Shown here: positions 1 to 64,000 of the stretch, one piece after another
How positions within the stretch are numbered: the first letter of the stretch is position 1
How the letters are laid out: every line of letters begins with the position of its first letter
DNA from: a virus
Lineage: Duplodnaviria > Heunggongvirae > Uroviricota > Caudoviricetes
Virus record (IMG/VR): IMGVR_UViG_3300045988_163275
Location: 32,001 to 96,000 of that record
Length of the DNA: 64,000 bases
Direction: 5' to 3' (one strand)
Notes under the pieces: generated by a model
Seen by the model: only the letters and a program-made list of their open reading frames with translations
Told to the model about the DNA's origin: nothing
The model's database searches: none
Program-made: the position numbers and the translations under genes

Positions 1-68
1 ATATATTTTTAATGTTAAAAGCGTTTGTAGAAATAGGATTTGAAATCAGTTTACACAAATAAAATCGA

Positions 69-91
69 GCGCCCACTATGGGCGCTTTTTT
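69..91 (+). terminator. rho-independent terminator-like hairpin
   Basis: GCGCCCA / GGGCGC stem with CTAT loop followed by T6 on + strand. Confidence 0.5.
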
Positions 92-113
92 CGTTTCCAA
101 TACTCCCACCATA

Positions 114-139
114 ACGCGCCATCATTGGCGCGTTTTTTA
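114..139 (+). terminator. rho-independent terminator-like hairpin
   Basis: ACGCGCCA / TGGCGCGT stem with TCAT loop followed by T6. Confidence 0.5.
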
Positions 140-469
140 TTGTCCGAAGTTAGCCAAAACAGACCAAAGGCAAGCGCCATAAAAGCGCCAATTTAACGCA
201 TTTTTGCGAGTCGCAGTATCTGACCATTACCCACAATAAAAACACGTTATAGCACGTTTTACAGCGTTTTAGCGTGTTGCTTATTTTGTCGTGTCGTTGG
301 CGTGATCCGCGCTATCCTTCGGGACGTGTCGGCAATATTGGCGCTATCCGTGGGCGCTCGCATATGATTGCCACGTTGGGCAACGTGTACGCGCTTACAG
401 TGGTTTACCCACGGATTCACATAATCACATAGCGAAAGCTATCTGGATGGCCCAGGGGCTGAAACCCCA

Positions 470-660
470 CCAGCGCTACCCCAGCGCCGCTACGCAATTT
501 CTGGCGCGATTCCGGGTTTCTCCCGCTCAGTTTTCTACATAAAGGCGACCCCCGCCGTTTCCCGAAAAAATCTTGGCCGTTTCCCGTCGGCTCATGAATG
601 CGTTCCTCGCCGTTTCTGAAAATTTCCCTGCGGCAGCTGGTGGCTATAGAGAAAGGGCCG
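470..660. repeat. cluster of CCGTTTCC(C/T)G / TTTCCCTG short repeats (copy 1)
   Basis: at least five CCGTTTC-type repeats within ~150 bp; near-identical arrangement recurs at ~4400-4700. Confidence 0.5.
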
Positions 661-679
661 TTTCTGGCCCTCTTCTCAG

Positions 680-1162
680 TTACACGCCATCAAGGATGTG
701 GATGCGGTTGCTTGCGTATACATTCAGCATAAAGTTAGCGCAAAACAGTTTCCATGTGTCAACGCCAGCGGCATACGTAATGTTTTTGCATTTTATTGCA
801 TTGTTGGCGATCCACATCCCCTGCGATACTGCTTCATCGTCGGAAAATTTGAACGACGATTGAGTTTTAATCCAGACAGAAATCTGCGTAGCGAACTCAA
901 TCAGCTTGGACTGGCAGAATCGCCCGGAGCGCACCGGAAAGACGAACGTTCCGAATCCAGAATTTACCACATATGCTTTCTCAAATACCCGCGAGTAACG
1001 ACGATTGCCAATGATGTCGCGTGCAATAATGCATTTTTCTTGTGCTGACAGTTCTACCGTCTCATTGTCGCGCCATGCACCAAGTACTCGTTTTTCAATG
1101 TCAGAGAACGTTACAGCGATATTGCCATGTGCGGGTGCGTTTACAGTAGCGATAAAATTCAT
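680..1162 (-). CDS. hypothetical protein (160 aa)
   Basis: ATG start at 1160-1162; preceded by leader motif A; no recognisable domain. Confidence 0.5.
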   Translation of the reverse strand: MNFIATVNAPAHGNIAVTFSDIEKRVLGAWRDNETVELSAQEKCIIARDIIGNRRYSRVFEKAYVVNSGFGTFVFPVRSGRFCQSKLIEFATQISVWIKTQSSFKFSDDEAVSQGMWIANNAIKCKNITYAAGVDTWKLFCANFMLNVYASNRIHILDGV

Positions 1163-1182
1163 GATTAATTACTTATCGTAAA

Positions 1183-1216
1183 TAACAAATTGTTTTCTTG
1201 TTGGTGTTAATTATCG
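1183..1216 (-). promoter_or_regulatory. leader motif A copy (AACAAATTGTTTTCTTGTTGGTGTTAATTATC)
   Basis: conserved ~35-bp element 20 nt upstream of start of 680..1162. Confidence 0.5.
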
Positions 1217-1338
1217 TTGTACGAATAAGGCGTCAAAGTGGAAAGTTGCGGTAGCCGGACGGGAACAGGTGGGTTTGTCGGTTGCCTGGAGGTAAGAGGT
1301 TGGTGTTTTTAGCCTGCGGGAAACAGGATGGTCATTTA

Positions 1339-1360
1339 AGGCCACCAGCATTGGTGGCCT
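1339..1360 (-). terminator. stem-loop built from Chi-like octamers (GGCCACCAGC-A-TTGGTGGCC)
   Basis: 8-bp stem immediately 3' of stop of 1367..1654; contains CCACCAGC (Chi complement). Confidence 0.4.
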
Positions 1361-1366
1361 TACTCT

Positions 1367-1654
1367 TTAGTGGAGCAGACCGATGTCGATGGTATCCCCT
1401 GAATCATCCACACGGATCATCAGCATGGCGAAGGCGTTTAGTGGATAGCTTGCGTGCCATTCAGGGAAGCGGTCATCTCGCATGAAGTCGGCAATGTCGT
1501 AAACGCAGCCCTCAAAGTGGAAGAATCGCGTGCTTACCTGCTCGTCATATTCCACATGATCCATTTCTTGCTGTTCTGTTTCCGGCAAGTCCAGCCATGA
1601 TTCAAGGAATACATTTTGTGCTTTAGGGGTAATGGTGAAATCAGTCATGAGCAT
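1367..1654 (-). CDS. hypothetical small acidic protein (95 aa)
   Basis: track ORF 1367..1780 begins with TTG and covers motif A; first ATG with GAGGAT SD at 1652-1654 (MLMTDFTITPK...). Confidence 0.45.
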   Translation of the reverse strand: MLMTDFTITPKAQNVFLESWLDLPETEQQEMDHVEYDEQVSTRFFHFEGCVYDIADFMRDDRFPEWHASYPLNAFAMLMIRVDDSGDTIDIGLLH

Positions 1655-1667
1655 ATCCTCACTGCGT

Positions 1668-1700
1668 AAACATATTGTTTTCTTGTTGGTGTAATTATCG
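1668..1700 (-). promoter_or_regulatory. leader motif A copy
   Basis: CATATTGTTTTCTTGTTGGTGTAATTATC 14 nt upstream of ATG at 1654. Confidence 0.5.
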
Positions 1701-1810
1701 CAGTGTAGATAAGGCATAAAAGACGTTAATACAGGCTGAATACACAAGAAAGGTTCTGGAAGTTGATAGCCAGGTTTCAAACTAACCTTCGGTTATTAAA
1801 AGTCATTTAA

Positions 1811-1830
1811 GACCACCAATGCTGGTGGCC
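1811..1830 (-). terminator. stem-loop containing Chi octamer GCTGGTGG
   Basis: GACCACCA-ATGC-TGGTGGCC hairpin 3' of small ORF 1838..1981. Confidence 0.35.
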
Positions 1831-1837
1831 TTAATAA

Positions 1838-1981
1838 TTATCGCCCGATTACGCTAAGGATCTTTTCCTCAACTGATTTGTTGTTGCGACTAAACTGCCT
1901 TGCGTATCTTATGACAGAAGAGGCGTTTCGCTTTCTGACCATCTCGGCTCTCTCCTTCAGGCGTTTCTTGAAATCGCCCAT
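1838..1981 (-). CDS. hypothetical small basic protein (47 aa)
   Basis: ATG at 1979-1981, K/R-rich; not in ORF track (<60 aa); hand-translated. Confidence 0.25.
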   Translation of the reverse strand: MGDFKKRLKERAEMVRKRNASSVIRYARQFSRNNKSVEEKILSVIGR

Positions 1982-1983
1982 AT

Positions 1984-2358
1984 TTACCACCAGGCGCAGA
2001 AGGTCAGTCTATTATTGTGAAAGTCGTGGTTCTTAATCAGATCTTCCACAATCTCTTTCAACTCCCCCACATCATGCCAGTAACCTTCATCGTACTCCTG
2101 ACTGCCGAAGAAAAAACCTTCCTGGGTAGGCAAGTACTCTTCGCAATTACTTTCGTTTATGTGCATCAAATGAGCCTTCAGAAAACAAATGTCATTCATC
2201 GTTAATTCTAAAAGCTCACAATTTTCGACTTCACCTACGTTGCGCTCCATCCACCCAACGAGCGCATTGAACTTACGGAAGTAAGCAACCTGCTTTCTGG
2301 ATGCCTCGTTATTCAGATCGTTTTTTGGCTGCGTCTCGATGTAGATATCAAGCCCCAT
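1984..2358 (-). CDS. hypothetical protein
   Basis: track ORF 1984..2400 starts with GTG; internal ATG at 2356-2358 has AAGGAA SD (MGLDIYIETQ...); alternative ATG at 2392-2394. Confidence 0.45.
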   Translation of the reverse strand: MGLDIYIETQPKNDLNNEASRKQVAYFRKFNALVGWMERNVGEVENCELLELTMNDICFLKAHLMHINESNCEEYLPTQEGFFFGSQEYDEGYWHDVGELKEIVEDLIKNHDFHNNRLTFCAWW

Positions 2359-2416
2359 GATGGTTTCCTTATTAAGTTGCTTCAGTGAAATCATTTTCAC
2401 AAATCAGATAAGGCAG

Positions 2417-2440
2417 AAAACAAATTGTTATCGGGCATAA
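2417..2440 (-). promoter_or_regulatory. leader motif A copy (degenerate)
   Basis: GAAAACAAATTGTTATCGGGCATAAG upstream of 1984..2400. Confidence 0.35.
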
Positions 2441-2475
2441 GAAAATGGCGCGGGGTACGCGCCATTCAAAGAGGA

Positions 2476-2871
2476 TTAAGCGAATACGCTTTCAGGGACA
2501 ATGGTGTCGATCTTTTCGCCGGAGATTATTCGCAGACCGTGTTGTCCCATCCAGGTACTATTGGTATTTAAACTCGATGTATAAACCGCATCGACCTTTT
2601 TCATCAAATTTTCAAACAACGTCTGATCCGCGCCACGGAAATGAGTTTCCAGTTTTATCAGTAAAGGGTCAGAAGCATTACTGATGCTTTGGTAACGCAC
2701 CGAATATTTCCCCTTTGTCGCCTCGCCGGTGCGAGTTAAGGTACTGGTGTGAACTTCTTCGCCGGAGGCATTATCGCGTAGCACAATTGTAATTTTTGCA
2801 ACTTTGTCTCCATTTTCCGTCTCTGATGCATAATACATATCCAGGGTCAGATTTTCGCGTTTAACGGTCAT
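2476..2871 (-). CDS. hypothetical protein (131 aa)
   Basis: ATG at 2869-2871 with AAGGAGAG SD 5 nt upstream. Confidence 0.55.
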   Translation of the reverse strand: MTVKRENLTLDMYYASETENGDKVAKITIVLRDNASGEEVHTSTLTRTGEATKGKYSVRYQSISNASDPLLIKLETHFRGADQTLFENLMKKVDAVYTSSLNTNSTWMGQHGLRIISGEKIDTIVPESVFA

Positions 2872-2908
2872 TTCACTCTCCTTAGTGTTTAATTTTTAAT
2901 TTTATTAT

Positions 2909-2927
2909 CATAAGTAAGTACTTACAA
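2909..2927. promoter_or_regulatory. palindromic operator-like motif B copy (TAAGTAAGTACTTAC)
   Basis: palindrome core TAAGTACTTA, 38 nt upstream of ATG 2871. Confidence 0.5.
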
Positions 2928-2935
2928 TACAAAAA

Positions 2936-2962
2936 AGCCCCGAAGGATTGGCGGGGCTGTCG
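2936..2962 (-). terminator. rho-independent terminator
   Basis: minus strand GCCCCG-loop-CGGGGC followed by TTTTTT, just 3' of stop of 2993..3304. Confidence 0.6.
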
Positions 2963-2992
2963 TACATTCGACTAACTACTGCTTGCACATGT

Positions 2993-3304
2993 TTAAGCTA
3001 CCGCCTGAACAGACGCTCGTTGGATCTCTTGTTGGGCGACACGGTTGGCTTCCATCAGCGCCAGTTCAAGCTGGTCCTCTGGCCACATTTTCTGGACCGA
3101 CATCCACCCTCTTCCACGCTGGCGACGAACTACCATCACATAGCGCGTAAAATTGCCCGCGTCGAAGGTAATGGCTTTTTCACGAAACAGACGGATAGAA
3201 GTCCCATTCGCTACGATATCCAGCAATGTGAGATGCCCCATTAAGGTTGGTTTTTCTTTTCTATCCTGGCCTTCAGCAAGACCCAGCACCAATGAAGTAT
3301 TCAT
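2993..3304 (-). CDS. hypothetical protein (103 aa)
   Basis: ATG at 3302-3304 with GGAG SD; track ORF extends to 3334 over motif A. Confidence 0.5.
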   Translation of the reverse strand: MNTSLVLGLAEGQDRKEKPTLMGHLTLLDIVANGTSIRLFREKAITFDAGNFTRYVMVVRRQRGRGWMSVQKMWPEDQLELALMEANRVAQQEIQRASVQAVA

Positions 3305-3314
3305 CACCACTCCG

Positions 3315-3350
3315 TAAACAAATTGTTTTCTCAATGGCGTAAATAATACC
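3315..3350 (-). promoter_or_regulatory. leader motif A copy
   Basis: AAACAAATTGTTTTCTCAATGGCGTAAATAATAC 11 nt upstream of ATG 3304. Confidence 0.5.
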
Positions 3351-3464
3351 AGTGTAAAAACGGCTACAAAGCATATTGCTCAGGCACATGAATTATCTAA
3401 AGGTGGTTCTGCCCTGCGGCTACAGAGAAGTTAAGCCAGCAGGCGGTGCTGGCTTTGGTTGGGC

Positions 3465-3794
3465 TTACGCGAATAACTCAAGGAATTCCTGCACGTCCCA
3501 ATGCTGGACAAGGTGAAGATAGAGCTTAGAAATCACGTCATTCTCGCTATCGCATGTGAAGTAGTACTTCTGGCTGCGGTTGTATGTGTCCACACAAAAT
3601 TCGCTCATATCCATAAAGTCAGCATCTTCACCCATGTCGCAAATAATCAAAGCAGGAGCATCATCACGAGTCATCAGCTCAAGCACCCAGCGCGAATTGA
3701 TCAGCGTGGAAGACCAACCTTCTAACTCATAAAACTGGTCAAACTCTTTTTGAGTCATTTTCTTGATTTGGTTGATGTCGATATTTGCAAACAT
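3465..3794 (-). CDS. hypothetical protein (109 aa)
   Basis: ATG at 3792-3794 with AAGGAT SD; track ORF extends to 3860. Confidence 0.5.
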   Translation of the reverse strand: MFANIDINQIKKMTQKEFDQFYELEGWSSTLINSRWVLELMTRDDAPALIICDMGEDADFMDMSEFCVDTYNRSQKYYFTCDSENDVISKLYLHLVQHWDVQEFLELFA

Positions 3795-3806
3795 AAAGCA
3801 ATCCTT

Positions 3807-3840
3807 AAACATGTTGTTTTCTGAATTGCGTAAACAATAC
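3807..3840 (-). promoter_or_regulatory. leader motif A copy
   Basis: AAACATGTTGTTTTCTGAATTGCGTAAACAATAC upstream of 3794. Confidence 0.5.
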
Positions 3841-3933
3841 CAGTAAGAAAACGGCCACAAAGTATATCGTTACGGTGCTGCGCTGCCCCGGAGGTTAATA
3901 GCGACAAAAGCCACCGTGCTGGTGGTCTCACTC

Positions 3934-4152
3934 TTAATCTTCGTCGTCCGGGAACTCGCTGTGTACCGCGTCCACCAGCTCCCGCTTTTCATCTTCACTA
4001 AGCAGGTGCCAGATATCCTTCCCTTTGGGCGATTCCCCTTCTGCCGGGACGAACGACCACAACTTGCGGTACAACTCCGGCCCCACTGCATCCAGACACT
4101 CAGCCAGGGAATCCACGCCCCACACCTCAACCGTCACAGGCATCTTAATCAT
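3934..4152 (-). CDS. hypothetical acidic protein (72 aa)
   Basis: ATG at 4150-4152 with GAGGAT SD; preferred over overlapping low-complexity frame 3870..4130. Confidence 0.5.
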   Translation of the reverse strand: MIKMPVTVEVWGVDSLAECLDAVGPELYRKLWSFVPAEGESPKGKDIWHLLSEDEKRELVDAVHSEFPDDED

Positions 4153-4183
4153 CTCTTCATCCTCACTTCGTTTCTATAACGTC

Positions 4184-4218
4184 TAAATATGTTGTTTACT
4201 TGTTGGTGTTATTATCGC
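4184..4218 (-). promoter_or_regulatory. leader motif A copy
   Basis: AAATATGTTGTTTACTTGTTGGTGTTATTATCGC upstream of 4152. Confidence 0.5.
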
Positions 4219-4239
4219 AATAAGACAAAGGCGAAAAAG

Positions 4240-4700
4240 GATTTTATGTCGTGAAAGCCAGGCTGGGCAGTGAATATCCGGGAACGACACGGGAACCAGT
4301 ATTTACGATATTCTGCTCTACGCGCGCCGCAGGGCTGGTGGGCAGAATTTTCTTCTCCCCGAAAACCTACTGAAATCGCTTGAGACCCGAGGATGGTCTG
4401 GCAGACTGGAGTTCAGCAGCTGCACGAGAGGGAACGACACTCCCCCGCGATTTTCAGGCGAGTGAAGAGTAAGGCGCACTCCCGAAGATTTCCCGCACCG
4501 CTCCCGCAGTCGTCTCTCACTCTGTACCGGGATGTACCCGTTTCCCGACCGGCAGCCAGCCTTTTCCCGGTTCGTATAGCGAGATTCCCACCGTTTCCCT
4601 GAAAAACCTCCAGCCTTTTCCCTGCGGCGACGTTCCCGTTCCTGAAAAGGGACATGGCCTTTTCCCTGGATGGCCCGAAGGCTGACCGAAGGGGTGGATA
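4240..4700. repeat. cluster of GGGAAC / CCGTTTCCC / CCTTTTCCC short repeats (copy 2)
   Basis: CCGTTTCCCTGAAAAA ... CCTTTTCCCTGCGGC arrangement mirrors 540-640; ORF-free. Confidence 0.5.
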
Positions 4701-5560
4701 GGGACGTTACGGGGGATGAAAGCTATGGCTTGAATTTATACGAAGAAAGTGGCGATACCCCTCCTTCCCTTCCCACTTATACCTCCCACGAATTTTCTCT
4801 CTTATGTGGGCATAAATCTTCTCTCTGATAACGCTCAATACGGCGACTATTCCTGTGGGTGAAATGGGTGGTTTGTTCTTTCTACCGGCATATGTGGTTT
4901 CGTTCTTCTTGAGGTGGTTCTTCTCTGTGTTTTCGTCAGGGTTGTTCTCGTTGTTTTGGTGATTGTTCTTCTCTGTGTATGGAGTAATGGCAGGTGGGCG
5001 ATTCCTTTCGTTATTGTATTTGAGTTGTTTGTCTTGAGAGCGTGAAAGGCTTTTGTGGTTATTTGTGTATTGAGTAATGGCGTTTCCCCGCGAATGTTCT
5101 GTTTCGTGTCTTTGGGGATTGAGGGAGTCCTTGCGGTAACAGGCTTCGTTAGAGTTTCAGTGGTTCTGGTGTTTATTCGCTGTTTGGGGAATGGCGTGTA
5201 GTGGGTATCGCATGTATGAATGTTTCGAGTTGCCTGTGAAAGTTAGGTTGGTTGTCCGGTAGCCTGGGAAGAAGAGGTGGGTCTTTTCAGTAGCCTGCCA
5301 TAAAGAGGTTGGTTGTTTTTGGGAATGTGGGTAATGGCGTCTCTGGGTTTCCTGTGGGTGTGGTTAGCTTGTTTTCTTGTGTCTGAAAACAACTTGTTTA
5401 GATGTCCAATATAACGCAACGGGAGCGCTTCTGAGCGTGTCTGTTTTTGGGTGGTATCACGAGTCGTTTTTGACGTTTTGGTCGCAGGGAGATGGATTCT
5501 GGTACGCTGGATTTGGGTATAAGAGATGGCGTGCGAAAACATCAACTTTTTAGACCAAAT
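4700..5560. repeat. ORF-free region with extreme G+T strand bias and internal direct repeats
   Basis: plus strand almost entirely G/T; repeated (G)AGTAATGGCG at ~4983, 5073, 5186, 5329 and GTTCTTCTCTGTGT twice; track ORFs here are compositional artefacts. Confidence 0.5.
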
Positions 5561-5595
5561 CAGGGGAAAGCGTTGACTTTACGTTGATGTGTTAT

Positions 5596-5625
5596 TTATT
5601 TGTTTTCTTATGGGTGTAATTAGCT
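5596..5625 (-). promoter_or_regulatory. leader motif A-like copy facing the G+T-rich region
   Basis: TTATTTGTTTTCTTATGGGTGTAATTAGC; would direct minus-strand transcription into 4700-5560. Confidence 0.3.
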
Positions 5626-5741
5626 TAAATGCCTTGTCACGCCTGGGATTGAGTGGGGTAGGGTGGTGGGGAAAGTGGCGATCAACGGACTCTTATAGAA
5701 ATCCTCAATTTGTGACCGCCAATATCAACGAGTTGCAGCCG

Positions 5742-6311
5742 TTAGTTGTTCAGATAGGCATCCGGAACGCGCACATAAAAGTTTCTTTCGCCGGTCAGTT
5801 CCAGAGTAACGTTTATGTCGTTGCCGTTATCCAGCGTAGCCGTCGCTTTATAGAACTTGTCCGTCACCTTGTCCTGAATTGTCACCTTCATACATTTCGG
5901 CGCTGTGGTTCCGTTATTCTCTTTCAGAATGGTCGTTACGAGAGGACAAGCCGCTTCTTCAAGAGCAACCTCTTCCTGGTGTGGGATACCGATGAAGATG
6001 TTACCAGCAAGCAACGCGACGATTACGATAAAAGGAAGTCGACTGCCTTTTGTAACGGTGGCACGTTTCCAGAGATAGACCGGAAGGAGAAATACTCCCC
6101 ACAGGATGGCCGGTGGTTCATACCCTGCATCAGACAATGCCATTCTGTCAGCCACCAGAAAGCCGAGTCCAGCGACTCCACCTATCACTATTGCATAATT
6201 CAAATACTCATCTGGCGGTACTCCAAAGAAGAGAGGCAGTAAAGCTAGAAGCCACGCATAAGCATTATTCAGAGGTTTTGTTTGTTGGTTCTGGGTTTCC
6301 ATCACATCCAT
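5742..6311 (-). CDS. hypothetical integral membrane protein (189 aa)
   Basis: three hydrophobic helices (LLALLPLFFGV, VIGGVAGLGFLV, FIVIVALLAGNIFIG); ATG at 6309-6311. Confidence 0.5.
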   Translation of the reverse strand: MDVMETQNQQTKPLNNAYAWLLALLPLFFGVPPDEYLNYAIVIGGVAGLGFLVADRMALSDAGYEPPAILWGVFLLPVYLWKRATVTKGSRLPFIVIVALLAGNIFIGIPHQEEVALEEAACPLVTTILKENNGTTAPKCMKVTIQDKVTDKFYKATATLDNGNDINVTLELTGERNFYVRVPDAYLNN

Positions 6312-6387
6312 TCCATCAGATTAAAAAGCGGTACTATGTTACCAATTTTCTTCGCTTATATGACATGATTACTCAACGAGTGGGCGA

Positions 6388-6708
6388 TCACCATTCCCAT
6401 GCAGGTAGCCCATCCACCAGCTCGGCGTCGCAATCGAAGTGAACCACGTCAAAGCCGTCATCCAGTATGGTCTGTATGTTGGAGATCGCCTCTTGGGAAA
6501 TGCCGTACTCACGCAGTTCTTCCTTCCAGTCATTCCCTCGCATTCCAGCACGAACAATCCAGCCGTACTGTGTACCGTGTACCCAATTCAACCCGCGATC
6601 AGTAAGTGGGTCGAAGCAGGCAATGGGTAGCCGTTCTGAATCCGCTGCCGTGACGTGGGCGGTGCTGATCACCGCCGTCTTATACGATTCGGTGATTTTC
6701 AGCATCAT
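6388..6708 (-). CDS. hypothetical protein (106 aa)
   Basis: ATG at 6706-6708 with AAAGGAGAAGG SD; overlaps stop of upstream gene. Confidence 0.55.
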   Translation of the reverse strand: MMLKITESYKTAVISTAHVTAADSERLPIACFDPLTDRGLNWVHGTQYGWIVRAGMRGNDWKEELREYGISQEAISNIQTILDDGFDVVHFDCDAELVDGLPAWEW

Positions 6709-6941
6709 GCCTTCTCCTTTGGAAACAGAATGTTGGCCGTGTCAGAAATGACATCCCAATTCACGCCGACGCTGGCGTCATGGCACTCTTTGATTTTTCG
6801 CAAAACCTGAACGCACTGTTCGTCAGTCAGGTCTGGTCGCCCTTCACCTACATCTTCCTTGTGCCACATCACCATCAGCAGCGGCTCGTCTTCTGGGTAG
6901 TTCTCCAGCTTTTCGATAATTTCTTTCGCGGTTCCGAACAT
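6705..6941 (-). CDS. hypothetical protein (78 aa)
   Basis: track ORF starts TTG at 6959; ATG at 6939-6941 with AAGGAG SD 6 nt upstream. Confidence 0.5.
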   Translation of the reverse strand: MFGTAKEIIEKLENYPEDEPLLMVMWHKEDVGEGRPDLTDEQCVQVLRKIKECHDASVGVNWDVISDTANILFPKEKA

Positions 6942-6953
6942 GATTAACTCCTT

Positions 6954-6986
6954 AAACAATTTGTTTTCTTATTGGTATTATTATCT
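6954..6986 (-). promoter_or_regulatory. leader motif A copy
   Basis: AACAATTTGTTTTCTTATTGGTATTATTATC upstream of 6941. Confidence 0.5.
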
Positions 6987-7026
6987 CAAATAACGAAAGG
7001 CAGAAAACAAGATGTTTAAGGGATGA

Positions 7027-7293
7027 CTAGGTGAGTTTGAAGTCGTCTATGTCATCAACAAACTCCATATACCTGGCTTCGACACTCGACAATCTGATCA
7101 GATACGCAAGCCCGTAACTTAGTGAAGTGGGTTGCTCCAGCACAAATTCGAACCCATCCTCATGCGTTTTACCAAGCCAGAACCCCCCACCGTATTCTTT
7201 TTCACGTTGGAAGAAAACGAACTGTCCGGGTATTAGGTGCTTGAGTGCTTCGCCCCTATAGACGATCACATATTTAGAATTCTTGCTGCCCAT
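7027..7293 (-). CDS. hypothetical protein
   Basis: track ORF 7027..7350 starts TTG; ATG with GAGG SD at 7291-7293; start uncertain. Confidence 0.4.
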   Translation of the reverse strand: MGSKNSKYVIVYRGEALKHLIPGQFVFFQREKEYGGGFWLGKTHEDGFEFVLEQPTSLSYGLAYLIRLSSVEARYMEFVDDIDDFKLT

Positions 7294-7381
7294 TGCTCGC
7301 CTCGCAATACTGCACATATAAACAGTGGTATTTATTACGGTACTGGTCAACTTTACGGGTTAATTGAATAACAAGATGGTG

Positions 7382-7400
7382 AAAACAATTTGTTTTGGCG
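7382..7400. promoter_or_regulatory. leader motif A core in divergent intergenic region
   Basis: AAAACAATTTGTTTTGGCG between minus gene ending 7350 and plus gene at 7481. Confidence 0.35.
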
Positions 7401-7480
7401 CTTGAGATTTTGCAAATCGCACCTACATGGAAAACGGCAATTTTTGAAACCTGATTTGACCCATGTGAAAGGAGGAAACG

Positions 7481-7684
7481 ATGAAGACCTATGATCGCAA
7501 CCGTAACACTATCACTACCGGCAGCCGAGTGATGGTGGCAACGAATGGTGCAACGGGAGTCATCAAGGAAATCTGCGGAGAAGGCAAATCAGAAGAACAA
7601 TTACGCCGCTCTGACTGCGTGTCTATCGAAGGTGTGGAAGATCTGTTCTGCCCAATGGATTTAGTTCGCCTGGGATTCCAATAA
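7481..7684 (+). CDS. hypothetical protein (67 aa), plus strand
   Basis: ATG preceded by AAAGGAGGAAACG SD; isolated plus-strand gene. Confidence 0.5.
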   Translation: MKTYDRNRNTITTGSRVMVATNGATGVIKEICGEGKSEEQLRRSDCVSIEGVEDLFCPMDLVRLGFQ

Positions 7685-7698
7685 TTACACCACTAATT

Positions 7699-7712
7699 AA
7701 ACAAATTGTTTA
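7699..7712. promoter_or_regulatory. leader motif A core (partial)
   Basis: AAACAAATTGTTTA next to GGCCACAAATAATGGCC hairpin 7717-7738. Confidence 0.25.
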
Positions 7713-7739
7713 AGGCCACAAATAATGGCCTTATCTGGC

Positions 7740-8438
7740 TTACGGAACAGCAGTAATCAGATCGCAAATGCCTGTTTTAGTTAAATCACTATTTAGCTTC
7801 TGAAAATTGGCATTCAGCATTGCGGTATGTATTCGATTCTCAAGTTCAAAGAAGAGATCGATCTTGCCCTCTTTGGCTGCCACCTTCTTCCAAATATTCA
7901 CCTGGTCATCTGCGATACGACTTGCGCAGGTGAACAAGAACGAACTCCCTCTGGGAAGGGATGTCGTGCTGTAGTATTCACCGTCAACTTCAATATACTT
8001 AGCTCGGAATGACTCCAGAGTTAGCTTTTTACCGCTCTCAGCCTGCTTTGTGTCTGCCTTGCTTGTCTTTTCCTGAACTTCAGGCTGTTTCTGCACAGGC
8101 TTTGGTGTCTCATTGACCACCGCAGTGCTGGCCGAACCATCCAAACTCTTGAGGCCATTAATTTGGATTAGATAAGCCAACTCCAGAGTCTTATCACCAG
8201 TGAGTTTTCCACGCATACTTACCCATTGACGCTGAACCGTCTTTAAGGCGTCTGCGTCCCCCGGGTTTGCTTTGAGTGCGTTGGAATAGGTAGAGCTAAG
8301 TTGTTCGTCTAATTTTGACAGGCGTTCGTTATCGCAGATTTTGTGTTCGATTTCTGCCGAAGCCTTTTGGCAGTCAAAGCTGGCTGCAAATACAGCCGGC
8401 GATGCCACCAACAATGATGCCAGTAGGATATTTTTCAT
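7740..8438 (-). CDS. secreted protein with LprI/DUF1311-like N-terminal domain
   Basis: signal peptide MKNILLASLLVASPAVFA; FDCQKASAEIEHKICDNERLSKLDEQL pattern; ATG 8436-8438 with GGAG SD (track ORF starts at GTG 8444). Confidence 0.6.
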   Translation of the reverse strand: MKNILLASLLVASPAVFAASFDCQKASAEIEHKICDNERLSKLDEQLSSTYSNALKANPGDADALKTVQRQWVSMRGKLTGDKTLELAYLIQINGLKSLDGSASTAVVNETPKPVQKQPEVQEKTSKADTKQAESGKKLTLESFRAKYIEVDGEYYSTTSLPRGSSFLFTCASRIADDQVNIWKKVAAKEGKIDLFFELENRIHTAMLNANFQKLNSDLTKTGICDLITAVP

Positions 8439-8476
8439 ATTCACTCCATAAATATAAAAGCGCCTGACTATAGCAC

Positions 8477-8692
8477 TTAACCGATTGCTTCTCTCATCTG
8501 ATTGTGAAGCTCTTTCAGCCCATTACGTACCGCGTTCATGATACGTTCCAGGTATTGGTATCTGGGGTTTGGCACCGTTGGCCAACCGGCATACCACGGA
8601 TCGTCACCAAACAGACTCAGCAGTTCGTTACCGACACCGAAACAGCAGCAACTTTCTTTTACGTCATCAGCGTTTTCTGCCTCGTCCCACAT
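8477..8692 (-). CDS. hypothetical protein (71 aa)
   Basis: ATG at 8690-8692; reading frame stays open ~23 codons upstream without a start. Confidence 0.35.
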   Translation of the reverse strand: MWDEAENADDVKESCCCFGVGNELLSLFGDDPWYAGWPTVPNPRYQYLERIMNAVRNGLKELHNQMREAIG

Positions 8693-8738
8693 ATTGCGGG
8701 CCTGCTCTGCGTCGATTTCTCTCTCTCCCTGCGCAACT

Positions 8739-8978
8739 TTATGATTTCGGATTTGACGAAAAGCAGGTTTGCGTCGTTGTCATCGTCGACCGTACTGAAG
8801 TGGCACACTGAATTTGGCCGTCTGTAATGGGCAGATCCGGCAACTGTTTAAAAACTTCCATCTGCTCATGGATACGCAGAAACCACCTTGCCAGCTCCAT
8901 CTGCTCACCGCGGGTGAGGGGATTATTCAGCGGGGACTTAACAAAAGCGGAGACTCGCTCGACAAGCAGATCATTCAT
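8739..8978 (-). CDS. hypothetical protein (79 aa)
   Basis: ATG at 8976-8978 overlaps TGA of upstream gene (ATGA coupling). Confidence 0.35.
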   Translation of the reverse strand: MNDLLVERVSAFVKSPLNNPLTRGEQMELARWFLRIHEQMEVFKQLPDLPITDGQIQCATSVRSTMTTTQTCFSSNPKS

Positions 8979-9664
8979 GCCGCGCACCTCTCTGCTTTCT
9001 CCTGCAATTCGCGAACGAACTCGACCAAAGAGCCACCTGGCGGGATCTGGCATTCCTCAACCAACTGGAAGTATATGTCTGCGGCCGCGCGTGTGTTCGA
9101 GCCTTTGTTTAGCTGCTCTTCGCGCAGCGCATCACGTTCATTAATCAAACGGACGCACTCGCCGTTACGCTGATCCACAACGGCCTCAAGTTCAGCGATA
9201 CGTTCGCCAGGAGTCTTACCTTCTTTACGTTGAATGGTGACGGTAAACTCACCCATTTCAGGAACGTCGTACCCCAGCTCCAGGTAGTTTCTGGCCCCGC
9301 TACGAACAAACTCACCGGCAAACATGGTTGCGAACATCGCAGAGGCCATTTCACCTTTAAACAGAGACTCCAAATCTAACGGAGTACCCGCAGCCAGAGC
9401 CGTTTTTTCTGTATCAATTGCAGACATGAATGCATCAAATTCACGAGCACGTTTTTCCAGGTCTCTCCATTGCTCGCTCCAACGTTTAGCAACGAAGTCT
9501 ATGAATGTTTTCGCGGATTCATCATAATCCCCTTCAAACTTAACAGTGCCTTTGTCAATGATGATCTGGTCTACTGCTTCCTCTGCATAACCTCTCATTA
9601 CAAATTTGAAAGGAAAGTCGGCATGGCTTTTGACGTTAAAACGCTCTAACGGAAGATTGCTCAT
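8975..9664 (-). CDS. hypothetical protein (229 aa)
   Basis: ATG at 9662-9664; no recognisable motif. Confidence 0.5.
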   Translation of the reverse strand: MSNLPLERFNVKSHADFPFKFVMRGYAEEAVDQIIIDKGTVKFEGDYDESAKTFIDFVAKRWSEQWRDLEKRAREFDAFMSAIDTEKTALAAGTPLDLESLFKGEMASAMFATMFAGEFVRSGARNYLELGYDVPEMGEFTVTIQRKEGKTPGERIAELEAVVDQRNGECVRLINERDALREEQLNKGSNTRAAADIYFQLVEECQIPPGGSLVEFVRELQEKAERCAA

Positions 9665-9705
9665 GTGTTTTTTCTCTTATCATATAGTCACTATATTCTT
9701 ACATA

Positions 9706-9728
9706 GATTAGGTAAGTATTTACCTCTC
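9706..9728. promoter_or_regulatory. palindromic motif B copy
   Basis: GATTAGGTAAGTATTTACCTCTC between genes. Confidence 0.5.
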
Positions 9729-11412
9729 ATTTAACGCGTTTAAAAACGTATACGCTGACAGTAATCCCGGTGTCTTCAAACATGTTAGTAAACGACTTCC
9801 CTTTGGCATAAACGTAATTATCCAGCGTCATCCAGTTTAGAATTGGCGCGTCGCCCGGCAGCACTGCTACCAGACGCCCACCGACTTTCAGATGTCCCAG
9901 CGCGGCCAACGTGTGCTCTCTGTGACGGCCAAGAGAGTAGGGCGGGTTCATGACGATTTTGTCGAACTGATAACCTGCGTTGTCCTCAGACCACTTCATG
10001 AAGTCGCAGCAGACCGTATTTGTGTACCCCTTGCCAAGCAGGATATCAGCGAAGAGAGGTGCGACTTCTATGCAGGTAACGTCTTCCGGATTGGCGTCGA
10101 TGCAGGCCAGCAGATCTCCGCGCCCGGCTTCAGGCTCCAGCAGCTTCTCACCTGGCTTCAGCTCGATGGCTCTGGCAACGTACTCCGCTATCAAACGCGG
10201 GGTAGGGTAGAACTGGTGTGATTTTGTATCCGGTATTAAGCCGGTGGCCACAATCGTATTGAGCGTATGGCCGATCTCATACGGGAACTGCCAGTGCTTG
10301 TTCTCCTGCACGCCGCCAATAAAGCTCAGTGTACGCTCCAGCTCTTCCACCTGTGACTTCTGAAGACCGGAATCAGAGAAGTACCATACGCGTTTGTCAT
10401 TGCCAGATCGCCCGTCGCGAAGCGCAGTACGCACCGGCTCGGAGATCGTCTTCTGGATTAACCCGAACTGTTTTGGTGCCCGTGTTTTGGGCGCAGTACG
10501 ACATGGAGCCGGGATTGCAGCGGGCATACTGTAAGCCAGCACCTCATTCAGCTTCCAGGCTACGTCAGGATGTATTTCAAAGTGAACGTTGCCGTTCTTA
10601 AACATCTTCACACGCATCAGGTTTCCGTCGACATTCATCCAGTCGCCGGTCTGGCAGTCATTTGCTCGATACGCAGCTGACAGCATCTCGGCCGTGCGGT
10701 TGATGGTGATAAATTCTTTGTGTGCAAAGAAATGCAACATGACGCGCAGGTCGTCTATGTAATCCTCTTTCCGGTAGTTAACGCTGACGCTGTCCCGCCA
10801 GAAATCGGAAATGCAGTCGGCGATGATCAGACGCTCGCTGAAGCCGTTCGTCTTATTGGTCTTGTGAGCAGGACTCAACGCCTTAAACAAGCCATACACG
10901 CGCTCAGAGAGATATTTGTGCCTGTCATTCAGCAAATTAAGCATCGTTGGTATGACCGTTTCTGCTTTGAACTCAGGTACACCAACGAACTCTTTAACCT
11001 TCATTTGATAGCCAGTTCTGTCAGTCTTGATCGTTTCCTGCTTGCCCTCGATAAACTGTTCACGCCACTCGTCGCGGCGGGATGCTGGCATGATCAGCAG
11101 AACGTTGGTCATATCCGTGACCTTCTTCCAGTACTCGGCCCAGATATTTTGTTTCACCCATTCCAGGTCGACTTTGTCCAGCCAGGTTCTGTTAAAGCGT
11201 GTGCGCTCGTCGTCCGGCCGGTGGTTAAGTCGCAGTAGACGGTTAATCATGTTGTGGCGTTCGTCGCCATAAACGAAGTCGTGAACCTTATTCATGAACG
11301 CAATCTCTTTCTCGCATTCGGCCACAATTTCGTGGATAACATTCATTTCCTGCCGGTAGTCAATACCGGTGTCTGGAGTGATAGAGTCAATGATGGAAAG
11401 GGCTGTATTCAT
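9727..11412 (-). CDS. putative amino-methyltransferase (likely DNA N6-adenine) with large N-terminal domain of unknown function
   Basis: C-terminal FYPTP ... LEPEAGRGDLL ... VMNPPYS motifs (AdoMet motif I then NPPY); ATG 11410-11412 (track ORF starts TTG 11430). Confidence 0.55.
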   Translation of the reverse strand: MNTALSIIDSITPDTGIDYRQEMNVIHEIVAECEKEIAFMNKVHDFVYGDERHNMINRLLRLNHRPDDERTRFNRTWLDKVDLEWVKQNIWAEYWKKVTDMTNVLLIMPASRRDEWREQFIEGKQETIKTDRTGYQMKVKEFVGVPEFKAETVIPTMLNLLNDRHKYLSERVYGLFKALSPAHKTNKTNGFSERLIIADCISDFWRDSVSVNYRKEDYIDDLRVMLHFFAHKEFITINRTAEMLSAAYRANDCQTGDWMNVDGNLMRVKMFKNGNVHFEIHPDVAWKLNEVLAYSMPAAIPAPCRTAPKTRAPKQFGLIQKTISEPVRTALRDGRSGNDKRVWYFSDSGLQKSQVEELERTLSFIGGVQENKHWQFPYEIGHTLNTIVATGLIPDTKSHQFYPTPRLIAEYVARAIELKPGEKLLEPEAGRGDLLACIDANPEDVTCIEVAPLFADILLGKGYTNTVCCDFMKWSEDNAGYQFDKIVMNPPYSLGRHREHTLAALGHLKVGGRLVAVLPGDAPILNWMTLDNYVYAKGKSFTNMFEDTGITVSVYVFKRVK

Positions 11413-11423
11413 GATTGCACCAT

Positions 11424-11456
11424 TAAACAAATTGTTTTCTTATTGGTGTTATTTTC
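11424..11456 (-). promoter_or_regulatory. leader motif A copy
   Basis: TAAACAAATTGTTTTCTTATTGGTGTTATTTTCTC upstream of 11412. Confidence 0.5.
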
Positions 11457-11513
11457 TCAAAGCTAAAAAGGCGTAAAAGCAGCATTCACAGGCGTTGCAG
11501 CTGATTTAAGACG

Positions 11514-11536
11514 TAAAAAGGGGGCTTTCGTCCCCT
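11514..11536 (-). terminator. rho-independent terminator
   Basis: minus strand GGGGACGAAAGCCCCC followed by TTTTT, 3' of stop of 11553..12125. Confidence 0.6.
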
Positions 11537-11552
11537 GTACGCAGGTGAGAGA

Positions 11553-12125
11553 TTAGTGGTGTACGTGCTGCGTTTTGTACGGCTGTTTGTTCAGGTTGTG
11601 GCGGTGCATAAGCTCGCGCATCATGTCTTCAAGACGGCTCTTGGTGTCGTCAAGCTGGTCGGCCATTGCCCCCAGCAGCTGGCGAAGGGCCATCGGATCG
11701 TCGCTGTTCAGCTCAGGCATTTTGAACCCAGCCTGGGAAGACATCAGTTTGAAAGCGGCCAGCAACATCGCCAGAGAAGACTTCAGCCCGGCGATTTCAT
11801 GATCTTTGCTGGCGTTGGTTTCATCTGCCTTGACTGAATCCAGTGAGCACTTCGGCTTGCTTACCATTTCCAGAGTTGCCTGAAGTTTGTCGGCGCGTTC
11901 TTTCTCTTCCAGATACGCTTCGCCGAAATGACGCGCCAGCATCACAATTTCAATCGGATCATCAATCATGCTTGAGAACTTGAGAACGCTGAAAAGGCGG
12001 TCAATAGGGGAGGCGTCGTCTTCGTGACCAACCACAAGACCCATGATCTCAACCAGTTCGGCCGCACCAACTTTTTTAATCACGCTTTCAACTTTGGCAT
12101 TAGTTTTTTTGCATTTTTCACACAT
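11553..12125 (-). CDS. hypothetical protein (190 aa)
   Basis: ATG 12123-12125 with AAGGAAG SD. Confidence 0.5.
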   Translation of the reverse strand: MCEKCKKTNAKVESVIKKVGAAELVEIMGLVVGHEDDASPIDRLFSVLKFSSMIDDPIEIVMLARHFGEAYLEEKERADKLQATLEMVSKPKCSLDSVKADETNASKDHEIAGLKSSLAMLLAAFKLMSSQAGFKMPELNSDDPMALRQLLGAMADQLDDTKSRLEDMMRELMHRHNLNKQPYKTQHVHH

Positions 12126-12144
12126 GTGTTCTTCCTTATGCTTT

Positions 12145-12178
12145 TAAACAAGTTGTTTTCTTAATTGTTTAATTGTCT
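12145..12178 (-). promoter_or_regulatory. leader motif A copy
   Basis: TTTTAAACAAGTTGTTTTCTTAATTGTTTAATTG upstream of 12125. Confidence 0.45.
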
Positions 12179-12333
12179 CAAATTCTATGATGATGTGAAG
12201 AGTTGCATTAAGGCGAAAAGACACGCAAAAGGAAAAATCAGGCATACCAGACATTTATTTAAAGTGGCATTCATAGCAGAATGTTCTCATTGCCGAAGTT
12301 CTATTCAGACGTCAGTCCCTAAGAGAGAGCAAA

Positions 12334-13293
12334 ATGTTTGGTAATCTTTTCAAAACGGAAGAAACTAAGGCCCGGGAGGGCTTGGAGTCTCATTATCAGA
12401 AAGTCATGAGCTTCGTTGCTGAAAATGATCTACATGAAGCATGGGAAAAAACACGCAATATCATTTTTCGAAATATGGAAGTTAGAAGCTACATCACGCA
12501 AAACGGCGCGTTCGATCGTAACGATTTTTACTATAAGTCAGCCAAAGAGAAGCTTATTCAAAGCGCCTTCACTTCATACCTACTCATAAAAGTTTTACCT
12601 CAGTTCTATGAAATGCATCTCACCACTTTGAAAAGAAAAGAAAAAACACTCACAACACAGGATGAATACGGGGTCTGGAACTTTGACAAGTGGTTTGATG
12701 AAGTAGACTACTTTTATGACAAGGTAGTAAAAGAGAAAGTTTACGATTGGATCGAAGAGAACACAGGCCGGCTCAACAACCTTTGGTTGGCAGAGTCGGA
12801 GGACAAGAATGCCTGGGGGCGGCCAGTTTACTTTAAATTCCAGTTGCCTGAACAATTTGATCGCTGCGCAATAAATCACATTATGACGGTGGTAGACAAT
12901 ACACCAGAACCTGAATTACCTGAGTACACTTCGCTACTGACCGGGCACGAATATGAGCATTTTGTCGCTGGGGAGTTTATGAAGTATGGATCCGACACCC
13001 AAGTAACTAAGGGCAGCGGCGATCACGGTCTGGATATCCTTGTAACCTATAGAGAAGTTCGAATGGCTGTTCAGTGCAAACACTACCAGTCTAAAGTAGG
13101 CAACAAAGCTATTCAGGAAGCATTTTCCGCGAAACAGTTCTACGATTGCTCCCTCGCAATAGTAGTCAGCAACAGCGAGTTTACCCCTCACGCCAGACAA
13201 GCAGCCAAAAAACTGGACGTTTATCTGTATCACCATGAAGATATACACTTAATAATAGACGCCATTAATAATTGGCTGGATGCGCCGGAGTGA
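12334..13293 (+). CDS. Mrr-like (PD-(D/E)xK) restriction endonuclease-domain protein, N-terminal domain unknown
   Basis: C-terminal GSGDHGLDILV ... VQCKHYQSKVGNKAIQEAF ... IVVSNSEFTPHARQAAKKLDVYL resembles Mrr catalytic domain; plus-strand, AT-rich, amid minus-strand genes. Confidence 0.6.
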   Translation: MFGNLFKTEETKAREGLESHYQKVMSFVAENDLHEAWEKTRNIIFRNMEVRSYITQNGAFDRNDFYYKSAKEKLIQSAFTSYLLIKVLPQFYEMHLTTLKRKEKTLTTQDEYGVWNFDKWFDEVDYFYDKVVKEKVYDWIEENTGRLNNLWLAESEDKNAWGRPVYFKFQLPEQFDRCAINHIMTVVDNTPEPELPEYTSLLTGHEYEHFVAGEFMKYGSDTQVTKGSGDHGLDILVTYREVRMAVQCKHYQSKVGNKAIQEAFSAKQFYDCSLAIVVSNSEFTPHARQAAKKLDVYLYHHEDIHLIIDAINNWLDAPE

Positions 13294-13328
13294 AGATTGA
13301 GGGGCTAATGCCCCCCCCTATTCGTCGG

Positions 13329-13517
13329 TTAAAAGAACCCGAGGATGCCGCCCACTGGAACAATGAAAACTCCCACGACACGCGCAAGTGTCACTCCGGC
13401 ATGAGACTGGAGATCGCCATCGTTCACAAGTTTCACCAGATTCATGATCCAGCCGCTAAACAAAAAAACGGTAAAGCCAACAATCATCAAGGTGAATTTC
13501 TGGAAGTTCCATTTCAT
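13329..13517 (-). CDS. hypothetical small membrane protein (62 aa)
   Basis: two hydrophobic segments (FTLMIVGFTVFLF, VVGVFIVPVGGILGFF). Confidence 0.3.
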   Translation of the reverse strand: MKWNFQKFTLMIVGFTVFLFSGWIMNLVKLVNDGDLQSHAGVTLARVVGVFIVPVGGILGFF

Positions 13518-13526
13518 ACAATAGCC

Positions 13527-14120
13527 TCAGTCACAGCAGAAGGAAGATCCGGAGTCGCAGGTCGAGCTGGAATCGTGTCCATCAGCATCCCATCCAGAGA
13601 GACAGGAGGTCGTTCGGGCAGGGGGGTCATCTGCAAGGCCGTGGTGGCAGTGGAAGTAGTTGTGCCCGGCATCAAAAGGCTCTGACCGGCTGGTACGGTA
13701 ACCGCTGCCAGAGTTGCCAAAATCACTCCGTAGGCCATTGGCTTCAGTCGATTTCGTTGAAAATTTTCCATGAGAACTGTCCTTGTGTGTCCGGGTTTCA
13801 CGCAAAACACGAGAAGCAACGCTATTACGCACCTTCTCCATGCCTACTGTCGTGCCCAGATTAGCTATGGCGGTAGCTTGCGCATTAATGCGCTTCTCCA
13901 GTTCAAACACTCGTTCTTCCAGTTCCGCAAGGCGTGCGGAAACACGACCACTAAACAGCTCGGTCAGCACCAGGCGAATTGAACGGGGACGTTTATTGAA
14001 AGAAGTGAAAGACGTTTGACGGGCCATGTGGATTCCATTCAGTGTCAGAAAGAGTTGCGGCTGGCCAAGCCGCCTTTTGGCGTTCCATCCTGGAACCGTA
14101 CCTAACCGGTACTTCGTCAT
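13527..14120 (-). CDS. hypothetical coiled-coil protein; 3' part overlaps an alternative frame
   Basis: ATG 14118-14120; N-terminal half has LAELEERVFELEKRINAQ heptads; C-terminal third is low-complexity and overlapped by frame 13514..13819 (signal-peptide-like protein). Confidence 0.35.
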   Translation of the reverse strand: MTKYRLGTVPGWNAKRRLGQPQLFLTLNGIHMARQTSFTSFNKRPRSIRLVLTELFSGRVSARLAELEERVFELEKRINAQATAIANLGTTVGMEKVRNSVASRVLRETRTHKDSSHGKFSTKSTEANGLRSDFGNSGSGYRTSRSEPFDAGHNYFHCHHGLADDPPARTTSCLSGWDADGHDSSSTCDSGSSFCCD

Positions 14121-14151
14121 CCTGACGATTTATAAGATACCTGATTTATTA

Positions 14152-14175
14152 TAGTAGGTAAATACTTACTTATCT
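14152..14175. promoter_or_regulatory. palindromic motif B copy
   Basis: TAGTAGGTAAATACTTACTTATC 32 nt upstream of ATG 14120. Confidence 0.5.
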
Positions 14176-14177
14176 TT

Positions 14178-14774
14178 TTATGACAAAAACCCAATGTCAT
14201 GCTTGTGAGGCATATCAGCTGCGGAATAGGCGGCGATCTTCGCCAGACGGTCACACATTTCGTTCTCGCGATGACCTGCATGGCCTTTAACCCACTTCCA
14301 GCGGACATTATGACGACTGGCGGCCGCGTCGAGACGTTTCCAGAGATCCACGTTTTTGACTGGCTTCTTCTCAGACGTGATCCATCCGTTACGCTTCCAG
14401 CCTTTCATCCAGAGCGTCATGCCGTTTTTAAGATACTGGCTGTCGGAATGCAGGATCACGTTGCAGGGGTACTTCAGACGCTCCAGCGCAATCAGGGCGC
14501 CCATCATCTCCATCCGATTGTTGGTCGTGCTGTGGAAGCCCTCAGAAAGCTCGCGCTCTTCGCCTCGATACTGGAGAACGATGCCGTAACCGCCCGGCCC
14601 GCCCGGATTTTTGAGGCAGGAGCCATCACTGAATACTTTTACGGTTTTGAGCTGGGGATTGAACTCGACTACGGGTGTGTTGAAATTGGTACGGGAATGC
14701 TGGTGGGTTTGGCATCTGGCTTTAGACTTCGTGCGGCAGCCAGTGCGTTGCCGGACTGGGTTCTTGGTCGTCAT
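14178..14774 (-). CDS. rnhA: ribonuclease HI with ~40-aa basic N-terminal extension
   Basis: [18 protein letters not shown] ... [11 protein letters not shown] ... HSDSQY ... [13 protein letters not shown] ... [15 protein letters not shown] match RNase HI catalytic motifs; ATG 14772-14774 with GGAG SD. Confidence 0.85.
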
Positions 14775-15368
14775 TTTGGCTCCAGAATCGTGCGCCGCGA
14801 CGATTTTTGTTTTCTCGCGCGTGTGCGCACGCGTGCGTGTAAATAATAAAAAATTTTATAAAAGAAAAACTTACTTCCCAGAACAGGTTTTAATAAAACC
14901 TGAACTGAACGAACGAAGTGAGTGAAGTTCACCTCGAACGAAGTGAGAGGTTGTCTTTTCAGGTAATACTCTCCCAGGGAGGTGAGTACAAAATTTCCTC
15001 ACCAACCTGGTCGTTTCATAACCTGAAAAGTTATGACCTAAGTCTACTGCCAGCTTAGGCTTGGGAAGTTATGGATGACAGCACCCCAGAACCGAGATCT
15101 TCCCACACTTTATGAAGGGGAGTACTGGAATCAACCTCTCGAAACACTCCAGACTCGACAATCATAAAGTGACCCTTCTCTCTGCTCACTTTGGTTCCCC
15201 CTTCCCCAACCCCTAAACGGTGCTGGTTCTACGCTGGTAGTGAGCTTTTTTAAACCTGACGCCAGTGACGCAATCCCCCACCCATCAGGTCGAGCTGCCG
15301 AAAGTATCCGGAAGCGGATAGATTGTATCACTGGTTAGTGGCGCTTTGAATGGTAAGTACTTACCTAT
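14775..15368. other. ~600-bp ORF-poor structured non-coding region
   Basis: alternating GCGCGTGTGCGCACGCGTGCGTG tract, AT-rich block, direct repeat CGAACGAAGTGAG x2, several inverted repeats; only low-complexity ORF 15131..15331. Confidence 0.4.
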
Positions 15369-15370
15369 TA
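15349..15370. promoter_or_regulatory. palindromic motif B copy
   Basis: TGGTAAGTACTTACCTATTA; faces the non-coding region. Confidence 0.5.
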
Positions 15371-15598
15371 TATTGATTGATTAATTTCTCGCCCATGCAG
15401 CTGGACATTCAGAGCAAACACCTCATTGATCAGCTCACCCAACAACTGCTCCACCAGTTCTATGTGCTCGCCTGAATGAAGACACTTGAGCGACCATTCG
15501 TAGAGACTGAAAGCCTTATCGCGATCTTTCATCATGTCGCGTATCTTGGCCAGAAAATCGCTCTCAACGAGCGCTACGACGTTCGTCGGGTATATCAT
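15368..15598 (-). CDS. hypothetical protein (76 aa)
   Basis: ATG 15596-15598 with AAGGAAA SD. Confidence 0.5.
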   Translation of the reverse strand: MIYPTNVVALVESDFLAKIRDMMKDRDKAFSLYEWSLKCLHSGEHIELVEQLLGELINEVFALNVQLHGREINQSI

Positions 15599-15737
15599 GA
15601 TAATTTTCCTTACTGTGGTTCATAAAATCGATTCTAGAGCGTCTGGAGAGGGACTCCAGTGGGTTCTGGAGGTGTAAAACGGTCTGGGAGTTGTTTGGAA
15701 ATCACGTCTTAAAAAGCCTGCGTCTGTATATATTAAT

Positions 15738-15755
15738 AATTAGTACTTAGTTATT
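15738..15755. promoter_or_regulatory. palindromic motif B copy (degenerate) inside larger inverted repeat
   Basis: TAGTACTTAG flanked by CCTGCGTCTGTATATAT / ATATATACGGAAGCAGG arms. Confidence 0.4.
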
Positions 15756-15800
15756 TATATATACGGAAGCAGGTTCTCAAACTAACTCCCAGACTGGTGT

Positions 15801-16394
15801 TTACGCTGCCTTTTTACGTGGTCTCTTCTTCCTGACAACATTGGCAGGGTCATAACCACCCAGCTTTTTCATCACCGCCAGCGGTATCTTGCTGATGGTG
15901 TGCCCAGCTTCCTGACAGTAGCCACGGAAGATAAGCAACATGCTGCCACCAGGGTTGATGTTCACCTCCACCAGCCCAAGTTCAACATCCGGCTCAACGA
16001 ACGCCACGCGGCCGCCAGACAAGATGACGGTTTCGTTGGCGCATTCAGCCGCACGCTCGTACCACTGCGTATCGAGGGATTGTGGTATCAGCATGACCGT
16101 CGTCACTCCACGCGCCTGCTCGCGAATGGCTGCGTCTATCCAGGGGGTGATTTTGGAGTAGGGCGGGTTAAGGAACGCCACAGTGCCAGGTTCTCCCCAA
16201 CTGCACTTGAGCGCATCACGCTCAACACCGATAAAGTTCGGCAGGAGAGCATTATCTTTGTTGCAGGCGACGTCCACATCGAACTTTACGCCTATGTAAC
16301 GTTGGATGGCGACAAACAACCACTGCGGTGTGCGCCAAAGGTCGCGAAGAGAGGCATCACGCTCTCGCTTTTTGATTTTTTCGGCTGCGATCAT
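15801..16394 (-). CDS. dam: phage-type DNA N6-adenine methyltransferase (Dam family)
   Basis: DLWRTPQWLF ... DVACNKDNALLPNF ... FLNPPYS signature; ATG 16392-16394. Confidence 0.8.
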   Translation of the reverse strand: MIAAEKIKKRERDASLRDLWRTPQWLFVAIQRYIGVKFDVDVACNKDNALLPNFIGVERDALKCSWGEPGTVAFLNPPYSKITPWIDAAIREQARGVTTVMLIPQSLDTQWYERAAECANETVILSGGRVAFVEPDVELGLVEVNINPGGSMLLIFRGYCQEAGHTISKIPLAVMKKLGGYDPANVVRKKRPRKKAA

Positions 16395-16405
16395 TACTTT
16401 ACTCT

Positions 16406-16426
16406 GATAGGTAAATACTTACCTAT
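16406..16426. promoter_or_regulatory. palindromic motif B copy
   Basis: GATAGGTAAATACTTACCTAT 12 nt upstream of dam ATG. Confidence 0.55.
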
Positions 16427-16548
16427 TTTTTCATTTAATCCAACGGATAGCAAACAAAGAAGAACGCGCCAGATTCGCAAACGGGAAGCTCTCTGGCGCG
16501 TTTTATCGATGCTGGGTAAGCCAATTCATACCCAGCATCCTAAAGCTC

Positions 16549-17421
16549 TCAGGGTGCTTTAGATCGTGCAGAGGAACATTGTTCAATGGAATACTCCGCT
16601 ATGAATTTTTTGACGATCGGCGACTCTTTATTAAGCGTTAGATTTCCACCTTCTCTGGTGGCAATGCCTGTGGCCGGAAACACAGCCATCATCTGGCCAG
16701 CCTGAGTCGAAGCCGTGTTAAGTGGATATGGTTTCTCCGGGTAGCTCATTAGCGCCAGTTTGATGCTATTGCTGGTCGCCGTGTTCGTATCAAGAATATG
16801 GCGCATTGCGATTACCGTGTAGACGCTGATTTCCGGGCCACCACTAAACCAGTTCAGGAGGTTTAAGATTTTGTCTTTCGCTTTGACCGGCGCGCCTTCA
16901 AATGCGGCAGTAAAGCGCTCACTATCCAGACCGGCTGTCACATAGAACGATTCATCCTTACCCTCCAGCGTGAAGCGAGGTTTGGTCGGCGCACGCTTTG
17001 ATTGTGCCTTCTGGTGTTTTGGCTGCTCTTCTTCAGGTTTAGGCCCAGACTCCACTGAAGGTAAAAGCGTTGGAGCTATATCGGTGGTCTCAGCGCTTCG
17101 AGCATCAAGTTCAGGTGTTGGCTCGTCCACTATCTCCGCAATAGGGCCACGCTCTGGCTCCTCGACCTTCACCGATTCGTGTGCAATCTCAAGCTCTTCC
17201 AGAACGCCACTCAGATCGCCGGTAGAGCTGACATTCATGACTTCATCTGCCACCGCCTCGACTGGTTTTGCGATTGCATCATCCAGACCAGAAAGAAGAT
17301 CGTCGATCTCGTCGACACCGCTCATTTTCGCAGCTTTCTGAACCGGTTCTTCGAGAGATTGCAGCATTGCAGTCAATTCATCCAGGTCATCGTTTTTAAC
17401 AATGTTTGAAACTGCGCTCAT
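16549..17421 (-). CDS. hypothetical acidic protein (290 aa)
   Basis: ATG 17419-17421 with AAGGAG SD (MSAVSNIV...); D/E-rich; track ORF extends to 17505. Confidence 0.5.
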   Translation of the reverse strand: MSAVSNIVKNDDLDELTAMLQSLEEPVQKAAKMSGVDEIDDLLSGLDDAIAKPVEAVADEVMNVSSTGDLSGVLEELEIAHESVKVEEPERGPIAEIVDEPTPELDARSAETTDIAPTLLPSVESGPKPEEEQPKHQKAQSKRAPTKPRFTLEGKDESFYVTAGLDSERFTAAFEGAPVKAKDKILNLLNWFSGGPEISVYTVIAMRHILDTNTATSNSIKLALMSYPEKPYPLNTASTQAGQMMAVFPATGIATREGGNLTLNKESPIVKKFIAEYSIEQCSSARSKAP

Positions 17422-17549
17422 TTTTAACTCCTTATGTTTTCGTTGGTGCATTTCCGCGTTTTGGTTGAGCTTATTCTGGCAAAACCTATCAGGCAGAAAA
17501 GTCATAACTACAGGCAGTTAAAGGAACTGGAGGCAAAGAAAAAGCGCCA

Positions 17550-18104
17550 TCAGGCGCTTTCGAATGGGAGTTTGAAGAAGCCGTATTTCTCTCGGGCTTT
17601 GAAGAAACACTGCATCATCAGATCAGTATCGTAGAGAGCACTGTGGGCTTTCTCACGGTCGTAAGTGAACCCAAGTGAGAATGCCAGCTCTTCCAGGCGT
17701 GGGCGCTTCCCATCCTCGGTAGCCCACAGGGAAAATAGAGTGTCAACCAGAGGGATTTCTGGCAATTTCACTCCATAGCTTCCGAACTCGTGGCGAATGA
17801 ACGGAAGGTCAAAAGCCTCCCCGTTATGGGCGACTAACGCGCTACATGCCCCCATATATGCAGCAATCTTACCTGCGTGATCAGCCAACAGCGGTTCAGC
17901 AGCCAGTTCTTCCAGAGAGATACCATGTACAGCCTGCGCCTTCGGATCGATGCTACGACGCGGGTTGAAGCGCATCTCAAGGCTGTCAATGCGCTTCTGG
18001 GTTTCCAGTTCATAACGAGATATCGCGATTTCGATAATTTTGTGGCCGGATGTGAAGTCCAGCCCCGTGGACTCAATATCGACGCCACCGACAATCGTGG
18101 TCAT
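17550..18104 (-). CDS. DnaQ-like 3'-5' exonuclease (DEDDh)
   Basis: GGVDIESTGLD, AHNGEAFDLPFI, HSALYDTD exo motifs; ATG 18102-18104 with AAGGAG SD. Confidence 0.8.
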   Translation of the reverse strand: MTTIVGGVDIESTGLDFTSGHKIIEIAISRYELETQKRIDSLEMRFNPRRSIDPKAQAVHGISLEELAAEPLLADHAGKIAAYMGACSALVAHNGEAFDLPFIRHEFGSYGVKLPEIPLVDTLFSLWATEDGKRPRLEELAFSLGFTYDREKAHSALYDTDLMMQCFFKAREKYGFFKLPFESA

Positions 18105-18113
18105 TGGTACTCC

Positions 18114-28238: not shown

Positions 28239-28883
28239 TTAAAACGTCTCTGAGGGCTTCTGACGCGCTCTGCTGATGTCTATTACCCCAGCTTTTGGAC
28301 GAGGGTCTACAAGATTCAACTCTTCAGCACTGTGATACTCCGTGTCGAACTCCCGATCGACATGGCGAATGTAAATGGCTGTCAGAAGGCTGTTATCATT
28401 CAGAAAGTGTCCGTAAGATTTGCGAATTACTTCGCCAACCTTCTCAATCTTCTCTCCGCCCATGCAGAGATGGTTAAATCGGCTGTGTTTCCGCAGCATT
28501 TCATCCACCGGGCCTGAGTAGACCTTATCAACTCTCCCGAACCGGATGACATTTCCGGTATCAGCTTCAACCAGACAAACGAGTTTGCCAGGTTCGACAC
28601 GATCTCGCCAAGTGACACCAGAGCGCAGTGTGTTGAAGTAGGGAGCATCCAATCCGATGATCGGTTTACGAAATGCTAGTAGTGGCACGTAACGTATGCA
28701 GCTGTTTAGGTGGAAATGCGCACCGGCGTCGTGGAGTTTAAGCCGGGTTTCGTTAATCGGGCATTTCGAAGCAATGCCGCAAAGGTCGCAGAGCAACTTC
28801 TGTTTGTTCAGACTAGTGTTTGATTCAATGGTGTAGGAGCCATCTTCAAGACGGCGAACCCAGCGCGTGCGTTTAAGATCCAT
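28239..28883 (-). CDS. hypothetical protein (214 aa)
   Basis: ATG 28881-28883; divergent from repA; no SD found. Confidence 0.45.
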   Translation of the reverse strand: MDLKRTRWVRRLEDGSYTIESNTSLNKQKLLCDLCGIASKCPINETRLKLHDAGAHFHLNSCIRYVPLLAFRKPIIGLDAPYFNTLRSGVTWRDRVEPGKLVCLVEADTGNVIRFGRVDKVYSGPVDEMLRKHSRFNHLCMGGEKIEKVGEVIRKSYGHFLNDNSLLTAIYIRHVDREFDTEYHSAEELNLVDPRPKAGVIDISRARQKPSETF

Positions 28884-28969
28884 AATTCTTGTTCAAATAA
28901 TTTTGTCCGGGGCAACGATAACGGATAAGGCGCACCGGAGTTTGCAAATGCCTGTTTACTTATTCACTT

Positions 28970-29045
28970 TATTCACAGGCCCGATCCAATATTTAGATCC
29001 CCAGAGAGATCCTACAGAAGATCAAAAGAGATCCCCGATCGTCTC
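28970..29045. promoter_or_regulatory. GATC-rich origin-like element (6 GATC in ~60 bp), unit 1
   Basis: CACAGGCCCGATCCA ... AGATCC repeats; near-identical block again at 29346-29416. Confidence 0.55.
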
Positions 29046-29077
29046 CAGCGCTTGCGGTTACTGGCTTGAGAAGGGGT

Positions 29078-29183
29078 TACTATCCACTATAGGGAGCAAA
29101 ATAACCACTGTAGAGAGCATAATAACCGCTATGAAGAGCAAAACAACCTCTCTGGAGAGTAGTCGGTATCCACTGTAGTGAGT
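29078..29183 (+). repeat. iteron cluster A (5 direct repeats, ~21-bp period)
   Basis: consensus (A)TAACCACTGTAGAGAGT at ~29078, 29099, 29119, 29140, 29165. Confidence 0.8.
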
Positions 29184-29345
29184 AGGAGACAATGTTTTAA
29201 CTGGATAACTCCGAGCCTGTTTTTCTGCGGCAGATGGCTGATATTCTTGGAAATATTGTAAATTTTGCGTTGCGGCGTGTTTATTTCGATCACACATTAT
29301 CCCCAGAAGGGGAGTGATGCCTGATTTTGTAATTATCTGATTTTT

Positions 29346-29416
29346 ATACACAGGCCCGATCCAGTAATTCAGATCCCTGTTAGAACCAAAGAGAACCACA
29401 AAGACCCAAAGAGATC
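29346..29416. promoter_or_regulatory. GATC-rich origin-like element, unit 2
   Basis: second copy of CACAGGCCCGATCCA-N-AGATCCC plus GAGATCC. Confidence 0.5.
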
Positions 29417-29461
29417 CCCGGACCCTGCAAACCGTTGTGCCACATGGCTTTAGAGGTTATC

Positions 29462-29585
29462 GATATCCACTATAGCGAGAATAACAACCACTATGGAGAG
29501 TAAATCAACCACTATGGAGAGTAGAAAAACCGCTGTAGGCGGTAGGATAACCACTGTGATGGGTGCTACTATCCACTGTAATCAG
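29462..29585 (+). repeat. iteron cluster B (6 direct repeats) immediately upstream of repA
   Basis: six ~19-bp repeats at ~22-bp spacing ending 40 bp before repA ATG. Confidence 0.8.
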
Positions 29586-29625
29586 TAAAGGCACCCAAGC
29601 CGTCGAATAAAAAGAGACATTTGGA

Positions 29626-30681
29626 ATGAGCGTAAACGACAATAAAAACATTGCGATAAGCGAAGCATTTTCCGAAACAGACAAAAAGACCGGCGAAGTT
29701 GTTACGTTAGTTCCTAACACCAACAACACAGTTCAGCCTGTTGCTCTGATGCGTCTTGGTCTCTTCGTTCCGACGCTGAAATCGACATCCAGGGGTAGAA
29801 AGGGGCAAATGGTCTCTATGGACGCCTCCGCTGAACTCAAACAGCTGTCTCTGGCCAAAGCCGAAGGGTACGAGGATATAAGGATTGCTGGTCTTCGTCT
29901 TGATATGGATAACGATTTCAAAACATGGGTGGGCATCATCCACGCGTTCGCCAAGCACAAGGTTGTTGGTGACACCGTCACGTTGCCGTTCGTCGAGTTC
30001 GTCAGACTTTGTGGCATACCAACAGCCAGATCGTCCGCGAAGTTACGTAAGCGCCTGGACAGCTCTCTAAGTCGTATCGCCACAAACACCATCTCATTCC
30101 GCAGCAAAGGCTCTGAAGAGTATTACGTTACGCACCTTGTGCAGACGGCAAAGTACAGTACCAAGAATGACACGGTCGAACTGAAGGCCGATCCTAAGAT
30201 TTTCGAACTTTACCAGTTCGACAAAAAGGTGCTTTTGCAACTTCGGGCCATCAACGAACTCTCCAGAAAGGAATCCGCGCAGGCGCTCTACACCTTCATT
30301 GAAAGTTTGCCACCAGACCCGGCGCCAATCTCATTGGCTCGCTTACGCGCCAGACTTAACTTAACCAGCCGCACCATTACCCAGAATGCGACAGTCAGGA
30401 AGGCGATGGAGCAACTGCGAGAGATCGGCTATCTCGATTACACTGAAGTGAAACGCGGCAGCTCGGTCTACTTCGTCATCCACTATAGACGGCCGAAGTT
30501 ACGTTCGGCACTGCCGCCATCTATGGCCACGCCTGAAGATCCAGAAGATATCTTGCCAGGTGATGATCCGGAGGACATTATCGATGTTGCTCCTGAAGAA
30601 AAAGACGGGGAAATGGTCATGTTGAGCAAGGAAGAACTGGCGATTCTCGAAGAGCTGCGCAAGGCAAAGGCTCGCAAATAG
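29626..30681 (+). CDS. repA: plasmid replication initiator RepA (iteron-binding)
   Basis: flanked on both sides by iterons; [61 protein letters not shown] blocks resemble P1-type RepA as I recall it. Confidence 0.8.
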
Positions 30682-31247
30682 CCCAACCACTGTAGAGAGT
30701 AAAAAGGCTCACTATCCACTGTAGTGAGCCTTTTTGTTTATCGGAAATGCAATATCCACTGTAGTGAGTAAAAGAAACCGAAGAATAACCACTGTAGGCA
30801 GTGCGCACAAATCGCGAAGTAAATGTTAGTGGTTGCAAACATAGATAAAACAAGGGCTGAGAGGTTAGCGGTCACTGGGTATCCATGTTAAGTCTACTCT
30901 CTACAGCGGTTATCGTCGCTCTCTTCATTGTTGACTATCCACTGTGAAGAGCAGAATTGGCTGACTTGACCTTTATCCACTGTAGTGAGTGGATATCTGT
31001 TTAAAACAGCGAAGATTTACTCTCCATAGTGGATATCCGCTGGAGGAGGCATTCCATCACTCTCTATAGTGGTTGTTTGTAGTCAGTGAACGCCTGTTTA
31101 CTCACTACAGTGGATAGTTGATATCGTGGCAGAGGGTTTGCTCACTACAGTGGTTGGGGTGCATACCTGAAGGGTGTTCTACTCGCTACAGTGGTTATGA
31201 GCCGGATTCACACACGGTGAGCTGGCTACTCACCGCAGTGGATAGTG
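30682..31247. repeat. downstream iteron field (~13 repeats in both orientations)
   Basis: direct copies at ~30682, 30710, 30750, 30782, 30933, 30971; inverted copies at ~30891, 31017, 31058, 31097, 31137, 31176, 31225. Confidence 0.8.
30703..30735. terminator. bidirectional terminator-like hairpin after repA (embeds one iteron)
   Basis: AAAAAGGCTCAC-TATCCACTGT-AGTGAGCCTTTTT. Confidence 0.5.
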
Positions 31248-31250
31248 TTA

Positions 31251-31463
31251 TCAGTGGATTTTCTTCAGCAGACCCCAGAGTGTCCCGGCCTTCGTTGCGA
31301 GCTTACCTGTTTCCGGATCGTACATGTGCCATTCACGTCGCTGGTGGACAATATACCCATCTTCACGTTCCAGTCGTTCCAGTACGCCGGACTGCTTGAA
31401 CCCTTTGGCACGCCAGTAGCCGCTTGTTTTTTCGATTTCCAGACCTGTCAGTGTAACCGCCAT
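31251..31463 (-). CDS. hypothetical protein (70 aa)
   Basis: ATG 31461-31463 with AAGGAG SD. Confidence 0.4.
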   Translation of the reverse strand: MAVTLTGLEIEKTSGYWRAKGFKQSGVLERLEREDGYIVHQRREWHMYDPETGKLATKAGTLWGLLKKIH

Positions 31464-31798
31464 CAACTAATCTCCTTGCAGTCATCGAAAAGGTAGCTGT
31501 CGTTCTTCGCGTGAACGCCGTATACATCACCCGATTTGTTGTAAACGAACCTATCTTTACCTACGCCAGATAGTTCGCCGTTACGTTTAGTGAGAAACGG
31601 GGAAGACAGGACGCGATCATCGCGTACCACATAAAACTGTTCGCCGCGGTCCACAACCATCGCGCCGTAATTAGCTTTAACGACGTTACGGATCAGGCCG
31701 TTTTTCGCTTCGACCACAAACATTTCGCACTCATAGACATGTGTGTCCGCAAAGACGGGGAGAGTGAGCAGCGCCAGTACCAGGGCTGTTTTCTTCAT
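31463..31798 (-). CDS. hypothetical secreted protein (111 aa)
   Basis: signal peptide MKKTALVLALLTLPVFA. Confidence 0.5.
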   Translation of the reverse strand: MKKTALVLALLTLPVFADTHVYECEMFVVEAKNGLIRNVVKANYGAMVVDRGEQFYVVRDDRVLSSPFLTKRNGELSGVGKDRFVYNKSGDVYGVHAKNDSYLFDDCKEIS

Positions 31799-31974
31799 GC
31801 CACGACTCCTTTGAAAACGCCTAATGCTGAGTCGAAGACCAGTACTACGGCCAGCGCATTGATCATCACATCATTAACAGGCGCCAGCGCTTTACGGATT
31901 GCCTCTGTGAAGATGCAGTCGAGCACAAAGGCTATCGAGATAATAAGTAACGTAATATCTAATAAAATTTTCAT
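31795..31974 (-). CDS. hypothetical small membrane protein (59 aa)
   Basis: hand-translated MKILLDITLLIISIAFVLDC ... ; stop overlaps downstream ATG; not in track. Confidence 0.35.
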   Translation of the reverse strand: MKILLDITLLIISIAFVLDCIFTEAIRKALAPVNDVMINALAVVLVFDSALGVFKGVVA

Positions 31975-31975
31975 G

Positions 31976-31996
31976 ATAGGTAAATGCTAACTTATA
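31976..31996. promoter_or_regulatory. palindromic motif B copy
   Basis: GATAGGTAAATGCTAACTTAT directly upstream of ATG 31974. Confidence 0.45.
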
Positions 31997-32013
31997 TATT
32001 TTTGCTGTTAATA

Positions 32014-32289
32014 TCACTCAAAAGTGCTGATACCCAAAATGCGCTCAAGATGGGCCGCGTCTTCATCGCTTACCAGCATTGTGTCGTCGACGTACCAGCA
32101 GCTACCGTTGTGCCAACAAACACCGTCATCATCGATATAAATAGAATCCGTATCCATTCCTGTGTATTCAACTAGATTGCGTTCAATTGCCGCTTGAATT
32201 TCTTCATCGTTCAGCCCGTCGCACTTGATCATGAACAACGGGTAAACGTCATAGTCGCTACTAGATGAAATGCGAACCAAAGTCTTCAT
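32014..32289 (-). CDS. hypothetical acidic protein (91 aa)
   Basis: ATG 32287-32289 with AAGGAG SD; track ORF extends over motif B. Confidence 0.45.
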   Translation of the reverse strand: MKTLVRISSSSDYDVYPLFMIKCDGLNDEEIQAAIERNLVEYTGMDTDSIYIDDDGVCWHNGSCWYVDDTMLVSDEDAAHLERILGISTFE

Positions 32290-32305
32290 GTGTTTTCTCC
32301 TTGTT

Positions 32306-32325
32306 GGTAAGTACTTATCTATCTT
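32306..32325. promoter_or_regulatory. palindromic motif B copy
   Basis: GGTAAGTACTTATCTATC 17 nt upstream of ATG 32289; marks left edge of island. Confidence 0.55.
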
Positions 32326-32777
32326 AATGGGCGCTATAAGGCGCACAATCATTGTGTTCAGGCTGGTGGAAAGAACTTCTCCAGCGTGTGGTTGATAGCC
32401 TTATCAATGTGCATCAGGTGGCCAAATTCAGTGTGCCACTTCACTCGAACCCCAAGACCGGCAATGGAATCGCTTTGTAGAGCTAGAGTTAGTGCCGCAT
32501 CCTCGTATTGAGCACAGCGAAGCGATTGAGCTAGACTATGGCATGACGGGGGGCGCTCTAAAGGTTGAGATTAGAGCGGCCTCGGCAGGCTACTTACTCA
32601 GACAATGGAATGTGGATTGTTCTACCAACGCCACACTCCAAGATGGTGGAGCTCAATTGTACTTAAAGAACAGAGCAACACTTTATGGAGTTAAAAACAT
32701 CATGCTAGCTCCAGGGATTGAAAAAGAACTTGGTAACTAATGCACAAAAACGAACTTGGCGCAGAGAATAAATTTTG

Positions 32778-35700
32778 ATGAAAATAATCGATAACCTTAA
32801 CAACCTATTAGGTGACGAGCTTCAACAGACGCTGACACCGAATACAAAGTTAAAGATTGCTGCGTCTTGCTTTTCTATTTATGCGTATGAGGCTCTCAAA
32901 AAGGAGTTAGCGAAGATAGACTCACTTGAGTTCATCTTCACATCACCTACTTTTGTCGCAGATGAAGTTACCGATAAATTCAAAAAAGAAAAACGAGAGT
33001 TCTTTATTCCCAAAGCAGGGCGTGAACGCAGCCTTTACGGAACTGACTTTGAAATACAGTTAAAGAACAAGCTCACTCAAAAGGCGATCGCCAAAGAGTG
33101 TGCAAACTGGATCAGAAAGAAAGCGACATTCAAATCAAACAAAACTGATTCTCCAATGCAGTCGTTTGTTGTGACGGAAGCACCTAGACAGCAAACAGAG
33201 ACAATGAGTGCAGTTTTTGCTCCGGTTAGCGGGTTTACGGCGGTTGATCTAGGGTATCAGCGAGGAAATGCTATTTCGAATTTTGTGCAAAAAATCGATG
33301 AGCCAAATTTCACAGCCCAGTACTTACAGTTATTCGACCAAATTTGGAAAGACCCTGCGAAGCTTCAAGATGTTACTAAAACAATTTGCGAGCATATAGA
33401 GTCTGTCTACCAGGAAAACTCGCCTGAGAAAGTCTATTTCATTATTTTGTATAACATTTTTAATGAGTTCCTTGATGATATTACAGAGGATGTATTACCA
33501 AATGATCGAACCGGCTATCAGGACACCTTGATTTGGAACAAGTTATTCAACTACCAAAAAGATGCCGCGACTGGGATTATCAATAAGTTAGAGACCTATA
33601 ACGGCTGCATTCTGGCTGATAGTGTTGGTCTTGGTAAAACATTTACAGCGTTAGCTGTCATCAAGTATTACGAGCTCAGGAACAAGTCCGTACTTCTACT
33701 GTGTCCGAAAAAATTGGCAGATAACTGGCTCAACTTTAATCGAAACTTAAAGACAAATATTTTTGCTAAAGACCGTTTTAGTTACGATGTTTTGTGTCAC
33801 ACAGATTTGAGTCGAACCTCTGGCGAATCCTTCGGTACTCCGTTGAATAGAATAAACTGGGGTAACTATGACTTGGTCGTCATTGATGAGTCGCATAACT
33901 TTAGAAATAACGATGCAGTGAAAGATCGAGAAACTCGATATCAGAAACTGATGAATAAAGTGATTCGCGCTGGCGTAAAAACCAAGGTGCTGATGCTATC
34001 AGCGACACCAGTGAATAACAGATTTACTGACCTGAGAAACCAGCTCGCGTTAGCTTATGAAGGCGAGTCGAGCAATCTCACAAAGCATCTTAAAACCACA
34101 AAAAGCGTAGAACAGATCTTCAACCAAGCACAAGCCGCATTTAACGCTTGGTCCAAACTCGACCCAGAGACGCGAACAGCTAAAGCCATACTCGATGCCT
34201 TAGATTTTGACTTTTTTGAACTGCTTGATAGCGTCACTATCGCTCGCTCACGAAAGCACATCACAACTTTCTACGACACAACAGATATTGGCCATTTCCC
34301 TGAACGTAACAAGCCAATCTCGTTTCATTGTCCGCTTACTACTCGTTCGGATGTAGTAAGCCTGAATGAGATCTTTGAACAGCTTAAGCTACTCAAACTA
34401 TCTGTTTATGCGCCAGTGAGTTATATCCTCCCGAGTAGATTGAAGAAATATGAGGAGATGTATGACACGGAAGTTGAAGGCGGAAAAGGTAAGTTAAAGC
34501 AAAGCGACCGTGAAAAAAGTTTGGTTGCATTGATGACAACGAACCTCCTAAAGCGTCTTGAGAGCTCCGTATACTCGTTCAGAAGCACCTTGCAATCTCT
34601 CCATGATAACCATGTTCGTGTTCTAGGTATTATCGACGAATTCTATAAGCGAGACGGGCAAACCGAAGTGAGCAGTCTCGTTGAAGCGCTAGAGTCTATT
34701 GAAGCAGATGAAGACGATATGCCTTCTTATCACGATATGGAAATCGGTAACAAAATCAAAATTAAGCTAATGGATATGGATCTTCCATCCTGGCAGCAGG
34801 ATTTAGATGGCGATTTGGAGCTGATCAAAGGGTTACTAGATTCTGTTAGCAAAATTAAGCCAGAAGAAGATGCTAAGTTGCAGCATCTGAAATCACATAT
34901 TGCTGCAAAAATAAATAATCCGATAAATCCTGGAAACCGGAAAATCATCGTGTTCACGGCGTTTGCTGACACCGCTCAGTATCTGTACGAGCAGTTGTCA
35001 CCTGTGATGTTAAGCGAGCATAGAATCCATACTGCGATGATCACTGGTGGTGCCAGTTTACCTAAGACCACCTTAAAAACCGGACGAAAAGGTTACGACA
35101 CACAAGAAGTGCTCACCTTGTTTTCTCCAGTTTCCAAATCGAAAGCCAGTGTATTACCTGACGAACCCGCTGAAATCGATTTGTTGATTGCTACAGACTG
35201 TATCTCTGAAGGGCAGAACTTACAGGATTGCGATTACTTAATTAACTTTGATATTCATTGGAATCCAGTTCGGATTGTTCAGCGCTTTGGGCGTGTTGAC
35301 CGTATTGGCTCGGCGAATAAATGTATTCAGTTAGTTAACTACTGGCCTGATATATCGCTGGATGAGTACATCAACTTAAAAGAACGTGTTGAAAGTCGAA
35401 TGACGATTGTTGACGTAACAGCGACCGGTGATGACAACGTTCTAAGTTGTCAAGCGAATGATGTGTCGTACCGTAAAGAGCAGTTAAAGAAACTACAAGA
35501 AGAAGTCATCGAGCTTGAAGATTTAAAAACGGGGGTTTCTATCACCGATCTAGGTCTAAACGAATTTCGAATGGACCTGCTAAATCTAATGAAACTCTAC
35601 GGCGAACCAAGAAATGCACCAAGCGGCATGCATGCGGTGGTTGAGGCTAAGCCAGAATTAGGGTTATTGCCTGGCGTGGTGTTTGCGCTGAAAAACGTTA

Positions 35701-36110
35701 ATAACAGTATCGATAGAGATCTGCAAAACAGGCTCCACCCTTATTACCTTGTCTATGTATCGAATGAAGGGGACATCGTCGCTAATCATTTTGAGGTAAA
35801 GAGACTATTAGATTTAATCCGAAGTAGCTGTAAAGGTCAAACAGCACCGCTCAGTGAGATTTGTGCTTTATTTAATCGCTTAACGCAAGACGGTCGAGAT
35901 ATGCAGTGTTACTCTCACCTTCTAACAGATGCCATAAAAAGCATGGTTGAAGTTAAGGAAGAAAAAGATATTGATAGTTTGTTCAATGGTGGCGCTACCT
36001 CAGCTTTAGTGAATACATTTGCCGGGCTTGATGACTTTGAATTGCTGGCATTTATTGTGATCCAGCAAAAGCAGCTGATGGAAAACAGTGCCCAGGATGA
36101 GGTTAGCTAA
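32778..36110 (+). CDS. SNF2-family helicase with ~250-aa N-terminal domain of unknown function
   Basis: motif I ADSVGLGKTFTA, motif II LVVIDESHNFRN, motif III LMLSATPVNN, C-terminal helicase motifs ATDCISEGQNLQDCDYLINFDIHWNPVRIVQRFGRVDRIGS; 1110 aa; AT-rich. Confidence 0.85.
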   Translation: MKIIDNLNNLLGDELQQTLTPNTKLKIAASCFSIYAYEALKKELAKIDSLEFIFTSPTFVADEVTDKFKKEKREFFIPKAGRERSLYGTDFEIQLKNKLTQKAIAKECANWIRKKATFKSNKTDSPMQSFVVTEAPRQQTETMSAVFAPVSGFTAVDLGYQRGNAISNFVQKIDEPNFTAQYLQLFDQIWKDPAKLQDVTKTICEHIESVYQENSPEKVYFIILYNIFNEFLDDITEDVLPNDRTGYQDTLIWNKLFNYQKDAATGIINKLETYNGCILADSVGLGKTFTALAVIKYYELRNKSVLLLCPKKLADNWLNFNRNLKTNIFAKDRFSYDVLCHTDLSRTSGESFGTPLNRINWGNYDLVVIDESHNFRNNDAVKDRETRYQKLMNKVIRAGVKTKVLMLSATPVNNRFTDLRNQLALAYEGESSNLTKHLKTTKSVEQIFNQAQAAFNAWSKLDPETRTAKAILDALDFDFFELLDSVTIARSRKHITTFYDTTDIGHFPERNKPISFHCPLTTRSDVVSLNEIFEQLKLLKLSVYAPVSYILPSRLKKYEEMYDTEVEGGKGKLKQSDREKSLVALMTTNLLKRLESSVYSFRSTLQSLHDNHVRVLGIIDEFYKRDGQTEVSSLVEALESIEADEDDMPSYHDMEIGNKIKIKLMDMDLPSWQQDLDGDLELIKGLLDSVSKIKPEEDAKLQHLKSHIAAKINNPINPGNRKIIVFTAFADTAQYLYEQLSPVMLSEHRIHTAMITGGASLPKTTLKTGRKGYDTQEVLTLFSPVSKSKASVLPDEPAEIDLLIATDCISEGQNLQDCDYLINFDIHWNPVRIVQRFGRVDRIGSANKCIQLVNYWPDISLDEYINLKERVESRMTIVDVTATGDDNVLSCQANDVSYRKEQLKKLQEEVIELEDLKTGVSITDLGLNEFRMDLLNLMKLYGEPRNAPSGMHAVVEAKPELGLLPGVVFALKNVNNSIDRDLQNRLHPYYLVYVSNEGDIVANHFEVKRLLDLIRSSCKGQTAPLSEICALFNRLTQDGRDMQCYSHLLTDAIKSMVEVKEEKDIDSLFNGGATSALVNTFAGLDDFELLAFIVIQQKQLMENSAQDEVS

Positions 36111-36113
36111 TCT

Positions 36114-36800
36114 ATGTACTCACCTTGGATATTTCCTGACAAAGCAAAGTTCGGTCGAGTCGTGCCGAAGAACAAAATATACGAACACAGCGCGGCAAGC
36201 GCTGGATTGAAGTCACTTTTTGTAGAGCAAGTAGAGCAAATCCTTTGGGCTTACAAGCTATCGCCTAGCACGCTGAATATTCCTCAAACCAGTGAGGTCA
36301 GTGAAATACAGGTTTTCAGTGTGAAGCTTAAAGGTGACTCGATAGACGACAGCGTACTAAAAGCCATTGATTTGGCGATACCTTTTCCCATTCTATTTGA
36401 GGTATGGGAAGCTCGCGGTGAGCAAGGCCACTACGTTGCTTGCTATAAGCGTAAGGCAGAAAATGATCAGTCAAAATGGTTTTGTAGCCGCTATTTACGC
36501 TCAGAAACCTTCTATTCAAGTGATTCATTAGCAGTGACTTCAGAAGTTTTGGGGTTGCCTACCGCCATCGATATGGCGGAGCTGTATCAAAAGCTTCTTA
36601 CTCGCTTGTTACCCATACCCCAACGAGCCGCTGAGAGTATTGAAGAGGTCATTGAACGCTTGATGGCAATTCAGGCATTGGAAAAGCAAATCTCGCAATA
36701 TAAGAAGAAGGTTCATGCCGAGAAACAGTTTAACCGCAAGGTTGAGCTCAATAAGCAGTTAAAGAATTTAAGGTGCGAGCTTCAAGAGTTACTCGCATAA
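36114..36800 (+). CDS. 228-aa protein of unknown function, coiled-coil C-terminus, coupled to the helicase
   Basis: ATG 3 nt after helicase stop; C-terminal heptad-rich segment; no catalytic motif seen. Confidence 0.7.
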   Translation: MYSPWIFPDKAKFGRVVPKNKIYEHSAASAGLKSLFVEQVEQILWAYKLSPSTLNIPQTSEVSEIQVFSVKLKGDSIDDSVLKAIDLAIPFPILFEVWEARGEQGHYVACYKRKAENDQSKWFCSRYLRSETFYSSDSLAVTSEVLGLPTAIDMAELYQKLLTRLLPIPQRAAESIEEVIERLMAIQALEKQISQYKKKVHAEKQFNRKVELNKQLKNLRCELQELLA

Positions 36801-36873
36801 AGAATAAACAATTTCAATCAGTTAAATAGTGCCACATGCTTTTTATGCAAGGCATCACGCAAAAGGTGAACAC

Positions 36874-38796
36874 ATGGACAAATTAAAGATGCACAGCCCC
36901 GACATGACGCAGCAAAACATAGAGAAAATTCAGGCGTTGTTTCCGAACTGCGTGACGGAATCAAGAGGAGCTAACGGAGAGCTAAAGTTAGTCATTGATT
37001 TTGACCAACTTAAACAAGAGCTATCAAATTCAATCGTTGAAGGCCCGCAAGAGCGCTATCAGCTGAACTGGCCCGGTAAGCGAGAAGCACTACTAACAGC
37101 GAACGCACCTATTGCAAAAACATTAAGACCTTGTCGAGAAGAAAGTGTTAATTTTGATACCACAGAAAACCTCTTTATTGAAGGTGATAACCTTGATGCG
37201 CTAAAAATGTTGCAAGAAACCTATTTGGGCAAGGTTAAGGTGATTTATATAGATCCGCCCTATAATACGGGTAAGGATTTTATATACGAAGACGATTTTG
37301 CTGAAAATTCTGATGGGTTTTTGAAGCGGTCAAATCAAAAGGATGAAGAAGGCAATCGCCTTGTAGCCAATACCGATTCCAACGGTCGCTTTCACTCAGA
37401 CTGGTTGAGCATGATATTTTCGAGACTTAAACTTGCACGCAATATACTAAGTAGTGATGGAATTATCTTTATTAGTATAGATGAAAACGAGCTTGATAAC
37501 CTCTTGAAAATAGGAAAGGAAATATTTGGTGAAGAGAACCACATAACTACGTTTTGTTGGGAAAAAAAGAAGAAACCATCTTTTCTTAATAAAAATGTAG
37601 GTTCGAAATTCGAGTATATTGTCACCTTTTCAAAGAATCGTGATTACACAGGTGCATTTTCCATTGATCTTACAACTGAAGGTAAAAAGTACCCCCTGAA
37701 TAATGCAGGGAACTCACTCGGAAACCTTGTTTTTCCAGCAGGTTCGGTACGATTCAACTTGCCAGACCAGATTATAGAACCGCAAGATATGTCTGAGGGT
37801 AAAATAAAAACCAGGTTAATTAATAGGTTGGAAATAATTGGAGGTAAAAACGTTAATGAATTTATCCTTGAGGGTGAATGGAGATATTCTCAGAATAGAT
37901 TAAATGAAATTCTAGAAAATCGAGAAGAAATTATAATCAGCAAAGTTCCGTTTAGGCCAAATCATGTAAAAGCAGGAGGTGAGATAAAAAAAATGCACAA
38001 CCTCCTAAGTGTCGCTCATTATAAAGTTTCAACTAATGAGGATGCGGATGCCGAAAGTTCAGAGTTGATGGGGAATAAATACTTTGATTACACCAAGCCT
38101 TCAAATTTAATCAAACTATTAATCCAAGCAATAACTTATGACGATCAAGAATGTCTAGTATTAGATTTTTTTGCGGGTTCATCAACAACCGCCCATGCCG
38201 TGATGCAACTTAATGCAGAAGATGGCGGAAATCGAAAATTTATCATGGTTCAGTTGCCTGAAGAGTGTGATAAAAAATCAGAAGCCTTCAAAGCTGGCTA
38301 CAAAACAATTGCTGAGATATCAAAAGAACGCATCCGCCGTGCTGGTGCAAAAATATTAGAAGGGGAGTGCCACAAAGACTGGAATAAAGACGTTGGTTTC
38401 CGAGTGCTTAAAGTTGATACATCCAATATGGCCGATGTCTACTACTCGCCAGAGCAGGTTTCTCAGGGTTCGTTAGACTTATTGGTAGATAATATTAAAT
38501 CAGACCGCACTGATGAAGATTTACTTTTCCAGGTTCTACTTGATTGGGGCGTCGATTTAACCTTGCCAATTAGAAAAGAAACGATTCAAGGTAAATCGGT
38601 ATTCTTTGTCGATGATGATGCACTGGTGGCCTGTTTTGATCTGCGCATAAATGAAGCTTTGATTAAAGAGTTAGCCATAAAAGAACCTCTTCGCGTAGTG
38701 TTCCGTGATGACGGCTTTGAATCTGATGCAGTAAAAATCAATGCTGAGCAGATTTTCAAGCAAGTGTCGCCATATACTGAAGTTAAAGCGATTTAA
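36874..38796 (+). CDS. mod: Type III restriction-modification Mod subunit (beta-class N6-adenine methyltransferase)
   Basis: [13 protein letters not shown] ... [23 protein letters not shown] (motif IV) precedes [16 protein letters not shown] (motif I); ~640 aa; ATG with AAGGTG SD (track ORF starts GTG 36829). Confidence 0.85.
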
Positions 38797-38891
38797 GGGG
38801 GGAGCATGACAAATTTTACCGGATTAAAATTTGCACACAGCCTTGTCGCAGACAAGGTGTGCCCAAAGGGTTGCGTACAGGGAGGTGCGCA

Positions 38892-41800
38892 ATGAAACTT
38901 AAATTCAAAGTCCAGCCTTATCAAACTGTTGCCGTAGAGTCGGTTGTTGACTGCTTTGCGGGGCAACCTAATACCTCCGGTATAACCTACCGAATCGATC
39001 CTGGCATTGCCAAAGATAAATTTGGCAATGCTGGCTGGGATATGAGTGACCAGGATGGGTTTAAAAATGCTGAACTTGCGATCACTGAATCGCAGTTATT
39101 GCAAAATATCCATGGTGTTCAAAGTAGACAGAACCTCCCTGTTTCAGAAGCGTTAGCCAGCAATGCTAGCTCTAAGATTAATCTCGATGTTGAAATGGAA
39201 ACCGGTACAGGTAAGACATATTGCTACATCAAAACTATCTTTGAGATGAATAAACGCTATGGCTGGAGCAAATTTATTATCGTAGTGCCTAGCATTGCCA
39301 TTCGTGAAGGTGTTTACAAGTCGCTACAAATCACAGGTGAGCATTTTGCCCAGAATTACAACGGTAAAAAGGCACGGTTTTTCATCTATAACTCAAAACA
39401 ATTGCACCAGTTAGAGAGTTTTTCTTCTGACAGTGGCATCAATGTCATGATCATTAATATTCAAGCCTTTAATGCATCAGGAAAAGACAATCGACGTATT
39501 TATGAAGAGTTGGATGACTTCCAGTCTAGGCGTCCTATTGATGTTATTAGTGCAAACCGTCCAATCCTGATTTTGGATGAGCCGCAGAAGATGGAAGGTA
39601 AGAAGACATTAGATGCCTTAGCCAAATTCAAACCACTGATGGTACTTCGATATTCGGCCACGCATAAGACAACACATAATAAGGTGCATCGTCTGGATGC
39701 TCTTGACGCTTATAACAATAAGCTGGTTAAGAAAATTGCAGTTCGTGGTATCTCAGTAAAGGGTTTAGCGGGCACTACAGCCTATCTATATCTGGAATCC
39801 ATCGAAATCTCAAAAAAAATGCCAGTGGCTCGTATAGAGATCGAGGTTAAACAACAAAATGGCATCAAACGCATACCCAAGAAGGTCACTAAGGGCGATA
39901 ATCTTTTTGATCTTAGTAATGGTTTGGACCAGTACCGTGATTTTGTGGTTACTGATGTCAACGCGATTAACGACACAGTTGAATTCAAAAATGGCCATGT
40001 TTTAACCGCGGGCGATGCCACGGGAGACGTGACCGAAGAGACCATTCGCCGCATACAGATTCGCGAGACAATTAAAGCACACCTTGAAAAAGAAAAAATA
40101 CTTTTTAACCAGGGTATAAAGGTTCTCTCTCTCTTTTTTATTGACGAAGTCGCAAAGTATAGGGACTACTCTCAAGCCGATGAAAAAGGTGATTATGCTC
40201 GCGTTTTTGAAGAAGAGTATTCCTTGCTTGTACAGGAGTATCTTGATGAGTTGTCCCTTTTGCCAAGTGAGCAGACTGATGCCTATAAAGCCTATCTATC
40301 GGCCATTGAAGGCTCTAGAACGCATAATGGTTACTTCTCAATTGATAAGAAATCAAATCGTCTTCAGAACCCCGGCTTTAAAGTCCGTGGTGAAGATGCC
40401 GGGCTATCAGACGATGTAGATGCCTATGATTTGATTTTAAAAGATAAGGAAAAGTTACTTTCGTTTGAAGAGCCTACTCGATTTATCTTTTCACACTCGG
40501 CCTTGCGCGAGGGGTGGGATAATCCAAACGTATTTGTCATGTGTATGTTGAAACACAGCGACAATACTATCTCTCGTCGTCAAGAAGTTGGACGTGGTTT
40601 ACGTCTGGCCGTCAATAAACATGGTGACAGACAAGATCATCCGGCAACTGTGCATGAAATTAATGTCTTGTCGGTGATTGCAAGTGAAAGCTATAAAGAC
40701 TTTGTCACGAATCTGCAAAAAGAGATCAGCGAGTCTCTCTCAGCGAGACCTAGAAAAGCAGATGAAGCTTATTTTACGGGTAAGACAATTACAACAGCTG
40801 ATGGACCTGTAGAAGTAACACCTGTCATGGCTAAGCAAATTTATAAGTATTTGCTTAAAAATGATTATACCAATGACGTTGACGATTCAATTGCGCCATC
40901 ATTCCACCAGGCTAAGGCTAGTGGGCAGTTAGCGCCAATGCCTGCTGAGTTAGAGCCTTACCGCGAGCAAATATTGACCCTGATTGACGGTGTTTATAGT
41001 GAAGCGCAATTGCCAGGTGTTGGTGATGATCGTAAACCTAAAAACAATCCGTTGAATGCTAATTTTGATAAGAAAGAGTTTCAGGAGCTTTGGCACAAAA
41101 TCAATCGCAAAGCGGTTTATAAGGTTGATTTTGATTCGTCTGAGTTGATTAAAAATTGTATTCGGGTACTCAATAAAGAGCTTAAGGTAACGCCTCTTCA
41201 GTACACGATTCAAGATGGTGTTCAATTGGATGGCATTACCGACGAACAACTCAAAGCTGGACAAAGTTTCAAGGTGAAAAACACTGAGACTGAAACTCAT
41301 CAATCGAGCATTCATTCTGCTGTTCGTTATGACTTGGTTGGTAAGTTGGCTGAAAATTGTGTGCTGACTCGCAAAACAGTCGCCGAAATACTGATGGGTA
41401 TAGAACCTGTAGTATTTGCACAATTTAAGCAGAACCCTGAGCATTTTCTCGCTGAGGCTTCACGCCTTGTGAAAGAGCAAAAGGCATCTGTGATCATCGA
41501 GAAGCTATCATATGATCCAACGAACGAATCTTATGATGTTGATATATTCACGGCAGAGCAAAAAATCACTGATATGACAAAAGCCGTTAGTGGCGTTAAT
41601 AAGCATATTTATGATTATGTTGTCGTTGATTCACAAGGCATTGAACGGGACTTTGTTACCGAGCTTGATACAAGCAAAGAAGTCGTGGTTTATGCAAAAC
41701 TGCCTCGTGGTTTTCTGATACCGACGCCTGTTGGCGACTACAACCCTGATTGGGCGATTTCTTTCAAAGAAGGAAGTGTTAAACACATTTACTTTATTGC

Positions 41801-41969
41801 AGAGACTAAAGGAACGATGTCTTCGCTTGAATTGCGTGGCATAGAAGATCGCAAGATTGAATGTGCTAGGAAATTCTTTGAAAAAATTAATGCAGAGATA
41901 ACGAGTGAAAACGTCAAATATGATGTTGTAACGAGTTACTCGAAATTAATGGAAGTCATAAGCGGTTAG
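38892..41969 (+). CDS. res: Type III restriction enzyme Res subunit (helicase + PD-(D/E)xK nuclease)
   Basis: [23 protein letters not shown]-terminus, Walker [20 protein letters not shown]; C-terminal YNPDWAISF ... [10 protein letters not shown] nuclease motif; strong GGGAGGTG SD. Confidence 0.85.
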
Positions 41970-41990
41970 TTGTTTTCGTTTTTATATCGG

Positions 41991-42024
41991 GCTGTCAGTT
42001 CATCTGGCTGACAGCTCACTTTTA
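41991..42024 (+). terminator. rho-independent terminator ending the island operon
   Basis: GCTGTCAG-TTCATCTG-GCTGACAGC then TCACTTTT. Confidence 0.55.
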
Positions 42025-42211
42025 GTTACATAAAAATAATTGAAAAATTGAGTCAGCAGATTGAGTCTAAATGTCGCTCACTCATGCGGTTATATTTTAA
42101 GTATGGTTGTTGACATGACGGAGAAATAGCATGAATCCTGAAAAGTGAATCGCCACTGCCATCAGATAGAGTTTGATCATGTGTTTTCCTATGTGGCTAT
42201 TGTGTGTAGAT

Positions 42212-42230
42212 GATAAGTAAGTGATTATAT
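42212..42230. promoter_or_regulatory. palindromic motif B copy (degenerate)
   Basis: TGATAAGTAAGTGATTATA downstream of recA stop. Confidence 0.35.
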
Positions 42231-42270
42231 ATTTTCAAGGTATAAAGACGTCCATTCGGACGCCTGAAAA

Positions 42271-44610
42271 TTAATCTTCTAATTCATCTGTCGGTGATGT
42301 CTTCTCGCGCCTGTCATCTATTGCCTGTAACGCAGCAATGATTTCAGCTAATGGCTTCTCCCGGTACATCTCGACGATCTGTGATTTGGTGTATTTCTTC
42401 TCGCCAATTTCCACACGCCCGCTGGCGCTCTTGGGCAGGTATCCTTCCTCCAGCATGTATTCAACCAGAGACTCGACGACGTCCAGCCCGCGAGTCGGGT
42501 CGAAGTAGAATTTCCATGAGCATTTGCCAAACGGAGGCGCGACTTTGTTTTTAATGCACTCGGCGCCAACGTCCTGTCCGATCTTCTCTTTGCCATCCTT
42601 CATGACGGATGCACCCAGACGGATGCGCACCGACGCGTAGAACTTCGGAGAGTCGCCACCCGGAGACGTAGTCGGATCGCCAAACATCACACCAATTTTG
42701 GTACGCACCTGGTTCAAGAAGATGATGCACGCGTTGTACTTACGCGCCCAAAGCGCCAGAGTAGGGAAGTTCGCACTTGTCGCGCGCGCCAGCGCCGTGT
42801 TGTCGTTCATGTTCAGCTGATCTTTGTCCTTCGCAGTGCCTTCTGCCATCTTGTCGAACTTCTCAGCCTTCGAGTTCGGAACCATCGACGCCAGAGAGTC
42901 GGCTACGATGCAGATAGGGGCTGTTTCCGGAATAAGCTCTTCGTCGCGCACCAGCTTGAGGATTGTGCCGATCAGCTCTACGGAGTCTTCGAAGGTATCC
43001 GGCTGTTTGTAGACCCACTGACCGTCGTCTTCGTCGGCGTTCAGTCCGTTCGCTACCGCCAGACCAACGTCGAAACTGTTTTCGTGGTCAAGGAATACGG
43101 CCAGACCATCCTGTTTTTGTGCTGACACCATCGCAGCTGTCGCGAGGAATGTGTTGTGGCTGATAATCCCGTTAGACCAGAAAGAGTGTGTTTCCGGCAT
43201 CGCTACGTCGAACGTTGGTGCTTCACCTTCCTCAATAGCCACGACTTCGTCGTAGAACAAGTTAGAGTCAATTACCGCTGCCAGTTGTGCAAACAGATGC
43301 TCGTTAAAACGATTCTTTCTGCTAATGAAGGAGACATAGATTTCTCGCAGTTTGTCTATTCCGACACGATCGCCGCGGCCAATAACGTGATCTACCAGAA
43401 CGTAGTCTTTACGAGAGGTCTTGGTGAGTGACTCGTAGAGTGATTTCACTAAGCCGCTGATGTGCGGAACGTAGCCTAAATAAGTGCGGTCAAAACTAAT
43501 GTCCCGTTTGGTTGCCACTGCTAAACGAGCCGGAGACTCGAACCCAATCGTTGACAGGAAAAGGTCGTAGTTAGAGCCACTGAATGACAGCCGGTAATAT
43601 ATGTTTTTATAACCTGCGACGTGTTTTTCAGAGATAGTTGACGTAATCCCCAGATTCAGGAGCATGAGGCGAATTTGCTGTAGCAGCAGCCCACTCGCGC
43701 TCACAACCTCAATGCAGCGACCATCATTGATGTGGCATTCCAGCTCAAAGTAGCCGCGAAGGAATGCAATTTGAGCCTCGCTATTGGCGCGACGCACACT
43801 CAACGGAACCTGCTTGCCAGCAGCTTTCTCATACTCCAGACCATATTCTTTAAAAAGCAGCGAACGCACCTCTTTGCTAAACAGCACATGGTCTTCCGAG
43901 CCGTTATGTTTTCTCGTAACTGGCATCTTGTCTGATACCAGCGAAATGAGGCGGTAGTACTCATCCTTGATGAATGGATCTGTGTTAGAAAAATGCACAG
44001 AATTTTCAGAGGCCACGTATCCGTCAGCAATTAAATAGCCCATCAGTTTTGCGATATTGGCATCCAAGTGCTGATCGCCGAATTGATGTGTGCCAACCAT
44101 TGAAGGAATCGTGTCGCCTACACTGATTTTTTCAGCATACCGCCAGACGATATTGCCTAAGTCGTCAACCACACGAATTGGGTGACGGAACGTAGCCTCG
44201 ATGTAACCCCCTGATGCCAGCTTAATGCGCTTGAATTTGCGACGGTTGTTCCATGTCAGGTGTGAGGTCTTCTCTATCACGCCATTTTCATTGATGAGTC
44301 CAACGTTATGCTCTACATCGCGAGTAGTGCATGTTGCTTTGTGCCCCTCAATCTCAAACAGTTCTTTCACTGTTACCATTCCACGCTCCGTCAGCAGCAT
44401 GGTGTCTGCGGTAACACATTTCCCCGCGCTTGGTGGCCCGAAGACTTCAACGATACGCCCACACGGAAAACCACCGTCGTAACGTCCGGAAATGGCTTTG
44501 TTCAGTGGAGGGAAACCGGAGTCAATCCAGTGGGAGACCTTCTGAATCTCGTCATTGCTGCCGATTTTCTTTTTCAGCGCCAGTGCCAGTGCGGATTTGC
44601 CTTTTGCCAT
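42271..44610 (-). CDS. recA: RecA recombinase interrupted by a 422-aa intein
   Basis: exteins total ~357 aa with GPPSAGK P-loop and IFLNQVRTKIGVMFGDPTTSPGGDSPKFYASVRIRLG core; ATG with AAGGAG SD. Confidence 0.9.
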   Translation of the reverse strand: MAKGKSALALALKKKIGSNDEIQKVSHWIDSGFPPLNKAISGRYDGGFPCGRIVEVFGPPSAGKCVTADTMLLTERGMVTVKELFEIEGHKATCTTRDVEHNVGLINENGVIEKTSHLTWNNRRKFKRIKLASGGYIEATFRHPIRVVDDLGNIVWRYAEKISVGDTIPSMVGTHQFGDQHLDANIAKLMGYLIADGYVASENSVHFSNTDPFIKDEYYRLISLVSDKMPVTRKHNGSEDHVLFSKEVRSLLFKEYGLEYEKAAGKQVPLSVRRANSEAQIAFLRGYFELECHINDGRCIEVVSASGLLLQQIRLMLLNLGITSTISEKHVAGYKNIYYRLSFSGSNYDLFLSTIGFESPARLAVATKRDISFDRTYLGYVPHISGLVKSLYESLTKTSRKDYVLVDHVIGRGDRVGIDKLREIYVSFISRKNRFNEHLFAQLAAVIDSNLFYDEVVAIEEGEAPTFDVAMPETHSFWSNGIISHNTFLATAAMVSAQKQDGLAVFLDHENSFDVGLAVANGLNADEDDGQWVYKQPDTFEDSVELIGTILKLVRDEELIPETAPICIVADSLASMVPNSKAEKFDKMAEGTAKDKDQLNMNDNTALARATSANFPTLALWARKYNACIIFLNQVRTKIGVMFGDPTTSPGGDSPKFYASVRIRLGASVMKDGKEKIGQDVGAECIKNKVAPPFGKCSWKFYFDPTRGLDVVESLVEYMLEEGYLPKSASGRVEIGEKKYTKSQIVEMYREKPLAEIIAALQAIDDRREKTSPTDELED
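43153..44418 (-). mobile_element. intein with LAGLIDADG homing-endonuclease domain inserted in the RecA P-loop
   Basis: starts CVTADTMLL after GPPSAGK, TFRHP block, LMGYLIADGYV and FLRGYFELECH dodecapeptides, ends IISHN followed by T; boundary codons checked by hand. Confidence 0.8.
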
Positions 44611-44612
44611 GA

Positions 44613-44879
44613 TTAGGCTCCTTTTGATTCGTTGATTCGCTTCGAAGCAGCGGCTTCGTCAAACTTGATTGCGTCGTGGTTCAGGTGTTTGGCGACGCGA
44701 GCGATGATCTTCACGACCTGCTCACTGACCAGCGCGAACTCACGCTCAGTAGCAGAAATGCCAGCAGCGCCCAGAATGTTCGGCAGCGCTACCACAGCGT
44801 GCTCGCCGTGGCAGAAAACAATCTCCTTTGCCAGCATGGTTGGCGTAGTTGCCCCGCCATTAATGATGGATTTCAGCAT
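44613..44879 (-). CDS. hypothetical protein (88 aa)
   Basis: ATG overlaps stop of flap endonuclease; ends 3 nt before recA ATG. Confidence 0.45.
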   Translation of the reverse strand: MLKSIINGGATTPTMLAKEIVFCHGEHAVVALPNILGAAGISATEREFALVSEQVVKIIARVAKHLNHDAIKFDEAAASKRINESKGA

Positions 44880-45823
44880 CAGCAATACCTCTCAAACGGC
44901 AGAACAAACACTTCCAGATCTTCCAGAAACGAACGGAAATTCAGCTCGTAACACATCTGTTCAAAGGCGCTCATATCGCGTGCGCCTTTAATCGACTCGA
45001 TTTCGCTGGGTGGGAATTTTGTGTCGATAAGGTTCATCAGCATCATGTTGCGCTTAAAGGCTTCGAGCATCCGGCAGCCCGTCTTCTCGTTGAAGGCGTT
45101 CTTTGCCAGCTTGTTGAATGCCGTCTTATAGCGACCTTTGTTGATGACAATGGAACCGTCGTTAATGCCGCGTACCATTGCGGCCACGCTTCCCCATTCA
45201 TGAAGCAGCTCTTTCGCGCCACCATCACCAATGCCACCTACGCCTTTGATGTTGTCCGAGTTATCGCCCTGCAACGCTTTCGCTTCCAGAAACGCGCGTG
45301 GGGTCGGCAGACCGGTCAGCTCTGCGAACTGTTCGAAGTTCACCTGCTTGTGCTTGGCGTCTTCACGCAGGCTTATCCAGCTCACGTTCTCACGAACAAG
45401 CTGGAGCCAGTCGCCATCGCCCGTTAGCAGATAGATATGGTCAACAGTCGGCTGCGGAGCCAGACGAGAGACCAGCATTCCAGCCAGGTCATCCGCTTCT
45501 GCGTCCTTTGCAATGAGTTGGTTAACGCCCAGCGCGGTCATCATTTTCAAGATGTACGGCTTCTGGATGGCAAAGCCTTCTTTCATCTTCTTCATGTCCG
45601 GGTCGTCGTCGCGGTTCGCTTTGTACTCCGGGTAGAAGTCGCGACGTTTGTCGCTGAATCCATCCCACAAGATCATTGGCCGGGCATGGAGAATTGAGGC
45701 GTAACGACGAACGTTCTTCACGAAGCCAAAAGTCGCCTGAACTTCCATCTCGCCGTTGTGTAATTTGTCGGATTGCTGGTGGTAATAGCCCAGGCTGTTA
45801 CCGTCCACAAAGAGATAATTCAC
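44879..45823 (-). CDS. 5'-3' exonuclease / flap endonuclease (FEN)
   Basis: NYLFVDGNSLGYY, EADD, LLTGDGDWLQL, GDNSDNIKGVGGIG; probable GTG start at 45821-45823 with GGAAGGAG SD (track ORF starts 45874). Confidence 0.8.
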   Translation of the reverse strand: MNYLFVDGNSLGYYHQQSDKLHNGEMEVQATFGFVKNVRRYASILHARPMILWDGFSDKRRDFYPEYKANRDDDPDMKKMKEGFAIQKPYILKMMTALGVNQLIAKDAEADDLAGMLVSRLAPQPTVDHIYLLTGDGDWLQLVRENVSWISLREDAKHKQVNFEQFAELTGLPTPRAFLEAKALQGDNSDNIKGVGGIGDGGAKELLHEWGSVAAMVRGINDGSIVINKGRYKTAFNKLAKNAFNEKTGCRMLEAFKRNMMLMNLIDTKFPPSEIESIKGARDMSAFEQMCYELNFRSFLEDLEVFVLPFERYC

Positions 45824-45842
45824 CGGTACACTCCTTCCAAAA

Positions 45843-45866
45843 AGTAAGGCGTCCGCAGACGCCTTA
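45843..45866 (-). terminator. intercistronic hairpin between SSB and FEN genes
   Basis: AAGGCGTC-TGCG-GACGCCTT; possible attenuator. Confidence 0.35.
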
Positions 45867-45883
45867 CTGGTCACGTTATGGGA

Positions 45884-46900
45884 TTACAGAGCGTCCAGTT
45901 CAGCCAGCAGGTTATCGAGACCTTCATCAGCTGGTACAGATGCAGCGGCAGCAGATGCTGAAGCACTTGCGGCTTCGGTGGCTTCCGGAGCTTTCGCTTC
46001 TTCCGGTTTGAACTCAGCTTCAGCTGCACGCAGGATCTCTTCATCAACCAGGCTGGTGGACTCTGGCGCCGGAGTATGTGCTGTAGCGACAGCAGCTGCG
46101 CCTTCCGTATGTCCAGTGATAGAGCCAAAGCCTGGCAGTCCAGCTGCGGCTGATTTTGCAGCGGAAGAAATGGCTGGTGAGGACATAGTTGCTGCCGGAG
46201 CCGCAATACCAATCAGACGACCCATAGTGCGAGCCGTGGACAGCAAACGAGTTTCGTCAGACTGGTTCGCATATGCGATCAGATCGTGTTGGGTAGTCCA
46301 GAGCTTCTCAGGAATGTCGCCTTTGTAGACTTTACGTTTCGGGGATACGTCGTACTTGGTGTCACGACCGGAACCGGTGCGTTTAATCAGGAACGCATAG
46401 CCTTCTTCTTTGCTCAGTGGGTTGCCAATATCGTCCGCAATATCTTCGGACATCACTTTGCAGATATCGTCGAAGACCGTAGACGGCAGCTCAATTAGCT
46501 GGCATTTCTCTGCGTCCGCAAAGTCTTCACGCGCAGACAGAACACCGTTGACCAGATAACGCGGCGTAGCACGCATACTATTAATGCGCTCTTCCATCGC
46601 TTTGTTGCCCTTAAAGCGAGCGCGACCTTCCATAACCATCTCACACAGCTGGCAAGCGTGGCCGTGGGTGTGTTGTTCGCAGATATAGGCGGTGGTTACA
46701 TCTTTGCCTTCCTCATTCTGATGCTTAACGTAGTGCATACCGAAAGTCTGGAAGAACACGCCATTCGGATCGTCCTTGTTCGGAAAAATGCGCAGATAGT
46801 TATTGCCATCTTTCAGACGGGTCAAATCAATGTTATTGCCACGTTTGGAAGCAATATCGCCACGGGTCTTGTTAAGCAGATCAAGTAATGACTTAGACAT
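45884..46900 (-). CDS. putative ssDNA-binding protein (gp32-like) with acidic C-terminal tail
   Basis: GNNYLRIFPNKDDPNGVFFQTFGMHYVKH followed by H/C cluster (CEQHTHGHACQLC); A/E-rich tail; AAGGAG SD. Confidence 0.55.
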   Translation of the reverse strand: MSKSLLDLLNKTRGDIASKRGNNIDLTRLKDGNNYLRIFPNKDDPNGVFFQTFGMHYVKHQNEEGKDVTTAYICEQHTHGHACQLCEMVMEGRARFKGNKAMEERINSMRATPRYLVNGVLSAREDFADAEKCQLIELPSTVFDDICKVMSEDIADDIGNPLSKEEGYAFLIKRTGSGRDTKYDVSPKRKVYKGDIPEKLWTTQHDLIAYANQSDETRLLSTARTMGRLIGIAAPAATMSSPAISSAAKSAAAGLPGFGSITGHTEGAAAVATAHTPAPESTSLVDEEILRAAEAEFKPEEAKAPEATEAASASASAAAASVPADEGLDNLLAELDAL

Positions 46901-46986
46901 GTATTTCTCCTTGTTGTGATTGTGGCCATTGGCGCTATGCGCATTGGGCGTTCGTTTGTTCGTGGCTCTTTCGAGCGAGAAGAATG

Positions 46987-47010
46987 ATAGATCAGTACTT
47001 ACTTACTATC
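46987..47010. promoter_or_regulatory. palindromic motif B copy
   Basis: GATAGATCAGTACTTACTTACTATC upstream of SSB gene. Confidence 0.5.
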
Positions 47011-47019
47011 TAGCATAAA

Positions 47020-47493
47020 TTAACGGGGTAAATGGAATCGTTCGGCCCCCAGACGCTCTATCTCTACGATAGCCATCTTCGACGCCTGGACAATCATATC
47101 GCGGCGGTGGGAGAAGGCGGCTACAGCGTGCTTGTACAGGTCTGCAATGTGTCGAGCATCGTCGAGTTTCTGGCGCTTTGCGAGGTATTGCGGGTTGGTT
47201 CTAACCTTCGCTTCCAGTACTGATTCATTAAACTTAATTCCATTCATACTCAAGCTCTTACGCTCGTTGTCATAGATTTTTGCCTCGATCGCGTCGAGAG
47301 AGAGTTTTGCATCTGCAACCTCACGTTCTGCCCGTGCCAGCTTAGAGCCATACTCCATCAACAGACGCGGTTGCTGACGCCAGACTTCCTCCAGATTGTC
47401 GCGGTCGAACTCCAGATCGGACATGATTTTTTCGTAGATATCGGTGCTCATAAAGTTATCTATATACTTATTTTCGTATATCAATTTTATCAT
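47020..47493 (-). CDS. hypothetical coiled-coil protein (157 aa)
   Basis: ATG at 47491-47493, no SD. Confidence 0.35.
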   Translation of the reverse strand: MIKLIYENKYIDNFMSTDIYEKIMSDLEFDRDNLEEVWRQQPRLLMEYGSKLARAEREVADAKLSLDAIEAKIYDNERKSLSMNGIKFNESVLEAKVRTNPQYLAKRQKLDDARHIADLYKHAVAAFSHRRDMIVQASKMAIVEIERLGAERFHLPR

Positions 47494-47560
47494 GTTGGAA
47501 TCAGGCGGTGGAGCTGGCTTGCTGAAGAACTTGAGGGCTGACGTAGATAAGCTGATGTAA

Positions 47561-48121
47561 ATGGGGATAATTCTGATAACCTGTAGTCAGTACTGCGTAG
47601 TCGCAGATGCTCTGTATAGCCACGGTTGCGATGATGCGCTCATTTGCTACTACGGAAACTCAGTGTATGTAGAATTTGACCGAGAAGCTAAATCTTTAGA
47701 TGAAGCAATCGAATCGGCAATCCTTGATATTGAAACAGCAGGCATTGGCGCAGTGGTGGAATCGGTAGATTCAGCACTGGTAGGCTTGAGCGATATTGCT
47801 CAACTCTCTGGCTTAACGCGCCAGGCTATTACTCTGCTTAAAGACGGATTACGTGGCAAAGGTGATTTTCCTTGCCCTGTTCAGCGTATCAGCGGTCAGT
47901 CTCCACTCTGGGACTGGGCGGAAGTCGCTAAATGGTTGAATGACTGCGGTCGTCTTGACAGCAAAGACGAAAAAGCACGGGAAGAACTGGTGCGTAACGC
48001 GCGCACATTGAGTACGTGGAATCTTGCCCTGCGTATAAGATCGTTGGGCGACATTCATGAGGTGGAGAGAGTTACTCGCTCACTCAGTCACTCGCAAGAC
48101 TGCGAAAAAATTTGCGCATAA
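47561..48121 (+). CDS. putative transcriptional regulator with AlpA-like HTH C-terminal domain
   Basis: LSDIAQLSGLTRQAITLLKDGLRGKGDFPCPVQRISGQSPLWDWAEVAKWL; terminator follows; start uncertain. Confidence 0.45.
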   Translation: MGIILITCSQYCVVADALYSHGCDDALICYYGNSVYVEFDREAKSLDEAIESAILDIETAGIGAVVESVDSALVGLSDIAQLSGLTRQAITLLKDGLRGKGDFPCPVQRISGQSPLWDWAEVAKWLNDCGRLDSKDEKAREELVRNARTLSTWNLALRIRSLGDIHEVERVTRSLSHSQDCEKICA

Positions 48122-48150
48122 AACCCGCCAAATGGCGGGTTTTTCTTTAT
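48121..48150. terminator. bidirectional rho-independent terminator
   Basis: AACCCGCC-AAAT-GGCGGGTT then TTTTCTTTATT, between convergent genes. Confidence 0.6.
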
Positions 48151-51100
48151 TACTTATTTATCGTCTCCGCAATATCAGTCAGAATGGCCTCCAGTCGCTC
48201 TCCTTCTTCCGGTCGGAAGTAAAGGATATTCGGGTTAAATCCGTAGAAAACGGTCGCATCCAGCTCCGGCAGATACTCTTTGCGTCCAACCAGGTCGGAT
48301 GGTTTGCTCTTGTTGTTGAAGAGCGACGTCGCCCGGCTGCCACACGTCAGTACATAGGTCGGACGCACCAGATTGATCTCTTCACGCATAAAGTCGGTGA
48401 ACTGGCCGATCTCGTCTTTGGTGTAGTCCTTCTCTTTGTCCTTCACCTTTTTGCACACGCCGGTGACGTAGAGATCGCCCATACGCAGATCGCCGGCAGT
48501 AAGCAACTTCGCCTTAAAGTCGTCGTAGCCGTTCTCCATGAAGTAGCCGGTACGCCCATCATTGCCGTTCGCGTTGTCCAGAATGACCATGATTTTCGGC
48601 TTAATGCCAATGCTTGGGCGGATCAGGTCGTCTCCCAGACCCATTTCGGCCGCCATGCGAGTCATCAGTGCATTCACCTCGGCAGAGCGCTTAGGGTTCA
48701 TCTCGAACGGTCGAGAGGCTTTTACAGCGTCGATCACCAGATTGCCCATCAACTCTGCCTGGTCGCGCAGTCGTTCCGGATCTGTCGCTGGCAGACTGCC
48801 AGACTCAATCGATGCGAACGCACCGACTCTTTGCAGTGATTCGCGTACCCGGCTGTTACATGCACGCTTCTCGACCGCTTCCTCAAATTGCTCAAGTGAC
48901 TCGAATTTGCCGCCAACTTTCTCACGCGCTCTCATGATGGCCTGGCAACCATTCTCAGAGCAGCCTTTCACAGCAGAGAATGGTGCATACAGAACCTGAC
49001 TGCCGTCTTCCAGCGTGCGGATCTCAATTCGGTTAGATGACACGTTAACGTCTGGTGGCAATACGCGAATGCCATAGGTCAGCGCATCCTTAACCAGCCC
49101 CTGGTGCTTATCCTCGCCCAGAATGGTGAGCGCAGCAGCGAAGAACTCAGCAGGGTAATGTGTCTTTAACCACATAGACTGATAGCTGATTAAAGAATAA
49201 GCAACACTGTGTGATTTGTTGAAGGCATATCCACCGAACTTCTCAAAGGCGTCCCATATTTCTTGGGCTTTTTCCTTACTGAGACCTTCTTGTTCAGAGA
49301 CGATCTCCACGTAGTCTATGCCGTCACTAATAGCCTCGCTGTAGCTTCTACGCTTACCGTCTGAGCAATCCAATTTTGCGTGTTTGTGAACCTCTACAGT
49401 ACCTCCATTTTTGAGTGACAGTGTCACCCAGCCTGCTTGTGCTCGTTCTACAAAATCGCTGCCGATCGCTTTCATCTTATCCATGTTCTTTTTACCGATA
49501 GCGGAACGCAGAGCGTCTGCTTCGGCCATAGAGAACCCGGCAAGTACTCGGGAACTTTGCATGATTTGTTCCTGATAGAGCAAAACACCATTAGTCTCCC
49601 GGGTGACTTCCTCAAGACGCGGATGAATTGAATGTGGAGCCATGAAGCCTTTGGCCACGGAGACATAGTCGTCCAACATGCCGGATTGGATCGGGCCAGG
49701 TCGGAAGAGTGCGGTCGTGGCGACAACGGTTTTGAAGCTCATTGGCTCAATGCCACCGCCCAGATCTTTAAGCAGCTTGCGCATGGGGCCGGACTCCAGC
49801 TGGAATACGCCTTGCGTGTACCCTGCAGCGAACCCATCCAGAACCTTACGATCGTCCAGTGGAATAGCATCGAGATTGATGTCTTCCCCGGTACTCTCTT
49901 TGATGTAGCGTTTCGCGCTATCCAGCAGATCGAGCGTTGCCAGACCGAGAACGTCCAGCTTAATCAGCCCCATCGCCTCGCAGTAACGTTTATCGAACGC
50001 AATACAGCGAGCGTTGCCACGCAGCTCGACGGGCGTGCGCTCTACCAGTGGAACGCCAGCGACGATCATCCCCGCAGCGTGACGACCAAAACCACGCATC
50101 AGGCTTTGCAGCTTACACGCCGCTTTGAACGCTTCCGGGTTTTTCGTGGCGTATTTGTCCAGGCTGGCCAGTTGCTCGCGCAGCTCTTCCAGAGACAGGC
50201 TATCGTCTTCCAGATTCTTGAACTCTTTGGATACCGCCATATCCGCAGCGTCGACACCGTAAATACGCGCAGTGTCTCGCAGCGCAGAAGCGGCGCCCAG
50301 ATAGGTGAAGTTTGGAATACCGGCAACGTAATCTTCGCCATAGCGTTCATTCAGATACTCGATCACCTCATGACGACGTGCCTGGCTGAAGTCCAGATCC
50401 GCATCCGGTAAGTCAAGACGTTCAGGGTTGATGAAACGCTCAAACAGAAGACCGTGACGGATAGGATCGACGTTGGTTATGCCTATGCACCACGCTACCA
50501 GAGAACCCGCTGACGAACCACGCCCTGGCCCAACCGGTATTCCTGTTTCACGGCTGTGATTCATCAGATCGCGTACCATCAGGAAGTAGCCACAGAAGCC
50601 CAGACGGGTCAGTGTGTCCATTTCGTACTTCAGTCGCTCAACATACACTCGGTGCTCAGAAGCCGGTGGTGTGTAGCCAAACTCTTTAGTAGTTAGACGC
50701 TTGCGTAGCCCCGCGACAGCCAGCTTCAGCAGCGTTGCAGGCTCGTCGTCTGCCATCTTGGGCAGTGCTGGTGGCAGTTCATGCCAGCGCCATGTGCAGG
50801 CTTCAATAATGGTGTCCTGCGTTGTTGAGGCCATTGCAGCTGTTACCGGTACGCCCATGCGAACGGAGAAGGCCTTCAGCGCTTCAAGGAGATGGCGACG
50901 ACCATTAACAGCGTTATCTCGCTGGTGGGGGATGCGCAGACGATGCGGCTGGTCGATTTTGATGTTGTTCGTAACCATGTGCGCAATGTCTTTAATGTCA
51001 GCGTCGTCGATCGCTTCGTAATAAGCGGGATAGAACGCCACTGGCTCTATTTTCAGTGCGCTCGCCACTTTCATCGCCCGGACGTTAATCTGGTCGTAGA

Positions 51101-51656
51101 ATGGGGTAGGGTGCGGATAAACCACGCTGTAGAAGTTATCGCGACCGCCAGCTGTGACCAGCGTACCGATAATTTTTGCGAAGTCCCGGCGCTGGAATAC
51201 ACTGCCAATGTCGGACGTCAGCAGGATGATGTTGCCTTTGGCATATGCGGCTGCCAGCTGCTCAAGCGCCAGACGCGGGACAAAGTAGAATTGCTCGCGC
51301 TTGTTCGCTAAGGTCATCAGTTCGCACACGTCGCGATAACCTTGTTCATTCTTTATCAGTGCCGTGAAGCAGTAGCTGCGATCACGAACTAATGATTCCA
51401 TACATCTTCCTGACTCTTTCGCCAAGCGAGCGCGGTGCTCGTATGTCGGATCGTCGACAACATTCAGCTTAACGCCACAAATTACCGACATGTCGTCGCC
51501 AGCGGCACGTTGCAGAGGGATTACACTGGCAATATTCATGCTGTCGGCGGAAATGACAGCGGTGTAGCCAGCGTCTCTCGCGATTTTCACCGCGTTTTCT
51601 GCTTTTAGAGCTGACTCTCCCAGGGAGAAGTCAGTTCTGACCATCAGAGCCTTCAT
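48150..51656 (-). CDS. dnaE: DNA polymerase III alpha (DnaE)-like replicative polymerase
   Basis: N-terminal PHP-like region; GYFLMVRDLMNHSRETGIPVGPGRGSSAGSLVAWCIGITNVDPIRHGLLFERFINPERLDLPDADLDF matches DnaE palm block; 1168 aa. Confidence 0.9.
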   Translation of the reverse strand: MKALMVRTDFSLGESALKAENAVKIARDAGYTAVISADSMNIASVIPLQRAAGDDMSVICGVKLNVVDDPTYEHRARLAKESGRCMESLVRDRSYCFTALIKNEQGYRDVCELMTLANKREQFYFVPRLALEQLAAAYAKGNIILLTSDIGSVFQRRDFAKIIGTLVTAGGRDNFYSVVYPHPTPFYDQINVRAMKVASALKIEPVAFYPAYYEAIDDADIKDIAHMVTNNIKIDQPHRLRIPHQRDNAVNGRRHLLEALKAFSVRMGVPVTAAMASTTQDTIIEACTWRWHELPPALPKMADDEPATLLKLAVAGLRKRLTTKEFGYTPPASEHRVYVERLKYEMDTLTRLGFCGYFLMVRDLMNHSRETGIPVGPGRGSSAGSLVAWCIGITNVDPIRHGLLFERFINPERLDLPDADLDFSQARRHEVIEYLNERYGEDYVAGIPNFTYLGAASALRDTARIYGVDAADMAVSKEFKNLEDDSLSLEELREQLASLDKYATKNPEAFKAACKLQSLMRGFGRHAAGMIVAGVPLVERTPVELRGNARCIAFDKRYCEAMGLIKLDVLGLATLDLLDSAKRYIKESTGEDINLDAIPLDDRKVLDGFAAGYTQGVFQLESGPMRKLLKDLGGGIEPMSFKTVVATTALFRPGPIQSGMLDDYVSVAKGFMAPHSIHPRLEEVTRETNGVLLYQEQIMQSSRVLAGFSMAEADALRSAIGKKNMDKMKAIGSDFVERAQAGWVTLSLKNGGTVEVHKHAKLDCSDGKRRSYSEAISDGIDYVEIVSEQEGLSKEKAQEIWDAFEKFGGYAFNKSHSVAYSLISYQSMWLKTHYPAEFFAAALTILGEDKHQGLVKDALTYGIRVLPPDVNVSSNRIEIRTLEDGSQVLYAPFSAVKGCSENGCQAIMRAREKVGGKFESLEQFEEAVEKRACNSRVRESLQRVGAFASIESGSLPATDPERLRDQAELMGNLVIDAVKASRPFEMNPKRSAEVNALMTRMAAEMGLGDDLIRPSIGIKPKIMVILDNANGNDGRTGYFMENGYDDFKAKLLTAGDLRMGDLYVTGVCKKVKDKEKDYTKDEIGQFTDFMREEINLVRPTYVLTCGSRATSLFNNKSKPSDLVGRKEYLPELDATVFYGFNPNILYFRPEEGERLEAILTDIAETINK

Positions 51657-51834
51657 GTGCTTTTACCTTTCTGGTTTTCTTGATTTTATCATTGGGGAAG
51701 CCAACGAACTTCCCATACATCGAAATCGCAACCTCTTTGGCTGACTGGTGGCACTCGGGTCTATCCGGACATGCCAAACAAGCACTGCCAGTTTCAGACG
51801 CTGCGATAAGAGAGCCGAAACATCCTTTACGCAC
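51631..51834 (-). CDS. hypothetical small Cys-containing protein (67 aa)
   Basis: GTG start 3 nt after upstream stop; overlaps dnaE start. Confidence 0.25.
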   Translation of the reverse strand: MRKGCFGSLIAASETGSACLACPDRPECHQSAKEVAISMYGKFVGFPNDKIKKTRKVKAHEGSDGQN

Positions 51835-51836
51835 GA

Positions 51837-53072
51837 TTAACCAAAGATCTTCTGAACCACTTCACGCGCTGCCTGTGCAGACGTGGATGGAAGTTTATTG
51901 ATAAACGACTTTTCGATGCCGGCAGAGAAATCACCGCGCATCATTCCGATTTTGGCGGACAGCAGCAGCTCACGAGGCCCGATTGGCTGGCTAATCTGAT
52001 GCTTTTCATAACCTTCACGGATAAGATTCGCGAACTTCACCATCTTCTCGGCGTATTCGCGGATGACGCCTGCTTCAGCCAGCATGTTGACTTCTGCCTT
52101 CGTACTCATGTACTTCACGTTTGAAACAATGCCAAAACGCGAGAAGTTCGCTGCGTTCTGGATGTTTGTGCCTTGATAGAGACCTGTTTCGTCGCCAGAG
52201 CCGTTAGTGTTGCCAGTGCCAATGAAGGCAAAGCGTTTATGCGGGGTGATGCGGCGCCAGTCCGCAGTTGCCTCTTTGATGATCAGCGGCTCTCCTTCAA
52301 GAACTGGCTGATACACACCCAGAATCTGCGGGAACGCGAAGTCATATTCATCAGCGAGGTAAACCCAACCATTTTTCATCGCCAGCGCTAGTAAACCCGG
52401 TTCGAAATAGGTGGAACCATCGCGAGCGAGGATCTGGCCTGTAACGTGCGCTTCCTCCATAGACGCCGTATGCTGGGCGCGGATCAGTGGTCGATTTAGC
52501 AGGGCACATAGCTGCGTAGGAAGAGAAGATTTACCGGTTCCTGCATGGCCCCAGAGATAACCCGGGATTCCGATTTCCAGCATCATAAAGATGTCTTTGA
52601 TCAGGTCGAAGTCGCCATACACATAGTTTTTCTTCGCTTCCGGTACGAACTCCGGATAGGGCGTGTTGACGTTGACTGTCACCTGTAGTGGCTTTCCGCG
52701 TGGCGTTCCCAGCTCTTTGATCGTTACGCCAAGCAGCTCGTGCGCGGCCACCAGTTCGGTCTTGTATTCGACCGTTCCTGCGTAGCCCGGATGTGCGCTA
52801 ATCTCCGCTACTTTTCCTTCGCCTGAATGCTTTTCGGCACGCTTCTCATTGAGTTTGGCCAGTGCCGTGCGAGAGATCGTTGGTTCATCTGGAAACGCAG
52901 AGGTGTACATCTTCACCACTTCGTCCACGTCCAGACCCTTCGCAGACTCAGGAATATTCTCGCAACGGCCCATAGAGATATGGGATTTCAGGTAATGAAA
53001 GGATTTGCCACACCACTTGCAGACGATGGCTTCCGGCAAATGTTCTTCTTGCTGTAGTGCAGTAGCGGTCAT
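51837..53072 (-). CDS. AAA+ ATPase (MoxR/CobS-like) with N-terminal zinc finger
   Basis: CKWCGKSF ... GRCEN; Walker A GHAGTGKSS; Walker B YLADEYDF; AAGGAAAA SD. Confidence 0.7.
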   Translation of the reverse strand: MTATALQQEEHLPEAIVCKWCGKSFHYLKSHISMGRCENIPESAKGLDVDEVVKMYTSAFPDEPTISRTALAKLNEKRAEKHSGEGKVAEISAHPGYAGTVEYKTELVAAHELLGVTIKELGTPRGKPLQVTVNVNTPYPEFVPEAKKNYVYGDFDLIKDIFMMLEIGIPGYLWGHAGTGKSSLPTQLCALLNRPLIRAQHTASMEEAHVTGQILARDGSTYFEPGLLALAMKNGWVYLADEYDFAFPQILGVYQPVLEGEPLIIKEATADWRRITPHKRFAFIGTGNTNGSGDETGLYQGTNIQNAANFSRFGIVSNVKYMSTKAEVNMLAEAGVIREYAEKMVKFANLIREGYEKHQISQPIGPRELLLSAKIGMMRGDFSAGIEKSFINKLPSTSAQAAREVVQKIFG

Positions 53073-53131
53073 GTTTTTTCCTTACTGTTTGTCGTTTGTG
53101 GGGTATATCTTATAGAAATATATTAGGCTGT

Positions 53132-53150
53132 ATAGTAAGTAGTTACTTAT
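53132..53150. promoter_or_regulatory. palindromic motif B copy
   Basis: ATAGTAAGTAGTTACTTAT upstream of the AAA+ gene. Confidence 0.45.
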
Positions 53151-53167
53151 TTTTAAGGGTAAAGCTA

Positions 53168-55399
53168 TTACCAAAGAATGATACGAGATAACTCAGTGAC
53201 GACTGACGGCCCTAACTCTTCAACACTGTTAACCAGTGCGTAATTTTTGTAGTAACGCCGTGGTTCGTCGGTCAGAATGCCGATAGCCATCAGTTCGATG
53301 TCGCTCAAGGTCTCAATTTCTTTGGTGACGGTTCGTAAATGCTGATGGAATCCACTACCTGTAGCACATGGCTCCCCATCACTCATAACCAGCATGATCT
53401 TTTTGTCCTCCATTCGCCCTGCAAACAGGGTAGCCAGTTGCGCGACACTCTCACCATCGACGTTATTGAGCAGGGGGAACGTCTCACATACGCATCCCAT
53501 GCGAGCACGGATCTCTGGAGAGTTTGCTTTCTCATTCCAGTTTTTGATAATGGGCAGCATGAGCGCCTCGAAGCGTGTAAACCCGCGCTTCGACCTGGTT
53601 TCATAATCTGGGCTACCGAACGTGGTAAAGCCGGTGATGATGTTGGGGACATTGATACGATCTAAAGCATCCGCAATGGTATAGGCACTGGCTAGGGCCA
53701 GTTGAATCTTCACGCCATCCATTGAGCCGGACAAGTCGATGACCTGCTGGACACACGCATTCACCGCTCTATGGTCTTCCTTCTTGCGGAACACTCGGTC
53801 GTCGTTCATTGCCAGACGATACAGGCTCGCGCCATGTATCCGCCCACGCCTCTGACCAGGTATAAACTGAACTCGGTTGCGGCTGGCGATGGCCCGCTCC
53901 AGGTCTTTGGCCAGCGTCGAAGAAACGCCTGCAGACAGATGTTTTTCGATTTTCAGTTCAAAGAGTTTTCTGCCTTCTGGCACCATACGGTAGCGGTCGA
54001 CTGGTGAGTGCATTGGTATTGCACCGAACGTCTTTCTGGTGCGCTTCACATGCTCTTCGGCTCCATCAATCAACCCGATAAAGTCGTATGATCGATCGTA
54101 TGGCCGATAATCAGAAGGTGAGACGCTCATAAGCTCTTTGCTGATGGTGGCCGACAGTGCGTCTTCGGTCATTTCACCGATTCCGTCTTCCATCTCGTCG
54201 AGCGCCTTTAGCGCCTCCTCCAGAGTCATTTCATCCGGCGCAGGAACAAAGCCAGACTCACTGTCTTTGGGCACTTCCGCACCATCTTTATTTTTTTTGC
54301 CTTCGACGTCTTCTTCTTCAGTTTCCCCACGATCAGTATCGGAGTCCTCACCGCCATCACCATCGGTGTCAGAGTCACTTGATTTCATGCCGATAGCATC
54401 GGATTCTGGGGTGTCTCCTGACTCTTCGTGGCCTGCTTCTGTATATTTACTTTCTGTATCACTAATATCTTTAACGTGTGTAGGTAAGTCCTTATCTAAC
54501 GAATCAGGCAAATCGGAATCCCCAGAATCTTCCTCTTCTGATGCATCATCTTCTCGTTCTTCCTTGTCATCGCCTTCGCCTTTGGCAGGCTTAGATGCAG
54601 AGTCACCATGAGATGGCTCGTCACCTGATTCTGGCGTTTCCTCGGACTCGTCTTTGCTCTCCGACGGATTTCTGGCAGATGATTTAAGTTCTGGTAATTT
54701 GCCCTCTGGCTTGTCTTTCATATCCTGCATGATTTGGGCTATAGCAGCAGCGACCTTCACGCAATCCTCAGTGTTCGACATATTGCGAACGGCCACGTCT
54801 ATACCATGCTCCTTTAGTAAGGCTACCGGCCTCTCGATAAGGCGCCAGTGTTCTTCCATAAAATCGATGAAGGGGCTTTGTCCATCCCAGGCGCGGACGA
54901 CCGGGCAAAGGAAGAATTTCAAAAACAATTCACGCTGGTCTCCGTGACAGGCTAAAACCGCTTCTGGTACTTTATTCCTGAAGTATTTGTCGATAACCAG
55001 ACTCTGTGTTGCAAGTAAATTACGCCGGGTTCCGTTAAAGACCTGCCCCATTCTGCGTTCAATAAAAACGTCTTCCAGCGCATTCCAAAGCCCCGTAGAC
55101 GGAGCCTTTCCTCTTTCGCGCATCTGCATTGCGACTTTCGGTTCAGTAAAGAGAATATGGGCCACCTCATGGTCGAGAAAACCACGCACTGCGTTCATGA
55201 GGGTTGGCGACGCGTCGTCCGGTATAGATGGGATGTTTACCAGCACTGGTTCGCCGCGCCGGTTATAGCGGACATATGCTTCATTGCCTCGTTCTGCAAC
55301 AGGTATCTGTTTACCTGAAAGCATCGCTACAACTCGTTTTACACAGTCGCGAAAATCCTGCACCTCTTTCAGTACAGCTTTGGTGGTTTTTTTGGACAT
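53168..55399 (-). CDS. von Willebrand factor A (vWA) domain protein with acidic low-complexity linker
   Basis: C-terminal MIDAS DLSGSMDG and LVMSDGEP; central D/E/S-rich region; ATG 55397-55399 with AAGGGAA SD (track ORF extends to 55468). Confidence 0.7.
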   Translation of the reverse strand: MSKKTTKAVLKEVQDFRDCVKRVVAMLSGKQIPVAERGNEAYVRYNRRGEPVLVNIPSIPDDASPTLMNAVRGFLDHEVAHILFTEPKVAMQMRERGKAPSTGLWNALEDVFIERRMGQVFNGTRRNLLATQSLVIDKYFRNKVPEAVLACHGDQRELFLKFFLCPVVRAWDGQSPFIDFMEEHWRLIERPVALLKEHGIDVAVRNMSNTEDCVKVAAAIAQIMQDMKDKPEGKLPELKSSARNPSESKDESEETPESGDEPSHGDSASKPAKGEGDDKEEREDDASEEEDSGDSDLPDSLDKDLPTHVKDISDTESKYTEAGHEESGDTPESDAIGMKSSDSDTDGDGGEDSDTDRGETEEEDVEGKKNKDGAEVPKDSESGFVPAPDEMTLEEALKALDEMEDGIGEMTEDALSATISKELMSVSPSDYRPYDRSYDFIGLIDGAEEHVKRTRKTFGAIPMHSPVDRYRMVPEGRKLFELKIEKHLSAGVSSTLAKDLERAIASRNRVQFIPGQRRGRIHGASLYRLAMNDDRVFRKKEDHRAVNACVQQVIDLSGSMDGVKIQLALASAYTIADALDRINVPNIITGFTTFGSPDYETRSKRGFTRFEALMLPIIKNWNEKANSPEIRARMGCVCETFPLLNNVDGESVAQLATLFAGRMEDKKIMLVMSDGEPCATGSGFHQHLRTVTKEIETLSDIELMAIGILTDEPRRYYKNYALVNSVEELGPSVVTELSRIILW

Positions 55400-55426
55400 T
55401 AGAATTCCCTTGTTGTTAAAACAATT

Positions 55427-55460
55427 TGTTTTCTGATGTGCGTAATTTATCACTGTACGA
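55427..55460 (-). promoter_or_regulatory. leader motif A copy
   Basis: TAAAACAATTTGTTTTCTGATGTGCGTAATTTATC upstream of 55399. Confidence 0.5.
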
Positions 55461-55511
55461 ACAGGCATCTAATCTGTTCGTACAGGCGCTAGAGAGGATG
55501 GGAGGGGGGTG

Positions 55512-55724
55512 TTAAATTGTGCGGACGGCTACTGAACCGCAGCCGGTATTGATGAGAGTGAAGCACTTGCCCTTTAGCTCAAAGATGTATGCGGTTGCGT
55601 CTTTCATGCCAAGTAACAAAGACTTTGTTGGCAGTTCAGTGAGTATGGCTGCTGCCCCGTCAGCGTCAATTGAAACCGTATGTCCGACCTTAAGGGCGAT
55701 CAAATTAGAAGTTATTTTTTTCAT
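55512..55724 (-). CDS. hypothetical protein (70 aa)
   Basis: ATG 55722-55724; weak SD. Confidence 0.35.
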   Translation of the reverse strand: MKKITSNLIALKVGHTVSIDADGAAAILTELPTKSLLLGMKDATAYIFELKGKCFTLINTGCGSVAVRTI

Positions 55725-55932
55725 TTCATATCATCCAACTGAACACGTAAATGCCTTGCAATACTACTACCTATTGTATCAATACGGAATACTTATATAT
55801 CAAATACAACTTAGTTTTAAGTTCTTAAATGAGTTGTTTTTTAGATAGTTGTCTATTAATGAAGCCTTTTGCGGTCAATAACTCTACGAAAAAAAATAGA
55901 TAAGTCTTTACAACACTAACCTTTGATGTAAT

Positions 55933-55952
55933 ATCAGTAAGCACTTACCATA
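55933..55952. promoter_or_regulatory. palindromic motif B copy upstream of XRE regulator gene
   Basis: ATCAGTAAGCACTTACCATA ~30 nt upstream of ATG 55981. Confidence 0.5.
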
Positions 55953-55980
55953 TAAAATCAAAACACGCAGGTTGATAATT

Positions 55981-56370
55981 ATGGCTACCAACGAAATAAC
56001 AGAAGCTAAAGTAGGTCGCTATGCTGCTTACATTGACGCTTTAATCGCGATTTCTCCGAAAAGCCAGGCGACCATCGCGAAAGAAGCAGGCTATAAAAAT
56101 CCTAACAATCTTTCACTTATCAAGAGCGGCAAAATCCCGCTTCCGATCGACAAGGTCAGAGCGTTGGCTAAAGCATTGGATGCCGATTCGGTCCGATTGA
56201 TGCTAATGGTGCTGGAAGAGCGTCATCCAGAGCTGTTAGCGTTTTTTCGCGACGAAGGCACAGCCCCTCTGACTAAAGATGAAAAACTAGTTCTGGAAGC
56301 CTTCCGTCGACGTTTCGGTGACCAACGTGGTGCGTCGGAGCGGGTTGTTGAGGCAATCAAGTCGCTATGA
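55981..56370 (+). CDS. XRE-family helix-turn-helix transcriptional regulator (candidate repressor)
   Basis: SQATIAKEAGYKNPNNLSLIKSGKIPLPIDKVRALAKAL; divergent from lytic-type operon, convergent with recombinase. Confidence 0.55.
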   Translation: MATNEITEAKVGRYAAYIDALIAISPKSQATIAKEAGYKNPNNLSLIKSGKIPLPIDKVRALAKALDADSVRLMLMVLEERHPELLAFFRDEGTAPLTKDEKLVLEAFRRRFGDQRGASERVVEAIKSL

Positions 56371-57468
56371 GAAATTTACACGGATTAGCTCAGTAGCGAG
56401 TCGATCTCCCTTGAACTTATGATCTATCTCCTCTAAATCCTGTTTCTCTACGATTGATGCGATGTACGCCGAAAAACTGTTTAAGGCGTCTCGCATCTCG
56501 TCTATATAATCGTGTCGATCGTATACTCGATCTATCCCCTCAAGACTGTGGTTCATAATTTTGCGGGATACCTCCTGACTTATGCCTAACGCGGGGAAGT
56601 AACTACGCGCAGTACGACGCAAATCTCGGGGGGTAAATGGCTCAAGCTCCATCAACTCTGGACGTTCTAAAATCCTTCTCAACGCCTGTGATATGGCCAC
56701 CTTAGACATTGGCACATCCTCACCCTGTTTCTTGTTTGAAGGAACAAGCCACTGGCTGCCTTTTCCGTATTTGATCAGCTCCTCAACACATTTGCGCATT
56801 AGCGGGCTTAATGGTAACGAGTGCTGGCGAGCCGATTTATTCCTCGTTCCTTGATTCCATAAATTATATTCGAGGTTGAATTCTGATCTTTTAGCTCGGA
56901 GCACTTCATCTGGTCGTCTGGCCGCTACAAGGCATAATCTGGCCGCCCACTTTGTACCCTCACATACGTTGAAGTAGTCCCATACATTCCAAAAGACCCA
57001 GACCTCTGCGTCGGTCAGTTTGCGCTCGCGCGGCGTGGGCTTCGCGCCACCGGCTACTCTGTTAAGCGACATATCGTTCAATGGGGATGTATCAATTAAG
57101 CCCTGAAATGCACACCAACTGAGAAACTGCTTCATCAGCGAGAACACACGTCTGCCCTGGACGATCTTACCTTCCAGTATCAGTGGGTTCACCAGCTGGT
57201 TGACCAAGACCCTACTTATATCACTTACCTTTACATCAGAGATATGCGGCATTACATGTATCAAAACACAATGAACGGCTATTTCAGGTCGACGCCTCGT
57301 TATCAGTAAAGATAAGCGAGTGAATAACATGAAGGCAGAAGAAAACGACATGTCTCCGTCGAATTTGGCGGTCGACACTGCCGACAAACCGGAAGCGCGT
57401 TCGAGGTACTCGATGGCTTCCCGAGAGGTATTTTCTGCTGCGCGTGCTTTATCAAAGGTGTTTTTCAT
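56365..57468 (-). CDS. tyrosine site-specific recombinase / integrase
   Basis: FTPRDLRRTARSYF and VYDRHDY C-terminal catalytic-region motifs; 367 aa. Confidence 0.8.
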   Translation of the reverse strand: MKNTFDKARAAENTSREAIEYLERASGLSAVSTAKFDGDMSFSSAFMLFTRLSLLITRRRPEIAVHCVLIHVMPHISDVKVSDISRVLVNQLVNPLILEGKIVQGRRVFSLMKQFLSWCAFQGLIDTSPLNDMSLNRVAGGAKPTPRERKLTDAEVWVFWNVWDYFNVCEGTKWAARLCLVAARRPDEVLRAKRSEFNLEYNLWNQGTRNKSARQHSLPLSPLMRKCVEELIKYGKGSQWLVPSNKKQGEDVPMSKVAISQALRRILERPELMELEPFTPRDLRRTARSYFPALGISQEVSRKIMNHSLEGIDRVYDRHDYIDEMRDALNSFSAYIASIVEKQDLEEIDHKFKGDRLATELIRVNFS

Positions 57469-57493
57469 CGTCCACTCACTGAGTGAAGCCTTT

Positions 57494-57513
57494 TACTGTA
57501 TATATAAACAGTA
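57494..57513. promoter_or_regulatory. LexA (SOS) box
   Basis: TACTGTATATATAAACAGTA = CTGT-N8-ACAG with AT-rich spacer, ~26 bp upstream of recombinase ATG. Confidence 0.65.
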
Positions 57514-57640
57514 TATTAGGCATAAGTTTTTGTATGATCAACCATAAAATAGCCTGTTTTATACAATGATTCCATACTTAATAGGTATGGAATCATTTAA
57601 GGACGGAAATTTAAATTCTGAGATTTTATTAGCGTGATTG

Positions 57641-58051
57641 TCACGGATTAGTGAGAGCTTGAAATGCGGCGGCGTATGCAGCGATATCGGCCATAATTTT
57701 TGGATCTTTCGCAAACTGATGTGCGTTGTTAGGGAAGATTGCCAATAGGCTATACACATCTTGGAAATGTGCATGTTGACTGTAAACGAGTGCGCGGTCG
57801 CTTGTGCAATTGAATCTGTTGCGGCTGCTGGTTCGTTCTTGCTTCGTGAGCAAGAGATGAACGTGATAAACGCGGGAGGACACAATAGCACCCGGAGCCG
57901 TATACGGGCCATCTTTCCCGAATACGGTTGGGTACATGCCTTGTTTAAGCGACGTGAAATCGTTGAGTAACGTGATCTTTAAATCAGGCTTTATATCGAA
58001 GGTCGGCTGTAAAAATTGGGCGTAACTATCACTGTTCCATGTGACCTTCAT
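57641..58051 (-). CDS. YafO-like toxin candidate
   Basis: VFGKDGPY ... RVYHVHLL ... ALVYSQHA ... LLAIFPNNAHQFAKDPKIMADIAAYAAAFQ follows the YafO pattern as recalled; SD inside 3' end of upstream gene. Confidence 0.5.
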   Translation of the reverse strand: MKVTWNSDSYAQFLQPTFDIKPDLKITLLNDFTSLKQGMYPTVFGKDGPYTAPGAIVSSRVYHVHLLLTKQERTSSRNRFNCTSDRALVYSQHAHFQDVYSLLAIFPNNAHQFAKDPKIMADIAAYAAAFQALTNP

Positions 58052-58060
58052 CGATCAACC

Positions 58061-58669
58061 TCAATGGAATGAGAAGTTGGCGAAGACGTCCTCATCGATG
58101 AGGCCAGTCTGCGATTCGATGACGTCTACGTCGTTAAAACACTGATTTAAAATCAATAGCAGATCAGAGATAGCCAAACGATACTCAGTTACAGAATCGC
58201 TCAGGCGTTTCAAGTAGGGATGAGGTTGCTCAGAGTCACGAATCAACTTGTTAACGAATCCCTCCAAACCACGAATGGTCAGGTCAACGTTCTTCAATTC
58301 TTCGTAACGGCTTTCACCGAAGCTGGTGCGAATCTTTTCCGCTTTCCATCCAGAGATGGCATGAGCCAGGCGAACGTGTTTCGCCGTCAATTCTGCGAGC
58401 TTGCTTTCGATCTCCGCCAGCTGCGCCGCATCGCTGTTCTCTTGAACAGGTATACCTGCGGTTCTCACATAGGCTTGTTCTTTGAATCCAGCAAATTTCG
58501 CAGAGTGCTTCACCGTGCCACGGAAGCGTCGATAGCCAAGCGGCTCAATAAAGGCACGCCCAAATTTAGCTTTAGGCTTTGCAGTTGAAAAGCGCGAGGC
58601 GTTAGAGGTCACAGTAGCAAGGGCATTGCTAATGACACTCATATCTTCCAGGCAATTTTCTAAACGCAT
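58061..58669 (-). CDS. hypothetical protein (202 aa); possible antitoxin partner
   Basis: ATG with AAGAGG SD; ends 10 nt before toxin ATG. Confidence 0.45.
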   Translation of the reverse strand: MRLENCLEDMSVISNALATVTSNASRFSTAKPKAKFGRAFIEPLGYRRFRGTVKHSAKFAGFKEQAYVRTAGIPVQENSDAAQLAEIESKLAELTAKHVRLAHAISGWKAEKIRTSFGESRYEELKNVDLTIRGLEGFVNKLIRDSEQPHPYLKRLSDSVTEYRLAISDLLLILNQCFNDVDVIESQTGLIDEDVFANFSFH

Positions 58670-58764
58670 AAAACCTCTTAACTACTCAATGGCTCGTAAC
58701 TAAGTGTACGCTGTGTTGATGAAAGCGACAAATAATAAACGGCCCCAAAAGGAGCCGTATTGTA

Positions 58765-59010
58765 TTACAGAGTGCTCGCAAAAGCAGCAAATTCTGTATA
58801 GCCGCCGATAGGATCACCATTAACGAACACCTGCGGTATGGTTTCCACCGGTTTGCCAACCAGGTCGCTCAACTTCTCTTTGTCGATGCCGGCAGACACA
58901 ATATCGATGTATTCGTAATCGCCAAAGCCGTGGCCGTGCAGCTGCTTCGCCAGCTCGACCGCACGTTTGCAGTATGAGCAATTATCGCGTCCGTAGATAA
59001 CGACCTTCAT
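58765..59010 (-). CDS. glutaredoxin-like protein
   Basis: VVIYGRDNCSYCKRAVELAK with CxxC site and C-terminal VFVNGDPIGGYTEF; ATG overlaps PhoH-like stop. Confidence 0.8.
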   Translation of the reverse strand: MKVVIYGRDNCSYCKRAVELAKQLHGHGFGDYEYIDIVSAGIDKEKLSDLVGKPVETIPQVFVNGDPIGGYTEFAAFASTL

Positions 59011-59630
59011 CACTTCGCCTCGTGCAGCTGCTGCTTGAGAAGATAGCCTTCCAGCGGCCAGATTTTGGCAATCGCGTTCTGACGTGTAATTTTACGCCCG
59101 ATCTCCGGGTCAAAGTTCTCCGGGCTGGCGCACGCAGACTCGCCGGTTACGGTAAAGCCGTTCTTGGCCACCTCTGGCTTTAAGCAATATTCAAGGAATG
59201 AGCCACCCAAACGCTTCTGTAGCACGTCATAGACGGGCCGGAAGAACGGAGCGAACTTCTCGCTCATGTCGCCCGGAAGGAAGCCCAGATCTTCTTCTGC
59301 TTGCAATACCGGACGCGTCACGATGATCTTCCCGACTTCCTTATCCAGCAGACGCTGCGCTGCGACGGCAGCAGCCAGGTAGGTTTTGCCGCAGCCGGCT
59401 TCACCAGTGGCGAACGTCAGAGATTTGGTGTCGAGGGAGATAAGATAGTGGGCCTGGGCCTCGTTTCGCGCTTCGATGGGAGAGTTGTCGCGTTTAGGTT
59501 TTGGTGGCAGAGCAGGGGCGACAGCCAGCTCGTCAACGATGATTGTGTCAATTTCGTAGCCGTGGATGCGTGGCTTTGACTTCAGTGCCTGACGAGCTGC
59601 GCGACGCGCCTGTTTACGTTTGTTTCCCAT
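59010..59630 (-). CDS. PhoH-like P-loop ATPase lacking the usual C-terminal half
   Basis: FATGEAGCGKTYLAAAVAAQ ... IIVTRPVLQAEEDLGFLPGDMSEKFAPFFRPVYD; ATG 59628-59630 with AAAGGA SD. Confidence 0.65.
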   Translation of the reverse strand: MGNKRKQARRAARQALKSKPRIHGYEIDTIIVDELAVAPALPPKPKRDNSPIEARNEAQAHYLISLDTKSLTFATGEAGCGKTYLAAAVAAQRLLDKEVGKIIVTRPVLQAEEDLGFLPGDMSEKFAPFFRPVYDVLQKRLGGSFLEYCLKPEVAKNGFTVTGESACASPENFDPEIGRKITRQNAIAKIWPLEGYLLKQQLHEAK

Positions 59631-59676
59631 ATTGAGTCCTTTCAAGTGAGTAACTGAAAGAACTATACCGACAAAT

Positions 59677-59697
59677 AATAGGTAAGTCATTACCTAT
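59677..59697. promoter_or_regulatory. palindromic motif B copy
   Basis: AATAGGTAAGTCATTACCTAT 47 nt upstream of PhoH-like ATG. Confidence 0.5.
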
Positions 59698-59743
59698 TTT
59701 TCGTGCATTATCCCTCTACCATGTAGAGGGATATCGTCATGAC

Positions 59744-60532
59744 TCACGGCAGTTTTGCTCTAATTTCGAGTAATTTCTGTGCCGTTATGCTGATTTCATA
59801 CGCCAAATCTTGTGTTTGGTTAATGATTCCGTAATAGCGCTCAACCTGATCAGGATAAAAACGTCTGATATGGGGGATATCGATATAATCATAATACCCA
59901 AGCCCTCCAGCAGAATGTTCTCTGAACAGCGCCCAAAAGTTGTTCACTTTCCCGACCAACTCCATACGGATTGTTTCTAAAACAACATCATTGAAGCTGT
60001 AAAAGGGGTTATGGGCAATATTATCAAATGCGTAGAGAGGGTCGGTAATGTCGGTGCTAACTTTTGCCCGGAACTGTTCGCTCTTCAGAATTTGGAGGTA
60101 GTTGTAATTAAAAATATCAGTAATGGCTTTTAAAACACCGACATCTCTTTCTGAGTAATTGTTCTGACTCACCTGGTGCGTCATCTGAAGCAGAAGAGAT
60201 TGTTGAGTTTCGGCCAGCTGCTTCCAGTTTTTCAATTGCTCAACGGAATAGATAGTGTAGTCAGAGTCAATGAGTGCGCCATGTGAACGACACATCCATA
60301 TACCGTTATCAATCGAGCTTCGCTGTTCTGGGGTCAAGCTAGGATCATATCTCGGTCCACCCGGCGCTGCTGCTGTAATATGTGCCGCGATACCATTATT
60401 AATCCTGCCGTTTGTATCACTGCTATCTGGGCCGACTGTTACCTGGTTGCATCCAAGAAAAGAGCACTTCCAGCCTACGCGTTCGGCTAGTGTTCGCTTC
60501 ACCGATGGAGAAAAATCATCTCTGTTACTCAC
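59744..60532 (-). CDS. HNH nuclease-domain protein with C-terminal region of unknown function
   Basis: KCSFLGCNQ ... IAAHITAAAPGGPRY ... NGIWMCRSHGALID; probable GTG start with GAGGT SD. Confidence 0.55.
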   Translation of the reverse strand: MSNRDDFSPSVKRTLAERVGWKCSFLGCNQVTVGPDSSDTNGRINNGIAAHITAAAPGGPRYDPSLTPEQRSSIDNGIWMCRSHGALIDSDYTIYSVEQLKNWKQLAETQQSLLLQMTHQVSQNNYSERDVGVLKAITDIFNYNYLQILKSEQFRAKVSTDITDPLYAFDNIAHNPFYSFNDVVLETIRMELVGKVNNFWALFREHSAGGLGYYDYIDIPHIRRFYPDQVERYYGIINQTQDLAYEISITAQKLLEIRAKLP

Positions 60533-60571
60533 GTTTACCTCGCTGTGTTTAAACAATCTTATGGCTATTTG

Positions 60572-61126
60572 TTAGTGGCGTTTATCTTCTTCCAGACGAG
60601 CCGTTTTTAATTGTTTATCGGTAAAGGTAAGCAACGTTACGCCCTCTTTTTCGTTCAAAAGGCCTGCACCGTTAATCACCATTACTAACCGATCCTTCCC
60701 TCGATAGACTTCATAATACTTGCCCGCACCACAGGTCTTTGTCTCAATACAGTCCATACCAGATATAGCTTCTTGGTCGAAAATTCTGTCTTTCGTTGCT
60801 ACCGGTTTTCCGTACTCCTTTGTCAGCATTTCACCGATCTGCATGAACGTATACTTGCCGACATTTGTCGTTAAAGACGATTCAACCTTTCCATCAATGA
60901 GATTGCCATACGTATGCGGTTCCTGCTCCTTCGGTGCATTTTTATCTTGAAGTGCGAAGGCTTCAATATTGGGTGTTTGCTCTTGGAACTGGGCTTTATA
61001 GTTCTGTGCAAGATCGCTTTTATCTCTACCTATTAAGGTGATTTTGTCGATCTCCGACTCGTTACATCCCGTCAGAGCGAACGCGATCACCAGAGATGCG
61101 AGAATATTGAGGTTGCGCTTTTTCAT
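60572..61126 (-). CDS. lipoprotein (184 aa)
   Basis: MKKRNLNILASLVIAFALTGC lipobox; ATG 61124-61126 with GGAG SD. Confidence 0.55.
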   Translation of the reverse strand: MKKRNLNILASLVIAFALTGCNESEIDKITLIGRDKSDLAQNYKAQFQEQTPNIEAFALQDKNAPKEQEPHTYGNLIDGKVESSLTTNVGKYTFMQIGEMLTKEYGKPVATKDRIFDQEAISGMDCIETKTCGAGKYYEVYRGKDRLVMVINGAGLLNEKEGVTLLTFTDKQLKTARLEEDKRH

Positions 61127-61428
61127 TGGCTTATCTCCATGTTTTACTGCCACATCCTATCACCCACATGCAGGCAGTCTAATGCTGCCGTTGCTAAATG
61201 AAGGCCCAAAGGTGGTAAAACCATACGTGGAAATATTCTGGAGTCAACCCAGCAAAAAAGGGGCCGAAGCCCCTTTGATTTTTGCGCTAAAAAGTGTTGG
61301 TACAATGCTAAGAAGCAATGGTTAAGAACGTCTGCCGTGTCTATCACAGCGCTGAACGGTCTGGCGACATTTGCGGAGTCTTTCCGTTCGGACGGTGGTG
61401 GCGAACTCCAAACCGTTCAGCGCTATGT

Positions 61429-61503
61429 TGGCGATGGTGGGTGGACTCGAACCACCGACCAGTTGATTAACAGTCAACCGCTCTACCACTGAGCTACACC
61501 ATC
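61429..61503 (-). tRNA. tRNA-Asn (anticodon GTT), CCA encoded
   Basis: hand-folded cloverleaf: acceptor GATGGTG/CACCATC, anticodon stem GTTGA/TCAAC with loop CTGTTAA, T-arm GGTGGTTCGAGTCCACC; differs from E. coli tRNA-Asn. Confidence 0.85.
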
Positions 61504-62233
61504 ATTTTTCGCGGCGGTACTTGTTCATGGACAACCAGGCAACCAAGAACTTTCCCGCAACTTGCACTTTACGTTAGTGCCAGACGAGGCTTGTGGCTCG
61601 CTCACATAGAGCGAAGATCTGGAATCCTTCTCGGCTGTTGATGGCCGCCAGACTCTTCGATCTTATTGGATGTATGGAATCATCCATGTTGTGAAACCAG
61701 GGGCTACATAGGCAACAATGATTTCACCAGAGGGTTAAAGAATCCTGCTTTCACAACGTTGAGGCCACTGAACCGATTTATGTTCGACCCAACATATTGA
61801 TCAGTCACTACAGCTCTGTGGAATCACCTGTATGATTAAAAGAAAAACAGTGACCTCAACGTTGTGCGCTGGCTAACCAAGCCAGCCGGGTTACGTCGCC
61901 GCTTTTAACCCAAGATTAAACGACATAAGTAATGGAAATGACGTAACAGGATGGACGGTCAGCTGGCTGAAACCGGGATGATGGAATGGAATGAGGAAAC
62001 CAACCGCCCATCCTGTTACTTCATCGAATAGGGCATGGGTGGTGCAACATGCCCTATCCTGCGTTCTGCAATCACACTCGCTCAGTGTGTCCCATTTCGG
62101 TGACGAGGCTGGAAACTGACCTCGCTGGTGTTTGGCTTCTTAGGCTACTGCCAGGTATGCATCTTCGTTTGCAGTTATATTTAACGTTCAAACAGTCGCA
62201 TCTCAACGAAAACAAAGTGATCTTATACATATT

Positions 62234-62260
62234 AGATAAGTAAGTAAATACTTATCTATC
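62234..62260. promoter_or_regulatory. palindromic motif B copy
   Basis: TAGATAAGTAAGTAAATACTTATCTATC overlapping stop of 62252..62557. Confidence 0.5.
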
Positions 62261-62557
62261 TGTAATGCGTTTAGTTGCTATCTTTTTGATCAGGCTCCCC
62301 TTTTGTTCCGGAGTTCTCGTGATGATGGCGGTAAAACGCTTCGCTTGAATAGTGATAGTTTCGTTTTCCTTGAGTTCGCCGTAATGCGTCTCTAACAGGG
62401 ACCCCAGACGCCACAGACCGTCGTCTATGCGTTTATGGCTGGCGAATCTTATCAGCAGTAGCTTTACGATTAACTGACCAACGTAAAAGGCAAATCCGAA
62501 GCCGGCCGCAACAAGGTAGGTTGCCAGCCACCAGTCGAAGGAAGTCAAATTGCTCAT
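62252..62557 (-). CDS. hypothetical membrane protein (101 aa)
   Basis: N-terminal TM segment WWLATYLVAAGFGFAFYVGQLIV; ATG with GGGAG SD. Confidence 0.5.
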   Translation of the reverse strand: MSNLTSFDWWLATYLVAAGFGFAFYVGQLIVKLLLIRFASHKRIDDGLWRLGSLLETHYGELKENETITIQAKRFTAIITRTPEQKGSLIKKIATKRITDR

Positions 62558-62706
62558 TTTCGCACTCCCGTCTCGTGAACAACCCGATACACACGCTTAC
62601 CGACACGAAGTGTTTTGGTTTTCAGTTCCTGCTGGACCAGGGCGCGGCAGATTGCGAGGCCGAGACCCACGCCACCAGTGAATGATAAAATGATGTATGG
62701 AATCAT
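62554..62706 (-). CDS. hypothetical small membrane protein (50 aa)
   Basis: hand-translated MIPYIILSFTGGVGLGLAICRAL...; overlapping start/stop with neighbours; not in track. Confidence 0.3.
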   Translation of the reverse strand: MIPYIILSFTGGVGLGLAICRALVQQELKTKTLRVGKRVYRVVHETGVRK

Positions 62707-62918
62707 CAGTATGCCCCCGCCTCAGTCAATTGCTGCAACAACAAATAACCTTTTTCAGTCAGTTGATAGTTCTCAATACATCCCTTTGGAGAAACGTTGG
62801 CGACAAGATTCATGCGCTCCAGTTTGGCTCTGGTCTTCGGCTTCCAGTTGGCATAGAACTCCTTCCACTTGCTAATTTCACGCAGGGTTTCCTTCTCTCG
62901 TTTACTTAACATGATCAT
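62706..62918 (-). CDS. hypothetical protein (70 aa)
   Basis: ATG with AAGGAG SD. Confidence 0.45.
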   Translation of the reverse strand: MIMLSKREKETLREISKWKEFYANWKPKTRAKLERMNLVANVSPKGCIENYQLTEKGYLLLQQLTEAGAY

Positions 62919-63081
62919 CCTTAATCTCCTTCAGTGTGTCCGTGATATCTACTATGCGATAAATACGACCTCGCCTTTGCATGACACCGGCTTTTACGTA
63001 ATCGTGGATACAGCTGGACATAACCAGACTTCCGATAACAATGCCGACGACTAAAAATACAAACATCCAGCCGAGCATCAT
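62902..63081 (-). CDS. hypothetical small membrane protein (59 aa)
   Basis: hand-translated MMLGWMFVFLVVGIVIGSLVM...; GGAGATAAAGA SD; not in track. Confidence 0.35.
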   Translation of the reverse strand: MMLGWMFVFLVVGIVIGSLVMSSCIHDYVKAGVMQRRGRIYRIVDITDTLKEIKDDHVK

Positions 63082-64000
63082 TCTTTATCTCCAATACGAT
63101 CTTCGGTATCTCGAAGACATTTAGGCCACTTCAGACGTGGATGACGCAAGCTACCATCTGGCGTTTTCTCATGGCAGTGAACCTCAACGATGCGTCCACG
63201 ATACTTCTCCTGATTGTTCCAGATTTCATCCAGGTATTTATGCTTGATACCGCTGGCACGAACGATGACGCCGTTCTCCAGACGAATCACTATCTTGCCT
63301 AGCGTATGCGCAAATCCAGAATCCGGATCGCCAGGCTCGAAGTCGATGATTTCACCGTCTTCTGAATCCTCGTCTTTCAGCTTCCACCAGCTGCGGGTAC
63401 GTTTGAACTCGTAAACTGAATCCGGATCTTTGCCCATCTCTCCCTCTTCATTCTCGTCCAGTCGCTTCATGAAACGTTCGATGAAATCTTCGTGGCTATG
63501 GATGATGTAGAACGGATGAAGGTGGATATCTTGCGCATAATCTTCCACGCAAGTGTTGCGGAACAACGCCACCAGCATAGCCAGGCGCTCTTTCAGCTTC
63601 ATACCGGTCTTCAGGTACTCTTTGCTTTTTGCCTGAGCACGCCACTCCGGTAAGAAGAAATCGAAAATGTGGTAAACGGCACCAATGGCTTTCACGTTCT
63701 TCTTACGAAGCGCCGACACTGACTGGTTGAATGTACCTGCAGTGCCCTCTCCATCGAAGAAGATGTGATTGAAGCCGGAGAGTCTGCCCCGCTCCAGCAT
63801 GGCTGGTTTAAGGTGATCGAGTGACGTAATCGGATTGCCGGTGCGCGTCAGGAAATTGACCTCACCCTCGTCCACGATGACTTCGCAGATAACCCGGAGA
63901 CCATCGAGTTTGAGACTGCCGATCATTGGCCACTTGGCCTTTGGATTTGGTTTAAATGGGTATTTGTCGCCTTTCTCCTTGTACGGAGACGCCAGCTGTA
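63078..64000 (-). CDS. ATP-dependent DNA ligase, 5' end outside window
   Basis: KLDGLRV adenylation motif only 6 residues after first in-window ATG; frame stays open to position 64000; FDGEGT and SWWKLK motifs. Confidence 0.8.
   Translation of the reverse strand, partial: QLASPYKEKGDKYPFKPNPKAKWPMIGSLKLDGLRVICEVIVDEGEVNFLTRTGNPITSLDHLKPAMLERGRLSGFNHIFFDGEGTAGTFNQSVSALRKKNVKAIGAVYHIFDFFLPEWRAQAKSKEYLKTGMKLKERLAMLVALFRNTCVEDYAQDIHLHPFYIIHSHEDFIERFMKRLDENEEGEMGKDPDSVYEFKRTRSWWKLKDEDSEDGEIIDFEPGDPDSGFAHTLGKIVIRLENGVIVRASGIKHKYLDEIWNNQEKYRGRIVEVHCHEKTPDGSLRHPRLKWPKCLRDTEDRIGDKE

Follow-up and report, generated by a model that had tools for sequence, protein, structure and literature searches.

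Organization of the island

Within the window, the 64,000-nucleotide stretch of viral DNA analysed here, an AT-rich island of approximately 9.7 kb with sharp edges (32421-42151) carries four intact genes on the same strand, encoding an SNF2-family helicase, a DUF4391 protein, a Type III Mod and a Type III Res. The features of the island and its borders are as follows.

32366 to 32420, minus strand: 3ʹ remnant of an SSU5_064-like backbone gene, last 19 codons plus stop (HLMHIDKAINHTLEKFFPPA, then stop); its translation matches the end of SSU5_064, and SSU5 blastn homology stops at 32420
32421 to 32443, no strand assigned: IS3-family terminal remnant, 23 nt (GCCAAATTCAGTGTGCCACTTCA; alignment A2)
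32444 to 32740, plus strand: truncated brxR (WYL-domain regulator), last 98 of 311 codons (RefSeq; V. cholerae BrxR match)
32778 to 36110, plus strand: SNF2-family helicase, 1110 aa (Pfam SNF2-rel_dom and Helicase_C)
36114 to 36800, plus strand: DUF4391 protein, 228 aa (Pfam PF14335 at 7e-55)
36874 to 38796, plus strand: Type III Mod methyltransferase, 640 aa (PADLOC MTase_III at 1e-225)
37533 to 38131, plus strand: Mod target-recognition region, GC 0.352, unrelated to other cassette copies
38806 to 38895, plus strand: lineage-specific mod-res spacer (gap of 9-11 nt in relatives)
38892 to 41969, plus strand: Type III Res, 1025 aa, intact (PADLOC REase_III, E=0; Pfam ResIII and RE_endonuc)
41989 to 42017, plus strand: terminator-like hairpin after res, 12-bp stem, 5-nt loop, weak T-run
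42152 to 42156, no strand assigned: right junction of cassette and backbone, 5-nt microhomology GCCAC (alignment A3)
42155 to 42180, minus strand: 5ʹ remnant of an SSU5_061-like gene (small membrane protein), first ~9 codons, MIKLYLMAV (translation compared with SSU5_061)

An earlier note on this DNA had described an AT-rich defence cassette of four plus-strand genes, and that observation holds. The AT-richness, which the note had not computed, is real and large: GC is 0.412 in the island, compared to a mean of 0.493 and a minimum of 0.469 for windows of equal size (9.7 kb) elsewhere (n = 348). The contrast extends to codon usage, with GC3 of 0.35-0.47 in the island and about 0.5-0.65 in backbone genes. 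All four gene coordinates were given correctly, and the gene starts agree with the RefSeq annotation of a near-identical sister plasmid. As claimed, the window has no second plus-strand block made up of several long ORFs.

Other details need revision. The limits proposed for the island, 32306 and 42024, are replaced by the exact boundaries 32421 and 42151. Translational coupling, suggested for the whole operon, is restricted to the first gene pair, because a short gap (3 nt) occurs only between SNF2 and DUF4391; 73 nt separate DUF4391 from Mod and 95 nt separate Mod from Res. The predicted terminator is present as a hairpin, but its T-run is only weak. A Chi octamer does lie at 32362, yet it cannot mark the edge: it is backbone sequence, and the window has 20 Chi sites in all, every one of them outside the island. 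Of the startless minus-strand frame at 32366-32570, read as a possible gene remnant, only the last 19 codons (32366-32420) qualify; the remainder crosses the IS scar and the plus-strand brxR remnant. The left edge showed no convincing operator palindrome; the only candidates, at 32215-32242, are weak.

The Type III core

Searches with profile models returned Pfam and PADLOC matches for SNF2 and Res, a PADLOC match for Mod and, for DUF4391, a Pfam match only. All catalytic motifs are present in Mod and Res, both homologues of the EcoP15I subunits. Mod (EcoP15I Mod, 5e-57; 6k0w Mod, 1e-58) has motif IV (DPPY, 127-130) and motif I (FAGSS, 433-437); as in EcoP15I, this is the beta-class arrangement, in which DPPY precedes FxGxG and a variable recognition region separates the two. 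Res (EcoP15I Res, 8e-75) likewise combines an SF2 ATPase (Walker A GTGKT, 105-109; motif II DEPQ, 229-232) with a C-terminal PD-ExK nuclease (PD, 952-953; ETK, 971-973). The adjacent, co-oriented mod and res genes also resemble those of EcoP15I and EcoP1I, and like the EcoP1I genes of P1 they are borne on a phage-plasmid. In the nearest sister plasmid (NZ_CP100974), res is frameshifted by a 5-bp deletion that the window copy lacks, which shows that the cassette can decay.

The recognition region of Mod (37533-38131) has no blastn homology to the copies at L001, L004, L006 and L008 and is absent from PLSDB, and among the other cassette copies homology breaks at several differing points. Because the region is unrelated to that of other copies, a swap of Mod specificity is indicated by the alignments. 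The mod-res spacer is similarly absent from PLSDB. It begins with ATGA (38806-38809), the ancestral res start position, followed by 86 extra nucleotides (38810-38895); it contains three hairpins (RNA fold z-score -3.0) and a 29-codon ORF whose stop overlaps the res ATG.

By homology to EcoP15I, a Mod dimer would read a short asymmetric site and methylate one strand of host DNA. On unmethylated incoming DNA, ATP would start movement of Mod2Res along the DNA, and on meeting a second complex Mod2Res would cut via its PD-ExK nuclease.

Junctions and loss of the regulator

The island is flanked by SSU5-like DNA (86-92% identity to phage SSU5). At the left, the IS3 remnant joins the backbone at a 7-nt microhomology, TCAGGTG. 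The remnant is shared only with the chromosomal copy L006 (alignment A2), in which an annotated IS3-family transposase fragment lies directly upstream. Beside this scar lies the brxR fragment, labelled 'WYL domain-containing protein, missing N-terminus' in RefSeq. The V. cholerae copy has a full-length BrxR upstream (WHD_BrxR, WYL and BrxR_CTD domains); the fragment, which lacks the 5ʹ 640 nt of the gene and the promoter, matches the C-terminus of that protein almost perfectly. This plus-strand fragment is the true remnant at the left edge, missed by the earlier note. At the right, homology to L006 stops at 42156, homology to the backbone relative L002 begins at 42152 and blastn homology to SSU5 picks up again at 42155. 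Approximately 1.9 kb of backbone, from mid-SSU5_064 to the start of SSU5_061, has been swapped for the cassette via two microhomology junctions. The earlier note also missed that backbone genes were replaced here, rather than an empty site filled.

Relatives, origin and mobility

At the DNA level the cassette shares 92-96% identity with copies from Vibrio, Shewanella, Salinivibrio and Marinomonas, and homology to these other-genus copies begins inside brxR. A V. cholerae ICE carries all five cassette genes, with an Mrr-like gene behind them, in a stretch that comes after rumAB and borders traI on its upstream side. This position fits the definition of SXT/R391 hotspot 5 as the s026-traI interval (PMC2791158), which places the cassette in that hotspot, described as the anti-phage locus of SXT ICEs (PMC12409358). 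Hotspot 5 of ICEMprChn1 (Marinomonas) was reported to hold a helicase, a hypothetical protein, a methyltransferase, a Type III R subunit and a restriction endonuclease (PMC5122569), and 'RM type III' is among the defence cargo recorded in a survey of the SSU5 group of phage-plasmids (bioRxiv 10.1101/2025.09.12.675607). The genes are the same, but here they occupy another mobile element, have lost the regulator and carry a new Mod specificity region. None of these four reports treats the helicase and the small protein as parts of the system.

At the same locus, close relatives are either empty or filled with other cargo, a Type I R-M and DUF4268 cassette, with different junctions; this stretch of the SSU5-like backbone swaps cargo repeatedly. 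Where a relative does have the four genes at this position, its DNA is the same foreign AT-rich block and does not resemble the backbone. Carriers of the window's cassette lineage include an ICE, phage-plasmids, IS-flanked islands and a tRNA-linked island, and in E. coli the cassette is rare (10/5,426 complete genomes). The island is therefore horizontally acquired cargo, a mobile defence operon of the Type III R-M family. The earlier note had proposed as much, and SSU5-like flanks, foreign copies, alternative cargo and Type III motifs all support it. The ancestral form had five genes: the brxR regulator, SNF2 helicase, DUF4391, Mod and Res. An IS3-family element cut brxR, and the truncated cassette afterwards entered the SSU5-like phage-plasmid.

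A conserved four-gene architecture

Classical Type III systems are two-gene units, whereas here SNF2 and DUF4391 always precede mod-res, and in relatives a BrxR or HTH_17 regulator usually stands at the operon head. Order and strand of SNF2-DUF4391-Mod-Res were constant in all 66 informative loci among 80 species-level genome loci, the other 14 being excluded as contigs that end before Res. The same order was found in 16 IMG/VR viral contigs, in E. coli CFT073 and NCTC11121, in a Firmicute element with only 24% identity in DUF4391 and beside three of three Res homologues picked independently of DUF4391. Not one of more than 100 loci had SNF2-DUF4391 without Mod-Res. The SNF2 helicase and its small partner are thus a fixed part of the architecture and not an optional neighbour, a point the earlier note missed.

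The two upstream genes also appear to form one unit, since the SNF2 stop and DUF4391 start overlap by 4 nt in 54/76 loci and no nested genes were found between them in the loci surveyed; nested genes occur at the DUF4391-Mod junction in 22 loci and at the Mod-Res junction in 21. Two loci show damage: in NCTC11121, an IS3 element lies between helicase and DUF4391 with the rest intact, and in Zobellella, SNF2 is split and DUF4391 truncated beside intact Mod and Res. All four genes are under purifying selection: dN/dS is lowest in SNF2 and Res (0.04 each) and rises to 0.21 in DUF4391 and 0.27 in Mod.

The helicase and its small partner

The ATPase motifs of the helicase are intact (GLGKT, 284-288; DESH, 370-373; SATP, 408-411; QRFGR, 835-839), and a motif search of its 1110 aa found no nuclease motif, neither HKD nor PD-ExK. 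Its N-terminal 250 aa are conserved (66 orthologues) and lack a family match. The top PADLOC match is the candidate model 'HKD+Snf2' (7.6e-122), matched by the core insert and C-terminal domain; the N-terminal domain alone did not match the HKD part of that model. The protein falls below all NCBIfam cut-offs, including DrmD (152 bits against a cut-off of 610).

Like DISARM, BREX-related and Hma systems, the cassette pairs an SNF2-family helicase, partly similar to DrmD, BrxHII and HmaA, with an adenine/cytosine methyltransferase for self/non-self discrimination. However, it lacks DrmA, DrmB, DrmC, DUF499, DUF1156, PglZ and BrxC, its helicase has no fused nuclease, and genuine Type III Mod and Res supply its methyltransferase and nuclease.

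A parallel by description is the third protein reported beside some m4C-methylating Type III pairs, Eco86II and BspHIV, by Murray et al. 2021 (PMC8259958). That protein, a helicase-like ATPase of SF2, is highly conserved, lacks a nuclease motif and shows no homology to Res; it is encoded 'immediately 5' of mod' and found with Type III pairs in >500 genomes; the cassette SNF2 is likewise SF2-type, nuclease-free and 5ʹ of mod. The ATPase beside Eco86II was absent from partially purified active enzyme and was dispensable for methylation and in vitro cleavage (PMC8259958), so if the two are the same protein, the helicase would not be a stoichiometric nuclease subunit. Hosts of predicted m4C Type III systems in Table 4 of that paper (Vibrio fluvialis, Proteus mirabilis, Vogesella and E. 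coli), for which a third protein is not stated, overlap those of the cassette relatives. The paper describes no DUF4391-like ORF and gives its helicase without an accession; E. coli NCTC86 is not among the E. coli matches listed for the cassette helicase (best ~73 of 87 records).

DUF4391 proteins form a family of 2,687 clusters at 50% identity, on which no paper was found in the literature. In the AlphaFold2 model (pLDDT 95.3, pTM 0.89), an alpha/beta domain (about 1-165) is followed by an antiparallel helical hairpin at the C-terminus (176-227), whose tip bears the invariant EKQFNRK motif (203-209). Used as a query against solved structures, the model returned no significant relative, and the protein has no PADLOC or NCBIfam match. 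Since many polar residues are invariant (K19, E64, D86 and K112), DUF4391 could be an enzyme instead of an adaptor.

Possible roles of the pair

The best explanation, and a reasonably probable one, is a mobile Type III cassette with an SNF2-DUF4391 accessory complex that aids restriction. Produced together and acting as a single complex, SNF2 and DUF4391 would be a nuclease-free, ATP-driven double-strand DNA translocase or remodeller, docked to its partner or to DNA by the helical finger of DUF4391. Sharing its DNA substrate with Mod2Res, the pair would make restriction stronger or broader by supplying active translocation, by serving as a collision partner or by stripping protective proteins off DNA. 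This mechanism is a committed guess, and the functional tie to Mod-Res is inferred from conserved gene order. The pair would need Mod-Res, as its decay in Zobellella beside intact Mod-Res and its absence alone suggest; Mod-Res would be independent of the pair.

That independence also suits a different arrangement, in which self-sufficient Mod-Res and a separate SNF2-DUF4391 effector or back-up, for example one that senses restriction inhibition or hits different invaders, are co-inherited in a defence island. Mod and Res suffice for classical Type III enzymes (EcoP15I; PMC4005696), the extra ATPase was undetected in active Eco86II preparations, Zobellella retains only Mod and Res intact, and the operon readily takes in unrelated defence genes. 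However, defence-island neighbours ordinarily shuffle, while order and orientation here are invariant from Proteobacteria to Firmicutes; with the pair never seen alone and having no recognisable effector domain, two systems seem unlikely. Alternatively, the pair could remove or restrain Mod2Res on unmethylated resident DNA, sparing a naive host on entry, comparable to Type I restriction alleviation. SNF2 enzymes are remodellers of protein-DNA complexes, the lineage is carried on mobile elements, and the usual presence of a regulator at the operon head suggests that expression needs control. Against this, Zobellella tolerates a decayed pair next to an undamaged Mod-Res, an IS3 element splits the pair in NCTC11121, and the low dN/dS of SNF2 and its identity of about 70% across classes are more typical of a core enzyme; we regard such a role as distinctly improbable.

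Expression of the cassette in this plasmid is uncertain, because regulator and promoter are lost and a search of 32000-32778 found no sigma-70-like promoter on the plus strand. Together with the res frameshift in the nearest sister plasmid and the rarity of the cassette in E. coli, this would fit a silent or decaying passenger, unexpressed or non-functional and merely hitch-hiking. Yet the four ORFs are intact with all motifs, most differences among copies with the same brxR truncation are synonymous (SNF2 and Res dN/dS, 0.035-0.05), and the apparent swap of Mod specificity after truncation suggests continuing selection for new specificity, which makes a mere passenger very improbable. Restriction systems are ordinary on phage-plasmids, P1 being the textbook case; the less ordinary aspect of this cassette is its four-gene architecture, rather than its location on a phage-plasmid.

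A Type III restriction pair in a four-gene operon

This SSU5-like phage-plasmid carries an AT-rich cassette that represents a four-gene, conserved form of Type III restriction; two of its components are uncharacterised. ORF calls place its four genes where an earlier note, made from the sequence, had put them, and the same gene starts are found in the RefSeq annotation of a near-identical sister plasmid:

32778-36110, plus strand, SNF2 helicase (1110 aa)
36114-36800, plus strand, DUF4391 protein (228 aa)
36874-38796, plus strand, Type III Mod (640 aa)
38892-41969, plus strand, Type III Res (1025 aa)

Translational coupling, which had been proposed for all four genes, fits SNF2 and DUF4391, which are closely spaced (3 nt), and does not fit Mod or Res, which are preceded by gaps of 73 nt and 95 nt.

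The last two genes, mod then res, are adjacent on the plus strand, as in Type III systems, and each product has the expected features. In Mod, the DPPY motif (127-130) lies N-terminal to FAGSS (433-437) with the variable region between, which is the beta-class order, and the protein matches PADLOC MTase_III (1e-225) and EcoP15I Mod (5e-57). Res, which is intact in the window, contains a Walker A GTGKT (105-109), a motif II DEPQ (229-232), PD (952-953) and ETK (971-973), and matches Pfam ResIII and RE_endonuc as well as EcoP15I Res (8e-75). Type III enzymes characteristically use ATP to cleave about 25-27 bp away from one of two unmethylated sites in inverse orientation, and they hemimethylate their sites, modifying one strand only. 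In Mods that form m6A, motif IV is generally DPPY. In Mods that form m4C, it is DPPY/F (PMC8259958). Because the DPPY of the window Mod occurs in both, motif IV does not discriminate between m4C and m6A.

In the closest RefSeq relative, plasmid NZ_CP100974.1 of E. coli ET300, a 5-bp deletion (CAACT, window 41247-41251) frameshifts res; the window does not have this deletion, and otherwise the two cassettes do not differ in the parts compared. This sister plasmid represents a natural restriction-minus, modification-plus state. The RefSeq "frameshifted" flag on res reflects a true deletion in NZ_CP100974 and is not a feature of the window. The window lineage has a unique 86-nt insertion in its mod-res spacer (38806-38895), just past the ancestral res start. 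No PLSDB plasmid has this insertion. It folds as three hairpins (z-score -3.0), and the short ORF within it, of 29 codons, ends at a stop that shares bases with the res ATG (ATGA).

The SNF2 and DUF4391 proteins

The first gene encodes a true SNF2-family member with intact ATPase motifs (GLGKT, DESH, SATP and QRFGR), whose nearest solved relatives are RapA and SMARCA5. It scores far under every curated defence-helicase cut-off (for example, 152 bits versus 610 for NCBIfam DrmD). The helicase-core insert and C-terminal domain match the PADLOC candidate model "HKD+Snf2". The first 250 residues are highly conserved, match nothing in Pfam or among PDB sequences, lack an HKD motif and are left unmatched by "HKD+Snf2", which implies that where relatives have a nuclease, the window helicase has a different, unassigned domain. 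Searches of the protein found neither an HxK(x)4D motif nor a nuclease domain.

A degenerate HKD/PLD nuclease at the N terminus was considered and rejected. The domain has no Pfam match even at E <= 10, no histidine occupies the candidate motif in 66 orthologues, the N-terminal 255 aa scanned alone do not match "HKD+Snf2", and a profile search of PDB sequences returned chance-level matches only. The SNF2 protein of another compared locus, L007, was discarded as an HKD-type comparator; it is a different helicase without any N-terminal extension.

The DUF4391 protein, modelled from a 125-sequence alignment (pLDDT 95.3, pTM 0.89), is predicted to fold into an alpha/beta domain that leads into a long hairpin of antiparallel helices, and the invariant EKQFNRK sequence (203-209) would lie at the hairpin tip. 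Polar residues K19, E64, D86, K112, R182, Q205 and N207 are near-invariant across the family, which comprises 2,687 clusters at 50% identity. No structural relative was found among solved structures, and a weak nuclease resemblance in an earlier low-confidence model was not corroborated. A literature search for DUF4391 (PF14335) found no dedicated paper and just two incidental mentions, one of which is apparently a typo for DUF7941.

Conservation of the four-gene architecture

Type III enzymes are generally treated as two-protein machines, with Mod and Res as the sole dedicated components. Here, every informative relative has SNF2 and DUF4391 ahead of mod-res. A DUF4391-seeded scan of one genome per species identified 258 species with a relative, and in the 80 best loci the genes ran SNF2, DUF4391, Mod, Res on a single strand as far as each contig reached. 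SNF2 is present in 78 of the 80 loci (the remaining two contigs begin at the DUF4391 gene), as is Mod (two contigs stop just past the DUF4391 gene), and Res is present in 66 of 66, the remaining 14 of the 80 stopping in or just past mod. Identical gene order is found in 16 IMG/VR viral contigs, in a Variovorax megaplasmid and metagenome contigs, in E. coli CFT073 (leuX tRNA island) and NCTC11121, and in the Firmicute element Erysipelothrix phi1605, where DUF4391 identity is only 24%. It is also found beside all three Res homologues chosen regardless of DUF4391, those of Syntrophus, Porticoccus and Zobellella. This large, deeply conserved branch of Type III systems always has an SNF2 motor and a small protein without a known structural relative.

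The SNF2 and DUF4391 genes behave as one unit. In 54 of 76 loci, the stop codon of the first and the start codon of the second share a 4-nt overlap. SNF2, at about 70% identity, and Res, at about 67%, are much better conserved than DUF4391, at about 44%. The cassette genes are under purifying selection, with dN/dS values between the window and V. cholerae copies of 0.037 (SNF2), 0.215 (DUF4391), 0.27 (Mod) and 0.047 (Res). The sole SNF2::DUF4391 fusion looks like a deletion product and was set aside as a functional clue.

In E. coli, three lineages of the system are present in 87 of 5,426 complete genomes. The copy in the uropathogen CFT073 (L116; NC_004431.1, 5116943-5127508) is a complete operon of regulator, helicase, DUF4391, Mod and Res next to tRNA-Leu and a decayed integrase, and is common to about 50 similar genomes. 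A third lineage occupies a CP4-like island in 25 genomes, and the NCTC11121 copy (L117) has an IS3 element inserted between helicase and DUF4391. In phi1605 (L097; MF172979.1, 75033-83913), a record deposited as a phage, the four-gene system adjoins the macrolide-resistance genes mef(A) and msr(D); the name given there to the DUF4391 homologue, "methyl-accepting chemotaxis protein", is apparently an annotation error.

Co-directional defence-type genes are nested within the operon in other genomes, at the DUF4391-mod junction in 22 loci (L023, L033, L046, L054, L055, L057, L062, L064 and L087, for example) and at the mod-res junction in 21 (such as L032, L035, L037, L046 and L079); nested genes were noted for L094-L096 too. 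They include SIR2 with HerA, an OLD-like ATPase with TOPRIM and DUF2130, an AAA ATPase with subtilase, AAA_13, UvrD-like helicases, a recurrent Schlafen/AlbA_2 protein of about 552 aa, PLD, Fic, and AAA_21 with DUF4276. No such gene interrupts the SNF2-DUF4391 junction in the loci examined. A 69-aa gene encoding an HTH_17 protein overlaps the SNF2 start in Syntrophus and Porticoccus (L094, 3874-4083; L095, 134-343), and Variovorax has an ORF of equal size and position with no Pfam hit on record (L010, 6533-6742). A BrxR regulator occupies this position in the ICE-borne clade.

Comparison with known systems

Restriction on a phage-plasmid is not new, as P1 carries EcoP1I. A recent survey of SSU5-group phage-plasmids names "RM type III" as one kind of cargo and says no more about it (bioRxiv 10.1101/2025.09.12.675607). 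The nearest precedent comes from Murray et al. 2021, who described an extra conserved helicase-like ATPase encoded 5ʹ of mod in Eco86II and BspHIV, two m4C-methylating Type III systems (PMC8259958). More than 500 genomes have a homologue of this ATPase adjoining a Type III pair; the ATPase lacks a nuclease motif, is dispensable for methylation and was not detected in a partially purified, active Eco86II preparation (PMC8259958). The window SNF2 is likewise a conserved SF2 ATPase; it has no nuclease motif, shows no homology to Res, and its gene lies 5ʹ of mod. However, the gene of Murray et al. is described as "immediately 5ʹ of mod" with no mention of a small ORF (PMC8259958), whereas in the window DUF4391 lies between SNF2 and Mod. 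The hosts of the m4C systems predicted in their Table 4 overlap those of the relatives of the window cassette (PMC8259958). It is plausible that the two helicases belong to the same family, a comparison made by description, as the paper gives no helicase accession. A link to Eco86II was sought through its strain, E. coli NCTC86; the strain, which may be absent from the collection, was not found among the E. coli helicase matches listed, which covered all but about 14 of the 87 records.

DISARM, BREX-related and Hma systems share with the cassette the theme of an SNF2 helicase plus a methyltransferase. DISARM has a core of DrmA, DrmB (DUF1998) and DrmC, with the SNF2 helicase DrmD in class 1, and the cassette has no such genes. 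In BREX-related and Hma systems of the "HKD+Snf2" and helicase-nuclease types, SNF2 is fused to an HKD or PD-ExK nuclease and accompanied by a DUF1156-type methyltransferase and a DUF499 ATPase; the window helicase has no fused nuclease, and these partners are absent. Membership in DISARM, BREX, Hma or Zorya was rejected because helicase matches are partial and below cut-off and partner genes are absent.

Insertion into the phage-plasmid

The reading of this region as a horizontally acquired defence cassette on a phage-plasmid is supported by its composition and flanks. GC computed here is 0.412 across the island (32421-42151) versus 0.490 in the rest of the window, in agreement with the AT-richness noted by eye, and GC stays at or above 0.469 in all 348 windows of 9.7 kb taken elsewhere. 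Third-codon-position GC is 0.35-0.47 in the island genes versus about 0.5-0.65 in backbone genes. The cassette is indeed the sole multi-gene plus-strand block of long ORFs in the window and ends in a terminator-like hairpin with a 12-bp stem (41989-42017).

The cassette flanks are 86-92% identical to Salmonella phage SSU5, which identifies the element as an SSU5-like phage-plasmid; IncFIB-typed, non-mobilizable plasmids with these flanks number in the hundreds. The cassette has repA on one side and an intein-containing recA on the other. Phage SSU5 has four small genes in this interval, all on the minus strand (SSU5_064 to SSU5_061). The junction features are as follows:

32366-32420, minus strand, last 19 codons of the SSU5_064 homologue, a surviving fragment
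32421-32443, left scar, 23 nt, GCCAAATTCAGTGTGCCACTTCA, meeting the backbone at the 7-nt microhomology TCAGGTG
From 32444, last 98 codons of brxR, encoding a WYL-domain regulator
42152-42156, right junction, 5-nt microhomology GCCAC between cassette and backbone
42155-42180, minus strand, first ~9 codons of the SSU5_061 homologue, a surviving fragment

The true boundaries are 32421 and 42151, in place of the 32306 and 42024 of the earlier note. Because only two fragments of the SSU5_064-061 homologues remain, about 1.9 kb of backbone was replaced by the cassette. The GCCAAATTCAGTGTGCCACTTCA stretch is common only to the chromosomal cassette copy in E. coli GPEC996, where an IS3-family transposase fragment still adjoins it, and is therefore taken as the scar of an IS end. 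The minus-strand reading frame proposed as a gene remnant is genuine in its last 19 codons, the SSU5_064 tail; the rest, which crosses the IS scar and the brxR fragment, is open by chance. No convincing palindrome was found at the left edge, where an operator had been proposed. The Chi octamer at 32362 is real and was rejected as a mark of the island edge, because it is a backbone site and one of 20 in the window. Those 20 (12 plus, 8 minus) compare with about 2 expected for a random octamer in 64 kb; the 9.7-kb island has none.

Among relatives, p.CT29-P1 is empty at this site, and the four small genes on the left are missing from it as well. The same interval in the S56-B plasmid (L002; NZ_CP010244.1, 5710-13691) holds hsdR, DUF4268, hsdS and hsdM with different junctions, and other relatives carry IS1 at the same place in the backbone. 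This stretch is a recurrent cargo-exchange region, and the Type I R-M genes of S56-B suggest a defence-cargo hotspot in the SSU5-like group. The adjoining recA is a 779-aa ORF (42271-44610, minus strand), annotated in relatives as "intein-containing recombinase RecA" or "LAGLIDADG family homing endonuclease". Since the RecA gene of SSU5 is only 1,077 nt, the recA of the window lineage is read as carrying an intein.

Origin and spread of the cassette

The cassette DNA is 92-96% identical to copies in V. cholerae, Shewanella, Salinivibrio and Marinomonas (94-96% for V. cholerae), and the ICE cassette has a GC of 0.418, in line with that of the window. The order in V. cholerae is brxR, SNF2, DUF4391, mod and res, followed by an Mrr-like gene, and the full brxR (311 codons) lies directly upstream of the helicase. 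Neighbouring genes are rumAB and an exonuclease gene on one side and traI and traD on the other, with the cassette directly upstream of traI. Hotspot 5 of SXT/R391 elements is defined as lying between s026 and traI (PMC2791158), so the position of the V. cholerae copy, as distinct from that in the window, marks it as hotspot-5 cargo. According to a recent review, every SXT element has its anti-phage locus at hotspot 5 (PMC12409358). For a Marinomonas ICE, the genes listed in hotspot 5 correspond exactly to this set: a "DNA or RNA helicase", a 687-bp "hypothetical protein", a methyltransferase, a Type III R subunit and a restriction endonuclease (PMC5122569).

The version with truncated brxR is also found in other E. 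coli SSU5-like plasmids, in one E. coli chromosome and in large IncHI1B/FIB plasmids, where it is IS-flanked and accompanied by a piece of phage-plasmid recA. The window-type cassette is rare: full-length copies occur in 10 of 5,426 complete E. coli genomes, and 15 PLSDB plasmids carry it. The recognition region of the window Mod (37533-38131) has no relationship to that of any other copy and is found in no PLSDB plasmid; because other copies break homology at several different points, specificity is evidently being swapped. The cassette moves among conjugative elements, phage-plasmids and chromosomal islands, swapping its specificity region. The cassette finding is real, and its route of acquisition is ordinary and now well resolved.

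Possible roles of the SNF2-DUF4391 pair

By analogy with EcoP15I, Mod2Res would methylate host sites and cut unmethylated DNA after ATP-triggered movement. The gene architecture points, with modest confidence, to an accessory role for SNF2-DUF4391, as a translocase or remodeller that would make restriction stronger or wider in range; the pair would form a nuclease-free DNA motor complex acting with, and dependent on, Mod2Res. SNF2-DUF4391 could instead be an independent back-up system. No locus with the pair alone was seen among the loci examined, and in Zobellella, SNF2 is split and DUF4391 truncated while Mod and Res are intact. The pair might also serve self-protection or establishment control for a highly mobile cassette. 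On the window plasmid specifically, the cassette may be a silent passenger, a reading favoured by the loss of the regulator and promoter and by the finding of no plus-strand promoter-like site upstream.

An accessory motor acting on Mod2Res has a further, bolder form, which we consider possible though rather unlikely: that SNF2-DUF4391-Mod-Res is a distinct four-component restriction class, not Type III plus neighbours. The nuclease-free SNF2 motor would dock through DUF4391, with its new fold and conserved helical finger, and would alter the way Mod2Res locates or cleaves DNA, for instance through added active translocation. Invaders that escape classical Type III enzymes, such as those with single or one-orientation sites or protein-coated DNA, might then still be destroyed.

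The notable part of these results is the conserved four-gene architecture, which is of interest for the phage-defence field. Annotation tools stop at the label "RM type III", which leaves half of the operon out of account. The CFT073 and ICE copies provide experimental material that is ready for use, and the system is testable in E. coli. Additionally, the cassette is a useful marker of the trade in defence cargo among mobile elements of enteric bacteria. If the SNF2-DUF4391 pair alters which targets can be restricted, the view of Type III defence and of phage escape from it would change, and a large family of unknown proteins, DUF4391, would gain a function.

Follow-up and report, generated by a model that had tools for sequence, protein, structure and literature searches.

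The locus considered here raises the question of why a Type III restriction-modification system should be preceded, within one operon, by an SNF2-family helicase and a small protein of the DUF4391 family. Type III enzymes such as EcoP1I, EcoP15I and StyLTI are textbook two-subunit machines, and the classical ones work without an extra partner. Their cleavage requires ATP and two inversely oriented unmethylated sites, and their methylation is placed on one strand only. The two-site requirement is a known weakness, which phages exploit via strand-biased site distributions. The window, a stretch of 64,000 nucleotides of viral DNA, had been examined before in a sequence-only reading, in which the helicase and its small neighbour were proposed to be an uncharacterised accessory to Type III restriction. 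It is from the order of the genes that the pair would be called accessory.

Organisation and setting of the cassette

The four genes form a single operon on the forward strand (positions 32778-41969, about 9.2-9.3 kb), in which the SNF2 helicase is followed by the DUF4391 protein, the Type III Mod, the Type III Res and a terminator (Table 1). The open reading frames lie where the sequence-only reading had put them, and the helicase start, ATG 32778, agrees with the PGAP call on plasmid NZ_CP100974.1, which is 100% identical. The entire cassette sits inside a cargo island carried by an SSU5-like E. coli phage-plasmid, and the genes flanking the cassette belong to the phage-plasmid backbone. The island was not found in SSU5 nor in any phage record compared; it is 92-96% identical to cassettes of Shewanella, Marinomonas and Salinivibrio, and the match runs exactly from 32444/32445 to 42146, the centre of Mod excepted.

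The left edge of the island cuts a regulator gene, the remnant of which is annotated by PGAP on the identical plasmid as 'WYL domain-containing protein, missing N-terminus' and aligns with the C-terminal 101 aa of full-length ORFs of 290-320 aa. In 13 of 63 related loci the gene immediately preceding the helicase is such a full-length ORF, and in E. coli CFT073 an intact HTH/YafY regulator occupies that place. The upstream WYL/HTH regulator is part of many versions of the cassette and is truncated in the phage-plasmid copy.

Table 1. Features of the cassette and its island, in positions of the window
Feature	Position	Strand	Remarks
Cargo island, containing the entire cassette	32445..42146	+	9.7 kb; GC 0.40-0.43, flanks about 0.49
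WYL/HTH regulator gene, 3' remnant	32445..32740	+	about 100 codons; cut at left edge of island
SNF2-family ATPase/translocase, 1110 aa	32778..36110 (ORF opens 32775/32778; ATG 32778)	+	Pfam SNF2-rel_dom and Helicase_C
Helicase N-terminal domain, aa 1-250	32778..33527	+	conserved; HKD motif absent
Helicase C-terminal domain, aa 881-1110	35418..36107	+	conserved; mean column identity of alignment 77%
DUF4391 protein, 228 aa	36114..36800	+	translationally coupled to helicase; PF14335 E 7e-55
Type III Mod methyltransferase	36874..38796 (ORF from GTG 36829; probable start ATG 36874)	+	PADLOC MTase_III PDLC03634 E 8e-226
Type III Res helicase-endonuclease	38892..41969 (ORF from GTG 38859; probable start ATG 38892)	+	PADLOC REase_III PDLC03647, 1164 bits
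Terminator-like hairpin at operon end	41989..42017	+	12-bp stem, then T-rich tail; 20 nt past Res stop

The Mod and Res subunits

Mod, the probable start of which has a GGTG Shine-Dalgarno sequence, contains the Pfam domain N6_N4_Mtase (E 2.5e-32), and in its 655-aa ORF the motif DPPY lies at aa 142 and FFAGS around aa 450, which is the arrangement of a Type III Mod: a beta-class N6/N4 methyltransferase with (D/N/S)PP(Y/F) before the AdoMet motif. Its centre, positions 37314-38392, cannot be aligned with cassettes that are elsewhere 95% identical, which indicates that the target-recognition region has been swapped. Res (probable start with GGGAGG) combines the Pfam domains ResIII and RE_endonuc, and along it are found a Walker A motif (GTGKT), a further motif and a C-terminal PD...ETK endonuclease motif; it is thus an SF2 ATPase with a C-terminal PD-(D/E)xK nuclease beside mod, as a Type III Res should be. 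As far as can be read from their motifs, the ATPase, methylase and endonuclease of the cassette are all intact. The Res subunit scored 400 bits against NCBIfam PRK15483, under the cut-off of 564. Within E. coli, long matches to it came from cassette-type loci, e.g. CFT073, and the remaining Type III res genes of that species had only a 160-nt motif in common with it. Given this score and this short shared motif, the cassette Res forms a separate clade.

The helicase and the DUF4391 protein

The sequence-only reading had taken the first protein to be a 1110-aa SNF2 helicase, and the assignment is borne out by its Pfam domains (SNF2-rel_dom at 260-425, Helicase_C at 720-845), by motifs I (GLGKT, 284), II (DESH, 370), III (SATP, 408) and VI (QRFGRVDRIG, 835) and by the long insertion between the RecA lobes that is characteristic of the family. 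The nearest sequences in the PDB are SMARCA5, RapA and the Sulfolobus Rad54-like helicase. The homologue search returned at least 8000 candidates, and PHROG 26785, of unknown function, matches the helicase over its full length.

Both ends of the helicase are conserved domains. The N-terminal domain has 76 invariant columns among 54 homologues and gave no match in Pfam or the PDB in sequence and profile searches; its AlphaFold model has a pLDDT of 42, the alignment probably being too uniform. The first ~250 residues had been said to lack an HKD motif, and this holds more widely: the pattern HxK(x)4D was not found in aa 1-250 of the protein encoded in the window, in 70 homologues or in relatives with identity as low as 30-37%, and 54 members of the helicase family gave no match to Pfam PLDc even at E 10. 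In a search of the N-terminal domain against 1.84 billion representatives, the best 150 matches listed were without exception close members of the family that lack HKD, so that this search stopped short of any HKD-bearing relatives. The C-terminal domain had no sequence match in the PDB and none in Pfam, and Pfam, PDB and motif scans detected no nuclease motif or identifiable nuclease domain in the helicase.

The second protein is a member of PF14335, with a Pfam score of 186.8 bits (gathering cut-off 29.9) over residues 7-223 of 228. Its earlier description as a coiled-coil protein fits one part of the chain only: in the AlphaFold model (pLDDT 85) residues 176-227 form a helical hairpin, but residues 1-130 form an alpha/beta domain. 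The tip of the hairpin (EKQFNRKVExN, 203-213) is nearly invariant. Fold searches on the predicted model detected no structural relative; the matches that they gave were weak and non-significant, several endonuclease-type folds among them. The protein had no match in PADLOC or NCBIfam, the PHROG family to which it belongs has no assigned function, and nothing on the function of DUF4391/PF14335 was found in the literature searched. Mentions of DUF4391 in that literature consisted of a slip for DUF7941 and a gene-content table.

Linkage of the pair to Type III genes

The linkage was surveyed in 80 DUF4391 loci from 80 species of several phyla, being the best 80 of 268 DUF4391 relatives, found by a scan that relied on two peptide patterns; given this selection and the two patterns, distant DUF4391 genes in other contexts may be missed. 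Within these best 80 of 268, a full-length helicase lies directly upstream of DUF4391 in 65/65 loci with enough upstream DNA, and Mod and Res lie downstream, all co-oriented, in 49/49 loci with enough downstream DNA. The sequence-only reading had connected such a pair with Type III genes of bacterial genomes, and for the loci sampled the linkage proves to be strict, which rules out chance adjacency. The tight coupling claimed for the 228-aa protein is likewise a general feature: its ORF opens 3 nt past the helicase stop in the window, and in the same best 80 of 268 relatives the two genes overlap by 4 nt at 55 of 78 junctions (median -4 nt). The same cassette order occurs on Lactococcus and Listeria plasmids and in Ligilactobacillus, Enterococcus, E. 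coli CFT073 and NCTC11121, and Syntrophus. The cassette is a real, widespread and uncharacterised variant of Type III restriction.

Median identities are 70% for the helicase across distant loci, 67% for Res, 51% for Mod and 44% for DUF4391, and the near-equal divergence of helicase and Res is as expected for a single co-inherited unit. Additional defence genes recur as insertions within the cassette: they lie between DUF4391 and Mod (18 loci) or separate Mod from Res, each arrangement in about a quarter of the loci, which indicates that tight coupling of the cassette halves is not required. Given the insertions in the 18 loci, the cassette falls into two natural halves, and this raises the possibility that the pair forms a self-contained defence module of two genes, having an effector of its own, perhaps an unrecognised nuclease in DUF4391 or the helicase ends, and that its link to Type III is one of synergy or of reading the Mod methylation mark. 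SNF2 proteins related to the helicase, DrmD of DISARM and HmaA of Hma, do occur in methylation-based systems that have no classical Res, and the endonuclease-type folds among the non-significant matches to DUF4391 would point the same way. However, this is unlikely for three reasons: first, no helicase-DUF4391 pair without Mod and Res was seen among the best 80 of 268 relatives; second, neither protein of the pair has a detected nuclease motif or domain; third, the helicase and Res have diverged to nearly the same extent, as parts of one inherited unit would.

Comparison with characterised systems

The cassette resembles classical Type III systems in its adjacent mod and res genes, in an N6_N4 methyltransferase with DPPY before the AdoMet motif and in a Res that joins an SF2 motor to a C-terminal PD-(D/E)xK nuclease. 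It differs from them in that, throughout the best 80 of 268 relatives, mod-res is always preceded by the SNF2 ATPase and DUF4391. No explanation for the presence of these two genes beside Type III genes was found in the published literature.

The sequence-only reading had set DISARM and BREX aside as matches for the gene set, and had asked whether profile searches would place both proteins in a characterised defence system; they did not. Like class 1 DISARM, the cassette brings together in a single defence operon an SNF2 ATPase, an N6-adenine methyltransferase and another helicase, and DrmD is the best NCBIfam match for the helicase, but scores 152 bits, the cut-off being 610. DISARM was rejected, as DrmB (DUF1998) and DrmC (PLD) were unmatched and DrmA matched with 71 bits over the shared helicase core only; unlike in DISARM, the nuclease of the cassette is a genuine Type III Res. 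BREX was rejected as well, as PglZ, BrxC/PglY, PglX and BrxL had no Pfam or PADLOC matches among the cassette genes. The helicase shows a partial match (88 bits) to the BrxHII type, and the coupling of an SNF2 motor to a methyltransferase is shared with Hma and with BREX systems that have BrxHII. Hma consists of the SNF2 helicase-nuclease HmaA, which has its own C-terminal nuclease, the methylase HmaB and the ATPase HmaC, and its operon, like the cassette, is a hotspot for embedded defence genes; unlike HmaA, to which its match is partial (82 bits), the cassette helicase has no visible nuclease domain.

The closest validated relative is probably the 'restriction-like' system of Gao et al. 2020 (Gao_RL in DefenseFinder, GAO_29 in PADLOC), the connection running through a weak match of the helicase family alone. 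As known here from secondary sources, that system has four proteins, as the cassette does, one of them an SNF2-clade helicase, and is grouped with DNA-modifying, restriction-like systems; the related helicase gives the general idea of an SNF2 partner in restriction a precedent. It could be asked whether the cassette is just one more instance of that system, so that only its mechanism would be new. The number of proteins, the helicase clade and the grouping agree with membership, as far as these secondary descriptions go, and the best PADLOC family for the helicase, C3a139 'HKD+Snf2', which may belong to GAO_29, matches it end to end (E 4e-122, 407 bits over 948 positions). Nevertheless, membership is rather improbable. 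The C3a139 match is weak, since each position contributes 0.43 bit, compared with about 1.2 in the models of Mod and Res; DUF4391 goes unmatched by PADLOC; and, unlike the 'HKD+Snf2' helicases, the cassette family has no HKD motif. In addition, the DefenseFinder 2022 tables list only Mod and Res, as RM_Type_III, at CFT073 (5116943-5122040) and Syntrophus (1694070-1699091), with no Gao_RL label at either cassette, and the one Gao_RL example for which these sources give coordinates spans 7.5 kb, as against about 9.2 kb.

A proposed role for the pair

The gene set, its strict co-inheritance, the coupling of the reading frames and the intact motifs are established, whereas a physical association and the work done by the motor are inferred. 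It is suggested, with a probability of roughly one half, that the pair is an ATP-driven DNA-translocating partner in an integrated Type III-based defence cassette. Following established Type III knowledge, Mod recognises a short asymmetric site, methylates host DNA and carries Res, and Res supplies the PD-(D/E)xK cut. The SNF2 ATPase and DUF4391, made in fixed proportion from their coupled reading frames, would form a complex that most likely acts with Mod-Res on incoming DNA. In this complex the SNF2 protein, most likely a translocase of double-stranded DNA, would load onto foreign DNA that lacks the modification, where it would either remove bound proteins and roadblocks or bring Res complexes together, and its action may thereby relax the classical need for two head-to-head sites, which is otherwise met by passive sliding. 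DUF4391, with the conserved basic tip of its hairpin, may be the adaptor that joins the motor to Mod-Res or to DNA. Against a partner of this kind stand the defence genes inserted between the parts of the cassette, the working of classical Type III enzymes on their own and the restriction of the survey to the best 80 of 268 relatives; also, the alpha/beta domain of DUF4391 could be an unrecognised enzyme.

A stronger form of the partnership, held at a fairly low probability, is that SNF2-DUF4391 is an obligatory third component that alters how Type III enzymes find and cut DNA, for example through motor-driven delivery in place of passive sliding and two-site collision, or through a link between restriction and the sensing of anti-restriction proteins, with DUF4391 as an adaptor of new fold. 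If so, these loci would be a class of restriction system in its own right, widespread but classified by current tools as ordinary Type III. DefenseFinder 2022 counts them as plain Type III RM, leaving two of the four genes unexplained. A large and very conserved Type III clade in which the SNF2 motor and DUF4391 are never absent, among the best 80 of 268 relatives, implies that the present account of Type III biology lacks a component, and a partner function would be the first function for DUF4391 and for the two conserved end domains of the helicase. The clade occurs in uropathogenic E. coli CFT073, on plasmids of dairy lactococci and of Listeria, and in many bacteria from the environment. 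Since the operon is about 9.3 kb and native to E. coli (CFT073 or the phage-plasmid), the system is easy to test.

Mobility and embedded genes

The cassette occurs for the most part on mobile DNA: the phage-plasmid, plasmids and a tRNA-leuX island with an integrase remnant. This mobility would suit a quite different role for the pair, that of a safety or establishment device in which the SNF2 motor strips Res off host DNA or restrains restriction in a naive host or after DNA damage, for which restriction alleviation in Type I systems is a parallel. SNF2 enzymes are protein-displacing motors, of which RapA is the closest bacterial representative among PDB entries, and the single-strand methylation of Type III systems agrees with such a need. 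Such a device is nevertheless judged improbable: many versions of the cassette already have dedicated WYL/HTH regulators upstream, ordinary mobile Type III systems manage without a motor, and the very high conservation of a protein of 1100 aa seems more than a timing device needs.

The embedded defence genes and the phage-plasmid cargo island give the cassette a strong defence context. Other defence genes have come to lie in the cassette time and again, which makes it useful for finding new ones. The cassettes of Lactobacillales have two methyltransferase genes.

Gene content of the cassette

Between 32.4 and 42.1 kb the window carries one co-oriented gene set on the + strand, encoding an SNF2-family helicase, a DUF4391 protein and the Mod and Res proteins of a Type III restriction system. 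Gene identities are concordant across Pfam, PADLOC and NCBIfam, and motif inspection found all catalytic motifs in the helicase (GLGKT, DESH, SATP and QRFGRVDRIG), Mod (DPPY and FFAGS) and Res (thirteen residues not shown here, and PD...ETK), which bears out the coordinates and gene descriptions of the sequence-only reading with a refinement to the small protein only. That protein is a coiled coil in part at most: residues 1-130 are predicted to form an alpha/beta domain and residues 176-227 a helical hairpin (AlphaFold pLDDT 85). A literature search turned up no paper discussing a function of DUF4391, and both this protein and the helicase match PHROG families of unknown function.

The N-terminal 250 and C-terminal 230 residues of the helicase are as conserved as the motor, and a search of both domains against Pfam and PDB sequences gave zero matches; the AlphaFold prediction for the N-domain has a pLDDT of 42. 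The earlier remark that the first ~250 residues lack an HKD motif extends to the whole family: HxK(x)4D is absent from every member, including relatives at 30-37% identity, which excludes a catalytic PLD nuclease for the N-domain, although its fold may be a decayed PLD fold.

The helicase stop and the DUF4391 start are 3 nt apart. An ORF of 29 codons follows the Mod stop and runs up to the Res start; it has a strong Shine-Dalgarno sequence (GGGGGGAG), and its TGA overlaps the Res ATG. This intergenic stretch of ~86 nt is absent from the marine cassettes with 95% identity, in which 4 nt separate Mod from Res, and may represent either a leader for coupling or the scar of an insertion.

Features of the window and of cassette-bearing loci in other genomes (L numbers, with locus coordinates)
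Feature	Sequence	Position	Strand	Details
SNF2-family ATPase	window	32778-36110	+	1110 aa; Pfam SNF2-rel_dom and Helicase_C
DUF4391 protein	window	36114-36800	+	228 aa; PF14335, E 7e-55
Type III Mod	window	ORF from 36829; likely start ATG 36874	+	GGTG Shine-Dalgarno; MTase_III, E 8e-226
Type III Res	window	ORF from 38859; likely start ATG 38892	+	GGGAGG before start; REase_III, 1164 bits; C-terminal RE_endonuc domain
Terminator-like hairpin	window	41989-42017	+	12-bp stem
WYL-type regulator remnant	window	32445-32740		~last 100 codons
Mod centre	window	37314-38392		
29-codon ORF	window	38806-38895		
RecA-like recombinase with intein	window	42271-44610	-	Pfam RecA, Intein_splicing, LAGLIDADG_3
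SbcC-like and SbcD-like genes	window	24610-27841	-	720 aa and 361 aa
repA	window	29626-30681		
DUF4391-Mod inserts	L011, L023, L027, L037, L044, L047, L049, L058			
Mod-Res inserts	L019, L025, L026, L041, L053, L054, L079, L080			
Further embedded gene	L086	16971-19273		
Two N6_N4 methyltransferase genes	L082; L088; L089	13614-14779; 8759-10762; 10641-13315		Lactobacillales
IS3 element	L085	11703-12916		E. coli NCTC11121
Cassette in leuX island	L084	5275-8864		E. coli CFT073

Linkage of the four genes

As a variant of Type III restriction, the cassette is genuine, widespread and strongly conserved. A DUF4391 alignment scan of one genome per species across 100,044 species gave 268 relatives, and the ORFs at the best 80 of these loci, from 80 species, were searched with the four window proteins. 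Within these best 80 of 268, a full-length helicase, including both terminal domains, lies directly upstream of DUF4391 at 65/65 loci with at least 3.6 kb upstream, and Mod and Res are both present at 49/49 loci with at least 9.5 kb downstream, so that the proposed association of the pair with Type III genes proved consistent. Gene order is identical, on a single strand throughout, and in the same sample helicase and DUF4391 overlap by 4 nt at 55/78 junctions (median -4 nt), a sign of translational coupling. The four genes are intact and invariably together, the first two are translationally coupled, and the context is one of defence.

Hosts in the survey include Alpha-, Beta- and Gammaproteobacteria, Desulfobacterota, Myxococcota, Planctomycetota, Spirochaetia, Lentisphaerae, Chlorobiaceae and one clostridial MAG. 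Beyond this sample the order is kept in a Lactococcus lactis dairy plasmid, Ligilactobacillus, Enterococcus, Syntrophus aciditrophicus, three diverged E. coli lineages and a Listeria plasmid, whose DUF4391 is divergent (hhalign probability 97.5%) and corresponds to a 185-aa gene without annotation. The helicase is exceptionally well conserved: a homologue search gave at least 8000 candidates, the top matches among those listed having 72-82% identity across classes. Between the window and 34 distant loci, median identity is 70% for the helicase, 67% for Res, 51% for Mod and 44% for DUF4391; the similar divergence of helicase and Res, with Mod and DUF4391 more diverged, is as predicted by co-inheritance of one unit.

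A helicase homologue occurs in 87/5426 complete E. coli genomes, including CFT073 and NCTC11121. Within E. coli, alignment over most of the gene length is confined to cassette-type res genes, other Type III res genes aligning over a 160-nt helicase motif only. The CFT073 cassette sits in the leuX island next to remnants of other defence genes, namely fragments of BrxA, a phosphorothioated-DNA-binding restriction endonuclease and an HNH protein, and the island resembles a defence island in decay. In NCTC11121 an IS3 element between helicase and DUF4391 breaks the coupling, which would make this lineage a natural mutant. Unlike classical Type III systems with their single Mod, the Lactobacillales cassettes have two N6_N4 methyltransferase genes, together with small ORFs, between DUF4391 and Res.

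Relationship to known systems

By sequence criteria Mod and Res are Type III proteins, yet their clade is separate from EcoP15I and StyLTI. The mismatch with DISARM and BREX noted from the sequence held: DISARM was rejected since the helicase scores 152 bits against a DrmD cut-off of 610 and DrmB and DrmC are absent, and BREX since PglZ, BrxC and BrxL are all absent. Since DISARM, BREX, Hma and the Gao system already pair SNF2 motors with methyltransferases, the cassette does not amount to an entirely new category of system. As a case it is unusually clean and testable.

In PADLOC the helicase best matches 'C3a139, HKD+Snf2', end to end (E 4e-122), a model presumed, from its place in the accession series, to belong to PADLOC's GAO_29. 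GAO_29 corresponds to Gao et al.'s (2020) 'restriction-like' system, Gao_RL in DefenseFinder. Secondary sources describe Gao_RL as four proteins including an SNF2-clade helicase, classed with DNA-modifying systems and restriction-like in action. This raises the possibility that the cassette is a plain member of Gao_RL and the question one of classification. However, this is improbable for three reasons: first, the C3a139 match is thin, at 0.43 bit/position where the Mod and Res models reach about 1.2; second, no PADLOC model matches DUF4391; third, the DefenseFinder tables for CFT073 and Syntrophus do not list Gao_RL, giving only 'RM_Type_III' (5116943-5122040 and 1694070-1699091, respectively), which is exactly Mod and Res. 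By way of the helicase, Gao_RL is treated here as the nearest of the validated relatives, and not as the cassette's own family. The helicase and DUF4391 are assigned to no system in these tables; the two extra genes are without assigned function and are missed by at least one standard defence annotator.

Embedded defence genes and proposed role of the pair

Other defence genes have repeatedly landed in the cassette, always co-oriented with it, between DUF4391 and Mod at 18 loci and between Mod and Res at 19. They include OLD-like ATPase-TOPRIM with DUF2130, SIR2 with HerA, AAA ATPase with S8 protease (IetAS-like), Schlafen/AlbA_2 with HATPase_c_4, AAA_13, a UvrD-type helicase, SoFic, PLD nucleases and Bro-N. 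Two ORFs (486 and 581 aa) inserted at L049, one of the surveyed loci, gave zero Pfam matches and could be novel defence genes. Given these inserts, translational linkage of the two halves is not required, which keeps alive the explanation, unlikely as it is, that the helicase and DUF4391 are an autonomous two-gene module merely sharing the methylation mark.

Type III Mod labels self sites and positions Res, which, after ATP-triggered movement along DNA, cuts unmodified DNA. The helicase-DUF4391 pair very probably depends functionally on these two proteins. It is suggested that a complex of the SNF2 protein with DUF4391 works with Mod-Res on foreign DNA, most plausibly as a double-strand DNA translocase. 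By clearing obstacles or drawing Res complexes together, this motor would widen the range of DNA cut by the Type III enzyme, with DUF4391 as the adaptor. The probability of this reading is put at about 0.5, and the specific translocase and adaptor role is held with much less confidence than functional dependence. A pair that instead restrains Res on host DNA, as a safety or establishment device, is a doubtful alternative.

Phage-plasmid backbone and cargo

The cassette is cargo on a phage-plasmid. The window backbone is SSU5-like, with 93.5% identity to Salmonella phage SSU5 over replication and recombination genes; the cassette has a GC content of 0.40-0.43 against about 0.49, and no match to it was found in 50,697 phage records. 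The helicase-DUF4391 stretch shows 100% identity to E. coli plasmid NZ_CP100974.1 (L001), where res, lying across the record origin, is annotated as frameshifted; the window res is intact, and the frameshift may represent a natural loss of restriction with the remaining genes kept.

Cassettes of Shewanella, Marinomonas and Salinivibrio are 92-96% identical to the window over exactly 32444/32445-42146, and the left edge cuts a WYL-type regulator gene. A full-length WYL-type regulator lies directly upstream of the helicase at 13/63 related loci, and other cassette versions have a small HTH gene in its place. Mod is only 62% identical between the window and the marine cassettes, against 98% for the helicase and Res, and its centre cannot be aligned (flanks 95% identical); in cassettes otherwise nearly identical, this suggests an exchanged target-recognition region and hence a different specificity.

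In the backbone, a RecA-like recombinase is split by an intein that includes a LAGLIDADG homing-endonuclease domain. A paired SbcC-like SMC/AAA_23 ATPase and SbcD-like metallophosphatase adjoin the replication gene repA and are presumably a component of the phage-plasmid backbone.

Follow-up and report, generated by a model that had tools for sequence, protein, structure and literature searches.

In the window, the 64,000-nucleotide stretch of DNA analysed here, a gene for a RecA/UvsX-like recombinase is interrupted in its ATP-binding loop by what is very probably a canonical class-1, endonuclease-containing intein, predicted to be competent for splicing and homing. It is located at insertion point c2, and the interrupted gene belongs to an SSU5-like phage-plasmid. 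The intein and its site were already known; added here are the attribution of the host gene to phage-plasmids and sequence evidence that the element spread recently.

The precursor gene (42271..44610) is located on the minus strand of the window, as are all features given below; the strand had not been stated in the initial annotation. In agreement with the continuous RecA frame that the annotation described, the gene is a single open reading frame for a protein of 779 aa (about 86.7 kDa). The Pfam profiles RecA, Intein_splicing and LAGLIDADG_3 all matched this one polypeptide, and the 779-position profile PHROG 9666 matched it end to end. The N-extein (44419..44610; 64 aa) ends in the Walker A sequence GPPSAGK (44419..44439), and the C-extein (42271..43152; 293 aa plus stop codon) starts with Thr (ACA, 43150..43152), which is the Walker A Thr and the predicted +1 splicing nucleophile. 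The insertion is thus located between the Walker A Lys and Thr, with GPPSAGK and the following Thr aligned to GPESSGK-T of E. coli RecA. The junctions proposed in the initial annotation, GPPSAGK followed by CVTADTMLL at one end and IISHN followed by Thr at the other, proved exact and delimit an insert of 422 aa (43153..44418). The predicted spliced recombinase has 357 aa and a mass of 38,975 Da computed from the translation, as expected from the ~39 kDa given earlier, and the excised intein would be 47.7 kDa; a peptide expected to span the junction is ...PPSAGKTFLATAAM.... Alignment of the exteins with RecA, which had been proposed as a check, was gap-free across the junction for the spliced 357-aa extein and E. 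coli RecA, and the Pfam RecA profile matched the spliced extein with E = 9.6e-43. The spliced extein was also collinear with the intein-less SSU5 recombinase SSU5_060 (358 aa). The same recombination module also comprises, upstream (44613..46900), an ORF of 90 aa and genes for a 5'-3' exonuclease and for a gp32-like single-strand DNA-binding protein, with an identical gene order in SSU5 and in plasmid relatives.

In the intein (precursor residues 65-486), a LAGLIDADG endonuclease domain is predicted to interrupt a Hint splicing domain. Cys1 (codon TGT, 44416..44418), which is predicted to act as nucleophile in the first acyl shift, was invariant in 34 alleles, and so were T76 and H79 of the TxxH motif of block B (T76-F-R-H79; 44182..44193). 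Blocks F and G (PTFDVAMPETHSFWSNGIISHN; 43153..43218) contain D404, H411, the penultimate H421 and the terminal N422, which, together with P401 and T402, were invariant among distant relatives. All class-1 residues (C1, T76/H79, D404/H411, H421-N422 and Thr+1) are present and do not vary among the 34 alleles, and they are conserved in distant relatives. The two LAGLIDADG-type motifs reported earlier were recovered as LMGYLIADG (44020..44046; intein residues 125-133, acidic residue D132), which was read from the sequence and lines up with motif 1 of both PI-PkoII and the V-ATPase intein, and as LRGYFELEC (43735..43761; intein residues 220-228, acidic residue E227). They are ~95 residues apart, each with its acidic residue, and both were invariant in the 34 alleles; the Pfam LAGLIDADG_3 match spans intein residues 215-292.

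Scores of the intein, endonuclease and RecA profiles were far beyond chance. PF14890 (Intein_splicing) scored 47.1 bits (cut-off 35.8), PF14528 (LAGLIDADG_3) 67 bits (cut-off 22.5), TIGR01445 36.6 bits (cut-off 24.5) and TIGR01443 16.9 bits (cut-off 15.6). A PDB search by sequence gave weak matches to the endonuclease domain only, and likeness over the whole intein came from a fold search with an AlphaFold2 model (pLDDT 85.7, pTM 0.87). The top Foldseek match of this predicted model was the TliVMA intein (7qss; E 4.8e-21, TM 0.71), and other top matches were PI-PfuI, PI-PkoII and PI-SceI, the full-length inteins being matched at TM 0.60-0.71. The predicted Hint fold matched intein and Hedgehog Hint domains, and the predicted endonuclease fold matched PI-PfuI, PI-PkoII, PI-SceI and I-DmoI. 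Together, profiles and predicted fold strongly indicate that the insert is a full-length class-1 intein with a LAGLIDADG homing endonuclease in the Walker A P-loop. With Hint blocks A, B, F and G present and curated cut-offs passed, the initial reading of the insert as an intein and not some other domain stands; its placement in the P-loop of a phage-plasmid RecA-family protein is borne out by the profiles, the fold model and the matches to plasmids and phages.

The suggestion that this may be an undescribed allele did not survive comparison with the literature. Topilina et al. 2015 (NAR 43:6631, PMC4513877) defined insertion point c in the P-loop of RadA/RecA, and Table 1 of that paper lists "RecA" inteins of E. 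coli, Enterobacter and Salmonella as c2 (65-486). The intein of the window, 422 aa at residues 65-486, has exactly these coordinates and is, by coordinates, taxa and site, the c2 element catalogued in 2015. The P-loop as a new insertion site in RecA is overturned by the same paper, in which archaeal RadA inteins (Pyrococcus horikoshii and others) form subgroup c1 at the same insertion point; elsewhere the Lys-Thr position of P-loops is termed a 'classic' intein site (PMC5050341). The initial annotation was right that mycobacterial RecA inteins are located elsewhere: Table 1 of PMC4513877 assigns them to site a (252-691) and site b (206-570). That paper terms the host bacterial E. coli RecA, mentions phage 0 times, and treats the E. 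coli intein by modelling only, as data not shown, without population or homing analysis. Our literature search found nothing relevant on inteins in SSU5-like phage-plasmids (pHCM2 and Cyrano included), and no published splicing or cleavage experiment on the P-loop c2 intein. Public databases already contain exactly this protein, which belongs to a cluster of 1496 members at 90% identity and to PHROG 9666; some RefSeq (PGAP) records call it 'intein-containing recombinase RecA' and most call it 'LAGLIDADG family homing endonuclease'. Because both site and intein are already in the literature and in annotation pipelines, a discovery claim for a new intein allele is void.

Several results bear on the identity of the host gene. 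The cellular RecA equivalog TIGR02012 scored 156.1 bits, below its cut-off of 325.3; the RecA C-terminal domain PF21096 was not detected in the spliced extein, in which PF00154 was the only RecA domain match; and the best non-self PHROG was annotated 'UvsX-like recombinase'. The closest matches of the gene were on IncFIB non-mobilizable plasmids of about 110 kb, and its closest phage matches were the SSU5-like phages Cyrano, PhiR41_1 and vB_KpnS_p4727. The intein was present in 120 of 5426 complete E. coli genomes, all 121 copies being on plasmids. The sub-threshold TIGR02012 score, the absence of PF21096 and the constant location on plasmids or phages therefore identify the gene as a phage RecA/UvsX-like paralogue and not the cell's RecA. 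It belongs to SSU5-like phage-plasmids and is never chromosomal. A scan of species-representative genomes, based on a 7-sequence alignment and one narrow pattern and telling little of the true distribution, returned only two loci, one in a Kluyvera phage-plasmid and one in an Anaerolineae MAG. Related inteins were also present in terminase-like genes of viral contigs.

According to the mechanism that we propose, translation of the gene would yield a ~87-kDa precursor. With its ATP-binding loop interrupted between Lys and Thr of Walker A, this precursor is expected to lack ATPase activity. By standard class-1 chemistry, Cys1 would form a thioester that is then attacked by the +1 Thr (the Walker A Thr); Asn422 would cyclise with the help of His421, and an O-to-N shift would follow. 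The products would be a 39-kDa recombinase with an intact GPPSAGKT and the freed intein of 47.7 kDa. Once two related phage-plasmids come together in the same cell, the LAGLIDADG domain, released or embedded, would cut the intein-less allele around ...GCN GGN AAA/ACN TTY... (the slash marks the insertion point), and repair from the intein-carrying copy would transfer the intein and a few flanking bases.

Besides being selfish, the intein might have been co-opted as a post-translational switch, with splicing, and with it recombinase activity, depending on a signal, for example temperature, ssDNA, redox state or the lytic cycle. Its insertion point is shared with the conditionally splicing Pho RadA intein, a precursor with a divided P-loop is an obvious zymogen, and the intein is kept in about a third of the plasmids. 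However, no sign of regulation was seen in the sequence, recent spread (see below) together with an intact endonuclease is the pattern of a purely selfish element, contacts between extein and intein of the Pho type cannot, according to PMC4513877, be modelled in the precursor from E. coli, and intein-less alleles are still the majority. We therefore regard co-option as unlikely.

Selection on the intein was assessed in eight pairs of alleles, for which the dN/dS of the intein was 0.14-0.36. That of the Hint part did not exceed 0.14 in seven pairs and was 0.29 in the eighth; for the window allele and allele L007 it was 0.11, and the endonuclease part gave 0.22. Low values in both parts argue that both activities are maintained. 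The dN/dS of the exteins was 0.012-0.020; as proof of a working host gene after invasion this was set aside, because most of the extein divergence is older than the invasions. Decayed copies do occur: the E. albertii p3RM15116 allele is a pseudogene with its ORF cut to 614 aa, and truncated fragments are present in two plasmids (H82 and H83). Such copies are what would be expected if the insert were a dead relic unable to splice, and intein-containing copies were recombinase pseudogenes tolerated because the gene is dispensable. This is very unlikely, since 240 of the 248 plasmid copies with intein are full length, the intein portion is free of stop codons in all 34 extracted alleles, every catalytic residue is invariant, the Hint part shows the low dN/dS given above, and the allele is present in inducible or isolated phages (Cyrano, PhiR41_1 and vB_KpnS_p4727; PMC9928086).

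The recombinase gene was found on 755 PLSDB plasmids, of which those 248 (about one third) carry the intein. Alleles were compared in a convenience sample, not all 755 plasmids, of 34 alleles with and 64 without intein. Among the 34, nucleotide identity of the exteins went down to 80.0% (median 84.2%) and that of the inteins was at least 95.7% (median 98.6%), identical or 99.8%-identical inteins being found in exteins 80-84% identical. For the window allele and L007, dS was 1.11 in the exteins and 0.09 in the intein; over seven pairs with diverged exteins, intein dS (0.05-0.10) was about tenfold lower than extein dS (0.84-1.39). When exteins were clustered at 3%, 10 of 19 clusters held the intein and 6 were mixed, intein-containing and intein-less alleles being interleaved. 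These comparisons strongly indicate a recent spread of the intein among phage-plasmids from several genera of gut bacteria.

All intein alleles have G at -7 and G at -4 (GCG GGG AAA) in the 5' flank (44419..44425) and A at +3 (ACA) in the 3' flank (43150..43152), which we interpret as co-conversion flanks. The junction GCG GGG AAA/ACA was present in 34 of 34 intein alleles and the full combination in none of the 64 intein-less ones. One variant of the site, present in 8 loci, was never occupied by the intein. This signature consists of three synonymous positions only. Allele L025, which has the intein, and the intein-less recombinase gene of Klebsiella phage ST13-OXA48phi12.3 differ at 4 of 1077 extein positions, and three of these four are -7, -4 and +3. 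It is highly improbable that the intein is ancient, vertically inherited and repeatedly lost, without recent homing. The pattern of presence and absence alone fits loss as well as gain, and the few intein-less alleles that carry the 5' GCG GGG AAA could be products of precise loss or the ancestral type. Against this stand the tenfold lower dS of the inteins relative to their own exteins in the same allele pairs, the near-identity of inteins in exteins only 80-84% identical, and the flank signature common to different extein lineages. Transfer of the segment by ordinary recombination among mosaic phage-plasmids is conceivable in principle, but in every lineage compared the conversion tracts have the insertion point at their centre and extend no more than about 25 nt from it, which argues for repair of a site-specific break. 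We consider it likely that the 'E. coli RecA intein' of 2015 is a phage intein homing now, or very recently, in the SSU5-like recombinase gene, crossing Escherichia, Klebsiella, Enterobacter, Citrobacter and Cronobacter with co-conversion of ~3-25 nt.

The PGAP name in most records would make the insert a free-standing gene for a LAGLIDADG homing endonuclease instead of a protein-splicing element. This reading has practically no chance of being correct and is refuted by reading frame and domain order, given one ORF with RecA halves on both sides, an insert without start or stop of its own, the presence of Hint blocks A, B, F and G, and the other PGAP records that name an intein-containing RecA.

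Several implications follow. The host given in the literature is bacterial E. coli RecA, and the data presented here replace it by a phage-plasmid recombinase that is never chromosomal; this recombinase is hidden in phage-plasmid annotation because most RefSeq records misname the protein. The allele comparisons constitute unusually clean natural evidence of homing, with near-identical inteins in exteins whose synonymous divergence is saturated, before/after allele pairs that differ by the intein and three flanking bases, and an occupancy of about one third. Homing could be tested directly in organisms carrying these alleles. If the phage intein is indeed homing now, it would provide a natural, genetically tractable E. 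coli system for homing between co-resident phage-plasmids, and possibly also a switch on a phage recombinase.

Among known systems, the c2 intein of Enterobacteriaceae (PMC4513877) is like that of the window in host taxa, P-loop site and coordinates (65-486), but was assigned to bacterial RecA, whereas the host here is an SSU5-like phage-plasmid recombinase. The c1 RadA inteins of Pyrococcus horikoshii and Thermococcus are at the homologous position, where the Walker A loop ends in a RecA-superfamily ATPase, and the RadA intein structure 4e2t has a Hint fold similar to that of our predicted model (Foldseek E about 1e-4). Their hosts, however, are archaeal, their identity to the window intein is ~20%, and Pho and Tsib RadA contain mini-inteins without endonuclease; conditional splicing was shown for Pho. 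The c1 and c2 inteins have been interpreted as independent invasions (PMC4513877). The inteins of M. tuberculosis (site a, 252-691) and M. leprae (site b, 206-570) also interrupt a RecA-family recombinase, but at other sites and in cellular RecA. The M. tuberculosis RecA intein also carries a LAGLIDADG-type endonuclease domain. Their similarity to the window intein is weak: the model NF007072 matched only its endonuclease part (E 1.5e-4), and the Mtu RecA mini-intein structure matched the predicted model with a Foldseek E of 2e-3. The best structural matches over both domains were TliVMA (7qss), PI-PfuI (1dq3) and PI-PkoII (2cw7), at TM 0.60-0.71. Sequence alignment of these archaeal inteins with that of the window covers both LAGLIDADG motifs, although identity is 15-21% and the hosts are V-ATPase, ribonucleotide reductase and DNA polymerase. 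Finally, the 'classic' Lys-Thr P-loop inteins of phage terminases, DnaB, MCM and RFC (Novikova 2016, Kelley 2016) interrupt host proteins that differ from that of the window, but, as in the window, rely on the invariant Thr of Walker A to serve as +1 nucleophile.

An uninterrupted open reading frame of 779 codons (42271..44610, minus strand) encodes the precursor protein. Translation gave an N-terminal part of 64 residues ending in GPPSAGK, an insert of 422 residues (43153..44418, minus strand) that starts with CVTADTMLL and ends with IISHN, and a C-terminal part of 293 residues whose first residue is Thr. Joined, the two outer parts form a protein of 357 amino acids with a computed mass of 38,975 Da; the insert by itself would be 47.7 kDa. 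The joined exteins matched the Pfam RecA profile (E = 9.6e-43), and their junction aligned without gaps to E. coli RecA (GRIVEVFGPPSAGKTFLAT versus GRIVEIYGPESSGKTTLTL). The insert therefore separates the Lys of Walker A from its Thr (K72 and T73 in E. coli RecA numbering). It exceeded the Pfam cut-offs for Intein_splicing (47.1 bits, cut-off 35.8) and LAGLIDADG_3 (67 bits, cut-off 22.5), as well as those of the NCBIfam models of intein N- and C-termini. The residues of a class-1 intein are complete (Cys1, T76xxH79, the block F residues D404 and H411, the pair His421-Asn422, and a +1 Thr), and both LAGLIDADG motifs, LMGYLIADG (125-133) and LRGYFELEC (220-228), contain the expected acidic residues. 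An AlphaFold2 model based on a 13-sequence input was confident (pLDDT 85.7, pTM 0.87). Its top PDB fold matches were complete endonuclease-containing inteins, namely TliVMA (7qss; E 4.8e-21, TM 0.71), PI-PfuI, PI-PkoII and PI-SceI; lower matches were I-DmoI and mini-inteins, those of Pho RadA and Mtu RecA among them. All features that the initial annotation had described were present at these coordinates, and the insert is a real intein, as stated there. The G+C content of the intein (47.8%) equals that of the whole window, whereas that of the exteins is 53.9%; this gap is consistent with separate histories of intein and host gene.

On the RecA equivalog model the extein scored 156 bits, against a cut-off of 325, and a Pfam profile search detected no RecA C-terminal domain in it. 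Its best non-self PHROG was 'UvsX-like recombinase'. In the window, genes for a gp32-like single-strand DNA-binding protein and a 5'-3' exonuclease, and a small ORF, lie upstream of the recombinase gene, and a DnaE-type polymerase gene is close by; gene order around the recombinase is identical in phage SSU5 and related plasmids. The closest DNA matches were Enterobacteriaceae IncFIB non-mobilizable plasmids of ~110 kb and SSU5-like phages. The intein was found in 120 of 5426 complete E. coli genomes; all 121 copies were plasmid-borne, with no chromosomal copy among these 5426 genomes. Because of the RecA model score, the PHROG match, the gene order and the plasmid-only location, we conclude that the gene interrupted by the intein encodes the recombinase of an SSU5-type phage-plasmid and not a cellular RecA, which corrects the attribution of the host from the cell's RecA.

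Annotation and a PADLOC match identified a defence island adjoining the recombinase gene (32775..41969, plus strand), containing genes for an SNF2/HKD-type helicase (PADLOC C3a139, E 3.9e-122), a DUF4391 protein, and a methyltransferase and a restriction enzyme, both of Type III. Beside the recombinase gene, E. coli S56 plasmid B carries instead a Type I R-M system and a DUF4268 gene. In SSU5, the stretch examined on that side encodes a membrane protein and a lipoprotein and also has small hypothetical genes. The region appears to be a hotspot at which SSU5-like phage-plasmids vary in their defence genes.

The recombinase gene was present in 755 PLSDB plasmids and the intein in 248, at full length in 240 of these. 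By genus, plasmids with the intein over those with the gene numbered 123/199 in Escherichia, 71/314 in Klebsiella, 41/91 in Enterobacter, 6/25 in Citrobacter, 2/2 in Cronobacter, 1/49 in Salmonella and 0/63 in Yersinia; the SSU5 allele is empty. One intein-containing copy (L006; E. albertii p3RM15116, CP043239.1 39934-46196) is an unannotated pseudogene with an ORF shortened to 614 aa and an intein identity of just 91.9%; its plasmid, 62 kb long, resembles a degraded phage-plasmid. Intein DNA fragments, ~99% identical and covering 46% and 19% of the intein length, were found in PLSDB on E. coli plasmids NZ_CP075717.1 (23737-24320) and CP057895.1 (13746-13988), which suggests that they are rearranged or decayed copies.

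We compared 34 alleles with and 64 without the intein, drawn from IMG/VR contigs as well as from plasmids and phages. In the intein-containing set, nucleotide identity of the exteins had a minimum of 80.0% and a median of 84.2%, and identity of the inteins a minimum of 95.7% and a median of 98.6%; identical inteins occur in pairs of alleles with exteins 80-84% identical. Between the window and locus L007, dS was 1.11 for the extein and 0.09 for the intein, with an intein dN/dS of 0.17 overall (Hint part, 0.11; endonuclease part, 0.22). The junction GCG GGG AAA/ACA (slash, insertion point) was present in 34/34 intein-containing alleles, across all extein lineages, and the full combination in 0/64 empty ones. 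As a before/after pair, the extein of intein-containing locus L025 and the gene of Klebsiella phage ST13-OXA48phi12.3, which has no intein, show 4 differences over 1077 positions, three of them at -7, -4 and +3. Converted tracts in other lineages reach to about -19 on the 5' side and +9 on the 3' side. When exteins were clustered at 3%, the intein was present in 10 of 19 clusters, and 6 were mixed. Together the divergence, dS, flanks, before/after pair, tracts and interleaving show, at the level of sequence, that diverged alleles have received the intein recently and repeatedly and that co-conversion was very short. Such a pattern is the prediction of endonuclease-driven homing, not of vertical descent with loss, and provides clean natural homing evidence in a tractable system. 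In a comparison of the 30 nt on either side of the junction, one empty-site variant (8 of the 64 intein-less loci) differs from occupied sites at -7, -4, +3, +7, +9 and +12. It was never found occupied in the sampled alleles and may be a poor or resistant endonuclease target.

These results demonstrate the anatomy of the intein and its predicted fold, show that its removal restores the host protein exactly, and show that the intein is polymorphic and has recently spread horizontally with co-conversion. By established intein chemistry, Cys1 would form a thioester that Thr+1 attacks, followed by cyclisation of Asn422 and an O-to-N shift. Splicing would regenerate the Walker A motif, and the precursor should therefore be inactive beforehand. 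Judging from its family and the population pattern, the LAGLIDADG domain probably cuts empty alleles near GGN AAA/ACN, and the break would be repaired off the occupied copy once two related phage-plasmids co-occur in one cell. A regulatory role, by analogy with the Pho RadA intein, is possible but unsupported.

Distant relatives (28-48% identity) occupy the same Lys/Thr (or Ser) point. In uncultured bacteria they interrupt genuine cellular RecA (P0011, P0013, P0014 and an Anaerolineae MAG, L013); the P0011 protein, encoded on a contig of 550 kb in assembly GCA_027484465.1, has the RecA C-terminal domain. They are also present on other phage contigs, in RecA-like genes (P0007, L037, L039-L041, L044). 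In alignment A1, P0011 and P0015 have lost the first LAGLIDADG motif and P0018 and P0019 most of the endonuclease domain; shrunken relatives at this RecA site in other organisms reach ~250-270 residues. These appear to be decaying or minimised forms of the same family, the expected stages of a homing cycle. Still more distant relatives are in another P-loop protein and in terminase-like genes. The single viral contig IMGVR_UViG_3300042270_000237 (98,845 nt) carries two related inteins, one in a RecA P-loop (L037, 48% identical to the window intein) and one in a terminase-like gene (L047, ...ALIIG/C...SHN/TPKG, 24%). Two further IMG/VR contigs (L042, L043; lengths 66 and 150 kb) carry relatives with 31-32% identity in the P-loop of a different ATPase (...ATNGGK/C...NHN/TE...).

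The exact window protein is already public, in a 90%-identity cluster of 1496 members, and PHROG 9666 (full 779 positions) matches both intein (E 1.4e-298) and exteins (E 1.6e-239). Some RefSeq records use the product name 'intein-containing recombinase RecA', and most 'LAGLIDADG family homing endonuclease', a widespread annotation that could be fixed; further names for this protein in public records are 'recombinase RecA', 'hint domain-containing protein', 'Protein RecA' and 'RecA/RadA recombinase'. We found no splicing or cleavage experiments on this intein in the literature, the word 'phage' is absent from the survey of Topilina et al. 2015 (PMC4513877), and the intein goes unmentioned in the papers found on SSU5-like elements. 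That survey sets five RadA/RecA insertion points, a to e (PMC4513877). In agreement with the initial annotation, the mycobacterial RecA inteins are at other sites (a, 252-691; b, 206-570; PMC4513877). Point c lies within the P-loop (PMC4513877), and the Lys/Thr position has been named the 'classic' intein site (PMC5050341). Subgroup c1 comprises archaeal RadA, among them that of Pyrococcus horikoshii with its well-studied mini-intein; c2 hosts are Enterobacter cloacae BWH 29, Enterobacter sp. MGH 26, eight E. coli strains and Salmonella enterica 557928, all entered as 'c2 (65-486)' (PMC4513877). The suggestion that the P-loop allele might be undescribed is contradicted by these entries, the database copies and the RefSeq naming. 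Residues 65-486 are those of the window intein, which matches c2 by coordinates and taxa and is thus an intein catalogued before.

Follow-up and report, generated by a model that had tools for sequence, protein, structure and literature searches.

A candidate XRE-type lysogeny repressor with a dispersed palindrome at its own promoter in an SSU5-supergroup phage-plasmid

The stretch of viral DNA analysed here (64,000 nucleotides; hereafter the window) is an SSU5-supergroup phage-plasmid, and one of its plus-strand genes, encoding a 129-residue helix-turn-helix (HTH) protein (MATNEIT...AIKSL; 55981–56370), is probably a lysogeny-phase XRE-type repressor acting through motif B, a 20-bp palindrome (consensus ATAGGTAAGTACTTACCTAT) scattered through the element. 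We put the probability of this reading at roughly 0.55. A first-pass annotation had named the gene as prime candidate for the protein that binds the dispersed palindromes, and this is partly supported: on sequence and comparative grounds, the HTH protein appears to be the best candidate both for that binder and for the silencer of this clinically common plasmid-prophage. SSU5-type phage-plasmids are among the commonest phage-plasmids of Enterobacterales, are induced by DNA damage, and take in pHCM2-like and pMT1-like elements as well as carriers of resistance genes (PMC9600943, PMC9928086). In the literature open to searching we found no account of how they switch between lysis and lysogeny, nor of the motif sequences, of an SSU5 repressor or of LexA control in SSU5. 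The gene already carried a "putative repressor" annotation through its Cyrano orthologue (CYRAN_45, 67% identical), and close copies are labelled "XRE family transcriptional regulator" in RefSeq; CYRAN_45 and the RefSeq XRE entries of SSU5/pHCM2/pSLy3/pKpn/pMT1-type plasmids are annotation-level, with no operator, regulon or mechanism in that same literature. The single parts (an XRE repressor, a palindromic operator, an SOS box) are ordinary. What is supplied here is a defined regulator, a predicted operator sequence, a genome-wide list of sites, a naturally occurring deletion mutant (SSU5) and a LexA box that is conserved, which make the switch directly testable and could account for SSU5 being a usable lytic phage whereas its relatives persist as plasmids.

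The open reading frame as listed runs from 55972 to 56370 (plus strand), and its likely start is the ATG at 55981, 8 nt after a Shine-Dalgarno-like AGGT (55969–55972); orthologues share both this start and the 129-residue length. Pfam cut-offs were not reached by the protein (HTH_31, E 0.021, 15.5 bits against a cut-off of 27; HTH_3, E 0.032, 14.7 bits against 23), and no precomputed Pfam domain was present on 51 of its homologues. It does match the PHROG family phrog_8, "transcriptional regulator" (E 1.2e-10). A PDB profile search returned 2kpj as its sole and weak match (E 0.099), and hhalign placed the stretch KSQATIAKEAGYKNPNNLSLIKSGK in register with the helix-turn-helix of 434 (E 0.03). 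The AlphaFold2 model has five helices (residues 13–24, 29–35, 42–48, 56–65 and 70–81), with pLDDT 77–89 over residues 11–80, and Foldseek aligned it to C.AhdI (target-normalised TM 0.78–0.82, rmsd 1.9–2.3 Å), to the DNA-binding domain of 434 repressor (1pra, TM 0.70) and to the further XRE-family members ClgR, C.BclI and SinR. As modelled, the protein has an XRE-type five-helix fold that superposes on solved members of the family, in agreement with the earlier description of a plus-strand XRE-type regulator. No S24 self-cleavage domain was found by Pfam in its 129 residues, and its C-terminus is predicted to be helical. The gene had also been called the only XRE-family HTH gene in the window. 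This holds among the ∼44 open reading frames scanned, where it alone was phrog_8/XRE-like; there is, however, a second putative DNA-binding regulator at 47561–48121 (plus strand; phrog_2620, "excisionase and transcriptional regulator"), whose Cyrano counterpart is HicB-like.

A consensus scan predicts a sigma70 promoter for the HTH gene at 55907–55934 (plus strand), consisting of TTTACA (55907–55912), a 16-nt spacer and TAATAT (55929–55934). Both hexamers are invariant in Cyrano, PhiR41_1 and pJN2-26, although the surrounding intergenic region is poorly conserved. The proposed operator, ATCAGTAAGCACTTACCATA, lies at 55933–55952, was identified by core match, weight matrix and conservation, and extends from the last bases of the −10 hexamer across the predicted start of transcription (∼+1); its first base is the coordinate at which the first-pass annotation began its feature. 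The core, GTAAGCACTTAC (55937–55948), has one mismatch to GTAAGTACTTAC, and the palindrome scores 17.3 bits on a weight matrix from whose training set it was left out. In the same three relatives GGTAAG(C/T)ACTTACC is invariant and stands within a near-invariant block, CTTTACAAC.CTAACCTTTGATGTAATATC(G/A)GTAAG(C/T)ACTTACCA, while their HTH proteins are 60–69% identical and the intergenic region outside the block has diverged. Motif B is the sole conserved element upstream of the gene apart from the promoter, and the claim that the gene sits just downstream of a motif-B copy stands. This copy is the weakest of the intergenic B sites (17.3 bits as compared to 18.1–30), as expected of an autoregulatory operator. 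It does, however, lack the outer ATAG/CTAT flanks, which counts against reading it as an operator. A second, weak motif-B-like half-site overlaps the −35 hexamer (55896–55915, 9.6 bits by weight matrix); it is not conserved in relatives and is probably non-functional.

On these sequence features, the simplest interpretation is that the gene represses itself through motif B, and its protein would then be expected to bind the dispersed copies too. An HTH dimer would bind the motif-B core GGTAAGTACTTACC, whose half-site centres are ∼10 bp apart, and at the TTTACA-16-TAATAT promoter such binding, over the −10 end and the start, would give negative autoregulation. The protein would also occupy the ∼18 stronger copies of the window and ∼25 copies (at most two mismatches) in each whole related genome, and the occupied sites would help to silence the genes concerned during plasmid replication.

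The dispersed copies far exceed chance. Allowing up to two mismatches, the window contains 18 copies of the core where 1.34 are expected, and 36 positions (∼25 separate sites) reach at least 8 bits on the weight matrix against 1.65 in shuffles; SSU5 and Cyrano have 25 matches each at up to two mismatches. At least 11 of the 18 strong sites in the 64 kb are wholly intergenic on a generous map of open reading frames covering 89% of the window; a single one, at 54480 in cobT, lies clearly within coding sequence. The sites precede genes for replication, nucleotide metabolism and structural proteins by 10–90 nt. By matrix score they include 2910–2929 (22.2 bits, directly after a terminator-like hairpin), 9708–9727 (22.3 bits), 14154–14173 (27.7 bits, followed by TATAAT), 15349–15368 (27.6 bits, with a perfect core), 16407–16426 (30.0 bits, upstream of a DNA methyltransferase gene), 21250–21269 (29.5 bits), 21400–21419 (18.1 bits), 22525–22544 (27.7 bits), 27957–27976 (26.4 bits), 31976–31995 (20.2 bits), 32303–32322 (25.7 bits), 42213–42232 (21.5 bits), 46987–47006 (23.2 bits, upstream of the gene at 45884–46900, in the position of the Cyrano SSB gene), 53131–53150 (19.2 bits, upstream of a cobS-like AAA ATPase gene), 59678–59697 (24.5 bits) and 62236–62255 (26.0 bits).

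The flanks of these sites admit another interpretation. Typically the 5′ side is A-rich, a TAnnnT hexamer follows directly 3′ (TATACT in Acinetobacter) and there is no clear −35; the sites often stand behind terminators, and seven are inside the SSU5 structural block. A few enteric sites are accompanied by TTGAAA-17-TATGAT, and a fixed-register sigma70 score across the enteric sites showed no sense/antisense asymmetry (mean 3.15 sense, 3.51 antisense), so the idea of a sigma70 promoter whose spacer holds the palindrome in fixed register is unsupported there. By analogy with P1, promoter-like flanks that lack a −35, together with copies in the structural block, equally suggest activator-dependent promoters of the Lpa type; taken with the sites behind terminators, these features agree better with promoters like the late ones of P1 than with operators for a repressor. 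Under that reading another protein, a dimeric activator made in the lytic phase and acting at middle and late promoters that lack a −35, would bind motif B; the copy at +1 would let this activator shut off the HTH gene at lytic onset, and the HTH protein would be a lysogeny regulator binding something else. There is precedent in the 11 late promoters of P1, each with an Lpa-bound 9-bp inverted repeat, and positive control of late genes occurs in well-studied phages; the likeness extends to an inverted repeat just upstream of the −10, no −35 and many copies (PMC10695390). The activator reading would also accommodate B sites ahead of structural and replication genes alike, and the growth of SSU5 without the HTH gene and with all its B sites kept. 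In contrast to the P1 late promoters, however, motif B also precedes replication genes here and stands at +1 of a complete sigma70 promoter. The activator reading moreover needs a putative factor that co-varies with the motif in Acinetobacter, and it leaves the HTH protein without a conserved candidate operator, since the alternative, motif A (described below), is absent from Moellerella though the helix-3 residues there are the same. Finally, in macrophages the signal at the Cyrano HTH gene, which may stem from either strand, rises rather than falls as lytic genes begin to rise. We regard an activator as possible but somewhat unlikely.

Motif B might instead act as an RNA hairpin, in processing, stability or antisense termination, with the copy upstream of the HTH gene incidental. 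Many copies do fold (stems of 6–10 bp, a loop of 4–6 nt, −4 to −11 kcal/mol as compared to ∼−1 in shuffles), and a T-rich run follows copies on the antisense strand. However, in permutation tests across 38 copies, complementary co-variation occurs in only 1 of 14 symmetric position pairs, a flank pair (p ∼0.009, uncorrected for the 14 tests), and the other changes break pairing; what is conserved is sequence and not structure. The copy at the HTH promoter barely folds as RNA (−0.3 kcal/mol), although nothing else in its region is conserved as well. Because the half-site changes are non-compensatory bar that pair, a DNA site is indicated, and we consider a hairpin role highly improbable.

The reading of the HTH protein as the motif-B repressor is consistent with the association of motif B, or a variant of it, with the HTH gene in six lineages. 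In Klebsiella pRHBSTW-00636_4, GTGATTACTTAC lies 29 nt upstream of the gene. In Moellerella, where the HTH protein is 42% identical, B-like sites (GTATTTACTTA) are scattered and one of them precedes the HTH gene; this lineage keeps the polar residues of helix 3 unchanged and has a B-like motif but no motif A, which speaks against motif A being the target. In a distant relative from Acinetobacter the dispersed motif takes a form of its own, ATCAGTCAGTACTGACTGAT, and here too it is present upstream of the HTH gene; the symmetric variant GTCAGTACTGAC is found 28 times against 4.2 expected, and copies and half-sites of it occur in the HTH upstream region. Its HTH protein is 38% identical, with the recognition helix NVLSMIKSGE as compared to NNLSLIKSGK. 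Wherever motif B does not vary, neither does the recognition region, and the co-variation of motif and recognition helix amounts to a single evolutionary event.

The gene order cobS-like, cobT, 70-aa ORF / HTH > < integrase is common to Cyrano (pLF82) and SSU5/pHCM2/pSLy3/pKpn/pMT1-type plasmids, with HTH proteins 60–100% identical. HTH homologues were found in 1003 plasmids, and their numbers in each genus agree with those of the surrounding backbone. Only one family member, the free phage SSU5, lacks the gene, having recently lost a 6.7-kb segment that includes other genes as well; the segment is present in its 99%-identical plasmid relative, and the deletion junction was found in none of 822 related plasmids. 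That SSU5 retains 25 B sites with the HTH gene gone might be taken as counter-evidence. We reject this use of it: plasmids 98–99% identical to SSU5 keep the module and none shares the junction, so the deletion is recent and the B sites have not had time to decay. Because SSU5 grows as a phage without the gene, the HTH protein is not a required activator.

Expression in a lysogen is known for the 67%-identical orthologue CYRAN_45 rather than for the window gene itself. In the LF82 lysogen, CYRAN_45 stands at 96 as compared to a prophage median of 9.8 (∼10-fold), and the Cyrano genes behind B and A sites are at background (PMC9928086 S1 Table). Other small DNA-binding proteins are also on in that lysogen (CYRAN_117 at 114, CYRAN_114 at 18). 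The ParB/KorB-like CYRAN_119 and 120 were rejected as lysogenic binders of motif B, being at background in the lysogen, and CYRAN_98, annotated as "LexA-like S24", was rejected as the real repressor because it is a 129-aa UmuD-like protein absent from the window.

The HTH protein may alternatively be a local regulator of the module formed by the 70-aa ORF, the HTH gene and the integrase, setting, for example, integrase levels (multimer resolution or recombination) with no global silencing. The HTH and integrase genes are neighbours in every lineage (with a different orientation in Acinetobacter), CYRAN_44, 45 and 46 change in concert, and the entire module is dispensable for growth of SSU5 as a phage. 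Yet if the core at its own promoter is bound, the better-matching dispersed copies should be bound tighter still, and retention in ∼1000 plasmids with loss in the free phage alone suggests a role in the plasmid-prophage. A purely local role seems quite improbable to us.

Divergent from the HTH gene is the 70-aa ORF (55512–55724, minus strand; phrog_2627, function unknown), which is syntenic in all lineages and behind which stand cobT, the cobS-like AAA ATPase gene and dnaE. Its orthologue CYRAN_46 is up ∼90-fold in macrophages. The 70-aa protein has no Pfam match and no HTH, and its alpha/beta model (pLDDT 69) gave a weak Roadblock/LC7-like match; given the missing HTH and this weak fold assignment of modest confidence, it was rejected as a Cro analogue. 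The first-pass annotation had placed the HTH gene divergent from a lytic-type operon in a classic immunity region. Divergence from the 70-aa ORF, cobT, the cobS-like gene and dnaE is confirmed, but cobT has a promoter of its own, with the motif-A palindrome AAACAATTTGTTT in its leader (55419–55431, by motif scan); counting this one, the window has 13 motif-A promoters. "Classic immunity region" overstates the case: the 70-aa partner is not Cro-like, there is no S24 domain, and a LexA-boxed integrase gene converges on and overlaps the HTH gene, so the arrangement differs from a classic cI/cro pair. Motif A was rejected as the target of the HTH protein because its half-site centres are 7 bp apart and it is absent from Moellerella. 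Paired 12-mers, CTGTACGAACAG and CTGTTCGTACAG, surround the −35 region of the cobT promoter (55453–55485), the only promoter at which they were found, and are ∼90% conserved in SSU5; the CTGTACGAACAG 12-mers were rejected as LexA boxes because their spacing is N4 rather than N8 and they are unique to this promoter.

The convergent gene encodes a tyrosine recombinase (integrase; 56365–57468, minus strand; Pfam Phage_integrase, E 6.8e-9), its 3′ end overlaps that of the HTH gene by 6 nt, and the pairing is kept in ∼1000 plasmids. A putative minus-strand integrase promoter was read from sequence (TTGATC, 57541–57536; TAATAT, 57518–57513), and just downstream of it is a LexA box, TACTGTATATATAAACAGTA (57494–57513), identified by sequence and conservation; a CTGT-N8-ACAG box occupies the equivalent place in five related loci. 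The integrase promoter is accordingly predicted to be LexA-controlled. Since the HTH protein has no RecA-sensitive domain, induction must be indirect, and we speculate that the LexA-controlled integrase promoter would fire antisense through the HTH gene. A broader scheme, which we hold to be doubtful and offer tentatively, is that SSU5-supergroup elements are silenced by a circuit of two palindromes, with the XRE protein on motif B, a second protein on motif A and SOS induction free of cleavage. The XRE protein would hold its own promoter and at least ∼25 dispersed B-type promoters, and a second small protein expressed in the lysogen, possibly the RHH-like homologue CYRAN_117 / SSU5_123 encoded outside this window, would do the same at the early promoters that carry motif A. 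Induction would need neither repressor cleavage nor an antirepressor: release of LexA would fire the integrase promoter, and the transcript would run antisense over the repressor gene and its promoter and into the lytic-direction genes of the 70-aa/cobT side. Such a circuit, if true, would cover S. Typhi pHCM2-type and Y. pestis pMT1-type elements and many resistance-carrying Enterobacterales plasmids.

The predicted arrangement resembles several known systems in part. In P1, one recognition sequence is scattered before many lytic units and is also present at the gene for C1; these operators are 17-mers without symmetry, and C1 is not known to have the XRE fold. Both elements are phage-plasmids, and here too one motif is scattered before lytic units and at the regulator gene, but the site is a 20-bp palindrome with copies in the structural block as well, and Pfam, PHROG and PDB profile searches revealed no homology of the HTH protein to C1. 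C1 is the primary repressor controlling the early genes of P1 (PMC10695390). With the lambdoid CI and 434 repressors the HTH protein shares a five-helix HTH fold, palindrome half-sites one helical turn apart, a predicted operator over its own promoter, and a gene divergent from lytic-direction genes. It differs from them in lacking an S24 domain (129 aa, helical C-terminus), in having a partner that is not Cro-like, and in having a single conserved operator rather than a tripartite OR, with sites dispersed genome-wide. The best structural matches of the DNA-binding domain are the restriction-modification C proteins C.AhdI, C.BclI and C.Esp1396I (TM 0.7–0.8, target-normalised), which are small dimeric XRE proteins on palindromic boxes upstream of their own genes, as is predicted here; unlike them, the HTH protein has no adjacent restriction-modification genes, has an extra helical C-terminus of ∼50 residues, and has a site that recurs at many places instead of at a single promoter.

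Rfam scans of 55000–58000 and 14700–15500 gave no match above threshold. Separately, the window contains an ultra-conserved, unannotated segment preceded by an extended −10, and the motif-B site at 15349–15368 is centred at ∼−43 from that −10.

By its identities over 55400-57500, the window is part of an SSU5-supergroup phage-plasmid: this segment shares ~72% identity with Cyrano (pLF82), CMS-2020a, and PhiR41_1 (Escherichia phage-plasmids), ~71% with Klebsiella pJN2-26-type elements, and 98% with many E. coli plasmids of 106-120 kb. The gene order from the left is dnaE (minus strand), a small ORF, a cobS-like AAA ATPase gene, cobT, a 70-aa ORF (minus strand), and the HTH gene (plus strand, 55981-56370), followed by a minus-strand tyrosine recombinase (integrase) gene whose 3' end overlaps the HTH gene by 6 nt; further right are a YafO-type toxin module, a glutaredoxin gene, and tRNA-Asn. 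The first-pass annotation had described a plus-strand XRE gene behind a motif B copy, and we confirmed a real ORF, an HTH fold, and a palindrome at 55933-55952. Read from ATG 55981, the ORF encodes 129 aa, and its length and start agree with those of its orthologues. Sequence comparison by itself supports the XRE assignment weakly: scores for Pfam HTH_31 and HTH_3 are ~15 bits, under both cut-offs, none of 51 database homologues has a precomputed Pfam domain, and a PDB sequence profile search returned a sole match (2kpj, E 0.1). The question of the fold is settled by predicted structure, as the AlphaFold2 model has five helices (residues 11-80 at pLDDT 77-89) and is superimposed by Foldseek on C.AhdI with a target-normalised TM of 0.78-0.82 and an rmsd of ~2 Å, with further matches to ClgR, C.BclI, SinR, Stl, and the 434 repressor DNA-binding domain. 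PHROG phrog_8 matches the protein at 1.2e-10, and hhalign places KSQATIAKEAGYKNPNNLSLIKSGK in register with the helix-turn-helix of 434. A second putative DNA-binding protein (phrog_2620, "excisionase and transcriptional regulator") is encoded at 47561-48121 (plus strand), near a motif B site at 46987; it is homologous to the "putative antitoxin HicB" of Cyrano, and the window showed no counterpart of the HicA partner that SSU5 and Cyrano have.

Two dispersed palindrome families, A and B, emerged from a de novo palindrome count. The motif B core, GTAAGTACTTAC, occurs 18 times in the window at no more than two mismatches (vs 1.34 expected) and extends to ATAGGTAAGTACTTACCTAT. On a generous ORF map covering 89% of the window, at least 11 of the 18 strong sites are wholly outside ORFs, and just one, within cobT, clearly falls in coding sequence. 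The copy upstream of the HTH gene (ATCAGTAAGCACTTACCATA, 55933-55952) scores 17.3 bits on a weight matrix built without it and is the weakest intergenic site, the others scoring 18.1 to 30 bits. It begins within the -10 hexamer of a promoter predicted by scanning (TTTACA-16-TAATAT, 55907-55934, plus strand) and spans the expected start site. When this upstream region was aligned with those of Cyrano, PhiR41_1, and pJN2-26 (HTH proteins 60-69% identical), mean column identity was 69%, and a near-invariant block, CTTTACAAC.CTAACCTTTGATGTAATATC(G/A)GTAAG(C/T)ACTTACCA, consisted of both promoter hexamers and the core of the palindrome. Conservation ends immediately past the palindrome, which argues against a leftward promoter using it. 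Among 38 B copies from the window and SSU5, complementary co-variation was found at one of 14 symmetric position pairs (p ~0.009, uncorrected) and changes at the remaining positions disrupt pairing; the HTH-promoter copy itself scarcely folds (-0.3 kcal/mol). Half-site centres ~10 bp apart give the geometry of a dimeric HTH protein on one helix face.

We estimate at roughly 55% the probability that the HTH protein binds motif B. The HTH gene adjoins the integrase in the same synteny in 1003 plasmid records, carriers including pHCM2-type Salmonella, pMT1-type Yersinia, Klebsiella, Enterobacter, Moellerella, and Acinetobacter plasmids, and its counts per genus are about equal to those of the flanking backbone. 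Across the enteric lineages the recognition region GYKN(P/A)NNLSLIKSGKIPLP and motif B are both invariant, and in a pCAV-like Klebsiella plasmid the HTH gene is preceded, at a distance of 29 nt, by GTGATTACTTAC. The Moellerella homologue (42% identity) keeps the polar helix-3 residues, and B-like GTATTTACTTA sites are dispersed in that element, one of them positioned upstream of its own HTH gene. Acinetobacter offers the most telling comparison: its homologue (38% identity) has a differing helix 3 (NVLSMIKSGE), and its own dispersed palindrome, ATCAGTCAGTACTGACTGAT (28 sites vs 4.2 expected), differs from motif B by base changes placed symmetrically in the two half-sites. Full copies and half-sites of this variant are present in the region ahead of its HTH gene. 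Thus the HTH gene of every lineage compared carries that lineage's own version of the dispersed palindrome.

Typical B sites have a promoter-like context oriented toward the downstream gene, with an A-rich tract 5', a TAnnnT hexamer directly 3' (TATACT in Acinetobacter), and no clear -35; several come after terminator hairpins, and the SSU5 structural block contains seven. In these respects they resemble the 11 late promoters of P1, at each of which the activator Lpa binds a 9-bp inverted repeat (PMC10695390). Motif B could therefore belong to a separate lytic activator, the copy at +1 then serving to shut off the HTH gene. We consider this doubtful, as it requires a further protein, leaves the HTH protein without any conserved candidate operator, and does not explain the joint change of motif and helix 3 in Acinetobacter. 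The proposal that the HTH protein is the prime candidate binder of the dispersed palindromes is thus upheld in part: a lineage-matched palindrome at the HTH gene favors it, and the activator also fits the sites. The gene, whose existing annotations are XRE regulator and putative repressor, would be, in kind, a temperate-phage XRE repressor of a familiar class, resembling P1 in its dispersed regulon. Added here are a putative operator assignment, genome-wide site lists, and cross-lineage co-variation, together with the SSU5 deletion as a natural mutant and a LexA-boxed convergent integrase.

SSU5 (NC_018843) has no HTH homologue, its cobT promoter (cobT 42761) being followed directly by tRNA-Asn (42525-42596), and it retains 25 B sites despite this loss. 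We dropped it as counter-evidence once plasmids 98-99% identical to SSU5 were found with a 6.7-kb insert at this junction (e.g., L014, NZ_CP103753 42400-52500) comprising phoH, gp49, grxA, a 202-aa ORF, yafO, integrase, the HTH gene, and the 70-aa ORF. These near-identical plasmids keep the insert, as do all 822 related plasmids, none of which shows the SSU5 junction; SSU5 is therefore a deletion derivative, and a recent one. The HTH protein is thus inferred to be dispensable for lytic growth, and so not an essential activator of B-type promoters; the module was lost by precisely the member that was isolated and used as a free phage.

Expression values for the LF82 lysogen of Cyrano (PMC9928086, S1 Table) put the orthologue CYRAN_45 ("putative repressor") at 96, compared with a prophage median of 9.8; the integrase stands at 50 and the 70-aa gene at 20, and B-site genes and most A-site genes are at background. 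Two ParB-like proteins, silent in the same data set, were thereby removed as lysogenic binders. Upstream of a ~255-270-nt ultra-conserved segment (~15040-15310, minus strand; near-identical in the window, SSU5, and Cyrano) are an extended -10 (TGnTAnnAT) and a perfect motif B site centred at ~-43, and the upstream flank is far less conserved. Rfam gave no match for this segment, a candidate non-coding RNA, and 233 E. coli records annotate no feature there; 232 of its 234 matches are on plasmids (92-98.5% identity), and it overlaps the 44-codon "CYRAN_81", expressed in the lysogen 12-fold above background (PMC9928086).

Motif A (AAACAAnTTGTTT; 13 copies in the window at no more than one mismatch, at 1183-12158 and, in the cobT leader, 55419-55431; 20 in SSU5, 18 in Cyrano) lies ~8-20 nt downstream of the start of strong sigma70-type promoters (cTTGACGcc-17-GATAAT), directly before the ribosome-binding site of early-type genes, and its half-site centres are only 7 bp apart. 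The conserved cassette, cTTGACGcc-17-GATAAT-taacaccaacaaga-AAACAAnTTGTTT-aAGGAG-ATG, precedes early-type small genes and cobT. Most motif A genes are at or near background in the Cyrano lysogen, ParA being ~5-fold above (PMC9928086), so something must repress these strong promoters; a candidate is the lysogen-expressed CYRAN_117/SSU5_123, RHH-like by eye and encoded outside the window. Motif A is absent from the Moellerella plasmid NZ_CP129024 (L011-L013), where a non-palindromic TATGGGAGCTAGG (9 sites, e.g., 23596, 45952, and 78472) directly follows a TATAAAT-like -10; the early-promoter leader element is thus lineage-specific, with motif B broadly kept. Two inverted 12-mers, CTGTACGAACAG (55453-55464) and CTGTTCGTACAG (55474-55485), lie on either side of the -35 region in the cobT promoter; both are ~90% conserved in SSU5, have no further copies in the window or SSU5, are absent from Cyrano, and were rejected as LexA boxes by their N4 spacing.

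The locus was also said to have a classic immunity-region layout, and this did not hold: it is not cI/cro, as the regulator has no S24 domain and the model of the divergent 70-aa partner, of modest confidence, is a small alpha/beta domain that weakly matches Roadblock/LC7. Just downstream of a putative minus-strand integrase promoter (hexamers 57536-57541 and 57513-57518), and ~28 nt upstream of the integrase ATG, lies a near-consensus LexA box (TACTGTATATATAAACAGTA, 57494-57513), and a CTGT-N8-ACAG box occupies the equivalent position in Cyrano (locus L001:7070), PhiR41_1 (L003:7066), pJN2-26 (L004:6588), a pCAV-like Klebsiella plasmid (L010:5332), and Enterobacter pMB2617_2 (L014:6044). The integrase gene converges on the HTH gene and overlaps it. 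Terminator scans gave nothing at their junction or along the HTH gene, and a lone weak terminator-like hit is inside the integrase ORF. Integrase transcription triggered by SOS would thus be expected to cross the regulator gene and its promoter in antisense and to continue in the direction of the 70-aa ORF and cobT. Such read-through is, speculatively, a possible induction route. Ciprofloxacin induces Cyrano 39-fold (PMC9928086), and in macrophages the signal at Cyrano genes 44, 45, and 46 rises jointly, 12- to 90-fold (PMC9928086). Mitomycin C induces other SSU5-like elements.

Beyond the integrase, a single minus-strand ORF at 59010-59690 matches PhoH-like profiles at residues 17-171 and unrelated PHROGs (phrog_322 and others) at residues 174-226; phoH and gp49 are separate genes in relatives, so this ORF may reflect a fusion, a frameshift, or an erroneous join. 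Near the Rep gene (29626-30681), the 11-mers CACTACAGTGG and TACAGTGGATA, each with six copies window-wide, look like iterons of a plasmid replicon with a Rep3-type initiator.
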